Shown here: one piece after another, positions 1 through 43,403 of the stretch
How positions within the stretch are numbered: position 1 is the stretch's first letter
How the letters are laid out: every line of letters starts with the position of its first letter
Origin: Candidatus Saccharimonadia bacterium
GTDB lineage: Bacteria; Patescibacteriota; Saccharimonadia; Saccharimonadales; UBA4665
Assembly (NCBI GenBank): GCA_035480695.1
Contig: DATIHM010000063.1
Span: 1 to 43,403 of the forward strand
Direction: 5' to 3'
Length of the DNA: 43,403 nucleotides
Position numbers and translations under genes: made by a program
The notes under the pieces: model-generated
Seen by the model: the letters and a program-made list of their open reading frames with translations, nothing else
Told to the model about the DNA's origin: nothing
The model's database searches: none

Positions 1-3000
1 ACCCGGGCACGATAGACGGTTGAACCGCTACTCACTACACCGCCTGGCTTGCCTGCAAAGACATAGATGTAACCGTTGTCGGCAACAGTGGCCTGGCCAT
101 GGTCGGTCACCGGCAGGGCTGAAGTCGTCGTACTCCAGCTGGAAATCGTACCATCAGCATTAGGCCTGGCATAGTAAACAGTTGATTGCAAGCCGCCGGT
201 GCTGTCGCCGGCAACAATGTATATGTAGCCGTTAACCGCGACAATGCCGAAGCCGGCCCGGCCATTAGGGTCAGGCAGGCTGGTGGTTGAAGTCCAAGCC
301 CCCGTGGTGCCGTCAGCGCTAAGTTTAGCCATGTAAACATTGGGAATCTGACTGCCGCCATTGTAGCCGCCGATACTATAGATGAAGCCATTGACCACAA
401 TCGAGCCGTTGCCGGATACCGAACTGCCGGTAACATTGGCATTGGGAATGTTGCCAGCGCTTGTGTTACAGCTGGCGGCGGCCGTCGTACCCTGACAGCG
501 CCAGCTGTTGATGCTGCCGTCAGCGTTAAGTTTGCCAATCATGACGGTATTAGTCTTGCCTGAGCTATTGGCGCCGCCAACGAGGTATATGTAGCCGTTG
601 GCGGCCACCGCGCCCGGGTTGCTCAACCCGTTGAATAGCGAGGTGCCTGTCTGCCAGGTAGCAGTGTCTCCGGAGTTATTACCGTCGACTGTTACGACCG
701 AGTTGGTTGTATCCACCTGCAAAAGGTTACCGCTTGAGGCATTTTGGATTTGGAACGCCGTAGTCGCGTTGCCCAGGCCCTTGACCAGAACTCCTCCCGC
801 AATCCCGGCTGTTGTGCCACCGGTGCCGGCCGCGCCTGCTTGAAGCGTGATGCTGCCACCGGTTCCGCTGGTGCCAGCGCCGGTGGCATTGCCGCCCTGA
901 CCGCCCACAAGGGTAATGCCACCGCCTATGGCACCATTCCTGGCGCCAGTCGACGAGTTGGTGCCGCCGGCCCCGGCCGTAAAGGTCAATCCGCCGCCGG
1001 CCCCAGCCGTGGCCGTGTTATTGGTCGAATCGGTAGCGTTGCCGCCGGCGCCGGCGCTGATGCTGACAGTACTGCCGATTCCGGCCGTGGTGGCAGTGCC
1101 AGAAGTCGCGCCGCCAGCTACGCCAGTTACGGTCAGGACCGAGCCGGCGTTGGTACCCGCGCCGACAACTGAAGCGGGCTGTAGTCCAGTCAGGGTTTCA
1201 CCGGCCGTGCTGACGCCAAAGTAGGTGATGGTCGCGCCGTTGTTCTGCACCTGGAATAGGTTCGTAGTCGAAGCCGTCGATGAATCCTTGATTGAGACCG
1301 GCGTATTCTGCGTCAGGGTAATGGTGGTGCCATTTGTATAAGCATTCTGTAACGAGGTTGTGGCGCCGGCACAGGAACCGAACGTTAGCTGGCCGATTGT
1401 CGTGCCGTCGTTCTGCAGACACTGGCTGAGCGATGGCGCTGTCGTTGGCAATTTAAGTGTGTAAGAGCTGCCAGGATTGGTAGTCGGCCCTTGCAGCGTG
1501 ACGGTGTTCGCACCACCAGATGAAGCAAACTGAATCGTGCCCGGCGCAGTGCTGGCCTTGCCCAGGATTATCTGGTTGTTGGTAGTATCGACCGTCAAAA
1601 CATTGTTGCCGCCGCTGGTCTGGAACTGGAAGGCGGTGGCGGAGTCGGACACAGGCTTGCCCAATAAGGTTCCGCCCAAAGTCGAGGGTCCGTTCACCGT
1701 AAACGAGGCCACATTGCTAGTAGCCAACACGTCGTCAAAATAATTGGTCGAGTTGGTCTTACCGGCGTTGCCTTCACCAATTTGAATCTGGTTAAAGTTC
1801 GAAGCGCCCATACCTATCCCAGTGGCGCTGGTCACAGATGACCCATCCATGGAAAGCTGCCAGTTGCCACTAGCCCCGTTGTTCAAACGTAACTCTAATT
1901 CATGCCATGCCCCTGTTGACATCGTCGCCGTACCGCAGGTACTACCTGCGGTCACGCTGTTGAATAAACAAACCAGGTTGCCGCTACCACCGTTTGAAAT
2001 AAATACCGTGAAGGTATTTGCACCGGCATTTGCCTGTATCAAGTCGGTGCCCGAAGAGTTGGTATTACTCGTGAGATACACATAAGCTCGGAAGTATAAC
2101 GAAGTAGAGGTGCTTGTAAGATTGGCTGTAGCAAACTTTGCTGAACCCGTAGTGTAGGTCGATAGTGCGGCATCTGAACCAGAGTGTACTGTCGTCGTCT
2201 GCACGGTCATGCCAGTATTAGTCCACGCGGCCATAGTGCCCGATTCAAAGCCATCAGAAAACAGTGTGGTGCCGGCGCCGCTTATAGTAACATTACCGTT
2301 TAGTGCGATGTTAGAGCCAGAGGTGTCAATATTCAGCAAGCTGCTGCTAGATGCGTTTTGAACTTGGAAAGCAGCTGTGGAATCCGAAGACGGCACAACC
2401 ACGACACCGGAGTTCGACGAACCATTGGGGTTAATAATTATGCCGCCTGAGCCGGAGCCAGTGCCACCCTTTATGGTCGTGGAGCCCGTCGTGTTGGTTG
2501 AGCCGATGTTAACCGTTTGTGCGGCTCCTGTGGAATTGGCTAGATTCAGTGTCGTCGTGTTGGCGGTCGAGCCGACCGAGCCTACATTAACTGTCTTGTT
2601 GTTGGCGCTGGTGCCCAGGCTGACAGAACCGACAGTTCCGGCCTCCAGATCAAGGCTGGTGTTGGTGCTGCCGGCAGAAACCGTCAAGGCTCCGGTGGCC
2701 GTAAGGCTGGTGGCTCCGATAGAAATCGTGTTCGAGCCCGAGTTGAGGTTCAGGGCATTGTTGCCCAGCGACTGGACGGTAACCGCCCCCTGGTTGGCGG
2801 CCGTGCTTGTCACCTGGATGAAATTGCTGGAGCCACCTGAGCCCTGTACATCAAATACATCCTGGCCGAAAGAGCCAGAGGAGTTCTGCAGGACTTTTAC
2901 GGCGGTGATGTTCGTGGTCGGCTGGAAGGTATTCGTGCCCGTCAGTGTATTGTTGGCATCCACCCTGGCCAGTTGGCTGGCGCTCAAACCACCCACTTTG

Positions 3001-3500
3001 TCGGAGTTGAGGGCGTACGGCACGGACTGCATGCTCATCAGCGGCGTCATGTAGCCGTTGGCGTCGCCGTTGAACTTCATGGTCAGCGACAAGGCGTTCT
3101 GGCTGTTGAAGTCGATGCCGCTGTGGCCGCTGTTACAGGCCGAGGTGAAAGCACAAGTCGCGCCGAGGTTGACCTGGAAAACGCCGCTCGTAACGCTGAC
3201 CGTATCGGTCTCTTCCCACCAGCAGTTGGTGTCGGCCGAGCAGCTCAGCGTGTTCGGGTTGTAGGTGTTGACGTTGACGTTCTGATAAAGGCGGAAAATG
3301 AAGGTGTAGCTGCCGTCGGTCACATTGGTGCCGTTGGCGTTGGTGACCTTGCCCTGGAAATTCATGGTGGTCGGGTTGGCGGCGTTGGCCGTGGGCTGGC
3401 CGATTCCGAGCATGGCAAAAAACGCCAAAAACAGCACTGAAATCAGTGCTGAAATCGTGAGGCTTTTCCGATTTAGAAAAATCTGTTTTTTGCCTGCCAA
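1..3500 (-). CDS. Giant secreted surface protein, 3'-truncated by the window edge (over 1160 aa): signal peptide, repeated FQxQN..VDT modules, ConA/LamG-like jelly-roll, Gly-rich tract, Kelch-like beta-propeller blades
   Basis: The minus-strand frame is open from TTG at 3500 (GAGG 6 nt upstream) to position 1 with no stop, so it is absent from the ORF track. My translation starts (M)AGKKQIFLNRKSLTISALISVLFLAFFAMLGIGQPTANA/ANPTTMNFQGKVTNANG, a Sec-type signal. It contains TAFQIQNASSGNLLQVDTTN-type modules. FSDGFESGTMAAWTNTG...GAWHELELRLNN at about 1729-2262 looks ConA/LamG-like. A GAGGNATDSTNN..GGQGGNATGAGTSGTGG tract lies at about 830-1180. NGYIYLVGG, NGFIYSIGGYNG, NGYIYIVAGD and NGYIYVFAG blades with following Trp lie at about 1-660. 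ATG at 3414 is an alternative start. Confidence 0.85.
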   Translation of the reverse strand, partial: MAGKKQIFLNRKSLTISALISVLFLAFFAMLGIGQPTANAANPTTMNFQGKVTNANGTNVTDGSYTFIFRLYQNVNVNTYNPNTLSCSADTNCWWEETDTVSVTSGVFQVNLGATCAFTSACNSGHSGIDFNSQNALSLTMKFNGDANGYMTPLMSMQSVPYALNSDKVGGLSASQLARVDANNTLTGTNTFQPTTNITAVKVLQNSSGSFGQDVFDVQGSGGSSNFIQVTSTAANQGAVTVQSLGNNALNLNSGSNTISIGATSLTATGALTVSAGSTNTSLDLEAGTVGSVSLGTSANNKTVNVGSVGSTANTTTLNLANSTGAAQTVNIGSTNTTGSTTIKGGTGSGSGGIIINPNGSSNSGVVVVPSSDSTAAFQVQNASSSSLLNIDTSGSNIALNGNVTISGAGTTLFSDGFESGTMAAWTNTGMTVQTTTVHSGSDAALSTYTTGSAKFATANLTSTSTSLYFRAYVYLTSNTNSSGTDLIQANAGANTFTVFISNGGSGNLVCLFNSVTAGSTCGTATMSTGAWHELELRLNNGASGNWQLSMDGSSVTSATGIGMGASNFNQIQIGEGNAGKTNSTNYFDDVLATSNVASFTVNGPSTLGGTLLGKPVSDSATAFQFQTSGGNNVLTVDTTNNQIILGKASTAPGTIQFASSGGANTVTLQGPTTNPGSSYTLKLPTTAPSLSQCLQNDGTTIGQLTFGSCAGATTSLQNAYTNGTTITLTQNTPVSIKDSSTASTTNLFQVQNNGATITYFGVSTAGETLTGLQPASVVGAGTNAGSVLTVTGVAGGATSGTATTAGIGSTVSISAGAGGNATDSTNNTATAGAGGGLTFTAGAGGTNSSTGARNGAIGGGITLVGGQGGNATGAGTSGTGGSITLQAGAAGTGGTTAGIAGGVLVKGLGNATTAFQIQNASSGNLLQVDTTNSVVTVDGNNSGDTATWQTGTSLFNGLSNPGAVAANGYIYLVGGANSSGKTNTVMIGKLNADGSINSWRCQGTTAAASCNTSAGNIPNANVTGSSVSGNGSIVVNGFIYSIGGYNGGSQIPNVYMAKLSADGTTGAWTSTTSLPDPNGRAGFGIVAVNGYIYIVAGDSTGGLQSTVYYARPNADGTISSWSTTTSALPVTDHGQATVADNGYIYVFAGKPGGVVSSGSTVYRAR

Positions 3501-3585
3501 TTCCGGCCTCGAATTTACTCTTCTAGCATAACCTGTATAACAGGGGTTTGGCAAGGAGTTATTTGACTTTGTTTTCCACAGTTTT

Positions 3586-4566
3586 TCAAGCCCCCGATTT
3601 GGGCTTTTTGCCGTACTTTGGCGCCGACTTTTCGGCCTGGATTTTTTTATAGTAGTAGACAATGAAAACGACGATAATCAATAGCAAAATCGCCAAAGCC
3701 AGATAAGTTCCTGGCGATTTGAGCAAAATGCTTGTCTGATAGCTGCGGAACTGGTCGGTGCCGTCAAAGCGGAAATTGACCGTCAGCTTGTACTTGCCGG
3801 CCTTGTCTGCCGACGCGACCTTCATCATATCCACGGTGAATTCCCTATTGACCTGGGGCAAAATGAGACTTGAATTCTCGTTTATGACCCCTTGGCTGAC
3901 AAGCTTGCCTTTTGGGTTCGTTATGGTGACCGTACCACGCGGCACGACATGAGTGTTGCCGTCGTTAAGGAAATGCAGCACGACTTTACTGGGCAATTTG
4001 AAAGTGTCGTGGCTGGCTTCGACCGACGTGAGCTTGAGGCTATGGATGTCGCCGCCGACCTTGTTGACGAAAAGCAGCGACGAGGCGATCGGATGCACGG
4101 CAACCTGGTTCGGCTTGGGCGTTGCAGCGCCCTCAGATAGGCCGAGCATCAACGCGCCGTAGTGACCGCCAGGCGCCAGCGTGCTGTCGTTGCGTATGTA
4201 GGCTATGATTTTGACTGTCTGCTGCGGCTGCACTACAACCGAAGTCTGCGGCAGTGTCAACCAGGTCGCCAGGCCGTATTTTTTCTGCAAAGCCGTCGGG
4301 TTGGAGCCGACAAAAAACAGGCCGCCGGTGTCAGCCAGCTCGTTGAAGTCCTGTGTCGTCAGCTGGATGTTTTCGGCGCTCGGCCGGTGGTTCGTAACCG
4401 TAAAGTCCAGCTCATGTTGTGGTTCGACGGCTAAGACCTGTACCTGTTGGAAGGCCGGCGAAACGGTTATGCCCTGGGGCTGCATAGTGTCAGTCGCCGC
4501 CGACGCGACCTGAGGCAACAGCAGAAGTACGGTTAAGAATACGGCCGAAAGTTGACGCCTATACAC
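3586..4566 (-). CDS. Bitopic cell-surface protein: signal peptide, two beta-sandwich-like halves, C-terminal TM anchor with basic tail. Resembles DUF916+DUF3324 proteins of WxL loci.
   Basis: GTG start overlaps the upstream stop by 8 nt (GTGTATAG). Signal peptide MYRRQLSAVFLTVLLLLPQVASA. C-terminal TM LALAILLLIIVVFIVYYY followed by KKIQAEKSAPKYGKKPKSGA. Same domain order as the 4559-5623 product. The family assignment is from motif layout only. Confidence 0.85.
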   Translation of the reverse strand: MYRRQLSAVFLTVLLLLPQVASAATDTMQPQGITVSPAFQQVQVLAVEPQHELDFTVTNHRPSAENIQLTTQDFNELADTGGLFFVGSNPTALQKKYGLATWLTLPQTSVVVQPQQTVKIIAYIRNDSTLAPGGHYGALMLGLSEGAATPKPNQVAVHPIASSLLFVNKVGGDIHSLKLTSVEASHDTFKLPSKVVLHFLNDGNTHVVPRGTVTITNPKGKLVSQGVINENSSLILPQVNREFTVDMMKVASADKAGKYKLTVNFRFDGTDQFRSYQTSILLKSPGTYLALAILLLIIVVFIVYYYKKIQAEKSAPKYGKKPKSGA

Positions 4567-5623
4567 GGCGGGATTTCTTGCGGTACCGTACGATTCCTGC
4601 TGATTTGCGGAAAGTCACCCATAGGCCGATGCCGACGAAGACGATCGTGAAAAGCAGCACGCCGATCAGCCTCCACGGAATCACCCAGAATTGCACGCTG
4701 GCATCCAGCGGCACGTCCCGCTGGCCGTTGTTATAAATCATCACCAGATTAGCCTTGTAGTGCCCGAACCGCAACCGGTTGGCATGGGCGAAATTCCAGT
4801 TGATGGTTGTGACTGGTTGGTCATTCTTATCGACGAGCGGTTGGCCATTTGAGCCGACCTTAGCCACATGGACCGGGAAGCCATTGTTCCAGTTGGCGGT
4901 GAAAAACCTGCTGCCGTCGGGCAAAACATTACCTTGGTTCTGGTTGATATCAATCGAATCTATCTGCTTACTGCCCTTGAAGATAAAAATGTTACCGTAA
5001 GGGGCGACATGGACATTACCGGTATTTCGGATCTTGACCGAGAAGCTGACAGGCAGGAACTCATAGGTTTTGTGGCTGGCCACGAAGTTGACAAGCTGGG
5101 CCTGGCGCTTGGCGCCTGGAATATCGGCATTCAGTAAGATGAAGGTCGCGACGGCTCCGTGCGCGATTGCCTTGCCTGGCTCTTCTGCGATGTCTTTGGC
5201 ACGCAAATACTCGACAGCGAAGTAGTAACCGAAGGCAGCCGATTTAGGCACATTGACCGTCATCTTGATGTCTTGCCACTCGTTACTTGGCGCGTCAAAA
5301 GCCGTCCTATTGAATGACACCCATTTAACCCAGGTATCGTTGGGCCCGGGCGGCACAAGATGAGTGACGCCGTTGTCATCTTCGCTAACCTTAAGCAGTT
5401 TAATCTGAAGATGCTCGGTTTCGCTGCCAATATTGCGGACGCGCAAATCGGCGTTCACTGAAGTCCCGGGAGCAGTGTCGAACTCTATCGGTAAGGGCGA
5501 GATCTGCAGGTTTATGCCCTCAGTCGGTGTGGTGGAGGTCGCGGCGAAGGCCGGCTTGAACGGAACCATCAGAGTTGCCAAACCAAATACCGTCACAAGG
5601 AGCCAGACTGAAACCCTCTTCAT
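4559..5623 (-). CDS. Bitopic cell-surface protein, paralog of 3586-4566 (DUF916/DUF3324-like)
   Basis: The ORF is 4559-5641. I prefer ATG 5623 (MKRVSVWLLVTVFGLATLMVPFKPAFA signal) because TATACT lies 8 nt upstream. GINLQISPLPIEFDTAPGTSVNADLRVRNIGSE and KIRNTGNVHVAPYGNIFIF..VLPDGSRFFTANW fit the two halves of WxL-locus DUF916/DUF3324 proteins. C-terminal TM LIGVLLFTIVFVGIGLWVTF plus a basic tail. Confidence 0.85.
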   Translation of the reverse strand: MKRVSVWLLVTVFGLATLMVPFKPAFAATSTTPTEGINLQISPLPIEFDTAPGTSVNADLRVRNIGSETEHLQIKLLKVSEDDNGVTHLVPPGPNDTWVKWVSFNRTAFDAPSNEWQDIKMTVNVPKSAAFGYYFAVEYLRAKDIAEEPGKAIAHGAVATFILLNADIPGAKRQAQLVNFVASHKTYEFLPVSFSVKIRNTGNVHVAPYGNIFIFKGSKQIDSIDINQNQGNVLPDGSRFFTANWNNGFPVHVAKVGSNGQPLVDKNDQPVTTINWNFAHANRLRFGHYKANLVMIYNNGQRDVPLDASVQFWVIPWRLIGVLLFTIVFVGIGLWVTFRKSAGIVRYRKKSRRV

Positions 5624-5687
5624 TACCAAACAGTATACCAAAGTCGCCTTAAAGCCATTCTACAGAGCTGCAAAAGTGTCAAAGCTC

Positions 5688-6809
5688 TTAGAATCGGCCG
5701 GCTGCGACAACCGTCACGGTGCCGCTGTAATCGGTAGCAGCTGGTGTGCTGCCCAGAATCATCGCGTTGTAGGTCAGTGGCACCAGGCAGGCGTTGGCTA
5801 CGCCGTCGGAAACCGCAATCGTGCGCAAGGTGCCGTCGAGGCCACCGCCCCTGAAGCTGGTTCCGCCCGAGGCGAATTTGGCGTCGATCGTGACTGAGTT
5901 ACAAGTACCGCCGGCTGTGGCACCTACGCCGAGGTTGGCGCCTTCTTCAGCCGACAAAGTATGCACCGCGCCACCCGCTGATGGACTGTAAGCTATCGTA
6001 TGGCCCGCTGTTGTAGAGTGCAGGCCGATGTTGGCGCCGCCAGGGTCGGCCGCCCACATATCCCAGCCCCTTTGGGCATTCGTCGTCACGCTGGCATTTA
6101 TGGCACTGCCCGCCGTTCCTGAGGTAGAAAGGGTGCCTAAAGCCGAGGCGTTCGAACCAAGCGAGAATGCAAAACTTGGGCTGACTGTGGCCGTGACCGC
6201 TATCTGGTCGTTGCTGACGACCGCGGTTGCCCAGTTGCTGGTGTCAAGGTTGCCACCAGTACCACCTCCCGAGCCGGTGCTGGCACAGTTGGTCGAGTTG
6301 CTACAGGTCGTAATGACGCCGGTGAGGTTAGGGTTGGCGGCCGGATTAGTCAATGCTGTGGCGCTTGTCCAGTTGAAGCAATACCAAGTACTGGCGGTCA
6401 GGTCAGTGCTAGTAAACTGTACCGTCTGCCCGCTGATTTGGTTTGATGCGCTGGGAGCTGTAATACCAGGCCAGGCCGTGGCGGCCGTCGAGTCGTTAAG
6501 CGGGTCAGGTGGCCAGCCGGTCGAGGTCGTACCTACCGTCCAGGTACCGAAGGCGCCGAGCGTGAAGCCTGTCGGGAACGTGACCGCGACTGCAGCTTCG
6601 GTCTGGGATGCGGCCGTTGTCTTGGCGCAAACTGTACCAGTTGTGGTTCCGGTGGCGTTCATGTTATCAAGCCTAACCAAACCATAGCTAAGAGAGCCGG
6701 CAGCAGCGTGGTCAACAAGCGTGGGTACCAAGAATTGGCAAACTAAGGCAATTAATAAAACTGGCGTGAGGAGAATTTTGGGATTTAGGAATTTCTTCAG
6801 ATTTTTCAT
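5688..6809 (-). CDS. Secreted Ser/Thr/Gly-rich surface protein, WxL-domain-like (remote)
   Basis: ATG with an AAAGG SD. Signal peptide MKNLKKFLNPKILLTPVLLIALVCQFLV. No other TM segment. It shares TAGHTIA and a C-terminal aromatic-ended strand with the 6901-7971 product (DYSGTVTVVAAGRF versus NYAEIVTLIAAAAF). GWDMW plus the terminal strand recall the two WxL motifs. Confidence 0.8.
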   Translation of the reverse strand: MKNLKKFLNPKILLTPVLLIALVCQFLVPTLVDHAAAGSLSYGLVRLDNMNATGTTTGTVCAKTTAASQTEAAVAVTFPTGFTLGAFGTWTVGTTSTGWPPDPLNDSTAATAWPGITAPSASNQISGQTVQFTSTDLTASTWYCFNWTSATALTNPAANPNLTGVITTCSNSTNCASTGSGGGTGGNLDTSNWATAVVSNDQIAVTATVSPSFAFSLGSNASALGTLSTSGTAGSAINASVTTNAQRGWDMWAADPGGANIGLHSTTAGHTIAYSPSAGGAVHTLSAEEGANLGVGATAGGTCNSVTIDAKFASGGTSFRGGGLDGTLRTIAVSDGVANACLVPLTYNAMILGSTPAATDYSGTVTVVAAGRF

Positions 6810-6856
6810 GATACCTTTATCTCGGCTTTGCTGTTAATTTTTTTGTTGACATCTTA

Positions 6857-6885
6857 ACTTTAGAAAACCGCAAGCGGTTTGTCAA
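6857..6885 (-). promoter_or_regulatory. Sigma70-like promoter for 5688-6809, with a terminator-like hairpin of the upstream gene in its spacer
   Basis: On the minus strand: TTGACA (6885-6880), a 17-nt spacer, then TAAAGT (6862-6857). The spacer holds the hairpin AAACCG-CTTG-CGGTTT (6865-6880) followed by TCT. Confidence 0.45.
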
Positions 6886-6900
6886 ATATAAAAAGTATAT

Positions 6901-7971
6901 CTAAAATGCGGCTGCTGCTATCAGGGTTACGATTTCGGCATAGTTTGATGCGGCTTGGGTAGAGCTCGAAGCTTTGGCCTTGAGCTGGATAGCCGCCTGG
7001 CCACCCACTAATGGCGTCGTCGAGTCGAGTAGCGTGCTAATGGTGGTAGCAATCTGCCCAACGTTGTTACTTGTGTTGTTATAAGGGGAAACCTTGGATA
7101 AGGGGCCGCCTGATGTCTGGGTACTGCTGGCGATTTGCGCTCCGAAGCCTTCGCTCGCCGAGCTAAGGTCGGCTGTCGCGGAGGCGATGGTATGGCCGGC
7201 TGTGACGCTCTTTAGGCCACCGTTAGCTGAATATATATAGACCTTGCCACCGCCATCCCCGTTGGTGGCGAAATCAACTCCTAAATTTGTCGGGCTATTT
7301 ATGACGCTAGCTGGCAACAAAGTGCTGAATGCTTCGCTGCTTCCGCCGGCCGCACAGTTCGCGTTACTGTATAAACAGAAACTGATCTGTTGACCGAGGG
7401 TGGCGGCGTTCGAGGATGGGCCATAGGCGCTCTCGGTGTGGGCACCCTGCGTCGCTTTGGCGCGGATACAATAGGTCGTGTTCGAAGACAGCCCGATAAT
7501 CGTCGTGCCGCTGGCGCCTCCCCACGAAGAATAAGTCTGGTAATCAGTCAGTGTCAGCGTAGAACCGATTGTGTGGTCACTCTTCACATAGAAGATATTG
7601 CTGGCGAAGTCGCAACTGCCGACACCGACCTGCACCTGCAAGGCATACAGCGCATCCGTCGGGTTATTCTGCGTATCGAGCACGAACAGCAGCTTGTCGT
7701 AATAACTACTCGGGTTGGAAAGGGTGACCTGAGGCACGTTGGCCTGCTGGGTCTGGATGAAGCCCGGTTTATCGGTATAGTTGCTGGTTGACTCGGTTTG
7801 GCCGCTGATTTCGCCGGAAATGCCTTCCAAAGAATAAGTCGATGTGCCGGAGTTGCCACCACCGCTGCCGAAACCGTAACTGTTCAGCTTGTAGTTGCTG
7901 GTCGCCGGGAAAGCGGCGAACATATTAAGTACCAATCCTGCCGTTAACAGCGATACGAAACCCTTTAACAT
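6901..7971 (-). CDS. Secreted Ser/Thr/Gly-rich surface protein, paralog of 5688-6809 (WxL-like, remote)
   Basis: The ORF is 6901-8025. The internal ATG 7971 gives the signal peptide MLKGFVSLLTAGLVLNMFAAFPATS, removes the overlap with the 8000-8575 gene, and has GAGAG 4 nt upstream. The C-terminal half aligns by eye with the neighbouring paralog (LKSVTAGHTIASATADLS; terminal IVTLIAAAAF). Confidence 0.8.
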   Translation of the reverse strand: MLKGFVSLLTAGLVLNMFAAFPATSNYKLNSYGFGSGGGNSGTSTYSLEGISGEISGQTESTSNYTDKPGFIQTQQANVPQVTLSNPSSYYDKLLFVLDTQNNPTDALYALQVQVGVGSCDFASNIFYVKSDHTIGSTLTLTDYQTYSSWGGASGTTIIGLSSNTTYCIRAKATQGAHTESAYGPSSNAATLGQQISFCLYSNANCAAGGSSEAFSTLLPASVINSPTNLGVDFATNGDGGGKVYIYSANGGLKSVTAGHTIASATADLSSASEGFGAQIASSTQTSGGPLSKVSPYNNTSNNVGQIATTISTLLDSTTPLVGGQAAIQLKAKASSSTQAASNYAEIVTLIAAAAF

Positions 7972-7999
7972 GACACTCTCATCGCGGTTAAGTATAGCA

Positions 8000-8575
8000 T
8001 CACTTCCATTGCCAGGAGTCGGCAATGGTGCGGTAATCGGTGCCGAGTTCCCGGTTATTCAGCGCTGCTGTCAAGCTGACTGAGGCCACGTCCCCGTCGT
8101 GGGCCATGAATCCGGTATATTCTGAGCCGTCCTGACTTTTGGAAAAGACCAGCGCGTCATTCGAGTCGGACTCTTTATATATTGTCGGGTGCAGGCGCCT
8201 GAAGTTTACACCGGAATCATTGACCAAAGTACCTCTATATATAGTTATGACTGCATCTTTTACCGCCCGATCGGTGCTGTCGACGGTTGCCAGTCTGATG
8301 TCTTCAAGGTCATTGCCGCTTTTTTGGGTGCTGATTACCACGTAGGTGGCGGGATATCTGAAGCTGACTGATTTCCCTTCGTAAGTCTTTGGGCTGGGAG
8401 CATTTTTTTGCTTTTCGGGTTTCGGCGGAGTAATAGTGCCGTAAGCCGGCGAATCTAGGCTGTGCACGATAGACGCGACCAGGACTGCCACTACCAGGAA
8501 GCCGGCCGTGAACCCGACCGTCCTTGGGTTGCGCTTCACGAAACCCAACGCGTTTTGCCTCCACTTACGGCCCAT
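8000..8575 (-). CDS. N-terminally TM-anchored extracytoplasmic protein, function unknown
   Basis: Basic N-terminus plus TM VGFTAGFLVVAVLVASIV, then a roughly 140-aa domain. GAAAGG SD. Starts 39 nt after the metK stop with no hairpin in between. Confidence 0.8.
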   Translation of the reverse strand: MGRKWRQNALGFVKRNPRTVGFTAGFLVVAVLVASIVHSLDSPAYGTITPPKPEKQKNAPSPKTYEGKSVSFRYPATYVVISTQKSGNDLEDIRLATVDSTDRAVKDAVITIYRGTLVNDSGVNFRRLHPTIYKESDSNDALVFSKSQDGSEYTGFMAHDGDVASVSLTAALNNRELGTDYRTIADSWQWK

Positions 8576-8614
8576 AGCCTTTCTATAGTGGAGCTTATGC
8601 TATATTTTTGCAAG

Positions 8615-9760
8615 TTACTTGGCGACCTGTTCCCAGGGCAGTTCGGCTTTGCCGAAATGGCCGTAGGCGCTGGTCTGGCCGTAAATCGGGCGGCGCAAAT
8701 CCAGCCCGTCGCAGATGCCTTTCACGGAAGTGTCAAGCAGCTTGTCTTTGAAGGCATGCAGCTCTTTGTCGCTGGCTTTTGACGTACCGAATGTGTGGAT
8801 GGTCTGCATGAGTGGCGTCGGGCGGCCGATGACGTACGCCAGGCCGACTTCGCACTTATCGGCCATGCCGGCCGCCACGATGTTCTTGGCGATGTAGCGG
8901 GCAGCGTAGGCGCCGCTGCGGTCTACTTTGGATGGGTCTTTGCCACTAAAGGCGCCGCCGCCGACGCGAGCATAGCCGCCGTAGGTGTCAACCACGATCT
9001 TACGGCCGGTCAGTCCGGCGTCACTCTCCGGGCCTGGAATATGCCACAAACCAGTGCCGTTGATGATGATGCTATCGCCCTTGGGTAAATCGAACTTGTA
9101 GCGCTGCAGCACGGGTGTCACGATTTTGGCGATGGCGTCGGCACGGACCTGCTCGGCTAGCACCTTTTCGTCGTGCGCCACGGCCAGCACAAGCTTTTCG
9201 ACTGCGACCGGCCGGCCGTCTTTGTAGCTGACGGTCACCTGCGCCTTGCCATCCGGGCGCAACCACTCGAGGTCTTTGCTTTCGCGGGCTTCGTCGATGC
9301 GACGAGACAGGGCATGGGCCAGCGCAATCGGCAACGGCATCAGCTCAGGCGTTTCGTTGCAAGCGAAACCGAACATCATACCCTGGTCGCCGGCGCCGAG
9401 CGTGCTGTCGTCCTGGTCGACTCCCATGGCGATTTCCGGTGACTGTTGGTGCACGTCGTTAGAAAATTCGGATTCGTCACTGAAGCCCCAAGCCGGCACG
9501 GTGTAGCCGAGCTGGCGGACTTTATCGCGGGCGATCTCTTCGAAATTAAGTTTGGCTTTGGTTTTGATTTCGCCGAACAGTGCGATGCGGTTGGCGCCAG
9601 CAACCGTCTCGATGCCGGTGCGGCTGTTCGGGTCCTGTGCCAGGGCGGCGTCGACGATGGCGTCGCTGATAGCATCGCAGATCTTGTCGGGGTGTCCAGA
9701 GCACACTGACTCGCTAGTGAAGTAATCCAAAAAGTCCCAAACCAATTTTGAGTCTGCCAC
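8615..9760 (-). CDS. metK: S-adenosylmethionine synthetase
   Basis: Hallmark motifs FTSESVCSGHPDKICD, GAGDQGMMFGFA and GGGAFSGKDPSKVDRSGAY. I moved the start from 9853 to GTG 9760 (AAAGGA about 8 nt upstream) because 9761-9853 is riboswitch RNA. Confidence 0.95.
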   Translation of the reverse strand: MADSKLVWDFLDYFTSESVCSGHPDKICDAISDAIVDAALAQDPNSRTGIETVAGANRIALFGEIKTKAKLNFEEIARDKVRQLGYTVPAWGFSDESEFSNDVHQQSPEIAMGVDQDDSTLGAGDQGMMFGFACNETPELMPLPIALAHALSRRIDEARESKDLEWLRPDGKAQVTVSYKDGRPVAVEKLVLAVAHDEKVLAEQVRADAIAKIVTPVLQRYKFDLPKGDSIIINGTGLWHIPGPESDAGLTGRKIVVDTYGGYARVGGGAFSGKDPSKVDRSGAYAARYIAKNIVAAGMADKCEVGLAYVIGRPTPLMQTIHTFGTSKASDKELHAFKDKLLDTSVKGICDGLDLRRPIYGQTSAYGHFGKAELPWEQVAK

Positions 9761-9915
9761 GAAAAAATCCTTTCTACTTAATAGCGCGGAAAGGATTTGA
9801 CACGTCAATATCTTCCCCGCACCGCGGGCTAGATGTAGCACCTTGCGCCCCATGGGCCAGGTTGCCGGCGGTTCAACGAGCTAGTTCTCTCCCCGCACTC
9901 TTCATATCCCGATTG
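9761..9915 (-). ncRNA. SAM-I (S-box) riboswitch with an SD-sequestering, terminator-like expression platform
   Basis: The minus-strand RNA is GGGAUAUGAAGAGUGCGGGGAGAGAACUAGCUCGUUGAACCGCCGGCAACCUGGCCCAUGGGGCGCAAGGUGCUACAUCUAGCCCGCGGUGCGGGGAAGAUAUUG. It shows the S-box core: a P1 stem AUAU/AUAU flanked by GAAGAG and GAAGAU, a P2 stem with a GGAGAGA/UUGAA k-turn, CGGCAACC, GGUGCUACAUC, a CCCGC-GGU-GCGGG P4 hairpin, and CUAG (loop) versus CUAG (J3/4) for the pseudoknot. It is followed by AAAUCCUUUC, a 14-nt loop, GAAAGGAUUU, then UUUC and the GTG start. Confidence 0.8.
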
Positions 9916-9927
9916 TTAATGCAGACT

Positions 9928-9955
9928 ATTGTAGCAGACTCAAGCGGGCTGGCAA
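9928..9955 (-). promoter_or_regulatory. Sigma70-like promoter of the metK leader
   Basis: On the minus strand: TTGCCA (9955-9950), a 16-nt spacer, TACAAT (9933-9928). It lies about 15 nt upstream of the riboswitch P1 stem and just after the stop of the upstream gene. Confidence 0.6.
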
Positions 9956-9966
9956 GCCGCTGCCGC

Positions 9967-10764
9967 TTAGTCGGGGATGACGGCGCCCTGCGTCTGGCCA
10001 TGGTCGGTCTGGGCATCGTAATTATCGTTAGCCCAGTTGAGCGCGGCCAGGTCAGCGTTGGCCGTGGCGTCCGCAGCCTGCTTGATGCCGCTGCAGCTGA
10101 CGCCTTGCAAACCCTTCAAATCCTGCTTGATTTTGCTGGCATATTGGATGTCGAGGTCGCGGTGGCCGTTCTCGTGGGTCTGTAGGTTGGCCATGAAGCT
10201 GCGCCATTTGGCGGCGTAGCCCGAGTCGCTGCTGGCCGTCGGGTTCCAGTCCGGCAGCACCTGGCCGACATGCACGCCGACTGCCACATTGACGATGCTA
10301 CAGGTCAATCCGTCCGTCGTGTAATCGTAAAGCCAGTTCATCGTGTAATAAGTGCCGGCCGCGAAATCCTCGCCGGACTGGCTGACTTGCGAGCACTGCT
10401 TAATTTGGGCCTGCACTTGGGCGGCCGTGTTTCCATACACCTGATAATAAATCGGCTGGTCGACGACTTGCGAAACGCCATTCTGGCCTGGCGACAAGCT
10501 GATGGCCGCAGGGTCAAGGTCGAGATTGGATTTGTTGCATGTCGGGGCGGCGACCGGCGGCGGGGGGCTGGTTTTCTTGGCGGGTACAGGGATTGCAGAG
10601 ACCCTCGCAGTAGGCGCTGCAACGCCACCTGATTGGACTCGCACATCCTTGCTGGCCCACCCTACTGCCTCCACGGAGCCAGCCGGCCGGTTGGTAGCCA
10701 TAAAGACAGCCGAAACGACCAACAGCGAAGTCAGTGCGAGCTTGAAAAATCCTCTCATATCCAC
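9967..10764 (-). CDS. Secreted putative Zn-metalloprotease (HExxH), DUF922-like
   Basis: Signal peptide MDMRGFFKLALTSLLVVSAVFMA. HENGH motif in LQTHENGHRDLDIQY near the C-terminus. Size and layout resemble DUF922 predicted secreted Zn proteases, assigned by motif only. Confidence 0.75.
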   Translation of the reverse strand: MDMRGFFKLALTSLLVVSAVFMATNRPAGSVEAVGWASKDVRVQSGGVAAPTARVSAIPVPAKKTSPPPPVAAPTCNKSNLDLDPAAISLSPGQNGVSQVVDQPIYYQVYGNTAAQVQAQIKQCSQVSQSGEDFAAGTYYTMNWLYDYTTDGLTCSIVNVAVGVHVGQVLPDWNPTASSDSGYAAKWRSFMANLQTHENGHRDLDIQYASKIKQDLKGLQGVSCSGIKQAADATANADLAALNWANDNYDAQTDHGQTQGAVIPD

Positions 10765-10819
10765 ACCTGTTAAGGGTAATCAGTATAATACCACAAACTC
10801 GCTAATTTTTCAAGTGTTT

Positions 10820-11566
10820 TTACGGAGATGTGGGGTCGGTCGGCGGCGTTGTGCCATCTGTCGGAGGGGTCGTCCCATCAGTCGGTGGAGGCGTGCCGTC
10901 GGTGGGAGGAGTTGTTCCGTCCGTAGGTGGAGTAGTCGTATCAGTCGGCGGAGGCGTCGTTGTATCAGTCGGTGGCGAAGTTATCTGCGACGTATCGCCC
11001 GCTGGCGGCGTTGACGACGTGCTGGAACTCGCCGGCTGACTCGATGTACTTGAAGTGACCTTAGATGAACTCACCTTTTTGGTCGTGTAGGTTGCCGTGG
11101 CGGCCGGGCGGGTTTGCGGCTGGGTAGTCGTCGCTGGGTTTGAGGGGGCAGTATCCGTAGTCGTTTTGGTCTGTGTAGTTTGCGGCGTCGGCTTATTGTC
11201 GGTGTGCGGCTGGTTGCCATAGCTCCCGGTCATCGCCAAAACACCTCCGGTTATGCAGGCCACGAACACCCCTGCAAACAAAATGATAAACAGCTTCTTG
11301 TGCCGTGCCACAAATCCCAGCTGCCGCACCGGAATCGCCACCGGCTCCCGCACGACCATCTTGTCGCCCAGCACCAGTTCCGGACCTTTGATGTGATAAG
11401 TATTGCCGACGCTCATCGAGCTGACCATCCGCAAGTTGCGGCTGAGCGACACGCGGAAACCCTCCGCGGTCTTAAAGACCAGCTGGATGTATTTCTGGCC
11501 CGGCTTGTATTGCCGGCGTACCAGAACACCCTGAAAATCAGCTATGTTTTCGGCGGATGCGTACAT
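10820..11566 (-). CDS. Bitopic protein: 95-aa N-terminal domain, TM segment, Thr/Ser/Pro-rich extracellular tail ending in PPTDGTT repeats
   Basis: TM LFIILFAGVFVACITGGVLAM, then a low-complexity T/S/P tail. The long ORF has a coherent frame. The opposite-strand ORFs 10830-11039 and 10502-11014 are repeat shadows. Confidence 0.8.
   Translation of the reverse strand: MYASAENIADFQGVLVRRQYKPGQKYIQLVFKTAEGFRVSLSRNLRMVSSMSVGNTYHIKGPELVLGDKMVVREPVAIPVRQLGFVARHKKLFIILFAGVFVACITGGVLAMTGSYGNQPHTDNKPTPQTTQTKTTTDTAPSNPATTTQPQTRPAATATYTTKKVSSSKVTSSTSSQPASSSTSSTPPAGDTSQITSPPTDTTTPPPTDTTTPPTDGTTPPTDGTPPPTDGTTPPTDGTTPPTDPTSP
10823..10978 (-). repeat. Seven tandem 21/24-nt coding repeats (PPTD[GT]TT heptads)
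   Basis: The protein ends SPPTDTTT PPPTDTTT PPTDGTT PPTDGTP PPTDGTT PPTDGTT PPTDPTSP. The DNA units differ at synonymous positions (ggtggagg, ggaggggt, ggcggagg variants on the + strand). Confidence 0.85.
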
Positions 11567-11675
11567 TTCCCGTTTTCCCCTCGTCTACTAACAATATACC
11601 ACGATTTCGGTTGTGCTTTGCAAGAGCCAACCTCTTTGAATACCGCCCTTTTCTAAGGTATAATTAACGCCGCGC

Positions 11676-11749
11676 TGGGGATTGGCCAAGTGGTAAGGCA
11701 ACGGGTTCTGGTCCCGTGATCGGGGGTTCGAATCCCTCATCCCCAGCCA
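11676..11749 (+). tRNA. tRNA-Gln (anticodon CUG), CCA encoded
   Basis: The sequence is TGGGGAT TG GCC AAGTGGTAA GGC A ACGGG TTCTGGT CCCGT GATCG GGGGG TTCGAAT CCCTC ATCCCCA G CCA. The 7-bp acceptor stem is perfect. The D-arm GCCAAGYGGTAAGGC is as in the E. coli tRNA-Gln sequence I recall. GGTATAAT lies about 12 nt upstream. Confidence 0.92.
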
Positions 11750-11777
11750 AGCATAAGCGGTATGCTACAATTGCACA

Positions 11778-12167
11778 ATGAACCCTTTTACTCATAGCAT
11801 AGACCGCAAAAGTTATCTTTTATGGAATGTCGTTTTAGCGCTCGTTTAATATCCACTTCACTCTATCTTTAGCTCCTCTAACATTTTAATCGCATATTAC
11901 GGCGTTACTTTCCTGATGCTGCTTCTGCTAATGGCAAGACGACTGCAGAATACTGGACTTAATATGTGGCTACTGTTAGCTTTTTTGCTACCCATTGCCG
12001 ACGCATTACTATGGGTAGCGTTATTTTTTATTCCACCTAATAGCCCCGACCCTACACTTTACAGGTCAAGAACAGGCCTAGGATTTAAAGCACTCATTGG
12101 CTTAGTGATTCTTATCTTTGTAGCAGTTATGATTATAATGATTGGTCCAAAATTTATTGGGAATTAG
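11778..12167 (+). pseudogene. DUF805-like small membrane protein gene interrupted by one in-frame TAA (11847-11849)
   Basis: ATG 11778 is in frame with ORF 11916-12167 (138 nt apart). The translation is MNPFTHSIDRKSYLLWNVVLALV*YPLHSIFSSSNILIAYYGVTFLMLLLLMARRLQNTGLNMWLLLAFLLPIADALLWVALFFIP. RRLQNTGLNMWLLL matches the DUF805 RRLHDxGxSGWW signature. TACAAT lies 6 nt upstream of the ATG. Confidence 0.55.
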
Positions 12168-12379
12168 CGTCCGTGATACCTAGAAAGAGGAAGTTGCTAA
12201 GATTGTTTAAGCTACCCAGCTAAGCCAAAAGAGCTTTCACTCTTACCATTGACGCAGGGTCCAATAGCAAGACTCAAAGTTCTGAAATCCGACCAAAGCC
12301 CCAGCCAATATTTTTGTATCCGTAAAACTATGTAAGCCAAGTGGAACGTTCGAACTTGGATTTCACTTAGAGTCTTCTA

Positions 12380-12820
12380 TTATTTCTGAAGCTGCTCAGC
12401 CAATTCTAAGATGATTCCTTCCGGGCCGCGGAAGTAGCATAGCTTGTACATGTTTTCGTAATTGTAAGTGTCCACAAAAACTTCATAGCCCTTTTGTTTC
12501 ATGGTGTCTACGATGTCTTCAATATTCTCTACTACTAAGGCGAGATGCCGCATACCGTGCGAGTAAATGAAATTCTCTTGCACTCCCGATTTGTCTAATG
12601 GATTAAGAAATTTTGCCAACTCCAAGTTTATTTGCCCGTTCGGTGCCCGCATGAAGACAATTTGAGACTTGGCGTTTTTGAACCCCGTTACTTTGTCCAG
12701 CAGTTCACTCTGCTCTTCGGCTTCACCCTGAACTGTAAGGCCAAAATCAAGGAAAAACTCCTTTGCGGCCGTTAAGTCATTTACGACGATGCCGATATGG
12801 TCAATACGCTGAATTTTCAT
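12380..12820 (-). CDS. VOC-family (glyoxalase / methylmalonyl-CoA epimerase-like) protein
   Basis: MKIQRIDHIGIVVNDLTAAKEFFLDFGL and HLALVVENIEDIV...GPEGIILEL are typical paired beta-alpha-beta-beta-beta VOC modules. It lies in an AT-richer segment. Confidence 0.85.
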   Translation of the reverse strand: MKIQRIDHIGIVVNDLTAAKEFFLDFGLTVQGEAEEQSELLDKVTGFKNAKSQIVFMRAPNGQINLELAKFLNPLDKSGVQENFIYSHGMRHLALVVENIEDIVDTMKQKGYEVFVDTYNYENMYKLCYFRGPEGIILELAEQLQK

Positions 12821-13166
12821 CTTACAAGCTTAACAGTGATGTTCTAACATTGTCTATGTACTCAGCCAGGTATTACACCAAAGGTGTCCTGAGTGGTCAC
12901 TTTTCATAACGTAATCCTGGTTCAAGTTCAGTGACGCTAGTGATGAGGTCTTCAGCATCTACTACTGACCATAAGACCAAAGATAGAAGCTACTTTTGAC
13001 TAGCTCAAGGAACACATGCATCTAGTCACTTCATTTCCAAGGAGCATTAAAGGCTACTTCGCACACTACCTACGAGTACTGCTAGGCTACCAGATGAGGC
13101 AGGTTTCGTGATTCTGGTATAGGTTTATTGCCTGTCGGTAAACTTATATCGTAGTCATCTCAGTTC

Positions 13167-14978
13167 TTAAGTTCCGTAGTTACTGAGCAACCTGCTAAGG
13201 TCAAAGATGTTGACTACTCCGTCGCTGTTAAAGTCTTCTGGAAGGCCTGAGCCAGATTGCTGCCAGTGGTTCAGGAAGGTGGAGAGGTCAAAGATGTTGA
13301 CATGGCCGTCACCGTTCAGGTCGCCGATGACTCCACTGCCCGTGGTGCTTACCGCGACGTTGCAGACTGTGTGGGATCCGCTGGAGTCAATGATTGCCCA
13401 GTTGTTTAGGTTTGTTACAGATGCTTGCTCGGTCCTAAAGGCATAGTTGGTAGCCAAATTGACTGGTGTGCCTCCGGCAGGCGTGACTACCACGCTGTAG
13501 GTATGGGCTGGGATATTGACGGTTAGCTTGAAGTGATAGCTGGTGCCGGCAGTGTAGGGGACGGAGGCGTCGGCAGTGTAAGTGCCGGCATTTACTGCAT
13601 CGATAACCCCGGTGCCTTCAAAAGCCACAATAGCGGCCAGATTGGTATAAGCGCTGGCGGCCCCATTGCTCAAGCCGGTGACGGCATTTATGCCATTGGC
13701 GCTGGGAGTGGCATCGAAGTCAAAAGTAAAGCTGCCGGTTTGGTTGGTTATGGAATTGTTTTGCCAAGATGCGGAAGCTGTGGAGCAGTTACCGCCAGAC
13801 ACTTGGTACTCATAAGCCCCGATGTCATAGGCACTGCCTTGGGGGCGGGTGGTGCCGGCTTTGTCGGTAGTGGCATAGGGAACTGTGGTGCCGTTGTCGA
13901 TGGCCAGTGAGCCCGCCGCCAAGCGGTAGTCACCGGTGCCGGCGTTGACGAAGCCGCCGCTGGCTGCGGTCTGATTACTGCTGCCGCAATTGGCCGCGGT
14001 AGCACCACCATTAGCGTCATGAATAAACATGTTGTGGTCGCAAACCAGGCCAGAGACAGATCCACCGCTGAAAGGCAGGCTGACAATATTGTTGCGCAAC
14101 GTGACATTAGTTGATGCGCCAAAGTCGATGTCCGTACCGCCATTAGAGTTGTACGGCTGGGCGTTGATAATGGTGTTGTTGTAGATCTCAACGTTGGTCG
14201 AGAAACGCACAACTATACCCCAGGCAGCCGTGTTCTGGCCATCTATGACGTTATTGTAAATCTTGGCGCCATTAGTTCCCGGATAGTGATAGAACTGAAT
14301 ACCGGCGCCGTGGCCGCCCTCAATGGTATTGCCGCTGATGTTGATGTTCTTGTTACCGTAGGAGACATAGATACCATGGAAATTAGCTGGCGGTGAATTA
14401 TAAGTGCCGGTATTGAGGATAAAGTTATTAGAGAGGGTGTCATTAGTCGAGTAGGTAGTGCAGGTGCCGGGGGAAACGTCAGTACAGCCGACTCCGCCAA
14501 TCCAGATGCCGGTGCCAGGGTAGTTCTGTATCGTGAGGCCGTTGACGGTCGTATAGCTTATGCCGTTGAATCCGTTGATAAACGGATCGTTGCTGATGTT
14601 CTGGCCGTCAAAGACCGGCGTCTCGCCTGGGTAGTTGGTGAAGGTGATGGGACTAGTCGAGGTTCCGCTAGGTGCCGGCCAATTGATATTCTCTTGGCCG
14701 GTGTAAGTGCCGCCCCTGGCATACAGGGTATCCCCGGGCTGTAACAGTGTGGCGGCATGAGCGATTGTTTTGCAGGGCGATGCCAGACTGCAAGCACTGC
14801 TATCTGAGCCGGTAGGGGTGATGTAGTAGCTGGTGCCCGTAGCAGCATGCGATAGCACCAAAAAATACGAGCCGATCCCCGCAAAGATTATGGCAGCAAG
14901 CAAACGCTGAATATGTGAGGAGCGGCTATTATATAGGCTACGTGAGTGGCTGGCGGTTTTCGCAATAAGGTGTTTCAT
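13167..14978 (-). CDS. Secreted right-handed parallel beta-helix (pectate-lyase fold) protein with a lectin-like region and a C-terminal type-I dockerin
   Basis: The ORF is 13167-15014. ATG 14978 is preferred because TATAAT at 15006-15001 lies downstream of the first ATG. TM/signal LLAAIIFAGIGSYFLVLSHA. Repeated NN.I.N / GI.. beta-helix rungs (ISGNTIEGGHGAGIQFY, IYNNVIDG, IYNNTIIN, LRNNIV). The C-terminus is DLNGDGHVNIFDLSTFLNHWQQ..DFNSDGVVNIFDLSRLLSNYG, two dockerin Ca-binding segments. Confidence 0.85.
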   Translation of the reverse strand: MKHLIAKTASHSRSLYNSRSSHIQRLLAAIIFAGIGSYFLVLSHAATGTSYYITPTGSDSSACSLASPCKTIAHAATLLQPGDTLYARGGTYTGQENINWPAPSGTSTSPITFTNYPGETPVFDGQNISNDPFINGFNGISYTTVNGLTIQNYPGTGIWIGGVGCTDVSPGTCTTYSTNDTLSNNFILNTGTYNSPPANFHGIYVSYGNKNINISGNTIEGGHGAGIQFYHYPGTNGAKIYNNVIDGQNTAAWGIVVRFSTNVEIYNNTIINAQPYNSNGGTDIDFGASTNVTLRNNIVSLPFSGGSVSGLVCDHNMFIHDANGGATAANCGSSNQTAASGGFVNAGTGDYRLAAGSLAIDNGTTVPYATTDKAGTTRPQGSAYDIGAYEYQVSGGNCSTASASWQNNSITNQTGSFTFDFDATPSANGINAVTGLSNGAASAYTNLAAIVAFEGTGVIDAVNAGTYTADASVPYTAGTSYHFKLTVNIPAHTYSVVVTPAGGTPVNLATNYAFRTEQASVTNLNNWAIIDSSGSHTVCNVAVSTTGSGVIGDLNGDGHVNIFDLSTFLNHWQQSGSGLPEDFNSDGVVNIFDLSRLLSNYGT

Positions 14979-15113
14979 TTGAAGTTGGAGTCTACGCCTA
15001 ATTATATGCCGCAATGCTTCAATTTAAACATTATTGTGGAAACGCATCTAGCATAATGCGCCTCCCGCGGCCTAGTTTCTTGGTTCGTCTTGGGGTATAA
15101 TTTACTGCCGTAA

Positions 15114-15186
15114 TGAGAATTGGCCAAGTGGTAAGGCAACGGGTTCTGGTCTCGTGATCGGGGGTTCGAATCCCTCATCCCCAGCC
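15114..15186 (+). tRNA. Second tRNA-Gln(CUG)-like copy, probably a pseudo-tRNA or att-site remnant
   Basis: Positions 15119-15186 match 11681-11748 at 67 of 68 nt. The 5' acceptor strand is TGAGAAT, giving two A-C mismatches against ATCCCCA. The anticodon stem has a G-U pair. The 3' end reads GCCG, not GCCA. It also has GGTATAAT about 13 nt upstream. Confidence 0.6.
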
Positions 15187-15211
15187 GTATCAAGCAAATC
15201 CGAAACCGGCT

Positions 15212-15439
15212 TTAACCGTCTTTAATGATGTGATTAGTCAGTTTTACAGCCAGGGGTTGCATAAATAATACGGCCGGGAAGGCAATCACCAGGCTGATGC
15301 CCCATCTTTTGAGATACGCCGCCGTGAACACCGCAGCAAGACTTTTAGCCACGATGGTGTTAATCGCGCACACCAATCCAGTCATCGGTAAGACAAGCAG
15401 AAAACTCTGGATGTATCTTCGATAGCGCTTATCTATCAT
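15212..15439 (-). CDS. DUF2798-like small membrane protein (75 aa)
   Basis: Only the distal part of ORF 15212-15658 looks real: MIDKRYRRYIQSFLLVLPMTGLVCAINTIV...ISLVIAFPAVLFMQPLAVKLT, two TM helices with DUF2798-like size. The N-terminal extension overlaps the divergent gene and its promoter. Confidence 0.6.
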   Translation of the reverse strand: MIDKRYRRYIQSFLLVLPMTGLVCAINTIVAKSLAAVFTAAYLKRWGISLVIAFPAVLFMQPLAVKLTNHIIKDG

Positions 15440-15476
15440 TGATTCAAATGTAGCATAGCCTTGATATAATATAGGT

Positions 15477-15668
15477 ATGAGAAAATTGCTTTGCATAACG
15501 TTGATTGTCGGCTTCCTATTCATTGACTTCTTATTTTTCCACGACATTTTTAAACCCGGTGAAATTACCACACTCCCCCAGTACTTAACAGGCTTATTGA
15601 GTATCCCCGTAATGCTTTTGTCCCTACAGGCCTTATTACGCGACGACAAACACGCCAAAAACAGCTAA
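15477..15668 (+). CDS. Small two-TM membrane protein (63 aa), leaderless
   Basis: An extended -10 box TGATATAAT (15462-15470) lies 6 nt before the ATG and there is no SD. Two hydrophobic helices: LLCITLIVGFLFIDFLFF and LTGLLSIPVMLLSLQALL. Confidence 0.55.
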   Translation: MRKLLCITLIVGFLFIDFLFFHDIFKPGEITTLPQYLTGLLSIPVMLLSLQALLRDDKHAKNS

Positions 15669-15889
15669 GAAATCCGGGGAGCGATCCGAGAAGCAGCTGA
15701 GCTCTACGTCGTTGCTCGAGCCATCGTATGCGAAAACGTGATAAATGTAAGATGTTACTGGGCGCATATCTGTGTTTACTCCCCCAACTGCTGGCAAACT
15801 GTGTCCTGGTCTTAGTTGCAATCAAGCTATTTACATATTGCCCTCACTTGATTATAGTGCGATATATTATAAAGTGTGACGGAGTTTCT

Positions 15890-16387
15890 ATGGCAGACAG
15901 AATCGAAAATATTCCTTCAGGCGAGGTGGGCAACAATACATCTCACATTGACCGCCTCATGAAGGCAATTACAGGGTTCCAACCGAATAAGGAAATAGGC
16001 TACTTTGGCCTAGATGAGCCTTGGGCTGAGGAGCGGCAAAAAGGCCCGCATGACTTGGACCTTCAAGAATTAAGGGCCGGGATGAGGGTAGTCGTCACTG
16101 CCGAACCAAGTTTTAGGTCCAGCTCATATGAAGCGTCTGGTCATGATGTCATACTTACAGATCCTATTGAAATAGAGAACTACGGGCTTGGCAAATTTCC
16201 GCTTATAGTGCTGTGGGCACGACGGGTGCGTGATCACGCTTCCGACAGCACACCTCTTAATTCGAAAGAAAACATACGTTTAGTGGATATTTCCAGGTGG
16301 CAGGTTGTCCGCACGGTTGGCGGACCGTACATGGTAAAAAGACACGTCAAACGATACGAGCCGGCAACCGCCAGCCCTTCAGTGTAG
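15890..16387 (+). CDS. Hypothetical soluble protein (165 aa)
   Basis: The ORF is 15728-16387. ATG 15890 has GGAG 5 nt upstream, and the upstream 54 codons are hydrophobic junk overlapping the neighbouring gene region. I recognise no motif. Confidence 0.6.
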   Translation: MADRIENIPSGEVGNNTSHIDRLMKAITGFQPNKEIGYFGLDEPWAEERQKGPHDLDLQELRAGMRVVVTAEPSFRSSSYEASGHDVILTDPIEIENYGLGKFPLIVLWARRVRDHASDSTPLNSKENIRLVDISRWQVVRTVGGPYMVKRHVKRYEPATASPSV

Positions 16388-16520
16388 CCCTAGATACATT
16401 TGATTTCGGATAAACCACTCGCTATTGGAACATAGTCCTGCTGAATCGGCGTCGGAAATGTCATTGCAGCTCTCTTCGCCGGCGGCCATATTCATTAAGT
16501 GTTATTAACCAGGGGGGCTT

Positions 16521-17741
16521 ATGGCAAAAGAAGATGAAATCCGACCGTTCAAAATCAATATAGAAGAAGAAAAGCTGGCAGATTTGAAGAAGCGCCTCGA
16601 GATGACACGTTGGCCTCACAAGGAGCTTGTGTCGGACAGGTCGCAGGGCGTGCAATTGGCGACGATGAAGGAGCTTGCCAAATACTGGGCCAACGATTAC
16701 GATTGGCGCAAGGTCGAGGCCAAGCTGAATGCACTGCCGCAATTCATGACGAATATTGATGGCGTGGACATCCACTTCATCCATATCAAGTCGCGGCATG
16801 AGAACGCGATGCCCATGATTATGACGCACGGCTGGCCCGGCTCGGTCATAGAGTTGCTGGAGGTGGTCGGCCCGCTCACCGACCCAACGGCGCATGGCGG
16901 ACGTGAAATCGACGCGTTCGATTTGGTGCTGCCCTCGCTTCCGGGTTACGGCTTTTCCGGCGAGCCCGCCGGTCTGGGCTGGAACCAGGTCAGAATAGCC
17001 GAGGCTTGGGCAGAACTGATGAACCGTCTCGGCTACGACCACTACGTGGCACAGGGCGGCGACGTAGGCGCGGCCGTCACCGACGCCATGGGCCGCCAGG
17101 CTCCGGAAGGACTGCTCGGCATCCACACCAACTTACTGGTGACCGGGCTCGGCAACGCGGCAGCCATGCCGGCTGACTCCAAAGAGGAGCGCCAGGCTTT
17201 AGACGCAATCAACACCTTTAATTCCAGTGGCAAGGGCTACTTCATCGAGCAAGCCACGCGGCCGCAGACCATCGGCTACGCCTTGCTGGATTCGCCCGTC
17301 GCCCTGGCCGCCTGGATGCTCGACCACGACACCGACGCCTACTATAAGATTTCACAAGCCTTTGTCGATAACCACCCGTCGGGCAACCTCACCCGCGACC
17401 ACATCCTCGACAACATCACGCTGTATTGGTTGACGGGAACCGGCGCTTCGGCGGCTCGCGAATACTGGGAGAGTGGACAAGTCGCAATCCAGACGGCCGG
17501 CCAACCACAGCCGGATGTCCCGATTCCGACCGGCTTCACCACTTTCCCTGGCGAAATCTGGCGCACCCCGCGCAGCTGGGCAGAAAAGTCGTATCCCAAC
17601 CTCACGTACTTCCACGAGGCTGAAAGGGGCGGCCACTTTGCCGCTTGGGAGGAGCCGATGCTCTTTTCAGCAGAGATACGCGCCGCCTTCAGGCAACTCC
17701 GCGAACAAGGTGCTAAAGCAAAGTATACAGCTGCTAGTTAG
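16521..17741 (+). CDS. Epoxide hydrolase (microsomal-type N-terminal domain plus alpha/beta hydrolase)
   Basis: IRPFKINIEEEKLADLKKRLEMTRWP (EH N-terminal domain), HGWPGS oxyanion motif, GGDVGA nucleophile elbow, C-terminal ERGGHFAAWEEP. G-rich SD GGGGGG upstream. Confidence 0.9.
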   Translation: MAKEDEIRPFKINIEEEKLADLKKRLEMTRWPHKELVSDRSQGVQLATMKELAKYWANDYDWRKVEAKLNALPQFMTNIDGVDIHFIHIKSRHENAMPMIMTHGWPGSVIELLEVVGPLTDPTAHGGREIDAFDLVLPSLPGYGFSGEPAGLGWNQVRIAEAWAELMNRLGYDHYVAQGGDVGAAVTDAMGRQAPEGLLGIHTNLLVTGLGNAAAMPADSKEERQALDAINTFNSSGKGYFIEQATRPQTIGYALLDSPVALAAWMLDHDTDAYYKISQAFVDNHPSGNLTRDHILDNITLYWLTGTGASAAREYWESGQVAIQTAGQPQPDVPIPTGFTTFPGEIWRTPRSWAEKSYPNLTYFHEAERGGHFAAWEEPMLFSAEIRAAFRQLREQGAKAKYTAAS

Positions 17742-18237
17742 ATTTTTTGGGCGGCTTGGTCAAATGCAGAACATGTTGGCGTTCGGCTTCGAACATGGCT
17801 GAGGATTTTTGGAAGTAATTCGATAAGACTTCCAGTTCTTGGCGGGAATAGCTGTCCAGCAGCTTGTTCTGGGCGACCCTGGCAGATGTGAACAGAGGTC
17901 GAAATCTGTGCGCCGCTTCCCTGTCTATGACAACCAGCGTGCCCCGCCTGTCGTGCGGATGCTTTTCGCGTTTAACCAGGCCGGCTTTTTCGAGCCGGTC
18001 GATCATGGCAGTGGTTGAACCGGAACTCAGCCCGGTATATTTCGACAACTCAGAAGGTGTCGTCGCGCCACGGTAGAAAATCAGGTCGAGCCCTTCGAAA
18101 TCGGTCGTGTTCAGCCCTAGTTTCTTACCGATGGCGTTGCGGAACAGCGTGTAACTGATGCCGTTCTCGCGGCTATCCACAACCACCTGTTTCTTCAAAT
18201 CGCTGTTGTCTTCAAGCGTCATAAATTCCCTTGACAT
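17734..18237 (-). CDS. MarR-family transcriptional regulator
   Basis: Winged HTH PSELSKYTGLSSGSTTAMIDRLEKAGLVKREKHPHDRRGTLV. ATG 18222 (AAGGGA upstream) is an alternative start. The 3' end overlaps the epoxide hydrolase gene by 8 nt, convergently. Confidence 0.88.
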   Translation of the reverse strand: MSREFMTLEDNSDLKKQVVVDSRENGISYTLFRNAIGKKLGLNTTDFEGLDLIFYRGATTPSELSKYTGLSSGSTTAMIDRLEKAGLVKREKHPHDRRGTLVVIDREAAHRFRPLFTSARVAQNKLLDSYSRQELEVLSNYFQKSSAMFEAERQHVLHLTKPPKKSN

Positions 18238-18261
18238 TTATCTCGATATTAGAGTATCTTG

Positions 18262-18277
18262 ATTATACAGCTATATA
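18262..18277. promoter_or_regulatory. Imperfect palindrome, candidate MarR operator in the divergent marR/VOC intergenic region
   Basis: TTATACAG|CTATATAA, with 7 of 8 arm positions complementary, lies between the divergent starts at 18237 and 18302. Confidence 0.3.
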
Positions 18278-18301
18278 AATCAATTGTAAATTGGAGGCAC
18301 T

Positions 18302-18634
18302 ATGGCCAACAAAGTCCCACTGATCGTTTTCCCGGTAAAGGATTTAGACAAAGCAAAAAGTTTTTATAACACTTACTTGGCGACTGAGCCTTATGTGGAC
18401 GGCGCCTGGTATGTCGGCTATAAAGTCGGCGATATGGAAGTCGGCCTGGACCCGAATGGCAAAACTGTCGTCAGCTATATTGACACCGATGACATGGAAG
18501 CCAGCCTGACAACCTTAAAAGGCGTAGGTGCCGAGGTTGTCATAGAGCCCAAGGATGTCGGCGGCGGCTTGATGGTCGCCCAAGTCGAAATCGAGGGCAA
18601 TACCATGGGCCTTCGCCAACAACCTAAAAAGTAG
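18302..18634 (+). CDS. Small VOC/glyoxalase-like protein
   Basis: GGAGG SD. IVFPVKDLDKAKSFYNTYL and GGGLMVAQVEIEGNTMGL fit single-module VOC proteins. Confidence 0.8.
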   Translation: MANKVPLIVFPVKDLDKAKSFYNTYLATEPYVDGAWYVGYKVGDMEVGLDPNGKTVVSYIDTDDMEASLTTLKGVGAEVVIEPKDVGGGLMVAQVEIEGNTMGLRQQPKK

Positions 18635-18660
18635 CCGGCTACAGATTTTAGCTGGTCGGC

Positions 18661-18972
18661 TTAGTACGAACGACGGTAGTTGCTGCGACCACCACCGCCA
18701 CCGCCACCCTGAGGGCGTCGATCTTCTTGCGGGCGAGCCTGGTTGACCATAATCGCGCGGCCACTCAGCTCTTTGCCGTTGAGTTCCTTGATAGCGTTCT
18801 GGCCTTCTTTGATGTCTTCCATCTCAACGAAGCCGAAGCCTTTTGATTGGCCGCTGAAGCGATCCTTGATTACGACCGCACTCACTACCTTGCCCTGCCC
18901 TGCGAACAGCTCTTCCAGTTCTTGGTCGGTGACGCTGTAAGCCAGCCCACCTACGTAAAGTTTCATTGCCAT
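18661..18972 (-). CDS. RRM-type RNA-binding protein with a Gly/Arg tail
   Basis: RNP2 KLYVGGL, RNP1 KGFGFVEM, tail RRPQGGGGGGGRSNYRRSY. ATG 18972 is preferred over 18999 (AAAGGA 9 nt upstream). Confidence 0.9.
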   Translation of the reverse strand: MAMKLYVGGLAYSVTDQELEELFAGQGKVVSAVVIKDRFSGQSKGFGFVEMEDIKEGQNAIKELNGKELSGRAIMVNQARPQEDRRPQGGGGGGGRSNYRRSY

Positions 18973-19108
18973 TATTATTTGTCCTTTCTTAATTGACATC
19001 GCCTGCGTTCATTATTGCTGCTCGCGATGATTGTTAGTTCGAAAGACTAATTTATGACAACGGAGAGGTAATAGTAACCACTTGCTTAGGCATAAGTATA
19101 TCACATAA

Positions 19109-19642
19109 ATGCTATCGACACCATATAAGAGTATACTTAGGGATATGTACAAGTTCGTTATCGCCAAATTGCGCGATGGAAACGTCATTTACGTTAACTT
19201 TATCTCATCTTCTGCCGGGCATTACTTGAGCCGGCAACCATATGTCATCGCACTCGTCAAAGAGCTACTGACAGCGAAGAAATTAAGGGGTGAACGGATC
19301 GTCATCGAGCAGGACATGGGGCGGACCATCGGCAAGACCGATATAGTCGCGACCAGCGAGAAGGACATCATCTATTACGCCAGGCCAGTCAAGTCGGATG
19401 TGTTCTCGCGTTTTGCCAAAAACCGTTACCCGCAGTCGAGTAACAAATTGACGATTATCGTAGTGCAGGATACCGATGGCAATTATGAGGTGAGTGACGC
19501 CTGGATAGGGCCCAATTGCCCGGCGTTCCCAGGTGATGAATACGAAACTATCGAGAGCAAGGAGTACTGGCAAAGCCACGCGCTCGTGCAGGACGCCCAG
19601 GCAATCCAGTCAAGGTCGATAACGAAAACCTGCCCTTATTAA
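19109..19642 (+). CDS. Hypothetical protein (177 aa)
   Basis: Long ORF with ordinary composition. I recognise no motif. ATG 19145 is an alternative start. Confidence 0.65.
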   Translation: MLSTPYKSILRDMYKFVIAKLRDGNVIYVNFISSSAGHYLSRQPYVIALVKELLTAKKLRGERIVIEQDMGRTIGKTDIVATSEKDIIYYARPVKSDVFSRFAKNRYPQSSNKLTIIVVQDTDGNYEVSDAWIGPNCPAFPGDEYETIESKEYWQSHALVQDAQAIQSRSITKTCPY

Positions 19643-19716
19643 AGCAGCCAGGCGAGGTTGCGTTTTTCTGCATATCTTGTATAATGTGGCCTAGTAATTT
19701 GAGGTTGTAGGTAGCA

Positions 19717-20043
19717 ATGCACGACAAATATCCCCACGAGAAGCCACAAGAGCAAGGCCTGCACATGTGCCCCGATTGCACATCAGAATTAGTACAACCG
19801 ATGGCGTGGGCTGAGGCTGAAGGCCACCGCTGGGAATTGCATTTGGAATGCCCCAATTGCAGGTGGGAAGAGGAAGGCATTTACGATCGCGAGCAGGTTG
19901 ACGCTCTTGAAGAGAAGCTTGATGACGGCCTAGCCGCAATACTAGGCGACCTGCAAAGGCTGACCCAGGCGAACATGGCCGCTGACATCGAACGCTTTAT
20001 GGGTGCCTTAATGGCTGACCAAATCCTGCCCGAAGACTTCTAA
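19717..20043 (+). CDS. Zinc-ribbon protein (CPDC..CPNC) with an acidic helical tail
   Basis: CPDCTSELVQP...ECPNCRW forms a 4-Cys ribbon, followed by DALEEKLDDGLAAILGDLQRL. Confidence 0.7.
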   Translation: MHDKYPHEKPQEQGLHMCPDCTSELVQPMAWAEAEGHRWELHLECPNCRWEEEGIYDREQVDALEEKLDDGLAAILGDLQRLTQANMAADIERFMGALMADQILPEDF

Positions 20044-20044
20044 G

Positions 20045-20428
20045 TCACTTAGCCAGCAGCCAGGCCAGCGCCTCTTCCCGCGTGTTAAAGACTTTTGTGG
20101 TGTCGTTTTTGTCAAGCGCCAACAGAATGCCCTTGGCAACCTCGGCGTGCGGCGCGTTACACAGCGCCAGCTTGTCGTATTCCAACGTTTCTAAAAAGCT
20201 GAGCGCCGCCTTATCGGAAGCGATGGAGTAGCCGGTTTGGCGGCTCATATCTATGAGGCCAAGCAGCGGTTTATGCGCAGCCTTCAGCTGTTTGATAATC
20301 GGTTGGGCCTCATCGTAAAGCTTGGCGAAAGTCTGCGGTGTCTGTTCGCCCACGATCAAGGCCTCCACGAACCCCTGCGGGCGGCGGATGACCTGGTTTT
20401 CGGCCGGTTCCTGGCTGTCTTCTGGCAT
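20045..20428 (-). CDS. STAS/SpoIIAA-like (STAS_2, DUF3478-type) protein
   Basis: LGLIDMSRQTGYSIASDKAALSFLETLEYDKLALCNAPH...FNTREEALAWL follows the SpoIIAA-like pattern. It starts 1 nt after the receiver gene's stop. Confidence 0.65.
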   Translation of the reverse strand: MPEDSQEPAENQVIRRPQGFVEALIVGEQTPQTFAKLYDEAQPIIKQLKAAHKPLLGLIDMSRQTGYSIASDKAALSFLETLEYDKLALCNAPHAEVAKGILLALDKNDTTKVFNTREEALAWLLAK

Positions 20429-20429
20429 C

Positions 20430-20873
20430 TTACGGTTGGTTTGGCGGCGCTTCGAGCGAAACGCTTTCTTTTTGGTCGGTCGGTTTCAAAATATTGTCGA
20501 CAAGCTGGTCAATCTGGTCATTGGACAGGTTAGCCTTGACGGCGTAACCCTCGATGCCGTTTTCGCGTAATCCCGACGGCGCGTCGGCTTCGTTCAGGTT
20601 AGAAATGACAAGTACCTTGGTGTCTTTGCCCCAATCGCTAGCGCGCATTACTTGCAGGATCTGGTCGCCGGCCAGCTTCGGCAGCATTAGGTCGAGCAAC
20701 ACCAGGCTGGGCCGCTCCTTTTCGATAAGTGCAAGGGCCTGGATGCCTTCGGTAGCGACGAAACAGATGTAGCCGAGTGCTTCAAGACGGGTCTTGTAAA
20801 TGTCGGCGAGCGCGGCGTCGTCCTCAACGATGACGATTTTGGCCCACGAGCCGTATTGTGATTGCTGGTCCAT
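20430..20873 (-). CDS. Single-domain response-regulator receiver (CheY-like)
   Basis: KIVIVEDD, phospho-acceptor context SLVLLDLMLP, VLVISN, GYAVKA (conserved Lys). There is no output domain. Confidence 0.88.
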   Translation of the reverse strand: MDQQSQYGSWAKIVIVEDDAALADIYKTRLEALGYICFVATEGIQALALIEKERPSLVLLDLMLPKLAGDQILQVMRASDWGKDTKVLVISNLNEADAPSGLRENGIEGYAVKANLSNDQIDQLVDNILKPTDQKESVSLEAPPNQP

Positions 20874-20921
20874 AAGGCAATATTAATACACTTGCCCCGG
20901 TTTTGCCTAGTTGGAGTTGGA

Positions 20922-23111
20922 TTATCTCTTGGCGGCGACGCGCTTCGAGCGGGTTTTCAGCTTGGGGGTGCTGGTTGTTTTCGGCTTGACCGTCGTGGCT
21001 GTCGTCGTCTTCTTAGCGGCCGATGCGGCTTTCCGAAGGCGCGTCGTCTTCACAGCGGTCGGCTTGGTCGCACTGGACTTAGCGGCTTCGCGGCGCACTG
21101 GGGTGACGCCATCTTCTTTCGCGATGGCCGGCTTGGAGTGTCTCAGCGTGACTTTGTCGCTTTTTGCCCTCTTGCCTATTGACCAATTTGCCGATTTGCC
21201 AGAATTGACCGGCTCGCCTCCGTCGGCCTCTGAAGCTTTAACCGCTTTTCGCAGGTGGACTTTGGCCCGGATCTTACGGCTTTCGGGACGTACGGCGCGG
21301 ACGGCTTTACTACCGACATGCCTTACCTTAGTCGGATGGTTAGTGCCCCCGTCTTCGTGTTCTTTGTTACCGTCCTCAGGCTCGCCGGTTTTGCGGTGCC
21401 GAATTTCCGGTTTTGGTTGATGCTTACGGGTGGGTTTGCCTCTGCTGGCAGTCCGGGCTATTGGTGAGCCGCCCGTATCGGCTTCCGCAGGGGCGGCACT
21501 GGCGGCTCCGCCCGTCAGCTGGGCCACCTTTTCGCTGCCACTCACGTCGGCGGCACCGCCCGGCGCGTGGTAGACACCATCAGGGCCAAGCGTTTCCGGT
21601 ACTTGTGTGCCGTTCGAATAGTAAACCGTGTGGCCGACAATTCTAGTAGGAATCACTGGTGCTGGCTGTGGTGATTGCTGCATGTTTGCCGGCGCGTTTC
21701 CGCTGCTGTGAAGCTGAGATGCTGAGGCCGGGCTTGCGCTACTTGAACCGCCTGAAGAATGGTGCTGAGATGAGCTACTTGAAGAATGATGAGAGGTACT
21801 CGGCACAGGTGCACCGTTGTGTGCTGTCTGATTAGGCGCTGGAGCTGACGATGAACCGCCGGTGTTGGCAGAGGCCGCAGTCGCACCCGGTTGGGAGCGA
21901 TTCTCGTGGTGGTTGGAATTGTGAGGTTGCCGCGCGTGATGGGCGTCGTGGCCTTGGGCAACTTCGGCTTGTGCCATGTGCGTTTTAGTGTGGTCCGGCT
22001 GGTCGCCCTTCTTTGTACGGTGATCCGGAGTGCCCGACGGCGCCTGGGCATATATATTCGGAGTAGTTGGGGTAGTCGAGCCGCGGGTGGCTGAGGTTGT
22101 TGATGGGTGATTGTCGCCTCCGCCTCCTAAGAATGCCACGGCGACAGTAGCAGCGGCCACGGCTGTGATTGCGCCGATTGCATTACGCTTGCCGTGGGTG
22201 TGTTCTTCTTCGTCGGTTTTGTCTGCCCTGCTCAGTTTGTTTCGCCGTGAATCAAGTGCGATTACCGGAACAGCTTGCCCCCTGGCTTCCATTCGTTCGC
22301 GGGCAACGCGAGCGCCCCTTTCGCTAGCAGATTCATTACGAGGACGCGTTGCGGCTGGCTGTTGTATGGCCTGCTGCCGGCGCCACCGCTCTTCCCTTTC
22401 CATTGCCTCAATTGTTGCCGGGCTAACGTGCGGAAGCTCGCCGCGACCGAATGCTGCCCGTGCCTCTGTAGCAGATTTAAAATCCGTAATAATAGCCGCG
22501 CGTTGGCGACGTGGCCCTCTATACTCTTCGGCAGATGGGGCAGCCTTTTCAGCAACAGGTGTGGACTGGTCACGCTCATCGGCATCTTGAACAAAATCCG
22601 GCACGAATTCTTCCGTAGGCTGGTCCACACTTGATTCGCTCTCAGGCTCAGCTTCCGGCTCTGTTTCCGGCTCGATAAACTGGGTTTCCTCGGCGCCTGC
22701 ACCGGTGTAAATCGGAGCCGGCTTTGGGCGCTGCGGCTCAAAAAAGAAGGAATCTTCCTCATAATCGCCGGTTTCCATGTCACCAAAAAGCGGGCTAGGC
22801 TCAGGCTGACGCACAGTATCTCTGGGTTGTGGTGCCGGCTGCTCTTCCTGCAAGATATATCGCATCGTAGAATGGCCGACTAGACTTTCCGCGTTGACTC
22901 GACTGCCAACGGCGCCGACAACTTCTTCAGGCGTAAGGTGAACCGAAAATTTACGAGCAGCTGGTGTGGGCTCAGAGACTGGTTGAGCTGGCGGTTCTAC
23001 CGCAGAGATAGGCTGAGGTTCAACTGCGTGAGTAACCTCAGGAGCGGGATTTAGGGCGTGGTAAGGCGCCGTTATCCTACGTATGTAATCGCCCGCGTCT
23101 TCTGCTGCCAT
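20922..23111 (-). CDS. 729-aa bitopic, largely disordered protein: acidic/Pro-rich N-terminal half, one TM segment, His/Ser-rich and Lys-rich C-terminal half
   Basis: Single long ORF. Central TM AIGAITAVAAATVAVAFLGGGG. N-terminal EPETEPEAEPESE. His/Ser tracts HDAHHARQPHNSNHHENRS and SHHSSSSSSQHHSS. Lys-rich end KKTTTATTVKPKTTSTPKLKTRSKRVAAKR. The alternative-frame ORFs inside it are shadows. Confidence 0.75.
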   Translation of the reverse strand: MAAEDAGDYIRRITAPYHALNPAPEVTHAVEPQPISAVEPPAQPVSEPTPAARKFSVHLTPEEVVGAVGSRVNAESLVGHSTMRYILQEEQPAPQPRDTVRQPEPSPLFGDMETGDYEEDSFFFEPQRPKPAPIYTGAGAEETQFIEPETEPEAEPESESSVDQPTEEFVPDFVQDADERDQSTPVAEKAAPSAEEYRGPRRQRAAIITDFKSATEARAAFGRGELPHVSPATIEAMEREERWRRQQAIQQPAATRPRNESASERGARVARERMEARGQAVPVIALDSRRNKLSRADKTDEEEHTHGKRNAIGAITAVAAATVAVAFLGGGGDNHPSTTSATRGSTTPTTPNIYAQAPSGTPDHRTKKGDQPDHTKTHMAQAEVAQGHDAHHARQPHNSNHHENRSQPGATAASANTGGSSSAPAPNQTAHNGAPVPSTSHHSSSSSSQHHSSGGSSSASPASASQLHSSGNAPANMQQSPQPAPVIPTRIVGHTVYYSNGTQVPETLGPDGVYHAPGGAADVSGSEKVAQLTGGAASAAPAEADTGGSPIARTASRGKPTRKHQPKPEIRHRKTGEPEDGNKEHEDGGTNHPTKVRHVGSKAVRAVRPESRKIRAKVHLRKAVKASEADGGEPVNSGKSANWSIGKRAKSDKVTLRHSKPAIAKEDGVTPVRREAAKSSATKPTAVKTTRLRKAASAAKKTTTATTVKPKTTSTPKLKTRSKRVAAKR

Positions 23112-23228
23112 CTATCAATAGCTCCTCAATCTCAGATGTGCGCCTATTTAAACAAGCAAGTTTAAGATTGTCAAGATTTAATGTTATTTAATTGCATCAA
23201 ATCCCAATTTAATGTATGGTCAATCATT

Positions 23229-24125
23229 ATGAGCGAGGTTTTTCCAGAGGGAACAGTTCATCATGAAGAGGAGCAGGCTCCGGCACAGCCACGGCTAGAG
23301 TTAAGCGGTGGTAAGTCCCGGGGTAAGCGAAGCTTCCGCCCCCGGCTGCCAGGTGCTGAAAAGCGTGCAGCCAAACGCGCTAACAAACCTCCGCGTACGT
23401 TCAAGCAAAAGGCTAGGATTGGCGGAGCAATAGCAATTGCTGTGACAGGCGTCGGGGCTTATGCTTATTTCGACATCAAGGACCAGCTCAACGAAAGCCA
23501 CCAGCAGACTGAACTGCTCAAGCAACAGAATGCATACGAAAGCGCTATCGGCGCGGCCAGCATGCAAGCATCCAACATATTTGACACCTGGATGAAGGCT
23601 CCGGCCGGGAGCGCCAACGCCTCAACCTGTGCCGAACATGAGTACGTATTGTCGGCTGGTACCGTAGTGGACAAGCAGCCTACGCCGGTCCGCGTCATGG
23701 TAGGCGAAGAGTTGAAGACAAACATCGCTTATACGATAACCTCTGGTGAACAAGCTATCGTCCGCTCCATGCTCGTTTATAAAAATAGCAGCAACCCTAA
23801 CGCCCATCAGCTGGGCGCCTTCGTGGACAAGCCCGCTGCAGGCGTTTCAGAAGGCAGTGCTCTTGAGGTTAAACAAGGTGCCCCACAAACCGCAAACCGT
23901 GTTGCCCGCGCCTTCGGCTGGATAGACCTGACGGAGGCAAAGACGAACGGTAATGCAACACCTTTGAGACTCCCGAATGGTCCCAATCATGATGGCGGAG
24001 AAGTGAGTTGTCCATGGACAACTCATGGCCAACCGACAGTCAACGGTGAACTCGCCGCTTGGTCAGTTATCGTACCTGAAATAGACGAAACCGATTTAGG
24101 CGCAATCCAGCAAGCAATCAAATAA
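23229..24125 (+). CDS. Bitopic orphan protein (basic N-terminus, TM, about 210-aa extracytoplasmic domain)
   Basis: The ORF is 23181-24125. ATG 23229 (MSEVFPEG) is preferred. TM IGGAIAIAVTGVGAYAYF. No motif recognised. Confidence 0.75.
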   Translation: MSEVFPEGTVHHEEEQAPAQPRLELSGGKSRGKRSFRPRLPGAEKRAAKRANKPPRTFKQKARIGGAIAIAVTGVGAYAYFDIKDQLNESHQQTELLKQQNAYESAIGAASMQASNIFDTWMKAPAGSANASTCAEHEYVLSAGTVVDKQPTPVRVMVGEELKTNIAYTITSGEQAIVRSMLVYKNSSNPNAHQLGAFVDKPAAGVSEGSALEVKQGAPQTANRVARAFGWIDLTEAKTNGNATPLRLPNGPNHDGGEVSCPWTTHGQPTVNGELAAWSVIVPEIDETDLGAIQQAIK

Positions 24126-24335
24126 ACCCAATGTATTTTTTGAAAAAACTTGACTAAGTTTTCTTAATAGCTTTATTATTGGCTTAGATTATTGTGTGGC
24201 ACGAGGTCATAACAGGTGGGCAAATGCCCTCCTGTTATGCAATAAGCCCTTGTTTATTGCATATAACCGGTTAATCTCTTAACACAAAAACCTCCAAATG
24301 TTGAACCTTTTAAGAAAGGTGCAGGTTTTATATCT

Positions 24336-25349
24336 ATGGAAGCAAAGACTTTCAAAAGTGGTGGCATTGTCGCAGCCTGTGTTGCTGGAGCACTGTTTGT
24401 GGCAAGCGAAGTTAATAGCTGTGGGCCTAACATAGCCATTCCCGACCTGACCGGCCCCTTGACAGAGCAGCAGGTTCAAAAACAGTTCAGCGGCCAAGTC
24501 AACGAATTCTCTTTCCCCAACACAATCAATGGACCGCGGGCTGAAGCGCAGGGTTATTCGGCCGTTAAGGTAGCTAGCACATCTCATATACCCGTTCTAG
24601 GTTTCTTTTATAACCACACCATAGGCCCTTTCGCCGGTGAGTCAGCTTGGGCAATCCGCAAAGGCACTATCGGCTTGGATGTGCCGGCATCGGCAGTGAC
24701 GGATAAGCGCCCTTACAATCTGCCAGGTTCAACCACGAAAGACCCTAAAATCGGACTTCAGGTAACGATTGACATCGACAAAGCTCACACATTTATCCAA
24801 GACCCGAAAACGGTCAACTCCAATGCCAGCGAAGGCATAGTTGCCCGAGAAGCGAATGTAATAACCGATAACGGCGACGAAGGCCGTAATGCCTCCAGCA
24901 TCATAGGTTTGACCGATGCTAATACCCGAGACGATTGCGTACGAAGTGACTTCTACCGGGTACTCGCCCCGGTGCTTTCCAAGAATATCGGCAGGATACT
25001 CTGGTTCGCTTACCAGTCGGACCGGGATGCCATTCATGGCCTTCTTAACACACCCGATTTAGTGCGCCAAAGGGAGCTAGCTATCAATCCCGTACGAGTT
25101 ATCCTTATCCACGATAATGAAACTCCCACGGACCCTCAAAGCTACAAAGCAATCTATTCCAACCAGACCCAACAAGCTATCGTTGGCAACCTGGCCCATG
25201 AGCTGGGTGCTAAAAAGAGCGACATAAGCACCGACACTAAACAAGAAGATTGTAACCTGACTAACAAGGCTGCCACTCAAGCTGCCCAGCTTGCGGGTAG
25301 CTACCAGAAGGCTACCGGCCAGACGCCTATTAAATCACCGGAGACATAG
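24336..25349 (+). CDS. Signal-anchored or secreted orphan protein (337 aa)
   Basis: N-terminal hydrophobic segment GGIVAACVAGALFVASEVNSCG (possibly a lipoprotein-like Cys). No motif recognised. Confidence 0.75.
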   Translation: MEAKTFKSGGIVAACVAGALFVASEVNSCGPNIAIPDLTGPLTEQQVQKQFSGQVNEFSFPNTINGPRAEAQGYSAVKVASTSHIPVLGFFYNHTIGPFAGESAWAIRKGTIGLDVPASAVTDKRPYNLPGSTTKDPKIGLQVTIDIDKAHTFIQDPKTVNSNASEGIVAREANVITDNGDEGRNASSIIGLTDANTRDDCVRSDFYRVLAPVLSKNIGRILWFAYQSDRDAIHGLLNTPDLVRQRELAINPVRVILIHDNETPTDPQSYKAIYSNQTQQAIVGNLAHELGAKKSDISTDTKQEDCNLTNKAATQAAQLAGSYQKATGQTPIKSPET

Positions 25350-25358
25350 GAAGTACAG

Positions 25359-26951
25359 ATGAGTTTTACTGCCCGAAACCCTGAAAACATCGCCGAAGGT
25401 GGACAGGTCGTGGACTTGTTCGACCCTGACGGTGCGGGCACAGCCGCCGCTAGAGCACCACGACTTGGTCCTGAGGACCAATTTGTCGTAAACATGGCCA
25501 TACAGCGCCACGTGCTAGAGCCAATGGGCACTAAAATCCAATCCGCGCCATTCTACCAAGTTAAAGGCCAGTTCGGTGAGCATGTTGGCAACCTTACAGC
25601 AATCTATGGCCACCACCTCTCACGCACTCCGACTGAGACTGACCAGCAATATGAAACACGCCTTGAAGGGCTTATCGCCAACTACGTCGATACTTATGAG
25701 AAAGACAAGACACTTCGTAGCTTACCTGCTGACGAAAAATCAAGGGTAATAGATTATGCCGAAGGGAACCAACCGGGTTTTGCAGATAGCTACATGGATT
25801 ATGACATATCAACGAGGACCCGTTCGCTTGACGCCGGTTTCAACCGCATAGCAGGCGAAGACCAGCTGCAGCTTAGCCAAGAAGACCTCAAGCAGGCCAA
25901 AGAAGTCGGCCGCATAGCCGCGGAGCTTTGGCTTAAGCAACGTATAGCTCAGCGCGGAGCGGCTAATTTTGCAAGCGGGCGTTCCCAAGACGAAATAAAG
26001 GCTCACCAGGCCAGCGAAACAGGCGTCTTCATCAGGAGCGCCGCAAACGAACACGGCGAAATCGACCCAGTTTATCCCGATGCTGCCGCCATCCATGTGC
26101 TTGACACGTATGCCGGCCACCAGTATGACCCGAAATCAGTCGACGCCACCGTTCCCACAGAGGTCTACATGGAAACGCTTTGGGATGAGATACAGCATGT
26201 CCACACCAAAAGTTCGACAAGCAGCGAGCCAGAACCTGAAGCGCCCGTCGTTGGGCCGGCAGCCATGGAAGCTGTGCAAGAGCCACAACCCGTCGCTGCT
26301 AAGCCGCTTGTCCCCGAAACTGTAGAAGACCCAGCTGATTTATCCGTCGAAGGCGATGAGGTTGAAGCCGAATACGATGATGAAGAAACGGAAGCTGATG
26401 CCAATAAAAAAATAATGCTTCTGGAATGGGCTGACTCAGAACATTACCCGGATGCTCCGCTCGAATACCGCAACTTCATGAAGCGTATGGCCGAGCTAGC
26501 CTCTGACCCTGGGGTGGCCGGCACCAGAGAAGTCCTACACAATTTTGACCACCATCTGAAGGATGCTACCAATAATGCCTGGGAGCGCCTGGAAAACGAA
26601 GCACTTTATTTCATCAGGCTTTATTTCGTTATGGCAGTAACCAAACTATATCCTGATTCCAGCCACCAAGAGCTGGTCCAACATATCAAGGACGACGAAC
26701 TGTATGCTGGTCTCGACGCAGACGGCCCCGACAACCCGCATCGCCCCCATGATGTAAACGGAAACTTCAAAACCATATTGTCCCGGTTCAAGGGCAAAAA
26801 GCAGGCGGCCGATGAACTTACTAGCTACTTCAACCAATTCCTGACTCGCAACAAAAAGGATAGCTTTACCGGCCCTTACATATTGAACCACCCTTCCGTC
26901 ATCAAATACTTGAATGCTTTCCATCGACAAACTGAGGAGGATGCAACATAA
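25359..26951 (+). CDS. Orphan soluble protein with a central acidic linker (530 aa)
   Basis: Starts 9 nt after the preceding stop. No TM segment. Acidic tract EDPADLSVEGDEVEAEYDDEETEAD. No motif recognised. Confidence 0.75.
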   Translation: MSFTARNPENIAEGGQVVDLFDPDGAGTAAARAPRLGPEDQFVVNMAIQRHVLEPMGTKIQSAPFYQVKGQFGEHVGNLTAIYGHHLSRTPTETDQQYETRLEGLIANYVDTYEKDKTLRSLPADEKSRVIDYAEGNQPGFADSYMDYDISTRTRSLDAGFNRIAGEDQLQLSQEDLKQAKEVGRIAAELWLKQRIAQRGAANFASGRSQDEIKAHQASETGVFIRSAANEHGEIDPVYPDAAAIHVLDTYAGHQYDPKSVDATVPTEVYMETLWDEIQHVHTKSSTSSEPEPEAPVVGPAAMEAVQEPQPVAAKPLVPETVEDPADLSVEGDEVEAEYDDEETEADANKKIMLLEWADSEHYPDAPLEYRNFMKRMAELASDPGVAGTREVLHNFDHHLKDATNNAWERLENEALYFIRLYFVMAVTKLYPDSSHQELVQHIKDDELYAGLDADGPDNPHRPHDVNGNFKTILSRFKGKKQAADELTSYFNQFLTRNKKDSFTGPYILNHPSVIKYLNAFHRQTEEDAT

Positions 26952-26979
26952 GGCCATGAGGGTAAAAGGAGGGTAAAAA

Positions 26980-29900
26980 ATGGGTCCTGAACAACTAACT
27001 CAAGATTTAGCTGACTTGGAGCGGGCCAGACAAAAAGCTCTTGACCCGTCGCTGACGGACACGCTTGGCTATATGGCAGGCAAACACGGCAAAAGGGTAG
27101 CTATGGTAACTGCCGCGTCAACGCTGGCGCTGGCTACTGAAGGCTGTGGCATCATCGACGGTGGTGGCAGCAACACGCCAATCAAAGCCAACGTCGCGCC
27201 AACCGTCGCTCAAGCCCAACCCAAATTGACTGATGCTCAGAAGGCTCAGGCTTACGAGAAAGCACACGGCTTCCAGGCCGATGGCACTCCCGCAACGACT
27301 ACGACTGGCAGCACGACGACCACCACTACCGAAGCTACCCCCTCAACACTTCCAACCACACCCGAAACAACCTCTACAGCCACAGCACCGAGCCAGACTC
27401 CTTCGCCATCAACGCCGTCCGCCGGGGCCACAGCCTCTGTTGCCAAAATAAAAGCCGGCAAAAAAAATGCACCCACCACCGGTAAGAAAAATCCGAAAGA
27501 CATCAAGAAAGCTGTTGCGTCAATCAAAGAAGGTCGAGAAGACAAGGGTTCCGACAGCGGAGAAAAAGATGAAGGTGACGCTAAAGCATTTGTTGCGCGC
27601 CGTTCAGAGCGCAATGAAGACAAGGGCAGTGACAATGGTGAGAAAGAAGCCACTATTCACAAACTGAAGCGCGGGAAAAGCAGCGGCGAGCCCGAAGACC
27701 GTGGGCGTGACACTAACGAAAAAGAAGAAGGCTCAAGCGGAGTTGACCGCGAAACAGAAGATGGTCGTGGCAGCGATAAGGAAACCGGCGAACCATCGGC
27801 TCCACACCAACCAGCTGCGCCAGGCAGTTCCAGCACCTCAGGCAGCCGCACGACAACGAGTCCCAGCCAGCCCCAGCCGAAACCACAGCCCTCCCCCACA
27901 ATCAGCCGCAATACAGCACCGTCTGGTGGCTCGCGGGTCACTAGCATCTTGAACACGACGGTCGGGAAAGCCGGGGGCACGGTGTGGGCATCTTCCGAAA
28001 AGGCTATCGCGCTTGGCAGCCAGACCGATCTTTCTCACGAGGTCCGTGACACACTAGAGCTCAACCATTGGTCTTGGCAGGACGCCAGGCACCTGAAACC
28101 AAACACGCCGCTCAAAGTGCCCTATTATTCGGAGGCTTCGGCCCAAAACACGGCCGGCGGCGAATCCAGTGAAGACGGCGGCGGATCCGAGCAGGAACCG
28201 GGCGAGAACTCGCCCGCCGCGTCAGGCAGCACCTCCAAAGCATCACCCGACACACCAGCTACGCCCGACCAGTCACAGCCGCCCGCGGCGACGGGCACGG
28301 TGGCGCCTTCAGCTCCAGCACCCAAGACGACGACACACCCCAACCAGGCACCGCACAAGCCTCACGCCAAGCCACATGCAAAACCACACAGCAAACATCA
28401 CGCTAAGCCCCACTCCGCGCATACACATGCTACCCCACGCATCAACGGAGTGAGTTTCTACGATTGGCAGAGTGGCGACACCAACAACCAGACAACCGTT
28501 GATGACGATGGCATAACGCCAAGTCCTACCGGCAGCCCAGACCACCAAAGCTCGACTTCTTACGCTGACGGCCGGTTGTCAGCTGAGCAAACCGCCTACA
28601 TCGCGCTCAACCCTGGCTGGGCCGCCGCACATGGCCTCGTCCTAGGTGATGTTGGTAAGCTCACCTACAAAGGCAAGTCTATATTCGTGGTATACGGCGA
28701 CAATCATGTCGGCGACACACCGCACGCTGAAATTTCCGTCAAGGCAGTACAGGAATTGGCCGGACACGAAGATAACCTGACGGGCGTACATTACACTATT
28801 TACCCAGGAACGCACAACAAGCTGCACAACTCGGTCAACCAGAGCCTGATTAACAAAATCGGGGCCTGGGCATCAGGCGCCGGTAATGTGAAGCATCGAA
28901 AACACCGCTCTAGCCCAAAGCATCACTCCAGTCATCCTTCGCATCCGGGTAGGTTCACTGTTTCGCGTAAAATCGCAACTAAAGTGACCACGAACCACAA
29001 CAGCATCTGGGGCATTTCACAGCAGGTCGGCTTGGGCAATAATTCAAAAAACCGTTCTAGATTGCAAAAAGATTTCCTAAAATGGGGCAACATTTACCAT
29101 GTCCCGCCTAACGTCTTAGCGGCCGGCCTTTACGAGGAAAATTTTGTTAGCGAGGCAGGAGGCGGAAATAATATAAACGGCCAAGAGGTTGGTAATGGCC
29201 CGTGGAAGAATATATCCGGCTCCTTCAGCACGTCAAATACAGGAGCTAGGGGTTACGCACAGTTCGAGCCGCAAACGTGGGCGACCTATGGAGTCGACGG
29301 GAATGGTGATAGCAAGAAAGATCCTGAGAACGTTGATGATGCCATCGCCTCTGAAGCAAACCTCTATCACGCCGAGGGCGTTAATGCCAGTATACATACT
29401 AAGTCACTCAACCAGCTTGAAATGAGTGTTCGTAATGCCGCCGCCTCGTACTATGGCGACCACAATCCTACAGGCGCGTATGCCAGCAACGTTTGGCGTG
29501 TCGCTTACAACTTAACTTACAAATATCCTCAGGTGAGGGAAGTTTATGGTGCCAGCACGAAGAAGCACCATACCAGTAAAAATATAGGTGTTAAGGCTGT
29601 GACGCATGCGATAGTGCACATCGGCAACTTTAACCCATTCTCCCCCCACAAGGCCAAAGTCGCCAGAGGCCTAGGCGTCGGCGCAGTAACGAAATCCGTA
29701 GGCGGCCTGGGGCACATCAACATATTCGGCAACTCAGCGTCTGTAAGGCACGAAGCGGCTTCACACGCTAGACATGCCCATCATAAGAAGCGTCACCTCA
29801 GTGACACCAGCTTCAGGAAGGATGTCGTCAGATATGCTGAAGCCAGTACTGTCGATAGTTACGTCTGGGGCGCCGGTCACTCAACCAGCTCCATACTTTA

Positions 29901-30261
29901 CATAGCCAGCCACAAAGGCCCGAATGTTGATGCTGATTGTAGCGGCTTTGAGGCAGGTGTGGTAGCTCACGCTACAAGAGGCAAAGAAGTGATTTCAAAC
30001 ACGACCTCGACCCTGCGTTCCGACACTGTTCACTATAAGCAAATTGGCCTGCACAGTGTACAGCCAGGCAACTTCTACGAGCCAGAATCTGGCCACATCA
30101 CAATAGTAACCGGAGTCCACGGCAACCAAATCGATACGATTGCCGCCAGGACCGCTAACGCTCCGCAGCCTGACCAGGTTGGGCCCGAAACCTACACCTA
30201 CACAGGAGCTGCAGGGCAGAACTTCTACGCCTTCAAGCTGCCGCGCTCATTGATGAGCTAA
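26980..30261 (+). CDS. Membrane-anchored multidomain peptidoglycan hydrolase (1093 aa): disordered linker, DPBB/RlpA-like region, MltB/SLT_2-like lytic transglycosylase, NlpC/P60 endopeptidase
   Basis: AAGGAGGG SD. N-terminal TM VAMVTAASTLALATEGCG. T/S/P- and EDKGSD-rich region. See the three domain features below for the catalytic motifs. Confidence 0.9.
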   Translation: MGPEQLTQDLADLERARQKALDPSLTDTLGYMAGKHGKRVAMVTAASTLALATEGCGIIDGGGSNTPIKANVAPTVAQAQPKLTDAQKAQAYEKAHGFQADGTPATTTTGSTTTTTTEATPSTLPTTPETTSTATAPSQTPSPSTPSAGATASVAKIKAGKKNAPTTGKKNPKDIKKAVASIKEGREDKGSDSGEKDEGDAKAFVARRSERNEDKGSDNGEKEATIHKLKRGKSSGEPEDRGRDTNEKEEGSSGVDRETEDGRGSDKETGEPSAPHQPAAPGSSSTSGSRTTTSPSQPQPKPQPSPTISRNTAPSGGSRVTSILNTTVGKAGGTVWASSEKAIALGSQTDLSHEVRDTLELNHWSWQDARHLKPNTPLKVPYYSEASAQNTAGGESSEDGGGSEQEPGENSPAASGSTSKASPDTPATPDQSQPPAATGTVAPSAPAPKTTTHPNQAPHKPHAKPHAKPHSKHHAKPHSAHTHATPRINGVSFYDWQSGDTNNQTTVDDDGITPSPTGSPDHQSSTSYADGRLSAEQTAYIALNPGWAAAHGLVLGDVGKLTYKGKSIFVVYGDNHVGDTPHAEISVKAVQELAGHEDNLTGVHYTIYPGTHNKLHNSVNQSLINKIGAWASGAGNVKHRKHRSSPKHHSSHPSHPGRFTVSRKIATKVTTNHNSIWGISQQVGLGNNSKNRSRLQKDFLKWGNIYHVPPNVLAAGLYEENFVSEAGGGNNINGQEVGNGPWKNISGSFSTSNTGARGYAQFEPQTWATYGVDGNGDSKKDPENVDDAIASEANLYHAEGVNASIHTKSLNQLEMSVRNAAASYYGDHNPTGAYASNVWRVAYNLTYKYPQVREVYGASTKKHHTSKNIGVKAVTHAIVHIGNFNPFSPHKAKVARGLGVGAVTKSVGGLGHINIFGNSASVRHEAASHARHAHHKKRHLSDTSFRKDVVRYAEASTVDSYVWGAGHSTSSILYIASHKGPNVDADCSGFEAGVVAHATRGKEVISNTTSTLRSDTVHYKQIGLHSVQPGNFYEPESGHITIVTGVHGNQIDTIAARTANAPQPDQVGPETYTYTGAAGQNFYAFKLPRSLMS
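28575..28810 (+). other. Possible double-psi beta-barrel (RlpA/3D-like) domain within the hydrolase
   Basis: AYIALNPGWAAAHGLVLGDVGKLTYKGKSIFVVYGDNHVGDTPHAEISVKAVQELAG resembles the ..G..v.V.v.D.gp......iDLS..a...L pattern of DPBB lytic domains. The match is weak and by eye only. Confidence 0.35.
28990..29520 (+). other. Lytic transglycosylase domain (MltB / SLT_2-like)
   Basis: LAAGLYEENFVSEAGGG supplies a candidate catalytic Glu. GARGYAQFEPQTWATYGVDGNGDSKKDPENVDDAIASEANLY matches the G.mQF.P.TW..YGVDg.GDG..d..n..DAi.saAnYL signature. Confidence 0.75.
29815..30240 (+). other. NlpC/P60 cysteine peptidase domain
   Basis: YVWGAGHS...DADCSGFEAGVV (catalytic Cys), PGNFYEPESGHITIVTG (catalytic His), TIAART. 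Confidence 0.8.
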
Positions 30262-30368
30262 TCAGCCCAGGTAGGCCTCGAGGCAGCCGAGCACGACTTG
30301 CCAGGCGTCTTTGGCGGCCGCGCCAAATAGGCCGGAAACTGCTTGCCCTTAAATTCCAGCTCAATCAT
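30262..30368 (-). pseudogene. Possible relic of a dienelactone-hydrolase-type gene (N- and C-terminal ends fused in different frames)
   Basis: ATG 30368 sits 1 nt after the VOC stop. The ATG frame reads MIELEFKGKQFPAYLARPPKTPG (DLH-like N-terminus). The frame that ends at TGA 30264-30262 reads AAAKDAWQVVLGCLEAYLG*, like the DLH C-terminal A.AW.r.l.F....L. The segment is 107 nt, so the two parts are out of frame. Confidence 0.3.
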
Positions 30369-30369
30369 T

Positions 30370-30813
30370 TCAGGTTTTTTGGTCTGTCATCGAGCCCGGC
30401 TTGGTTATGTTCACCATCCAGCTGACGCCGTATTTGTCGACGAATTGGCCGAAAAAGTCGCCCCAGAACATCTTAGTCAAGGGCATACCTACCTCGCCAC
30501 CGGCGCTTAGTTTTTCGAAAATCTCGCGCAGGCGCGTCTCGTCGCTGCCACCCAGGCTGAGGTCGACCTTGGCCGACTTAGCGCTGGCCTTGCTGCCGTC
30601 ACTGGCCATCAGCTTGATGTCGCCGCCCTCAAGCCGAGCGTGCATCACCTGGTCTTTGTTCTCATCGTTCAGGCCGCCGGGCACGGCCTCGGGTGGCGAT
30701 TCGCCGAAAGTCTGCACTGTCAGTTCGCCACCGAAAACCGACTTATAAAACTCCATCGCCTCCTTGCAGTTCCCCTGGAAATACAGGTACACATCCAAAT
30801 GCACATCGCTCAT
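30370..30813 (-). CDS. VOC-superfamily protein, PhnB/YjdN-like
   Basis: VYLYFQGNCKEAMEFYKSVFGGEL...MHARLEGGDIKLMASD...FWGDFFGQFVDKYGVSWMV is the typical PhnB-like pattern. Confidence 0.85.
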   Translation of the reverse strand: MSDVHLDVYLYFQGNCKEAMEFYKSVFGGELTVQTFGESPPEAVPGGLNDENKDQVMHARLEGGDIKLMASDGSKASAKSAKVDLSLGGSDETRLREIFEKLSAGGEVGMPLTKMFWGDFFGQFVDKYGVSWMVNITKPGSMTDQKT

Positions 30814-30917
30814 TGCGCCCTCCTTCTTTAAATTCGTTCAGATACTATAACGCTTCGCGCCGCTGCCAGCAATTAATATTCCGGTGGCGACCGACTGGAA
30901 TCATTTATACTTGGGTT

Positions 30918-31463
30918 ATGGTATACGTGGCACTCTTGCGTGGCGTGAATGTAGGCGGCAATCGCAAGGTCGAGATGGCCAAACTCAAGCAGGTTTTTGA
31001 GGAGTTGGGTTTTGAAAAAGTAAAAACCTTTATTAACTCCGGCAACGTCATTTTCGTGTCGGATTCTAAAGACGAAGGAGCGCTGACCCAGAAAATCGAG
31101 GCGGCAATAGAGAAAGGTTTCGGCTTCTCAGTCGACGTTCTGCTCAGAAACATTGACGAGATGGCCAAGTTGGTAAAAACAATTCCTGACGACTGGGTCA
31201 CCGACAATAAGGTGCGGTGCTACGTGCTATTTTTATGGTCGGAGATAGACAGCGAAGACATTTTAGAAAAGATTCCGCACAAGCCGGAAATCGAGCAGAT
31301 GCTTTACATTCCTGGCGCTGCCATTCACCGCATCGACGCGGCCAATGCCACACGCGGCCGGATGGTCTCAATCATCGGCACACCTCTTTACAAACAGCTT
31401 ACGATGCGCAACTCCAACAGCGTGCGCAAGATTTACGACCTCATGAAAGCCGCCGAAAGCTAA
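30918..31463 (+). CDS. DUF1697-family protein
   Basis: MVYVALLRGVNVGGNRKVEMAKLKQVFEELGF..FINSGNVIF is the DUF1697 signature. The longer ORF start at 30693 overlaps the opposite-strand VOC gene and was rejected. Confidence 0.85.
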   Translation: MVYVALLRGVNVGGNRKVEMAKLKQVFEELGFEKVKTFINSGNVIFVSDSKDEGALTQKIEAAIEKGFGFSVDVLLRNIDEMAKLVKTIPDDWVTDNKVRCYVLFLWSEIDSEDILEKIPHKPEIEQMLYIPGAAIHRIDAANATRGRMVSIIGTPLYKQLTMRNSNSVRKIYDLMKAAES

Positions 31464-32032
31464 GCTTCGGCCGGCCGGTAGAACAGCACGACGGTGTCTT
31501 CGCCGATTTTTCTTGTATCCGACAGTTTGAAAATGGTCTTGTCGACGTCGTCGAACAGCCGTTTGCCCTGGCCGAGCACCACCGGGTGCACCATTAAGCG
31601 CAGCTCGTCAACCAGCTCGACCGCCAGCAATAACTTGAGCAACTCCGAGCTGCCATTCACTAGAATATCTTCTTGCGATTCTTGCTTGAGTTTGGCGATG
31701 GCCTCGGCCGGCTCGCCCTGCAAGATGTGCGAATTGTTCCATTCCAACTTATCGAGCTTGCTCGTAATGACGTACTTTGGCATGCTGTTCATCTTGTCGC
31801 CGAACTCGCCGGCATGGTCTTTCATCTTCGGCCAGGCGGAGGCGAACTCCTCATAAGTGGCGCGGCCGAGCAGCAGGCTGCCGACCGACATCAGCTCCTC
31901 GAATTTGAATTTGCCGTATTCTGCGCTGTTGAACTCCAGGCTCCAGCCGCCGTATTTGGTACCCTCGGCACCGCCCGGATCCTCGAAAACCATGTCGAGC
32001 GTCACGAACTCCGAAACTATTATCTTCCCCAT
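31460..32032 (-). CDS. Dihydrofolate-reductase-family (RibD C-terminal domain) protein
   Basis: MGKIIVSEFVTLDMVFEDPGG, LLLGRATYEEFASAWP, DILVNGSSELLKLLL, LVDELRLMVHPVVLGQGKRLF. Confidence 0.85.
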   Translation of the reverse strand: MGKIIVSEFVTLDMVFEDPGGAEGTKYGGWSLEFNSAEYGKFKFEELMSVGSLLLGRATYEEFASAWPKMKDHAGEFGDKMNSMPKYVITSKLDKLEWNNSHILQGEPAEAIAKLKQESQEDILVNGSSELLKLLLAVELVDELRLMVHPVVLGQGKRLFDDVDKTIFKLSDTRKIGEDTVVLFYRPAEA

Positions 32033-32082
32033 GAGGCCTCCTTAATTATCACTTAAATGATTAAGGAAGCTGGCGGCGGGCG

Positions 32083-32568
32083 CTATGAAATTTTCGGCAG
32101 CAGCTCGTCGAGGCGCTCGTGGCCTTCGGTCAGGCCCTTCTCCATGCCAGATCGGACCATGCCGTCGCGGTCCTCGGGCGTCTGGAAAACCGAAATGGAA
32201 GTGGCTTTGGTTTTGCCGTTGCCGAGATCCTCCAGTAACAAAGTGTCCATGGAAACGTGCAGCTTTTCCGGCAAACCCTCGAACTCAAACGTCTGGACAG
32301 CTTTTTTCGGCGCTTCCATACCATGGAACGTACCGTGAAAAGCGAACTCGTTACCCTGCGGGTCGATGTGCACGAAACGGTATGAACCGCCGGGCCTGAA
32401 ATCCCACTTGTCGATCTTGCCCTTATAGCCTTTGGGGCCAGCCCACTGGATGAACAGCTCGGGGTCGGTGTAAGCCCGCCAAACCTTCTCGACCGGCGAG
32501 TCAAATTCGCGCGTCACGATTACTTCGCGCCCACCCTCAGATGCTTCAACTTTAGTTTTCCCTGCCAT
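32083..32568 (-). CDS. SRPBCC (AHSA1/START-like) protein
   Basis: VIVTREFDSPVEKVWRAYTDPELFIQW...GGSYRFVH...GMEKGLTEGHERLDELL. Confidence 0.85.
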   Translation of the reverse strand: MAGKTKVEASEGGREVIVTREFDSPVEKVWRAYTDPELFIQWAGPKGYKGKIDKWDFRPGGSYRFVHIDPQGNEFAFHGTFHGMEAPKKAVQTFEFEGLPEKLHVSMDTLLLEDLGNGKTKATSISVFQTPEDRDGMVRSGMEKGLTEGHERLDELLPKIS

Positions 32569-33063
32569 CTACGCCCCCTTTCCGGCCTCTTGCAGGCCCT
32601 TGATATCAAGCTTCTTCATCTTGAGCATGGCGTCCATGGCGCCGGGTTTGCTCAGCAGTTCGCCCATATTCTTGGGGATGATCTGCCACGACAGGCCAAA
32701 CTTGTCCTTCAGCCAGCCGCACTGCTCGGACTCTTTCACGGCCGAGAATTTTTCCCAGAAGTAGTCGATTTCGGCCTGGTCTTCGCACTCCACCATCAGC
32801 GAGATGGACTCGTTGAACTTGAAAATCGGGCCGCCATCGAGGCAGAAGAACTGCTGGCCGGCCAGCTTGAAGACGCCATTCAACACCTTGTTTTCCATGC
32901 CGGCCAGCGGCCCTTCGCTGTAGCCGCCTGGGTATTTATCGATGCTGATGATTCCCGAATCATGCGCCTCTTTGCTGGGCGCACCTTTGAAGGTGTCGAC
33001 ATAAAAGTTCATGGCCTCTTCAGCCTCCTTGTCAAACCACAGGAATGTCGTTACTTTTTGCAT
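32569..33063 (-). CDS. VOC-superfamily protein (3-demethylubiquinone-9 3-methyltransferase-domain type)
   Basis: KVTTFLWFDKEAEEAMNFYVDTFKG and DKFGLSWQIIP are hallmarks of this family. The stop abuts the next gene's start (32568/32569). Confidence 0.85.
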   Translation of the reverse strand: MQKVTTFLWFDKEAEEAMNFYVDTFKGAPSKEAHDSGIISIDKYPGGYSEGPLAGMENKVLNGVFKLAGQQFFCLDGGPIFKFNESISLMVECEDQAEIDYFWEKFSAVKESEQCGWLKDKFGLSWQIIPKNMGELLSKPGAMDAMLKMKKLDIKGLQEAGKGA

Positions 33064-33077
33064 GCTCGCCTCCTCCC

Positions 33078-33503
33078 TTAACTATTACTTTCCGAAAACT
33101 TCTTGAGCCCATCGGCTGTGTAGTTCCAGCCTTCTTGGGCGTTTTTCATGAAATCAGGCACGTCTGCCGGAACCGACGCGAAGTCGCACGTCAAAACCAG
33201 CTTGGTCTTATCGCCGTCTGCCTCCAGTTCGAACGTCACGCTGGAACCGTCGCTCATACCGCCGTAGTCCCAGCTGTAAGTCAGACGCTTGCCTTCTTCG
33301 ACCTCCAGGACTTCGACGACATGGTGATACTTTTGACCATCTTTGGGCCCCAATTCAAACTCCGTTTCAAAGCCGACCTCGGCCTTGAAATCCGGGAAGA
33401 ACGGCAACCACTGCTTGAGGTCTTTTATGTCGGTCAGCGCTCGCCAAACCCTCTCTGTCCCGGCGTCAATAGTTCTCTCTATCACAAGCTTTTCGGCCAT
33501 CAC
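33078..33503 (-). CDS. SRPBCC (AHSA1/START-like) protein
   Basis: LVIERTIDAGTERVWRALTDIKDLKQW...GKRLTYSW...EGWNYTADGLKKF. The start overlaps the arsR-like stop by 4 nt. Confidence 0.85.
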   Translation of the reverse strand: MMAEKLVIERTIDAGTERVWRALTDIKDLKQWLPFFPDFKAEVGFETEFELGPKDGQKYHHVVEVLEVEEGKRLTYSWDYGGMSDGSSVTFELEADGDKTKLVLTCDFASVPADVPDFMKNAQEGWNYTADGLKKFSESNS

Positions 33504-33826
33504 ACCTCCTTTCTTAATAACTCATCGAGCGCTTCGAAACGCTCCTCCCACATCTGACGGTAGGCCTCCAGGTACTGGTTAGCCTCGGCCAGGCCGCTGA
33601 GTGATAGTTCCACGATCTGCTCCTTCCCTCGTCGGCGCTTAGCTATCAGCTTGGCCTTCTCCAACACTTTAAGATGCTTGGAGATGGCGGCAAATGACAA
33701 ATCGTACGGCTGCGCGATTTCGCTGACCGACATTCGCTGCTTGGAAACGCGTTGCAAGATGTCGCGCCGCGTCGGGTCAGCCAGGCTGCTGAAGACGGAA
33801 TCTAAGCTCAACGCATATTCAACCAT
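33500..33826 (-). CDS. ArsR/SmtB-family HTH regulator (no metal-binding Cys motif visible)
   Basis: FSSLADPTRRDILQRVSKQRMSVSEIAQPYDLSFAAISKHLKVLEKAKLI. Confidence 0.9.
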   Translation of the reverse strand: MVEYALSLDSVFSSLADPTRRDILQRVSKQRMSVSEIAQPYDLSFAAISKHLKVLEKAKLIAKRRRGKEQIVELSLSGLAEANQYLEAYRQMWEERFEALDELLRKEV

Positions 33827-33863
33827 ACGGTTGAATGATAGTTCAGAAAGGCAAGCCTGTCAA
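33817..33863 (-). promoter_or_regulatory. Promoter plus perfect 8-4-8 palindromic operator centred on the arsR-like start codon (leaderless)
   Basis: On the minus strand: TTGACA (33863-33858), a 17-nt spacer, TATCAT (33840-33835), 8 nt, then ATG (33826). The palindrome ATTCAACC-ATAC-GGTTGAAT spans 33817-33836 and covers the ATG. Confidence 0.6.
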
Positions 33864-33871
33864 ACGAAATT

Positions 33872-34906
33872 TTACCGGGCTATCTTTTTGACTTCTCGCA
33901 GAACAGCCGGTCGCATCTTATCGTTCAGAAGCATCTTGCCGAACAATCGATGGTTGACAAGCTCCGAAAGCACCAGCCCGGCCAAATCCACCCTGCCCTT
34001 TTTGACGGTTTTTTTGTCAACCAGCTCTAGGCCATGCAAGCGCTCCAGTACGTCTGACGCCAGATTGAATTCGGCACCGAAAGGTATTGGTTCACCATTA
34101 TCTTCCTCTGCGCGACACATCTTGTGAATGACCATTCTGAGTAACGTCCTCTGTCCGTATAACCTCGGCGACTCGGGATCCGGATTAATAATTTGCCCTC
34201 GGGCATCTTTGGTGAAGTCAGTTTTAGGTATGTAGACGGCTAACGGGTTAGCTCCTTCATGCCTGCCTAGAGCTGCGCCGATAGAGTCAAGGTGCGCTAT
34301 TAGCGAATATCTATTCGCAATCCCCAGTTTTTTGCAAATATCTGGCAATGTATGACAAGCGAGCGTTCTTGCGCTAAGGCTTATCGTTTCAGCCTTACTG
34401 ATGCTTGCATCGTCGTAGGTGCCTTTAAGCATTACATCTATAACTGAGAGTTCATTCTTGGTCAGCTTGCCCAGCGCAGTGACATCTACAGACCTACTCA
34501 CGCCTGCATTCATTAACCTGATTAAAGGGTATTTTGCTCTCCTTGTGATGCCTACTGCTTTTAACACCAAGGAGCTGTTGTCGCTCACAGTCCTCAAGTT
34601 CATTTCAAGTTCTGCAGCTATTTCCTTATGTGACATACCTTCGGCCATTAGGCGGCAGATTCTTACCTGATGAGGTGTAAGCCGAGATAAAAGCTCTTCT
34701 TGAGCAGCTTTGATTTGTTCAGCTTGTAGGTCTATGTCTAAGTTGCTTTCGGGGCCGACTGGCAGCCGTGTAGCAATATCGATTACATTTCCTGGCGTCT
34801 CAACTGCTTCATTAGAGGTGGCGGGTTGTACTTCACTACTAAGAGCAGGAAGGCGGGCTTGGGTTGCTTGTCTCATATTAACTCTTTCAGTCTCATTAAA
34901 TAACAT
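33872..34906 (-). CDS. Regulator with two tandem LuxR/GerE-type HTH modules and an unknown C-terminal domain
   Basis: HTH 1: LTPHQVRICRLMAEGMSHKEIAAELEMNLRTVSDNSSLVLKAVGI. HTH 2: LTKNELSVIDVMLKG..SISKAETISLSARTLACHTLPDICKKLGIANRYSLIAHL. About 150 aa of unassigned C-terminus. No receiver domain. Confidence 0.75.
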   Translation of the reverse strand: MLFNETERVNMRQATQARLPALSSEVQPATSNEAVETPGNVIDIATRLPVGPESNLDIDLQAEQIKAAQEELLSRLTPHQVRICRLMAEGMSHKEIAAELEMNLRTVSDNSSLVLKAVGITRRAKYPLIRLMNAGVSRSVDVTALGKLTKNELSVIDVMLKGTYDDASISKAETISLSARTLACHTLPDICKKLGIANRYSLIAHLDSIGAALGRHEGANPLAVYIPKTDFTKDARGQIINPDPESPRLYGQRTLLRMVIHKMCRAEEDNGEPIPFGAEFNLASDVLERLHGLELVDKKTVKKGRVDLAGLVLSELVNHRLFGKMLLNDKMRPAVLREVKKIAR

Positions 34907-35012
34907 GCCCGGCCAATTAGCAAATCTGTCCTCGCATGAAAAATCTAACTGCTATTGCTTAAAAAGATGTTTTAATGTATAATATACTAATTAAGTTGAG
35001 GCGATAATTGCT

Positions 35013-35762
35013 ATGGGAAAAATGTTCACTGTGTTCGCCAGCACTGCCGCTCTTGCGAGCGGTGCCCCTGGTGAAGGTCTAGCTGCCGTGGCTAATGGCC
35101 ATGTGGGCAAGGCTACCCTTTCCGCCAACCCCGTTATTAGGAATGGCAATCCGAACACGAACCCAGAGTCGGCTTTTCCCCGCCCCAATAAGTTGCAGAC
35201 GCTGGGCAGCAACACGCTGAACAGCGCCGATTTGTATTGGGAGCAGATGCCTCCTTACGAACACGGCCCCGAAACTGCCCTTGGCGGCAGTAACACTACG
35301 ACTACTTTCACGACCAAGGAAACTGGCCGCTGGCCTGGCCGTCCTGGCATGAAATGGCTCTACGAAGTTGAGTTCGCGGGCGATGGTGATTTCGTGAACG
35401 GCTTAAATAATGTCACTAGATTTATATTCACCGAAGGTGCTGAGGATTCCCAAGGCCATGACACGGCTTATACTACCTTAAAAATCGTCAAGAAGGGCCT
35501 GAACGTCATTTACACGCAGAAGAACGGCTCGCAACCGGCGCGCAGCAAGACGACCAACCCAAACGCGTCAGGCTCGAAGAAAATTACATACAAACAGGCG
35601 GAGAACGCGGCCAATATGACTATCGCACTTATGGATCTGGCAAAATACACTGTGTCCGCCCCTGATGGTGACTACCTGCACCCGCATGTCAGCCGGCCGG
35701 AAAACCTGCCGGCCGTTGAAAAACAGTGGGCGTTCAGCTACAAAGCACCGCTTAGACGATAA
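35013..35762 (+). CDS. Secreted orphan protein (249 aa)
   Basis: N-terminal signal-like MGKMFTVFASTAALASGAPGEG. TATAAT about 35 nt upstream. No motif recognised. Confidence 0.7.
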   Translation: MGKMFTVFASTAALASGAPGEGLAAVANGHVGKATLSANPVIRNGNPNTNPESAFPRPNKLQTLGSNTLNSADLYWEQMPPYEHGPETALGGSNTTTTFTTKETGRWPGRPGMKWLYEVEFAGDGDFVNGLNNVTRFIFTEGAEDSQGHDTAYTTLKIVKKGLNVIYTQKNGSQPARSKTTNPNASGSKKITYKQAENAANMTIALMDLAKYTVSAPDGDYLHPHVSRPENLPAVEKQWAFSYKAPLRR

Positions 35763-35833
35763 GCTATCTGGCTAATGTATTGTAAAATCTTGCGTTTAAC
35801 GGTATAATACTGTTAACTTAACGAAGGAAGTTT

Positions 35834-36637
35834 ATGCGTTCACCTAATTGGGATCCCCGCAAATTAGCACCAGCCATCGTCACTAGCGCTCTTGCGCTGC
35901 CGTCAGCTGCGCTGGCTAATAACATTGATGCTCATCCGTCGGGCGGGACTGGCTTGGACCCTTCGACAATCGGCTCGGGCGGCGTGGGCTTTCCCGAGCA
36001 GGCACCAGGCTCAGGTGGAGTCGCCGTCGGAAATCCAGAGACGAACCTGGCTGATGTCAACTCAGGGGCAGCTGCGGCCGTCCGTGGCTTGGTACGCTTC
36101 ATCCACGACGATAAAAGCCTGATTGGCACCTGGAGCTTCAAACAGAAAGACGGCATCTTTACCGAAACCATGAAACAGGCCGACAAGACTAAAAAAGCCG
36201 GTTACGTCGTTGAAGTCGCCGGTAGGCTTGACCCTAAAGCTAACCGCGGCAATCAGGGGCGCCCGATTATCGACGCCGACGAGTTGGAAGTCGGCTTGGG
36301 TGCGATTGACCGCAAAGGCGACCTGAAGCCAGCTAAAAGCACCGAGCTGATTGCCGAAAAAATCGCCGGTGTCTGGGTTCTGAAAGAGCAGAAAAATGGC
36401 CGCCAAAGCTGGTACGCTGCTACCGGCACGGTGCCCCCGCGCGAGCAACTGACCGACGGCCTTACCCGCAACTTCTCGCGGGCCGCCAGCATGATAATCG
36501 AAGCATCCGAAACTTCCCAACTGGTTGGCGGTAACCACAATGGCAAGACTTTCGTGGCTGTCTTCGGCACGCCGGTCAGTGATGTTCATATTGATTGGCC
36601 GCTGCCACCGAACGGTACAGCCCACAACTTGCGCTAA
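35834..36637 (+). CDS. Secreted orphan protein (267 aa)
   Basis: GAAGGAAG SD. Signal-like LAPAIVTSALALPSAALA. Preferred over the antisense 240-aa ORF 36062-36784, which has the Arg/Gly-rich composition of a shadow frame. Confidence 0.7.
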   Translation: MRSPNWDPRKLAPAIVTSALALPSAALANNIDAHPSGGTGLDPSTIGSGGVGFPEQAPGSGGVAVGNPETNLADVNSGAAAAVRGLVRFIHDDKSLIGTWSFKQKDGIFTETMKQADKTKKAGYVVEVAGRLDPKANRGNQGRPIIDADELEVGLGAIDRKGDLKPAKSTELIAEKIAGVWVLKEQKNGRQSWYAATGTVPPREQLTDGLTRNFSRAASMIIEASETSQLVGGNHNGKTFVAVFGTPVSDVHIDWPLPPNGTAHNLR

Positions 36638-37287
36638 CTGGCTCGGAACCGCTTCTTTCCCATATACAGACCGAAAACTATCAGCCAGATCGTCTGCGGA
36701 TAAGCCGTCAACCTTTCGATACCACCTTGGCCGAGTCCCAGATAATGGTTCGTCATCAGCAACGCCAGGGCAAGCAGATTCCACAAGCCAGTGAGGATCG
36801 TGTAAATGCGCAGCCAGCGCGGAAGGCTGAGGCTAGCGCCTAGTATGACTAATCCCAAGTTGCCGATGAAAAACGGCAGCGCGGCACCGGTAATGTGCAG
36901 GGCCGACACAGTGTTTTCCGGGAAAAGCCCGACCAGAACAGTGCCGAAGCCGGCAATCGCCATGAAGGCGAAGCCGGTGATGGCCGTCCGGCCCTCGCGG
37001 AACTCCTGGTAAATCAGAGGCGCGCCGGCCATCATGGTGAGGCCGAGCACTACGAAGGACAGGTTCATCAAGCCGTGGTCGGGCGAGCAGACGAAGCGGC
37101 CGCCGTAGGCGCCACAAACGGTGTTGCCGAGGTCGCTGATGGTGTTGCGCGACAGACTGTAGCCACCGGCGAAATTCAGAGCCACCGCCAGCTGCACGAT
37201 GAAATACTGCAGGCTGGATATCCACAGAGCCGGCCCGAGCAAAGGGTAGCGGTCGTTGAACGTTTCCAGCATTTTGGCGGTTTTCAT
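36634..37287 (-). CDS. DUF998-like polytopic membrane protein
   Basis: About six hydrophobic helices. N-terminal LGPALWISSLQYFIVQLAV...SRNTISDLG matches the DUF998 pattern as I recall it. Confidence 0.75.
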   Translation of the reverse strand: MKTAKMLETFNDRYPLLGPALWISSLQYFIVQLAVALNFAGGYSLSRNTISDLGNTVCGAYGGRFVCSPDHGLMNLSFVVLGLTMMAGAPLIYQEFREGRTAITGFAFMAIAGFGTVLVGLFPENTVSALHITGAALPFFIGNLGLVILGASLSLPRWLRIYTILTGLWNLLALALLMTNHYLGLGQGGIERLTAYPQTIWLIVFGLYMGKKRFRAS

Positions 37288-37288
37288 G

Positions 37289-38497
37289 CTAGCCAGGCAG
37301 GCCCGGCGGCTGGATGGCCTGGCCGCGGAAGCAACTGACAGAGTACGGGAAATCCTGTGTCATCACATAGTGGTACATGGTCGTCAGCTTGCCATCGAGG
37401 TTTATCTGGCTGGTGATGCCATGGCATTCGTCGAGGTCGGAGGTGGTCAGGATGTTACCCGGCGCCACCTGCGGCCCGGTTATCGGGAAACCGTCGAGCG
37501 CGTAGCCGATGACCGTCCGCACGTTCGTATCTTTGATGCAGGCGCTCAGTGTGTGGTAGTGGTATTCGCCGTCTTTTTGCGGATGGCCGCTGCAGGCGTC
37601 CTGTACTTCCCAGGCACCGGCGTCGCGGCCGCCGGCGTCGAAGGCATTGAACAGCGCCACGCCGGTCAGCATGATGCCGGATTGGCCGCCCATGCAGTTC
37701 GGGTTACCATATGTCGGATTGGACGGCAAGCTGTAGCTCAGCGTCTGGCCTTTTATGGAGTTCGGGTTGCGGTCGTAAGCGTAGGCGGCGTCGCTGGCAG
37801 CAACCGGGAAAACGCCGGTCGGGTGGTTCGGCAGGTCATTCGTCACAATAGTACGGGTGGCGTCGCTGACGTTATTGCTGAAGCTGGCCTGCCACATGAC
37901 GCTTCCGTTGACATGGACTTTTTTGTTGACGTCATATTCGGTGTTATTGTCGGTAAACCATAGGCCGCGGCTTTGGGCACCGCCTTGGCCGCTTGTCAGG
38001 TTCTGGGCGTACTGCGAGCAGGCGTAAACCGTGCCGGCCGCCGGTGCGGAAGTGCTGTACTTGCCGTCGCCGACCGGCAGCAGGCCATCGGCGTATTTGT
38101 TTCCGTAGTCCTTGCTCGGGTCGAGCTGCAAACCCTGAACCTTGGCAGCCGCCTTCGGCTTGCTCGTCACGGTTTTCCGGACTGTCGCGGCCGGCTTCGG
38201 CGTATTGCTGTGCTTGCCCAACTTCCAGGCTCCGTAACAGAGGCCGGCAATCGCCGCCAAGGCCAAGATGACCAGTAGGATTTTTTTCCAGTTCCGCTTC
38301 GGTTTCATGACCGTCACGCGCGGTTTACTAGGCGTGGCAGACGGCAGGTCGATCTTAATCGTCGAGGGCCCGGTCGGCACGGGCGACGGTGTCAGCGGCT
38401 GTTCAGGCTCAGGATTTTCAGGTTTTTCCTCCGGCTTTTCGTCAGCTGGCCCGACAGGTTCCGAATCATCAGGCGCAGGAGTTTCAGGCTCATCCAT
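37289..38497 (-). CDS. TM-anchored extracytoplasmic YHYH-domain protein
   Basis: Acidic/Pro N-terminus, TM ILLVILALAAIAGLCYGAW, and GHPQKDGEYHYHTLSACI containing the YHYH motif. The stop is 1 nt before the DUF998 start. Confidence 0.8.
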   Translation of the reverse strand: MDEPETPAPDDSEPVGPADEKPEEKPENPEPEQPLTPSPVPTGPSTIKIDLPSATPSKPRVTVMKPKRNWKKILLVILALAAIAGLCYGAWKLGKHSNTPKPAATVRKTVTSKPKAAAKVQGLQLDPSKDYGNKYADGLLPVGDGKYSTSAPAAGTVYACSQYAQNLTSGQGGAQSRGLWFTDNNTEYDVNKKVHVNGSVMWQASFSNNVSDATRTIVTNDLPNHPTGVFPVAASDAAYAYDRNPNSIKGQTLSYSLPSNPTYGNPNCMGGQSGIMLTGVALFNAFDAGGRDAGAWEVQDACSGHPQKDGEYHYHTLSACIKDTNVRTVIGYALDGFPITGPQVAPGNILTTSDLDECHGITSQINLDGKLTTMYHYVMTQDFPYSVSCFRGQAIQPPGLPG

Positions 38498-38586
38498 AAC
38501 CTCATTTTATACCATGAGCGGTACGGTGGAAATCGCCTGTAACATTTTAAGTAGACTTTAAGGATGGCGAAACTATACTTTATGTT

Positions 38587-39258
38587 ATGAGAATACTTGT
38601 CGTAGAAGACGACCACACCATCGCCCAGGCTATCAAAGAGGGATTGGAACAGGAGTCGTTCGCGGTTGACGTAGCTTTCGAAGGCGAAGAAGGCTACCTG
38701 TCGGCCAGCAACGACGAATACGACCTGCTGGTTTTGGACGTCATGCTACCCGGCATGAGCGGTATCGACATCGCCCGCAAGCTGCGCGAGGAATCGAACC
38801 ACACGCGTATCATAATGCTGACCGCCAAAGACCAAGTGCCCGACCGGGTACGTGGCCTGAACACCGGCGCCGACGACTACATGGTCAAACCTTTCTCTTT
38901 TGAGGAATTGCTGGCCCGCATCCGGGCATTGCTGCGCCGGCCCAACGAATCGGTCGGCGAAGTCTTGGAAGCCGGCGACCTGACGCTGAACACCATCACC
39001 AGCGAAGTGACGCGCCACGGCCAGCCGATCAACCTTTCCCAAAAGGAATACGCCGTGCTCGAATACCTGCTGCGCAACAAGGGCAAGGTACTGAGCAAAA
39101 ACAACATCATGACGCACGTTTGGGATTTTGACGCCGACATTCTGCCGAATACCGTCGAGGTTTTCATCAAGTATCTGCGCGACAAAGTCGACCGGCCGTT
39201 CAAAGGCCCGGAGCTGATACAGACGGTGCGCGGCTTCGGCTACAAGGTTAGTGCTTAG
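38587..39258 (+). CDS. OmpR-family response regulator
   Basis: MRILVVEDD, LLVLDVMLPGMSG, MLTAKD, and a winged helix ending VRGFGYKV. TATACT lies 7 nt upstream of the ATG with no SD. Confidence 0.93.
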   Translation: MRILVVEDDHTIAQAIKEGLEQESFAVDVAFEGEEGYLSASNDEYDLLVLDVMLPGMSGIDIARKLREESNHTRIIMLTAKDQVPDRVRGLNTGADDYMVKPFSFEELLARIRALLRRPNESVGEVLEAGDLTLNTITSEVTRHGQPINLSQKEYAVLEYLLRNKGKVLSKNNIMTHVWDFDADILPNTVEVFIKYLRDKVDRPFKGPELIQTVRGFGYKVSA

Positions 39259-40259
39259 TGAACCACCTGCGCTCGACGACAACCCGGCTGGCCGGCTCTT
39301 ACCTGGCCATCATAATGGTCATGAGCATCAGCTTCAGTATAGTTCTGTACCGGACAGGTTGGATGGAAATCGGGCGGCAGCTGCCACCGCGCTCGCTGTA
39401 TATAGACCAGTTCGAGGCGCCTGGGCCTTTCAATGATTTCTTCCGCCAGCGTATAGACGAAGGCCGGCACGACCTGCTGATGCACATCGTATTGATCAAT
39501 ATCCTGGTGCTACTGGGTGGCGCGATTGTCAGCTACTACCTGGCGCGTCGCACACTCAAGCCGATTGAAGAGGCCATGGAGGCCCAGGCGCGCTTCTCGT
39601 CTGATGCTTCGCATGAATTGCGCACACCTTTGACGGCTATCCGTGCCCGCAACGAGGTTGCCCTGCGCAAGCCGAAGCTCAGCCTGGCCGATGCCAAATC
39701 GGTCATCAAAAGCAACCTCGAGGAAGTGCTCAAGCTCGAGAAATTGTCTGACGGCCTGCTGCGCCTGACGCGCGCCGACGGCAAACACCTCAAGAAAAAG
39801 CCCATCTTGCTGGGTGAAATCGCCAGCGAGGCCATGAACCAATACATTGAGCCGGCCCAGGCCAAGGACATCAGCATCGAGGATTCAGTGCCGGAAATGC
39901 GCGTCGAGGGCGACGCCGACAGCCTCATCCAAGCTGTGGCCATCCTGCTCGACAACGCCATCAAGTACGGCAAGCACGGTGACACGATTTTCCTAGGAGG
40001 CGAAAAAAAGGGCGGTTATGCGCGCCTGGCTGTGCGAGACACCGGGCCGGGCATGCGCGCCTCCGACCTGCCACACATCTTTGAGCGTTTCTTCCGCGCC
40101 GACCACTCGCGTACGCGCGACGGCAACACCGGCTACGGCCTGGGCTTGTCAATCGCCAAGCAGATTGTCGACCAGCACGGCGGTGAAATCACCGTCGAGA
40201 GCCTGCAGGGCGAAGGCACGACCTTCACAATCAAGCTGCCTTTGCTCGAAGAAGCCTAA
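39258..40259 (+). CDS. HisKA/HATPase_c sensor histidine kinase with two TM segments
   Basis: GTG start overlaps the RR stop (TAGTG). H-box SSDASHELRTPLTAI, N-box LLDNAIKY, G1 VRDTGPGM, G2 GYGLGLSIAKQIV. Confidence 0.93.
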   Translation: MNHLRSTTTRLAGSYLAIIMVMSISFSIVLYRTGWMEIGRQLPPRSLYIDQFEAPGPFNDFFRQRIDEGRHDLLMHIVLINILVLLGGAIVSYYLARRTLKPIEEAMEAQARFSSDASHELRTPLTAIRARNEVALRKPKLSLADAKSVIKSNLEEVLKLEKLSDGLLRLTRADGKHLKKKPILLGEIASEAMNQYIEPAQAKDISIEDSVPEMRVEGDADSLIQAVAILLDNAIKYGKHGDTIFLGGEKKGGYARLAVRDTGPGMRASDLPHIFERFFRADHSRTRDGNTGYGLGLSIAKQIVDQHGGEITVESLQGEGTTFTIKLPLLEEA

Positions 40260-40263
40260 GCAC

Positions 40264-41694
40264 TTACACGGCACTTACACGAGCTCGTGCCTCTTTATGC
40301 TCACGAATAATAGCGGCATACTCCCAAGCGCTTGGCCTGATAACGCGTTTTTGGTTGTCACTATGGTCGACCGCGATCAGGCCATAAGCAGCCCATAGCC
40401 CACGATCCCACTCGAAATTATCCAGCAAGCACCAATAGTTGAAGCCCCGACAATCAACTCCCTCGTCAACTGCACGGAACGTCCACTTTATATGGTCACG
40501 AATATAGTCGGCACGGTATTTATCGTCACGGTCAGCCAAGCCGCTTTCGCTAACTATTATCGGTATGTCGTACTGCTTGGCCACTGCGGAAAGCGACTTC
40601 AGCCGGTGATAGGTGCCTTCAGGGTAAATTTCCCAACCTTCGTCTGTACGCTGCGCAAACTCATTATCAAACGGATTCAACTTGTTGACATGCGCATGCA
40701 CGTAGTGCTGCATGCCTATCCAATCAGCGTCCTCGGCCATGCGAGGCGGGAAGTATTCATTCGTCACAGCAGACATGGCTTTCTTCACGCCTCGACTTAT
40801 CAGATCCGGCTCGCTGTCGTAATACACCTGGCTAACAGTGAATCCGACTTGGGCGTCGGGCACTGCCTGCTTAATAGCTTTGTAGGCTTCTTTGTGGGAC
40901 CTCACCATATTTCTACGCGCCTTTAAGAAGTGATACCAACCTTGTGGGTAATGTAGCCATGACATTTCCTTGGGCATAATCGCCACCGGGAGGCCAGGAA
41001 TGGCCTTCTCCGGCAGATAGACCATGCTGGTATAGGTGTCTGGTTCGTTAAAGGTCGCCCAGTAGCGCACCTCATTCCGGAATTCTTTGACCATGCTTTC
41101 GGCGAAACGGACAAATTCGTCAACCACAGCATCGGACTCCCAGCCACCGAGCTTCTCGGCCCACTGCGGCAGCGCAAAGTGGCTCAAATCAATAATCGGC
41201 TCCATGCCGGCGGCGCGGCAGGCCCGCAACATCTGGCGATAGTGTTCAATCGCCTCTTTGTCGTAGGGCCCGTGGCGCTCAGGCTGGAGGCGCGACCACT
41301 CAATGCTGGTGTGAAGCGTTTCTTGCTCTAGCATTTGCGCCATGGCATAGTCTTCCAAATAGCGGTTCAAATGATTCGGAGCACGGTTAATGTCATAAGT
41401 ATCGGGTTTCGATGCGATGGCCGGCAAATCTAAAACTACACCCTGTCCCCAGTCTTTAGTGGCGGCTTCAGCAGCCATTTTGATGCGTTGCTCTGGGGTC
41501 AACCAGCTATACCAGTCAGTGTTTGTGTTACTGCCCTCGTTTTGTGCACCGTTGTCGGCTACACCAAAATAAAAGTCACTCTTGTTAAATAGTCTGGGCA
41601 AGATAACCGTACCACTATAGCCTGCTCCGTTGCCATTTAGGATTTCGCTCTGGCCCAAATTCGTTAGTGCACCCTGCTCAGTCATGTCTGACAT
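40264..41694 (-). CDS. Glycoside hydrolase family 1 (beta-glucosidase-like)
   Basis: FYFGVADNGAQNEG, SIEWSRLQP, ATFNEP (acid/base Glu), IIVSESG (nucleophile Glu), YWCLLDNFEW. Confidence 0.88.
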   Translation of the reverse strand: MSDMTEQGALTNLGQSEILNGNGAGYSGTVILPRLFNKSDFYFGVADNGAQNEGSNTNTDWYSWLTPEQRIKMAAEAATKDWGQGVVLDLPAIASKPDTYDINRAPNHLNRYLEDYAMAQMLEQETLHTSIEWSRLQPERHGPYDKEAIEHYRQMLRACRAAGMEPIIDLSHFALPQWAEKLGGWESDAVVDEFVRFAESMVKEFRNEVRYWATFNEPDTYTSMVYLPEKAIPGLPVAIMPKEMSWLHYPQGWYHFLKARRNMVRSHKEAYKAIKQAVPDAQVGFTVSQVYYDSEPDLISRGVKKAMSAVTNEYFPPRMAEDADWIGMQHYVHAHVNKLNPFDNEFAQRTDEGWEIYPEGTYHRLKSLSAVAKQYDIPIIVSESGLADRDDKYRADYIRDHIKWTFRAVDEGVDCRGFNYWCLLDNFEWDRGLWAAYGLIAVDHSDNQKRVIRPSAWEYAAIIREHKEARARVSAV

Positions 41695-41822
41695 GACATA
41701 GTTTTACTACTTTTTTGCAGTTGCAGCAAGCTTAGAAAGGTTGGGGTGAGTCCAGAATCTTTTCAAAGAAAGACGCAATTATCTCCGCTCCATGTCTTTG
41801 ATAAAGTCGGTGGGCCGTCTCT

Positions 41823-42377
41823 TCAATCGGTCTGAGTTTGTGCGTCTGTGCTAGCTGGCGGCCCGCCGGAGCTACCTCCGAAACTTGGATTGACCAAGAT
41901 GCGGGTGGCCGTCGTACTGCCGCTGCCGCTCGTCATGACCAGTACTGTATCGCCTGCCTGGATGTCGCTGGCCGCGACAGTCTGGCCATTGTCAGAGATT
42001 GCAGTTGACAAGTTTATAGTGTAGGTAGAGTCGGCTCCGGTCCGCTGGTTGCTGATGGTTATGCTGGTGGAGCTGACGGCCGTTACCTGTCCCAACCCAC
42101 CGGCGCGACGTCCGAAGCCGCCGCTCATTCGGAAGCTTCCTTGTTCGGTTGCCGAGGTAGCCGTGGCGACTTTTTTGGTATGGCCCTTCTGATAGCCCAT
42201 GCCGGCCGCGAAACTCAGGCCGCATAGTACCGCGATTCCAAGCACGATAAGCGCGGTCTGGCTGGAAACGGTGACGCTTTTGCGCGGGCCGTGGCTTGAA
42301 GCCGTCGCCATCTTGGCATGTTGCTCACCGGTCACATATTGTTCGGCCGGTTCGTCGGATCGGTTATTTTTTGCCAC
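41823..42377 (-). CDS. TM-anchored extracytoplasmic protein co-transcribed with the ABC transporter
   Basis: TM ALIVLGIAVLCGLSFAAGMGY, then a beta-rich domain (GQVTAVSSTSITISNQRTG..IQAGDTVLVMTSG). The start overlaps the ATPase gene's stop by 14 nt. Confidence 0.75.
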   Translation of the reverse strand: MAKNNRSDEPAEQYVTGEQHAKMATASSHGPRKSVTVSSQTALIVLGIAVLCGLSFAAGMGYQKGHTKKVATATSATEQGSFRMSGGFGRRAGGLGQVTAVSSTSITISNQRTGADSTYTINLSTAISDNGQTVAASDIQAGDTVLVMTSGSGSTTATRILVNPSFGGSSGGPPASTDAQTQTD

Positions 42378-43050
42378 TGTGCTTCTCCTTCAATTTGCCA
42401 TCGTTCAGCTCGAACGACCGGTCCGTCTGGCCGGCGATGGTCAGGTCATGCGTCACCACCAATATGGTTGTGTTTTCGCTCTTGGCCAGGTCGTGCAACA
42501 TATCAAAAATCAGCTTTCCGGTAGCGCTGTCAAGGTTGCCGGTCGGCTCGTCGGCCAGGATGAGCTTCGGTCGGTTGGCCAGCGCGCGGGCGACTGCGAC
42601 GCGTTGCTGCTGGCCACCGCTGAGTTTGCCTGGTTTGCGTTCCATCTGGTCCGGCTGGAAGCCGACCTGTTCAAGGAGTTGTCTTGCCCTATCCTTGCGC
42701 TGGGATTTGGGCATACCTGCGAACTCCAGCGGCAGCATGACGTTTTCAGCCGCCGTCAGATTGGGAACGAGATTATAGCTCTGGAACACGAAACCGATTT
42801 TCTGGCAGCGGTATCTTATGAGCGCCCTGTCATGCAATTTGGTGATATCCTGCTCGCCTACGACGATGCTGCCGCTGGTCGGCTTGTCGAGCGCACCAAG
42901 CAGGCTGAGCAGCGTTGATTTGCCGCTACCACTGCGGCCGACAATGCTGACAAATTGGCCTTCCGGCACAGCGAAAGACACGTCGTCCACAGCCAGGACT
43001 TTGACATCGCCGCTCGGAAAAACCCTTCTTATATCTTTGACTTCGAGCAT
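42364..43050 (-). CDS. ABC transporter ATP-binding protein (MacB/LolD/FtsE-like)
   Basis: Walker A GRSGSGKST, Q-loop, signature LSGGQQQRVAVARAL, Walker B LILADEPTGNLD, H-loop VTHD. Confidence 0.95.
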   Translation of the reverse strand: MLEVKDIRRVFPSGDVKVLAVDDVSFAVPEGQFVSIVGRSGSGKSTLLSLLGALDKPTSGSIVVGEQDITKLHDRALIRYRCQKIGFVFQSYNLVPNLTAAENVMLPLEFAGMPKSQRKDRARQLLEQVGFQPDQMERKPGKLSGGQQQRVAVARALANRPKLILADEPTGNLDSATGKLIFDMLHDLAKSENTTILVVTHDLTIAGQTDRSFELNDGKLKEKHSGKK

Positions 43051-43059
43051 GTCACCTCC

Positions 43060-43403
43060 TTACTCTACCCTCATTACTTCGGCCGGCCGGATTTTGGCGA
43101 TGGAATAAGAGGCCAGCGCGCTGCCAACTACGGCGATGACCAATGCCACCAGCAAGCCGTACAGGATTACGCTCCAGCCGATTTCGGCGTGGATGGCCGA
43201 GAAGTTGTTCCGCACGAAGCCGAAGCCCCGGCCGCCGCCTGGGGCGCCTCCGCCCGTGGCGAAACGGGCGAACCGTGCGCCACCGGCAGCCATGCCGCCA
43301 TCCGAGCTGCTGTTCGTGACTAAGAGATGGGTAATCGGGTTGGCGGCCACCACCCCCAGGGCGATTCCGACCAAAGCCGCCAGGCCTGTAAATGTCACGG
43401 CCT
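43060..43403 (-). CDS. FtsX/MacB-type ABC permease, C-terminal part only (5' end beyond the window)
   Basis: The frame is open to the window edge. The C-terminus VILYGLLVALVIAVVGSALASYSIAKIRPAEVMRVE is the typical last-TM and tail pattern of FtsX-family permeases. Confidence 0.8.
   Translation of the reverse strand, partial: AVTFTGLAALVGIALGVVAANPITHLLVTNSSSDGGMAAGGARFARFATGGGAPGGGRGFGFVRNNFSAIHAEIGWSVILYGLLVALVIAVVGSALASYSIAKIRPAEVMRVE

Follow-up and report, generated by a model that had tools for sequence, protein, structure and literature searches.

A conserved gene module of Saccharimonadia type that encodes a tethered peptidoglycan hydrolase and appears to be independent of type IV secretion

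Saccharimonadia are ultrasmall epibiotic bacteria. The stretch analysed here, called the window, is a 43,403-nucleotide contig (DATIHM010000063.1) from a Candidatus Saccharimonadia bacterium. Seven open reading frames were confirmed between positions 20045 and 30261, and an independent gene caller returned the same genes (the NCBI and Logan contigs are identical). Two divergent units share an AT-rich intergenic region, with 30.8% GC against 54.1% for the whole window. The spacing of the four rightward genes given by an earlier sequence-only reading (210, 9 and 28 nt) was recomputed and is correct. The features are as follows.

20045-20428, minus strand: STAS/SpoIIAA-like protein (PF11964, 22.9 bits, sub-threshold); neighbour outside the conserved module
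20430-20873, minus strand: stand-alone receiver domain protein (PF00072, E=2.6e-16); neighbour outside the conserved module
20922-23111, minus strand: 729-aa bitopic, mostly disordered protein, membrane segment aa 310-332
23112-23228: divergent AT-rich intergenic region, 117 nt, 30.8% GC
23229-24125, plus strand: module gene 1, 298-aa bitopic protein (ORF call)
24126-24335: AT-rich gap between genes 1 and 2, 210 nt, 34.8% GC
24336-25349, plus strand: module gene 2, 337-aa signal-anchored protein (distant relatives and alignment)
25359-26951, plus strand: module gene 3, 530-aa strongly acidic protein, net charge -42, without hydrophobic segment
26980-30261, plus strand: module gene 4, 1093-aa tethered multi-domain peptidoglycan hydrolase
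26980-28443, plus strand: hydrolase aa 1-488, tail, membrane segment and linker
28444-28884, plus strand: GH75-like (chitosanase-like) domain, aa 489-635, 51-68% identical to 16 proteins
29014-29538, plus strand: SLT_2-type lytic transglycosylase domain, aa ~679-853 (PF13406, E=1.3e-9)
29815-30198, plus strand: Cys/His domain, probably NlpC/P60 (C40)-like, aa 946-1073 (motifs and relatives' C-termini)

The four-gene block has the same GC content as the window, and a promoter-like site, which is a consensus match only, lies in the gap between genes 1 and 2 (24150-24179). The tetranucleotide composition of the window correlates with that of four type IV secretion system (T4SS) loci (L005, L009, L011 and L012; r=0.88-0.92), two of which (L005 and L009) are from metagenome-assembled genomes titled Saccharimonadales. 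The reported lack of secretion genes was borne out: tblastn detected nothing VirB4-like in the window, the window ORFs that were scanned matched no family of ATPases, relaxases, integrases or phage proteins, and there is no T4SS gene in the window. Among the leftward genes, the receiver assignment was confirmed, and the STAS-like call is no more than plausible, since its score falls just below the 25-bit cutoff.

Genes 1 to 3 had been described as lacking recognisable motifs, and the searches agree. The 298-, 337- and 530-aa proteins, and also the 729-aa protein, had no match in Pfam, NCBIfam, PHROG or PADLOC, and the first three had no PDB sequence match. The gene 1 product starts with a basic tail, which is followed by a hydrophobic segment (about aa 64-83) and an outer domain of ~215 aa with two conserved Cys. 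Among 1.84 billion representative proteins it has a single relative, P0024 (28% identity, E=3.4e-11). It is also related to L022_236 and, through this protein, to L020_223. The gene 2 product has an outer domain of ~300 aa, also with two conserved Cys, and seven distant relatives among the same 1.84 billion representatives (23-28% identity, E from 3.6e-22 to 7.6e-5). Its AF2 model (pLDDT 65, pTM 0.59) gave no Foldseek match in PDB or BFVD. The 530-aa gene 3 product matched only itself, both in a word search of 5.8 billion proteins and in a full HMMER search of the 1.84 billion representatives; by these searches it is a true orphan. The partner proteins of the hydrolase evolve fast, and the relatives of genes 1 and 2 are few and very distant.

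The hydrolase begins with a predicted cytoplasmic tail of ~40 aa, an Ala/Thr-rich hydrophobic segment (aa 40-59) and a low-complexity linker of ~430 aa that is rich in S, T, P and charged residues. The membrane anchors proposed earlier are clear for the 337-aa and 729-aa proteins; those of the 298-aa protein and the hydrolase are weaker (KD 1.54 and 1.37, respectively). Of the two activities first assigned to the enzyme, the lytic transglycosylase (LT) was confirmed by domain search. Residues 749-808 match PF13406 SLT_2 at E=1.3e-9, the domain has MltB-type matches in PDB, and the corresponding LT domain of a 'bifunctional lytic transglycosylase/C40 peptidase' from a Streptomyces plasmid shows 35% identity to it (E=3e-12). 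The NlpC/P60 peptidase stands by motif only. It was not detected by Pfam even at E<=10 or by a PDB profile search, and the AF2 model (pLDDT 38) was too poor for use on this question. However, a genuine C40 domain can be aligned to the C-terminal YxWGxG...DCSG...H motifs (hhalign E=0.021), and the homologous C-terminus of the L015 hydrolase has a sub-threshold NLPC_P60 match (E=0.0019). The C-terminal domain shares 29% identity with the P0003 C-terminus and 36% with the L015_781 C-terminus, and DCSG, H and APQPDQVGP are invariant. It is therefore probably an NlpC/P60 (C40)-like peptidase, assigned below threshold. A third domain, at aa 489-635, was identified as GH75-like. The window copy has no Pfam match, but its relatives (47-68% identity) include some that match PF07335 (best E=9.4e-10; also 1.2e-7). 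Its identity to 16 proteins of Saccharimonadia type is 51-68%, and for 15 of these it lies at 59-68%. Sources label the proteins in this upper range as Saccharimonadia or Saccharimonadales, which, together with the tetranucleotide composition, supports a Saccharimonadia lineage for the window.

Is the arrangement of the four genes conserved? A search for conserved synteny, proposed by the earlier reading, found the same gene order in six other metagenomic loci from different samples. Housekeeping or envelope genes flank these loci, and no T4SS families were found in their flanks. L015/L016 encodes a 272-aa protein, a gene-2 homologue, an acidic 323-aa protein and a 781-aa hydrolase with Phage_lysozyme2 and NLPC_P60-like domains; the 272-aa protein in position 1 shows no similarity to gene 1. 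L018 carries a gene-2 homologue, an acidic 292-aa protein and a 624-aa hydrolase with LysM-like and Phage_lysozyme2 domains, and in L021 a gene-2 homologue is followed by an acidic 247-aa protein. In L020, homologues of genes 1 and 2 precede a 729-aa protein in which an acidic N-terminus is combined with a membrane segment and a CHAP domain. L022 has homologues of the same two genes, followed by a protein that is truncated by the contig end and has an acidic N-terminus and a hydrophobic segment. L017, which is without gene 2, has a gene-1 homologue, an acidic 578-aa protein and a 779-aa hydrolase with Phage_lysozyme2 and M23-like domains, with a bitopic disordered protein on the opposite strand. 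Gene-1 relatives occupy the matching position in three loci (L017, L020 and L022). As for gene-2 relatives, wherever the sequence beyond them could be read, either a peptidoglycan hydrolase is encoded one or two genes further downstream or the contig stops after the acidic gene or region. Acidic soluble proteins stand at the gene-3 position in L015, L017, L018 and L021; every position-3 product is acidic, with a net charge between -15 and -53, and none has a hydrophobic segment. In L020 the acidic region is fused N-terminally to the hydrolase, and in L022 it is probably fused likewise to the position-3 gene. The match of a C-terminal motif of the 530-aa protein to the L015/L018/L021 family was not significant (hhalign E=0.25).

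The four rightward genes thus form a rare gene module that is conserved in order. The family is tiny, with about eight loci, and most of the contigs are short; the window, L015 and L017 are the only members in which more than 5 kb is established to be free of T4SS genes. Neither the receiver gene nor the STAS gene on the leftward side belongs to the conserved unit, and no receiver gene is present in the flanks of L015 and L017. The 729-aa bitopic disordered protein may be a fifth, loosely associated component. Next to the module, L017 encodes a divergent protein of 345 aa and L020 a convergent one of 267 aa, both with this architecture. No sequence similarity to them was found; the association is one of architecture only.

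The earlier reading also tied the enzyme to the wall hydrolases of conjugative T4SSs and took the same hydrolase inside a relative's T4SS as the mark of a plain remnant. The tie is real but narrower than claimed: the catalytic head is that of the hydrolase of the Saccharimonadales chromosomal T4SS locus, which goes halfway towards the second point. Residues 489-853 (GH75-like and LT) are 42% identical to P0002, and P0002 and P0003 are both encoded just downstream of virB4 in T4SS loci. All nine contexts examined for relatives of the GH75-like domain are T4SS loci adjoining recF-dnaN, with dnaA visible in several. Seven of these (L003, L004, L005, L008, L009, L011 and L012) were read from gene tables or ORFs, and L006 and L013 are duplicate or overlapping copies. 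The N-terminus points elsewhere. In a phmmer search with this part, the module hydrolases of L015, L017 and L018 rank 1-3 among 20 hydrolase-domain relatives, an ordering with a calculated chance of ~1 in 1140. The other 17 rank lower and carry classical signal peptides, and the 9 with known context are all from T4SS loci. The window enzyme therefore looks chimeric, with a module-type tail, membrane segment and linker joined to a T4SS-type catalytic head. If so, this suggests that the module and the T4SS cut the same kind of wall. The same two samples yielded both T4SS locus L012/L013 and module locus L015/L016, so the two systems may coexist.

We propose, with a probability of roughly 0.55, that 23229-30261 is a conserved, so far undescribed cell-wall-opening module of Saccharimonadia type (Patescibacteria) that is independent of the T4SS. 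Its hydrolase is predicted to be tethered to the membrane at the N-terminus, by the tail and the hydrophobic segment, and to be held on a disordered linker of several hundred residues; it combines glycan-cleaving domains (GH75-like and SLT_2) with a probable peptide-cleaving C40-like domain. Of the genes before it, 1 and 2 encode predicted bitopic proteins whose outer domains are of disulfide type, and gene 3 encodes a strongly acidic protein predicted to be cytoplasmic. How would such a module work? The four products may act as one membrane complex, in which the gene 1 and 2 products would position or gate the catalytic head outside the membrane. The gene 3 product may bind the cytoplasmic tail of the hydrolase, a role suggested by the fusion of the acidic region to the hydrolase in some relatives. 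The complex would open peptidoglycan locally at the cell surface, and its target could be the wall of the host, where epibiont and host meet, or that of the cell itself as it grows and buds.

Other explanations were weighed against this module. The hydrolase could be a VirB1-like wall-breaching enzyme of the Saccharimonadia T4SS that acts in trans, away from a virB4 encoded elsewhere in the genome, beyond the window, with genes 1-3 as lineage-specific T4SS surface or assembly factors. This is unlikely, although its catalytic parts resemble P0002 and P0003, the contexts of its GH75-like relatives are T4SS loci in nine cases out of nine, and VirB1 homologues in these bacteria are often apart from virB4 (10.1101/2025.01.22.634366). 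Canonical loci already own a hydrolase, profiles of genes 1-3 found nothing in T4SS loci, and module loci of other lineages use different heads without a GH75-like domain. Furthermore, the T4SS core proteins of these genomes share 73-84% identity, against only 20-40% among module proteins, which points to different selective regimes. A quite improbable alternative is an antibacterial effector with immunity, in which the hydrolase would be a weapon against competitor or host walls and the gene 1 and/or gene 2 product would shield the producer's wall. Catalytic domains are indeed shuffled between module loci (C40-like, CHAP, M23-like, SLT_2 and Phage_lysozyme2) and all partner proteins diverge very fast, both typical of effector-immunity pairs such as the amidase and muramidase effectors of T6SS and T7SS. 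However, the enzyme appears tethered by its N-terminal membrane segment rather than exported via a dedicated secretion system, genes for secretion or delivery are absent, and three partner genes, one of them cytoplasmic, exceed the needs of immunity.

An ordinary housekeeping autolysin beside unrelated orphans, with synteny devoid of functional meaning, would account for the annotation through the hydrolase alone, and orphan genes are abundant in these genomes. It is very improbable, since gene-2 relatives keep their place before a hydrolase or a contig end despite identities of only 20-28% and differing flanks, and gene-1 relatives hold the same position in three loci. Hardly credible is the decayed transfer locus considered at the outset, a conjugative element or T4SS remnant that kept only the hydrolase and a few unrecognisable genes. 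The combination of LT and C40 domains is typical of Gram-positive and actinobacterial conjugation hydrolases, and the window is without an ATPase. But the four ORFs are intact and tightly spaced, their order is kept in six other loci without T4SS genes, and their GC content is that of the window. Integrase, relaxase and repeat boundaries were not found, and in phage, plasmid and viral collections only the LT domain has relatives. The four-gene unit is thus most probably not a T4SS remnant; it is related to, yet separate from, the Saccharimonadia T4SS locus. The other option offered earlier, a different apparatus built from unknown parts, fits better, within limits: the findings extend to conserved synteny and membrane topology and stop short of an envelope-spanning machine.

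The idea of a wall hydrolase that depends on dedicated, co-encoded membrane partners is shared with FtsEX-PcsB/CwlO/RipC and SpoIID-SpoIIM-SpoIIP. The module has no ABC ATPase or permease and no known homology to their partners, and we know of no relatives of its own partner families. The domain at aa 489-635 resembles GH75 chitosanases (PF07335) through its relatives; unlike them, the window copy is below Pfam detection and sits in a bacterial wall hydrolase. CwlT, PrgK, TcpG and TraG are conjugation hydrolases that pair a lytic transglycosylase with a papain-like peptidase. The same pairing in one protein is found on a Streptomyces albus plasmid (WP_245362382.1), where the LT domain gives the 35% match above and the C40 motifs align. 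In contrast to such enzymes, the window hydrolase has no FtsK/TraB or VirB4/VirD4 neighbour, carries an extra GH75-like domain and a long linker, and its C40 match is sub-threshold. Another close known system is the chromosomal T4SS locus of Saccharimonadales and other Patescibacteria (Quinonero-Coronel et al. 2025, PMC12102498; Wang et al. 2023, PMC10633639). Unlike the VirB1-like hydrolase of that locus, the window enzyme is not next to virB4, PrgI, TrbL_3, TraC-like, recF, dnaN or dnaA, is preceded by three genes absent from T4SS loci, and starts not with a classical signal peptide but with a cytoplasmic tail and a weak membrane segment, which lead into a linker of ~430 aa. The two enzymes share the same catalytic head: their GH75-like domains are 59-68% identical, SLT_2 serves as the lysozyme-type glycosidase as in P0002, and the C-terminal Cys/His domain is like that of P0003.

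The peptidoglycan hydrolase in the window is the last of four co-directional genes, and these genes face three divergent genes across a short intergenic region. The seven ORFs of this block (20045-30261) are as follows.

20045-20428, - strand, STAS/SpoIIAA-like protein
20430-20873, - strand, stand-alone receiver
20922-23111, - strand, 729-aa bitopic disordered protein
23229-24125, + strand, gene 1, 298 aa
24336-25349, + strand, gene 2, 337 aa
25359-26951, + strand, gene 3, acidic, 530 aa
26980-30261, + strand, gene 4, 1093-aa hydrolase

An independent gene caller, applied to identical contigs from NCBI (GCA_964603425.1) and Logan, agreed with all seven ORFs as first read from the sequence, and the gaps within the rightward unit (210, 9, and 28 nt) are correct. 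The intergenic region (23112-23228) is AT-rich as proposed, having 30.8% GC compared to 54.1% for the block and for the whole window. The receiver matches Response_reg (PF00072, E=2.6e-16) over aa 13-115 of its 147 residues and carries no output domain. The STAS/SpoIIAA-like protein matches PF11964 with 22.9 bits, below the gathering cutoff of 25. Scans for tandem repeats and terminators inside the block returned nothing notable. An 11-nt tandem repeat, GAGGGTAAAAG, present in 1.9 copies at 26958-26978, lies just ahead of the start codon of the hydrolase gene; it doubles the Shine-Dalgarno-like GGAGGG.

The sequence-only reading had recognized no motif in the products of genes 1-3, and these proteins indeed match nothing in Pfam, NCBIfam, PHROGs, PADLOC, or PDB sequences, the PHROGs and PADLOC searches with the orphans yielding weak receiver cross-matches and nothing else. 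The 729-aa protein likewise matches no Pfam, NCBIfam, PHROGs, or PADLOC entry. Against 1.84 billion representative proteins, a full HMMER scan found no relative of the 530-aa protein, and a word-based search found that protein itself alone. The same scan found one relative of the 298-aa protein (P0024, about 27-28% identity) and seven of the 337-aa protein (23-28% identity). The gene-1 family is held together by matches of the 298-aa protein to P0024 (1e-18) and to a 236-aa protein of locus L022 (9e-5), which in turn matches a 223-aa protein of locus L020 (9e-15). When the gene-2 alignment served as the profile in a word search, P0027 and the 337-aa protein itself were the only matches. With a four-sequence gene-2 alignment, a search for related loci returned one short metagenome locus and a search for viral loci returned nothing. 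On the 2.4-kb contig L014 (region 419-944), a RelB/YafQ-like toxin-antitoxin pair immediately precedes the gene for P0027.

An AF2 model of the gene-2 product, built on an eight-sequence alignment, was of moderate quality (pLDDT 65, pTM 0.59), and Foldseek matched it to nothing in PDB (best E=0.44, TM<=0.11) or BFVD. Either the fold is new or the model is inadequate. PDB sequence searches with three alignment profiles (A1; A3, from gene 2; A4, from the hydrolase C-terminal domain) also found nothing. The module clearly contains two new protein families, together with an orphan that possibly represents a third, for which there is no Pfam model and no recognizable fold.

The central finding is where the relatives of these proteins are encoded. 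The synteny search in relatives that had been proposed as a check showed that the gene order recurs at six other loci with T4SS-free flanks. The window unit has a gene-1 family member directly upstream and a gene-2 family member, signal-anchored and with two conserved cysteines, upstream of the hydrolase.

Gene content of the six other module loci, in order
L015/L016: 272-aa protein; gene-2 homologue; acidic 323-aa protein; 781-aa hydrolase (Phage_lysozyme2; its C-terminus shares 36% identity with that of the window enzyme)
L017: divergent bitopic disordered 345-aa protein; gene-1 homologue; acidic 578-aa protein; 779-aa Phage_lysozyme2 and M23-like hydrolase
L018: gene-2 homologue; acidic 292-aa protein; 624-aa LysM-like and Phage_lysozyme2 hydrolase
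L020: gene-1 homologue; gene-2 homologue; 729-aa protein with an acidic N-terminus, a membrane segment, and a CHAP domain
L021: gene-2 homologue; acidic 247-aa protein; contig end
L022: gene-1 homologue; gene-2 homologue; protein with an acidic N-terminus and a hydrophobic segment, cut at the contig end

No T4SS families occur in the flanks of these six loci, which instead hold housekeeping and envelope genes such as argS, mscL, a sortase, and glycosyltransferases. No gene-1 homologue is recognizable in L015. Upstream of the module in that locus (1802-6369) lie genes for a Big_7 and polysaccharide deacetylase protein, a 61-aa LPxTG-type sortase substrate, a sortase, and a chitin-synthase-like glycosyltransferase, an envelope-building neighbourhood. 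The acidic protein at position 3 is conserved across loci in position and charge. Its members in L015, L018, and L021 form one family, to which the window's 530-aa and the L017 578-aa proteins are matched by a C-terminal motif only (E=0.25 and 0.1). A bitopic disordered protein recurs near the module elsewhere, the likeness being one of architecture alone, and the receiver and STAS genes are present in the window and in none of the other module loci.

In the predicted topology, genes 1 and 2 encode bitopic proteins, both with a pair of conserved cysteines on the outer side of the membrane; the protein at position 3 is acidic and soluble, and the hydrolase is tethered. Catalytic domains are shuffled between module loci, and module proteins share 20-40% identity, compared to 73-84% for the TraC-like protein across T4SS loci, the one T4SS core protein aligned.

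The hydrolase was originally read as a lytic transglycosylase joined to an NlpC/P60 peptidase. Three domains can be placed on its 1093 residues.

aa 489-635, + strand, GH75-like domain: 51-68% identity to 16 database proteins, 59-68% for 15 (15/17 relatives)
aa ~679-853, + strand, SLT_2 lytic transglycosylase: PF13406, E=1.3e-9
aa 946-1073, + strand, Cys/His C-terminal domain: DCSG, His, and APQPDQVGP invariant in three homologues

For several of the 16 proteins that share the GH75-like domain, the source gives the name Saccharimonadia or Saccharimonadales, and some relatives match PF07335 (GH75). P0002, a T4SS-locus hydrolase, is 42% identical over aa 489-853, which spans the GH75-like and SLT_2 domains. 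The transglycosylase part of the original reading holds; this domain is also 35% identical (E=3e-12) to the LT domain of a Streptomyces plasmid 'bifunctional lytic transglycosylase/C40 peptidase' whose gene adjoins an FtsK/SpoIIIE gene. The peptidase part is probable rather than proven, because its support is at motif level and sub-threshold while direct tests failed or were uninformative. The C-terminal YxWGxG...DCSG...H pattern aligns with the plasmid C40 catalytic motifs (hhalign E=0.021, motif level), and the homologous region of the L015 hydrolase matches NLPC_P60 at a sub-threshold E=0.0019. The domain itself has no Pfam match at E<=10 and no PDB profile match, and its AF2 model (pLDDT 38) gave only noise in Foldseek, including some CHAP/NlpC entries at E>=0.15.

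Where do relatives of the GH75-like domain reside? All nine contexts seen represent one conserved chromosomal T4SS locus (seven read from gene tables or ORFs, namely L003, L004, L005, L008, L009, L011, and L012; L006 and L013 are duplicates or overlaps). Its order, a composite as some genes are not visible on every contig, is TrbL_3 (VirB6-like), PrgI (VirB3-like), TraC-like, VirB4-like ATPase, a ~1000-aa variable protein, hydrolase, a ~470-aa protein, recF, dnaN, and dnaA. This recF-dnaN-dnaA-linked locus is the Patescibacteria T4SS of the literature, which lies near the replication origin and lacks a relaxase, and epibiotic growth of Southlakia epibionticum is reported to require peptidase and lysozyme homologues encoded downstream of virB4 (10.1101/2025.01.22.634366; PMC12857230; PMC10633639). 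In the seven loci with gene tables or ORFs, the ~1000-aa protein between virB4 and the hydrolase has no Pfam match and is highly variable (patchy 27-42% identity), with neighbours such as the TraC-like protein at 73-84% across loci and a VirB4 fragment at 92% between two. The ~470-aa protein has weak WD40/beta-propeller matches. The TraC-like/TrsD protein was considered as a relative of the 298-aa protein and proved unrelated (hhalign E=0.31).

The window has a tetranucleotide composition close to that of four T4SS loci (r=0.88-0.92), two of which (L005 and L009) derive from MAGs with Saccharimonadales in their titles. Its most likely source, judged from this likeness, is a Saccharimonadales genome of the soil type with about 54% GC. 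A scan of genome contigs with the GH75-like domain found only four loci, none in the window's own genome. The reported absence of a T4SS ATPase, relaxase, integrase, or phage gene from the window was borne out by tblastn, Pfam on the larger ORFs, and the gene table of the identical contig; a Saccharimonadales VirB4 had no tblastn match, and neither the gene table nor Pfam revealed dnaA, dnaN, or recF. The window flanks carry glyoxalase-family, DUF1697, MarR, and RRM genes. The T4SS loci, searched with profiles of genes 1-3, gave no matches. The same two samples yielded both a T4SS locus (L012/L013) and a module locus (L015/L016) of similar composition, which is compatible with both systems occurring in one organism.

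The N-terminus of the window enzyme points toward the module. It consists of a ~40-aa tail, an Ala/Thr-rich segment, and a ~430-aa linker, with no classical signal peptide. Three module hydrolases share this start (40-60-aa tail, Ala/Thr-rich hydrophobic segment, long linker), whereas T4SS-locus hydrolases have a classical signal peptide followed immediately by the GH75-like domain. When the first 75 residues of the window enzyme were used as a phmmer query, these three module hydrolases ranked 1-3 of 20; no individual E-value was significant, and the calculated chance of this ordering is ~1 in 1140. Judged from these sequence comparisons, the enzyme looks chimeric, with a module-type N-terminus joined to a T4SS-type catalytic head.

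Other parts of the window carry surface-protein genes as well. The gene for a giant secreted surface protein (3 to ~3480, - strand; at least 1150 aa) runs past the left edge and is not a transfer gene. Its product combines a signal peptide with T/S/G/N-rich repeats and with Kelch-like 'NGYIY.VGG' repeats, and the + strand ORFs at 2377-3054 and 2973-3440 probably represent shadows of this gene. Five co-directional signal-peptide proteins without a Pfam match follow at 3586-8575 (- strand; 326, 360, 373, 374, and 191 aa), with paralogue pairs of 326/360 aa (26% identity, E=6e-10) and 373/374 aa (30%, E=0.007). Together with the adhesin-like giant gene they look like a second surface-protein cluster. 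A SAM riboswitch (9805-9910, - strand, 54.7 bits) lies directly upstream of metK (8615-9853, - strand). Two near-identical tRNA-Gln(CTG) genes (11676-11749 and 15114-15186, + strand), each with a conserved GGTATAATT box upstream, enclose 3.4 kb. Within this segment lie a stretch of low GC (41.7% at 12-13 kb) and the gene for a 615-aa beta-helix and dockerin protein (13167-15014, - strand). This segment may be a duplication or an insertion.

The sequence-only reading had left two explanations for the block, a decayed transfer locus or a different apparatus built from unfamiliar parts. Decay is disfavoured, since the same gene order exists at T4SS-free loci elsewhere. The second explanation is partly supported, in the form of a rare, conserved, T4SS-independent hydrolase module with orphan partners, in which the enzyme appears to have taken its head from the T4SS hydrolase; the function of the module is inferred. 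How would such a module act? The four products may work as one membrane complex that would open peptidoglycan locally. In L020 the hydrolase carries a fused acidic region, and the downstream gene of L022 probably does too, which suggests that the acidic protein acts on the cytoplasmic tail of the enzyme. Very fast divergence and head-swapping lean toward an interface exposed to hosts, and the module may alternatively serve growth of the cell's own wall. The host-exposed reading can be taken further, at a probability of roughly one in five: the module would be a surface machine specific to Saccharimonadia epibionts and independent of a secretion ATPase, and its tethered, swappable wall-cutting head would bridge the gap to the host. 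The hypervariable partners in the module would co-evolve with host wall types, and the acidic protein would exert cytoplasmic control over them, possibly joined in this genome by the adjacent receiver/STAS pair. To our knowledge, the epibiotic lifestyle has so far been tied only to type IV pili and T4SS. If true, a second conserved hydrolase unit, which has a catalytic head in common with the T4SS enzyme yet hypervariable partners of its own, would be a testable candidate for host-wall opening or epibiont budding, and it bears on how ultrasmall epibionts breach or remodel walls at host contact.

One of the closest known enzymes is the hydrolase of the Saccharimonadales T4SS locus, in which a GH75-like domain is likewise followed by a lysozyme-type domain. 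However, that hydrolase lies downstream of virB4 and the ~1000-aa protein, beside recF-dnaN-dnaA, and the window hydrolase is not so placed. The T4SS enzyme also has its signal peptide directly before the catalytic domains, where the window enzyme has the tail, segment, and linker. Gram-positive conjugative hydrolases of the CwlT/PrgK/TcpG type have a lytic transglycosylase or muramidase domain, as does the window hydrolase, and an NlpC/P60 or CHAP peptidase domain, to which the window hydrolase shows the motif-level and sub-threshold likeness described above. They lie in a cluster with a VirB4-type ATPase and a coupling protein or relaxase, unlike the window hydrolase. The known kind that the module does represent is that of tethered wall hydrolases which combine several domains and have partners dedicated to them.
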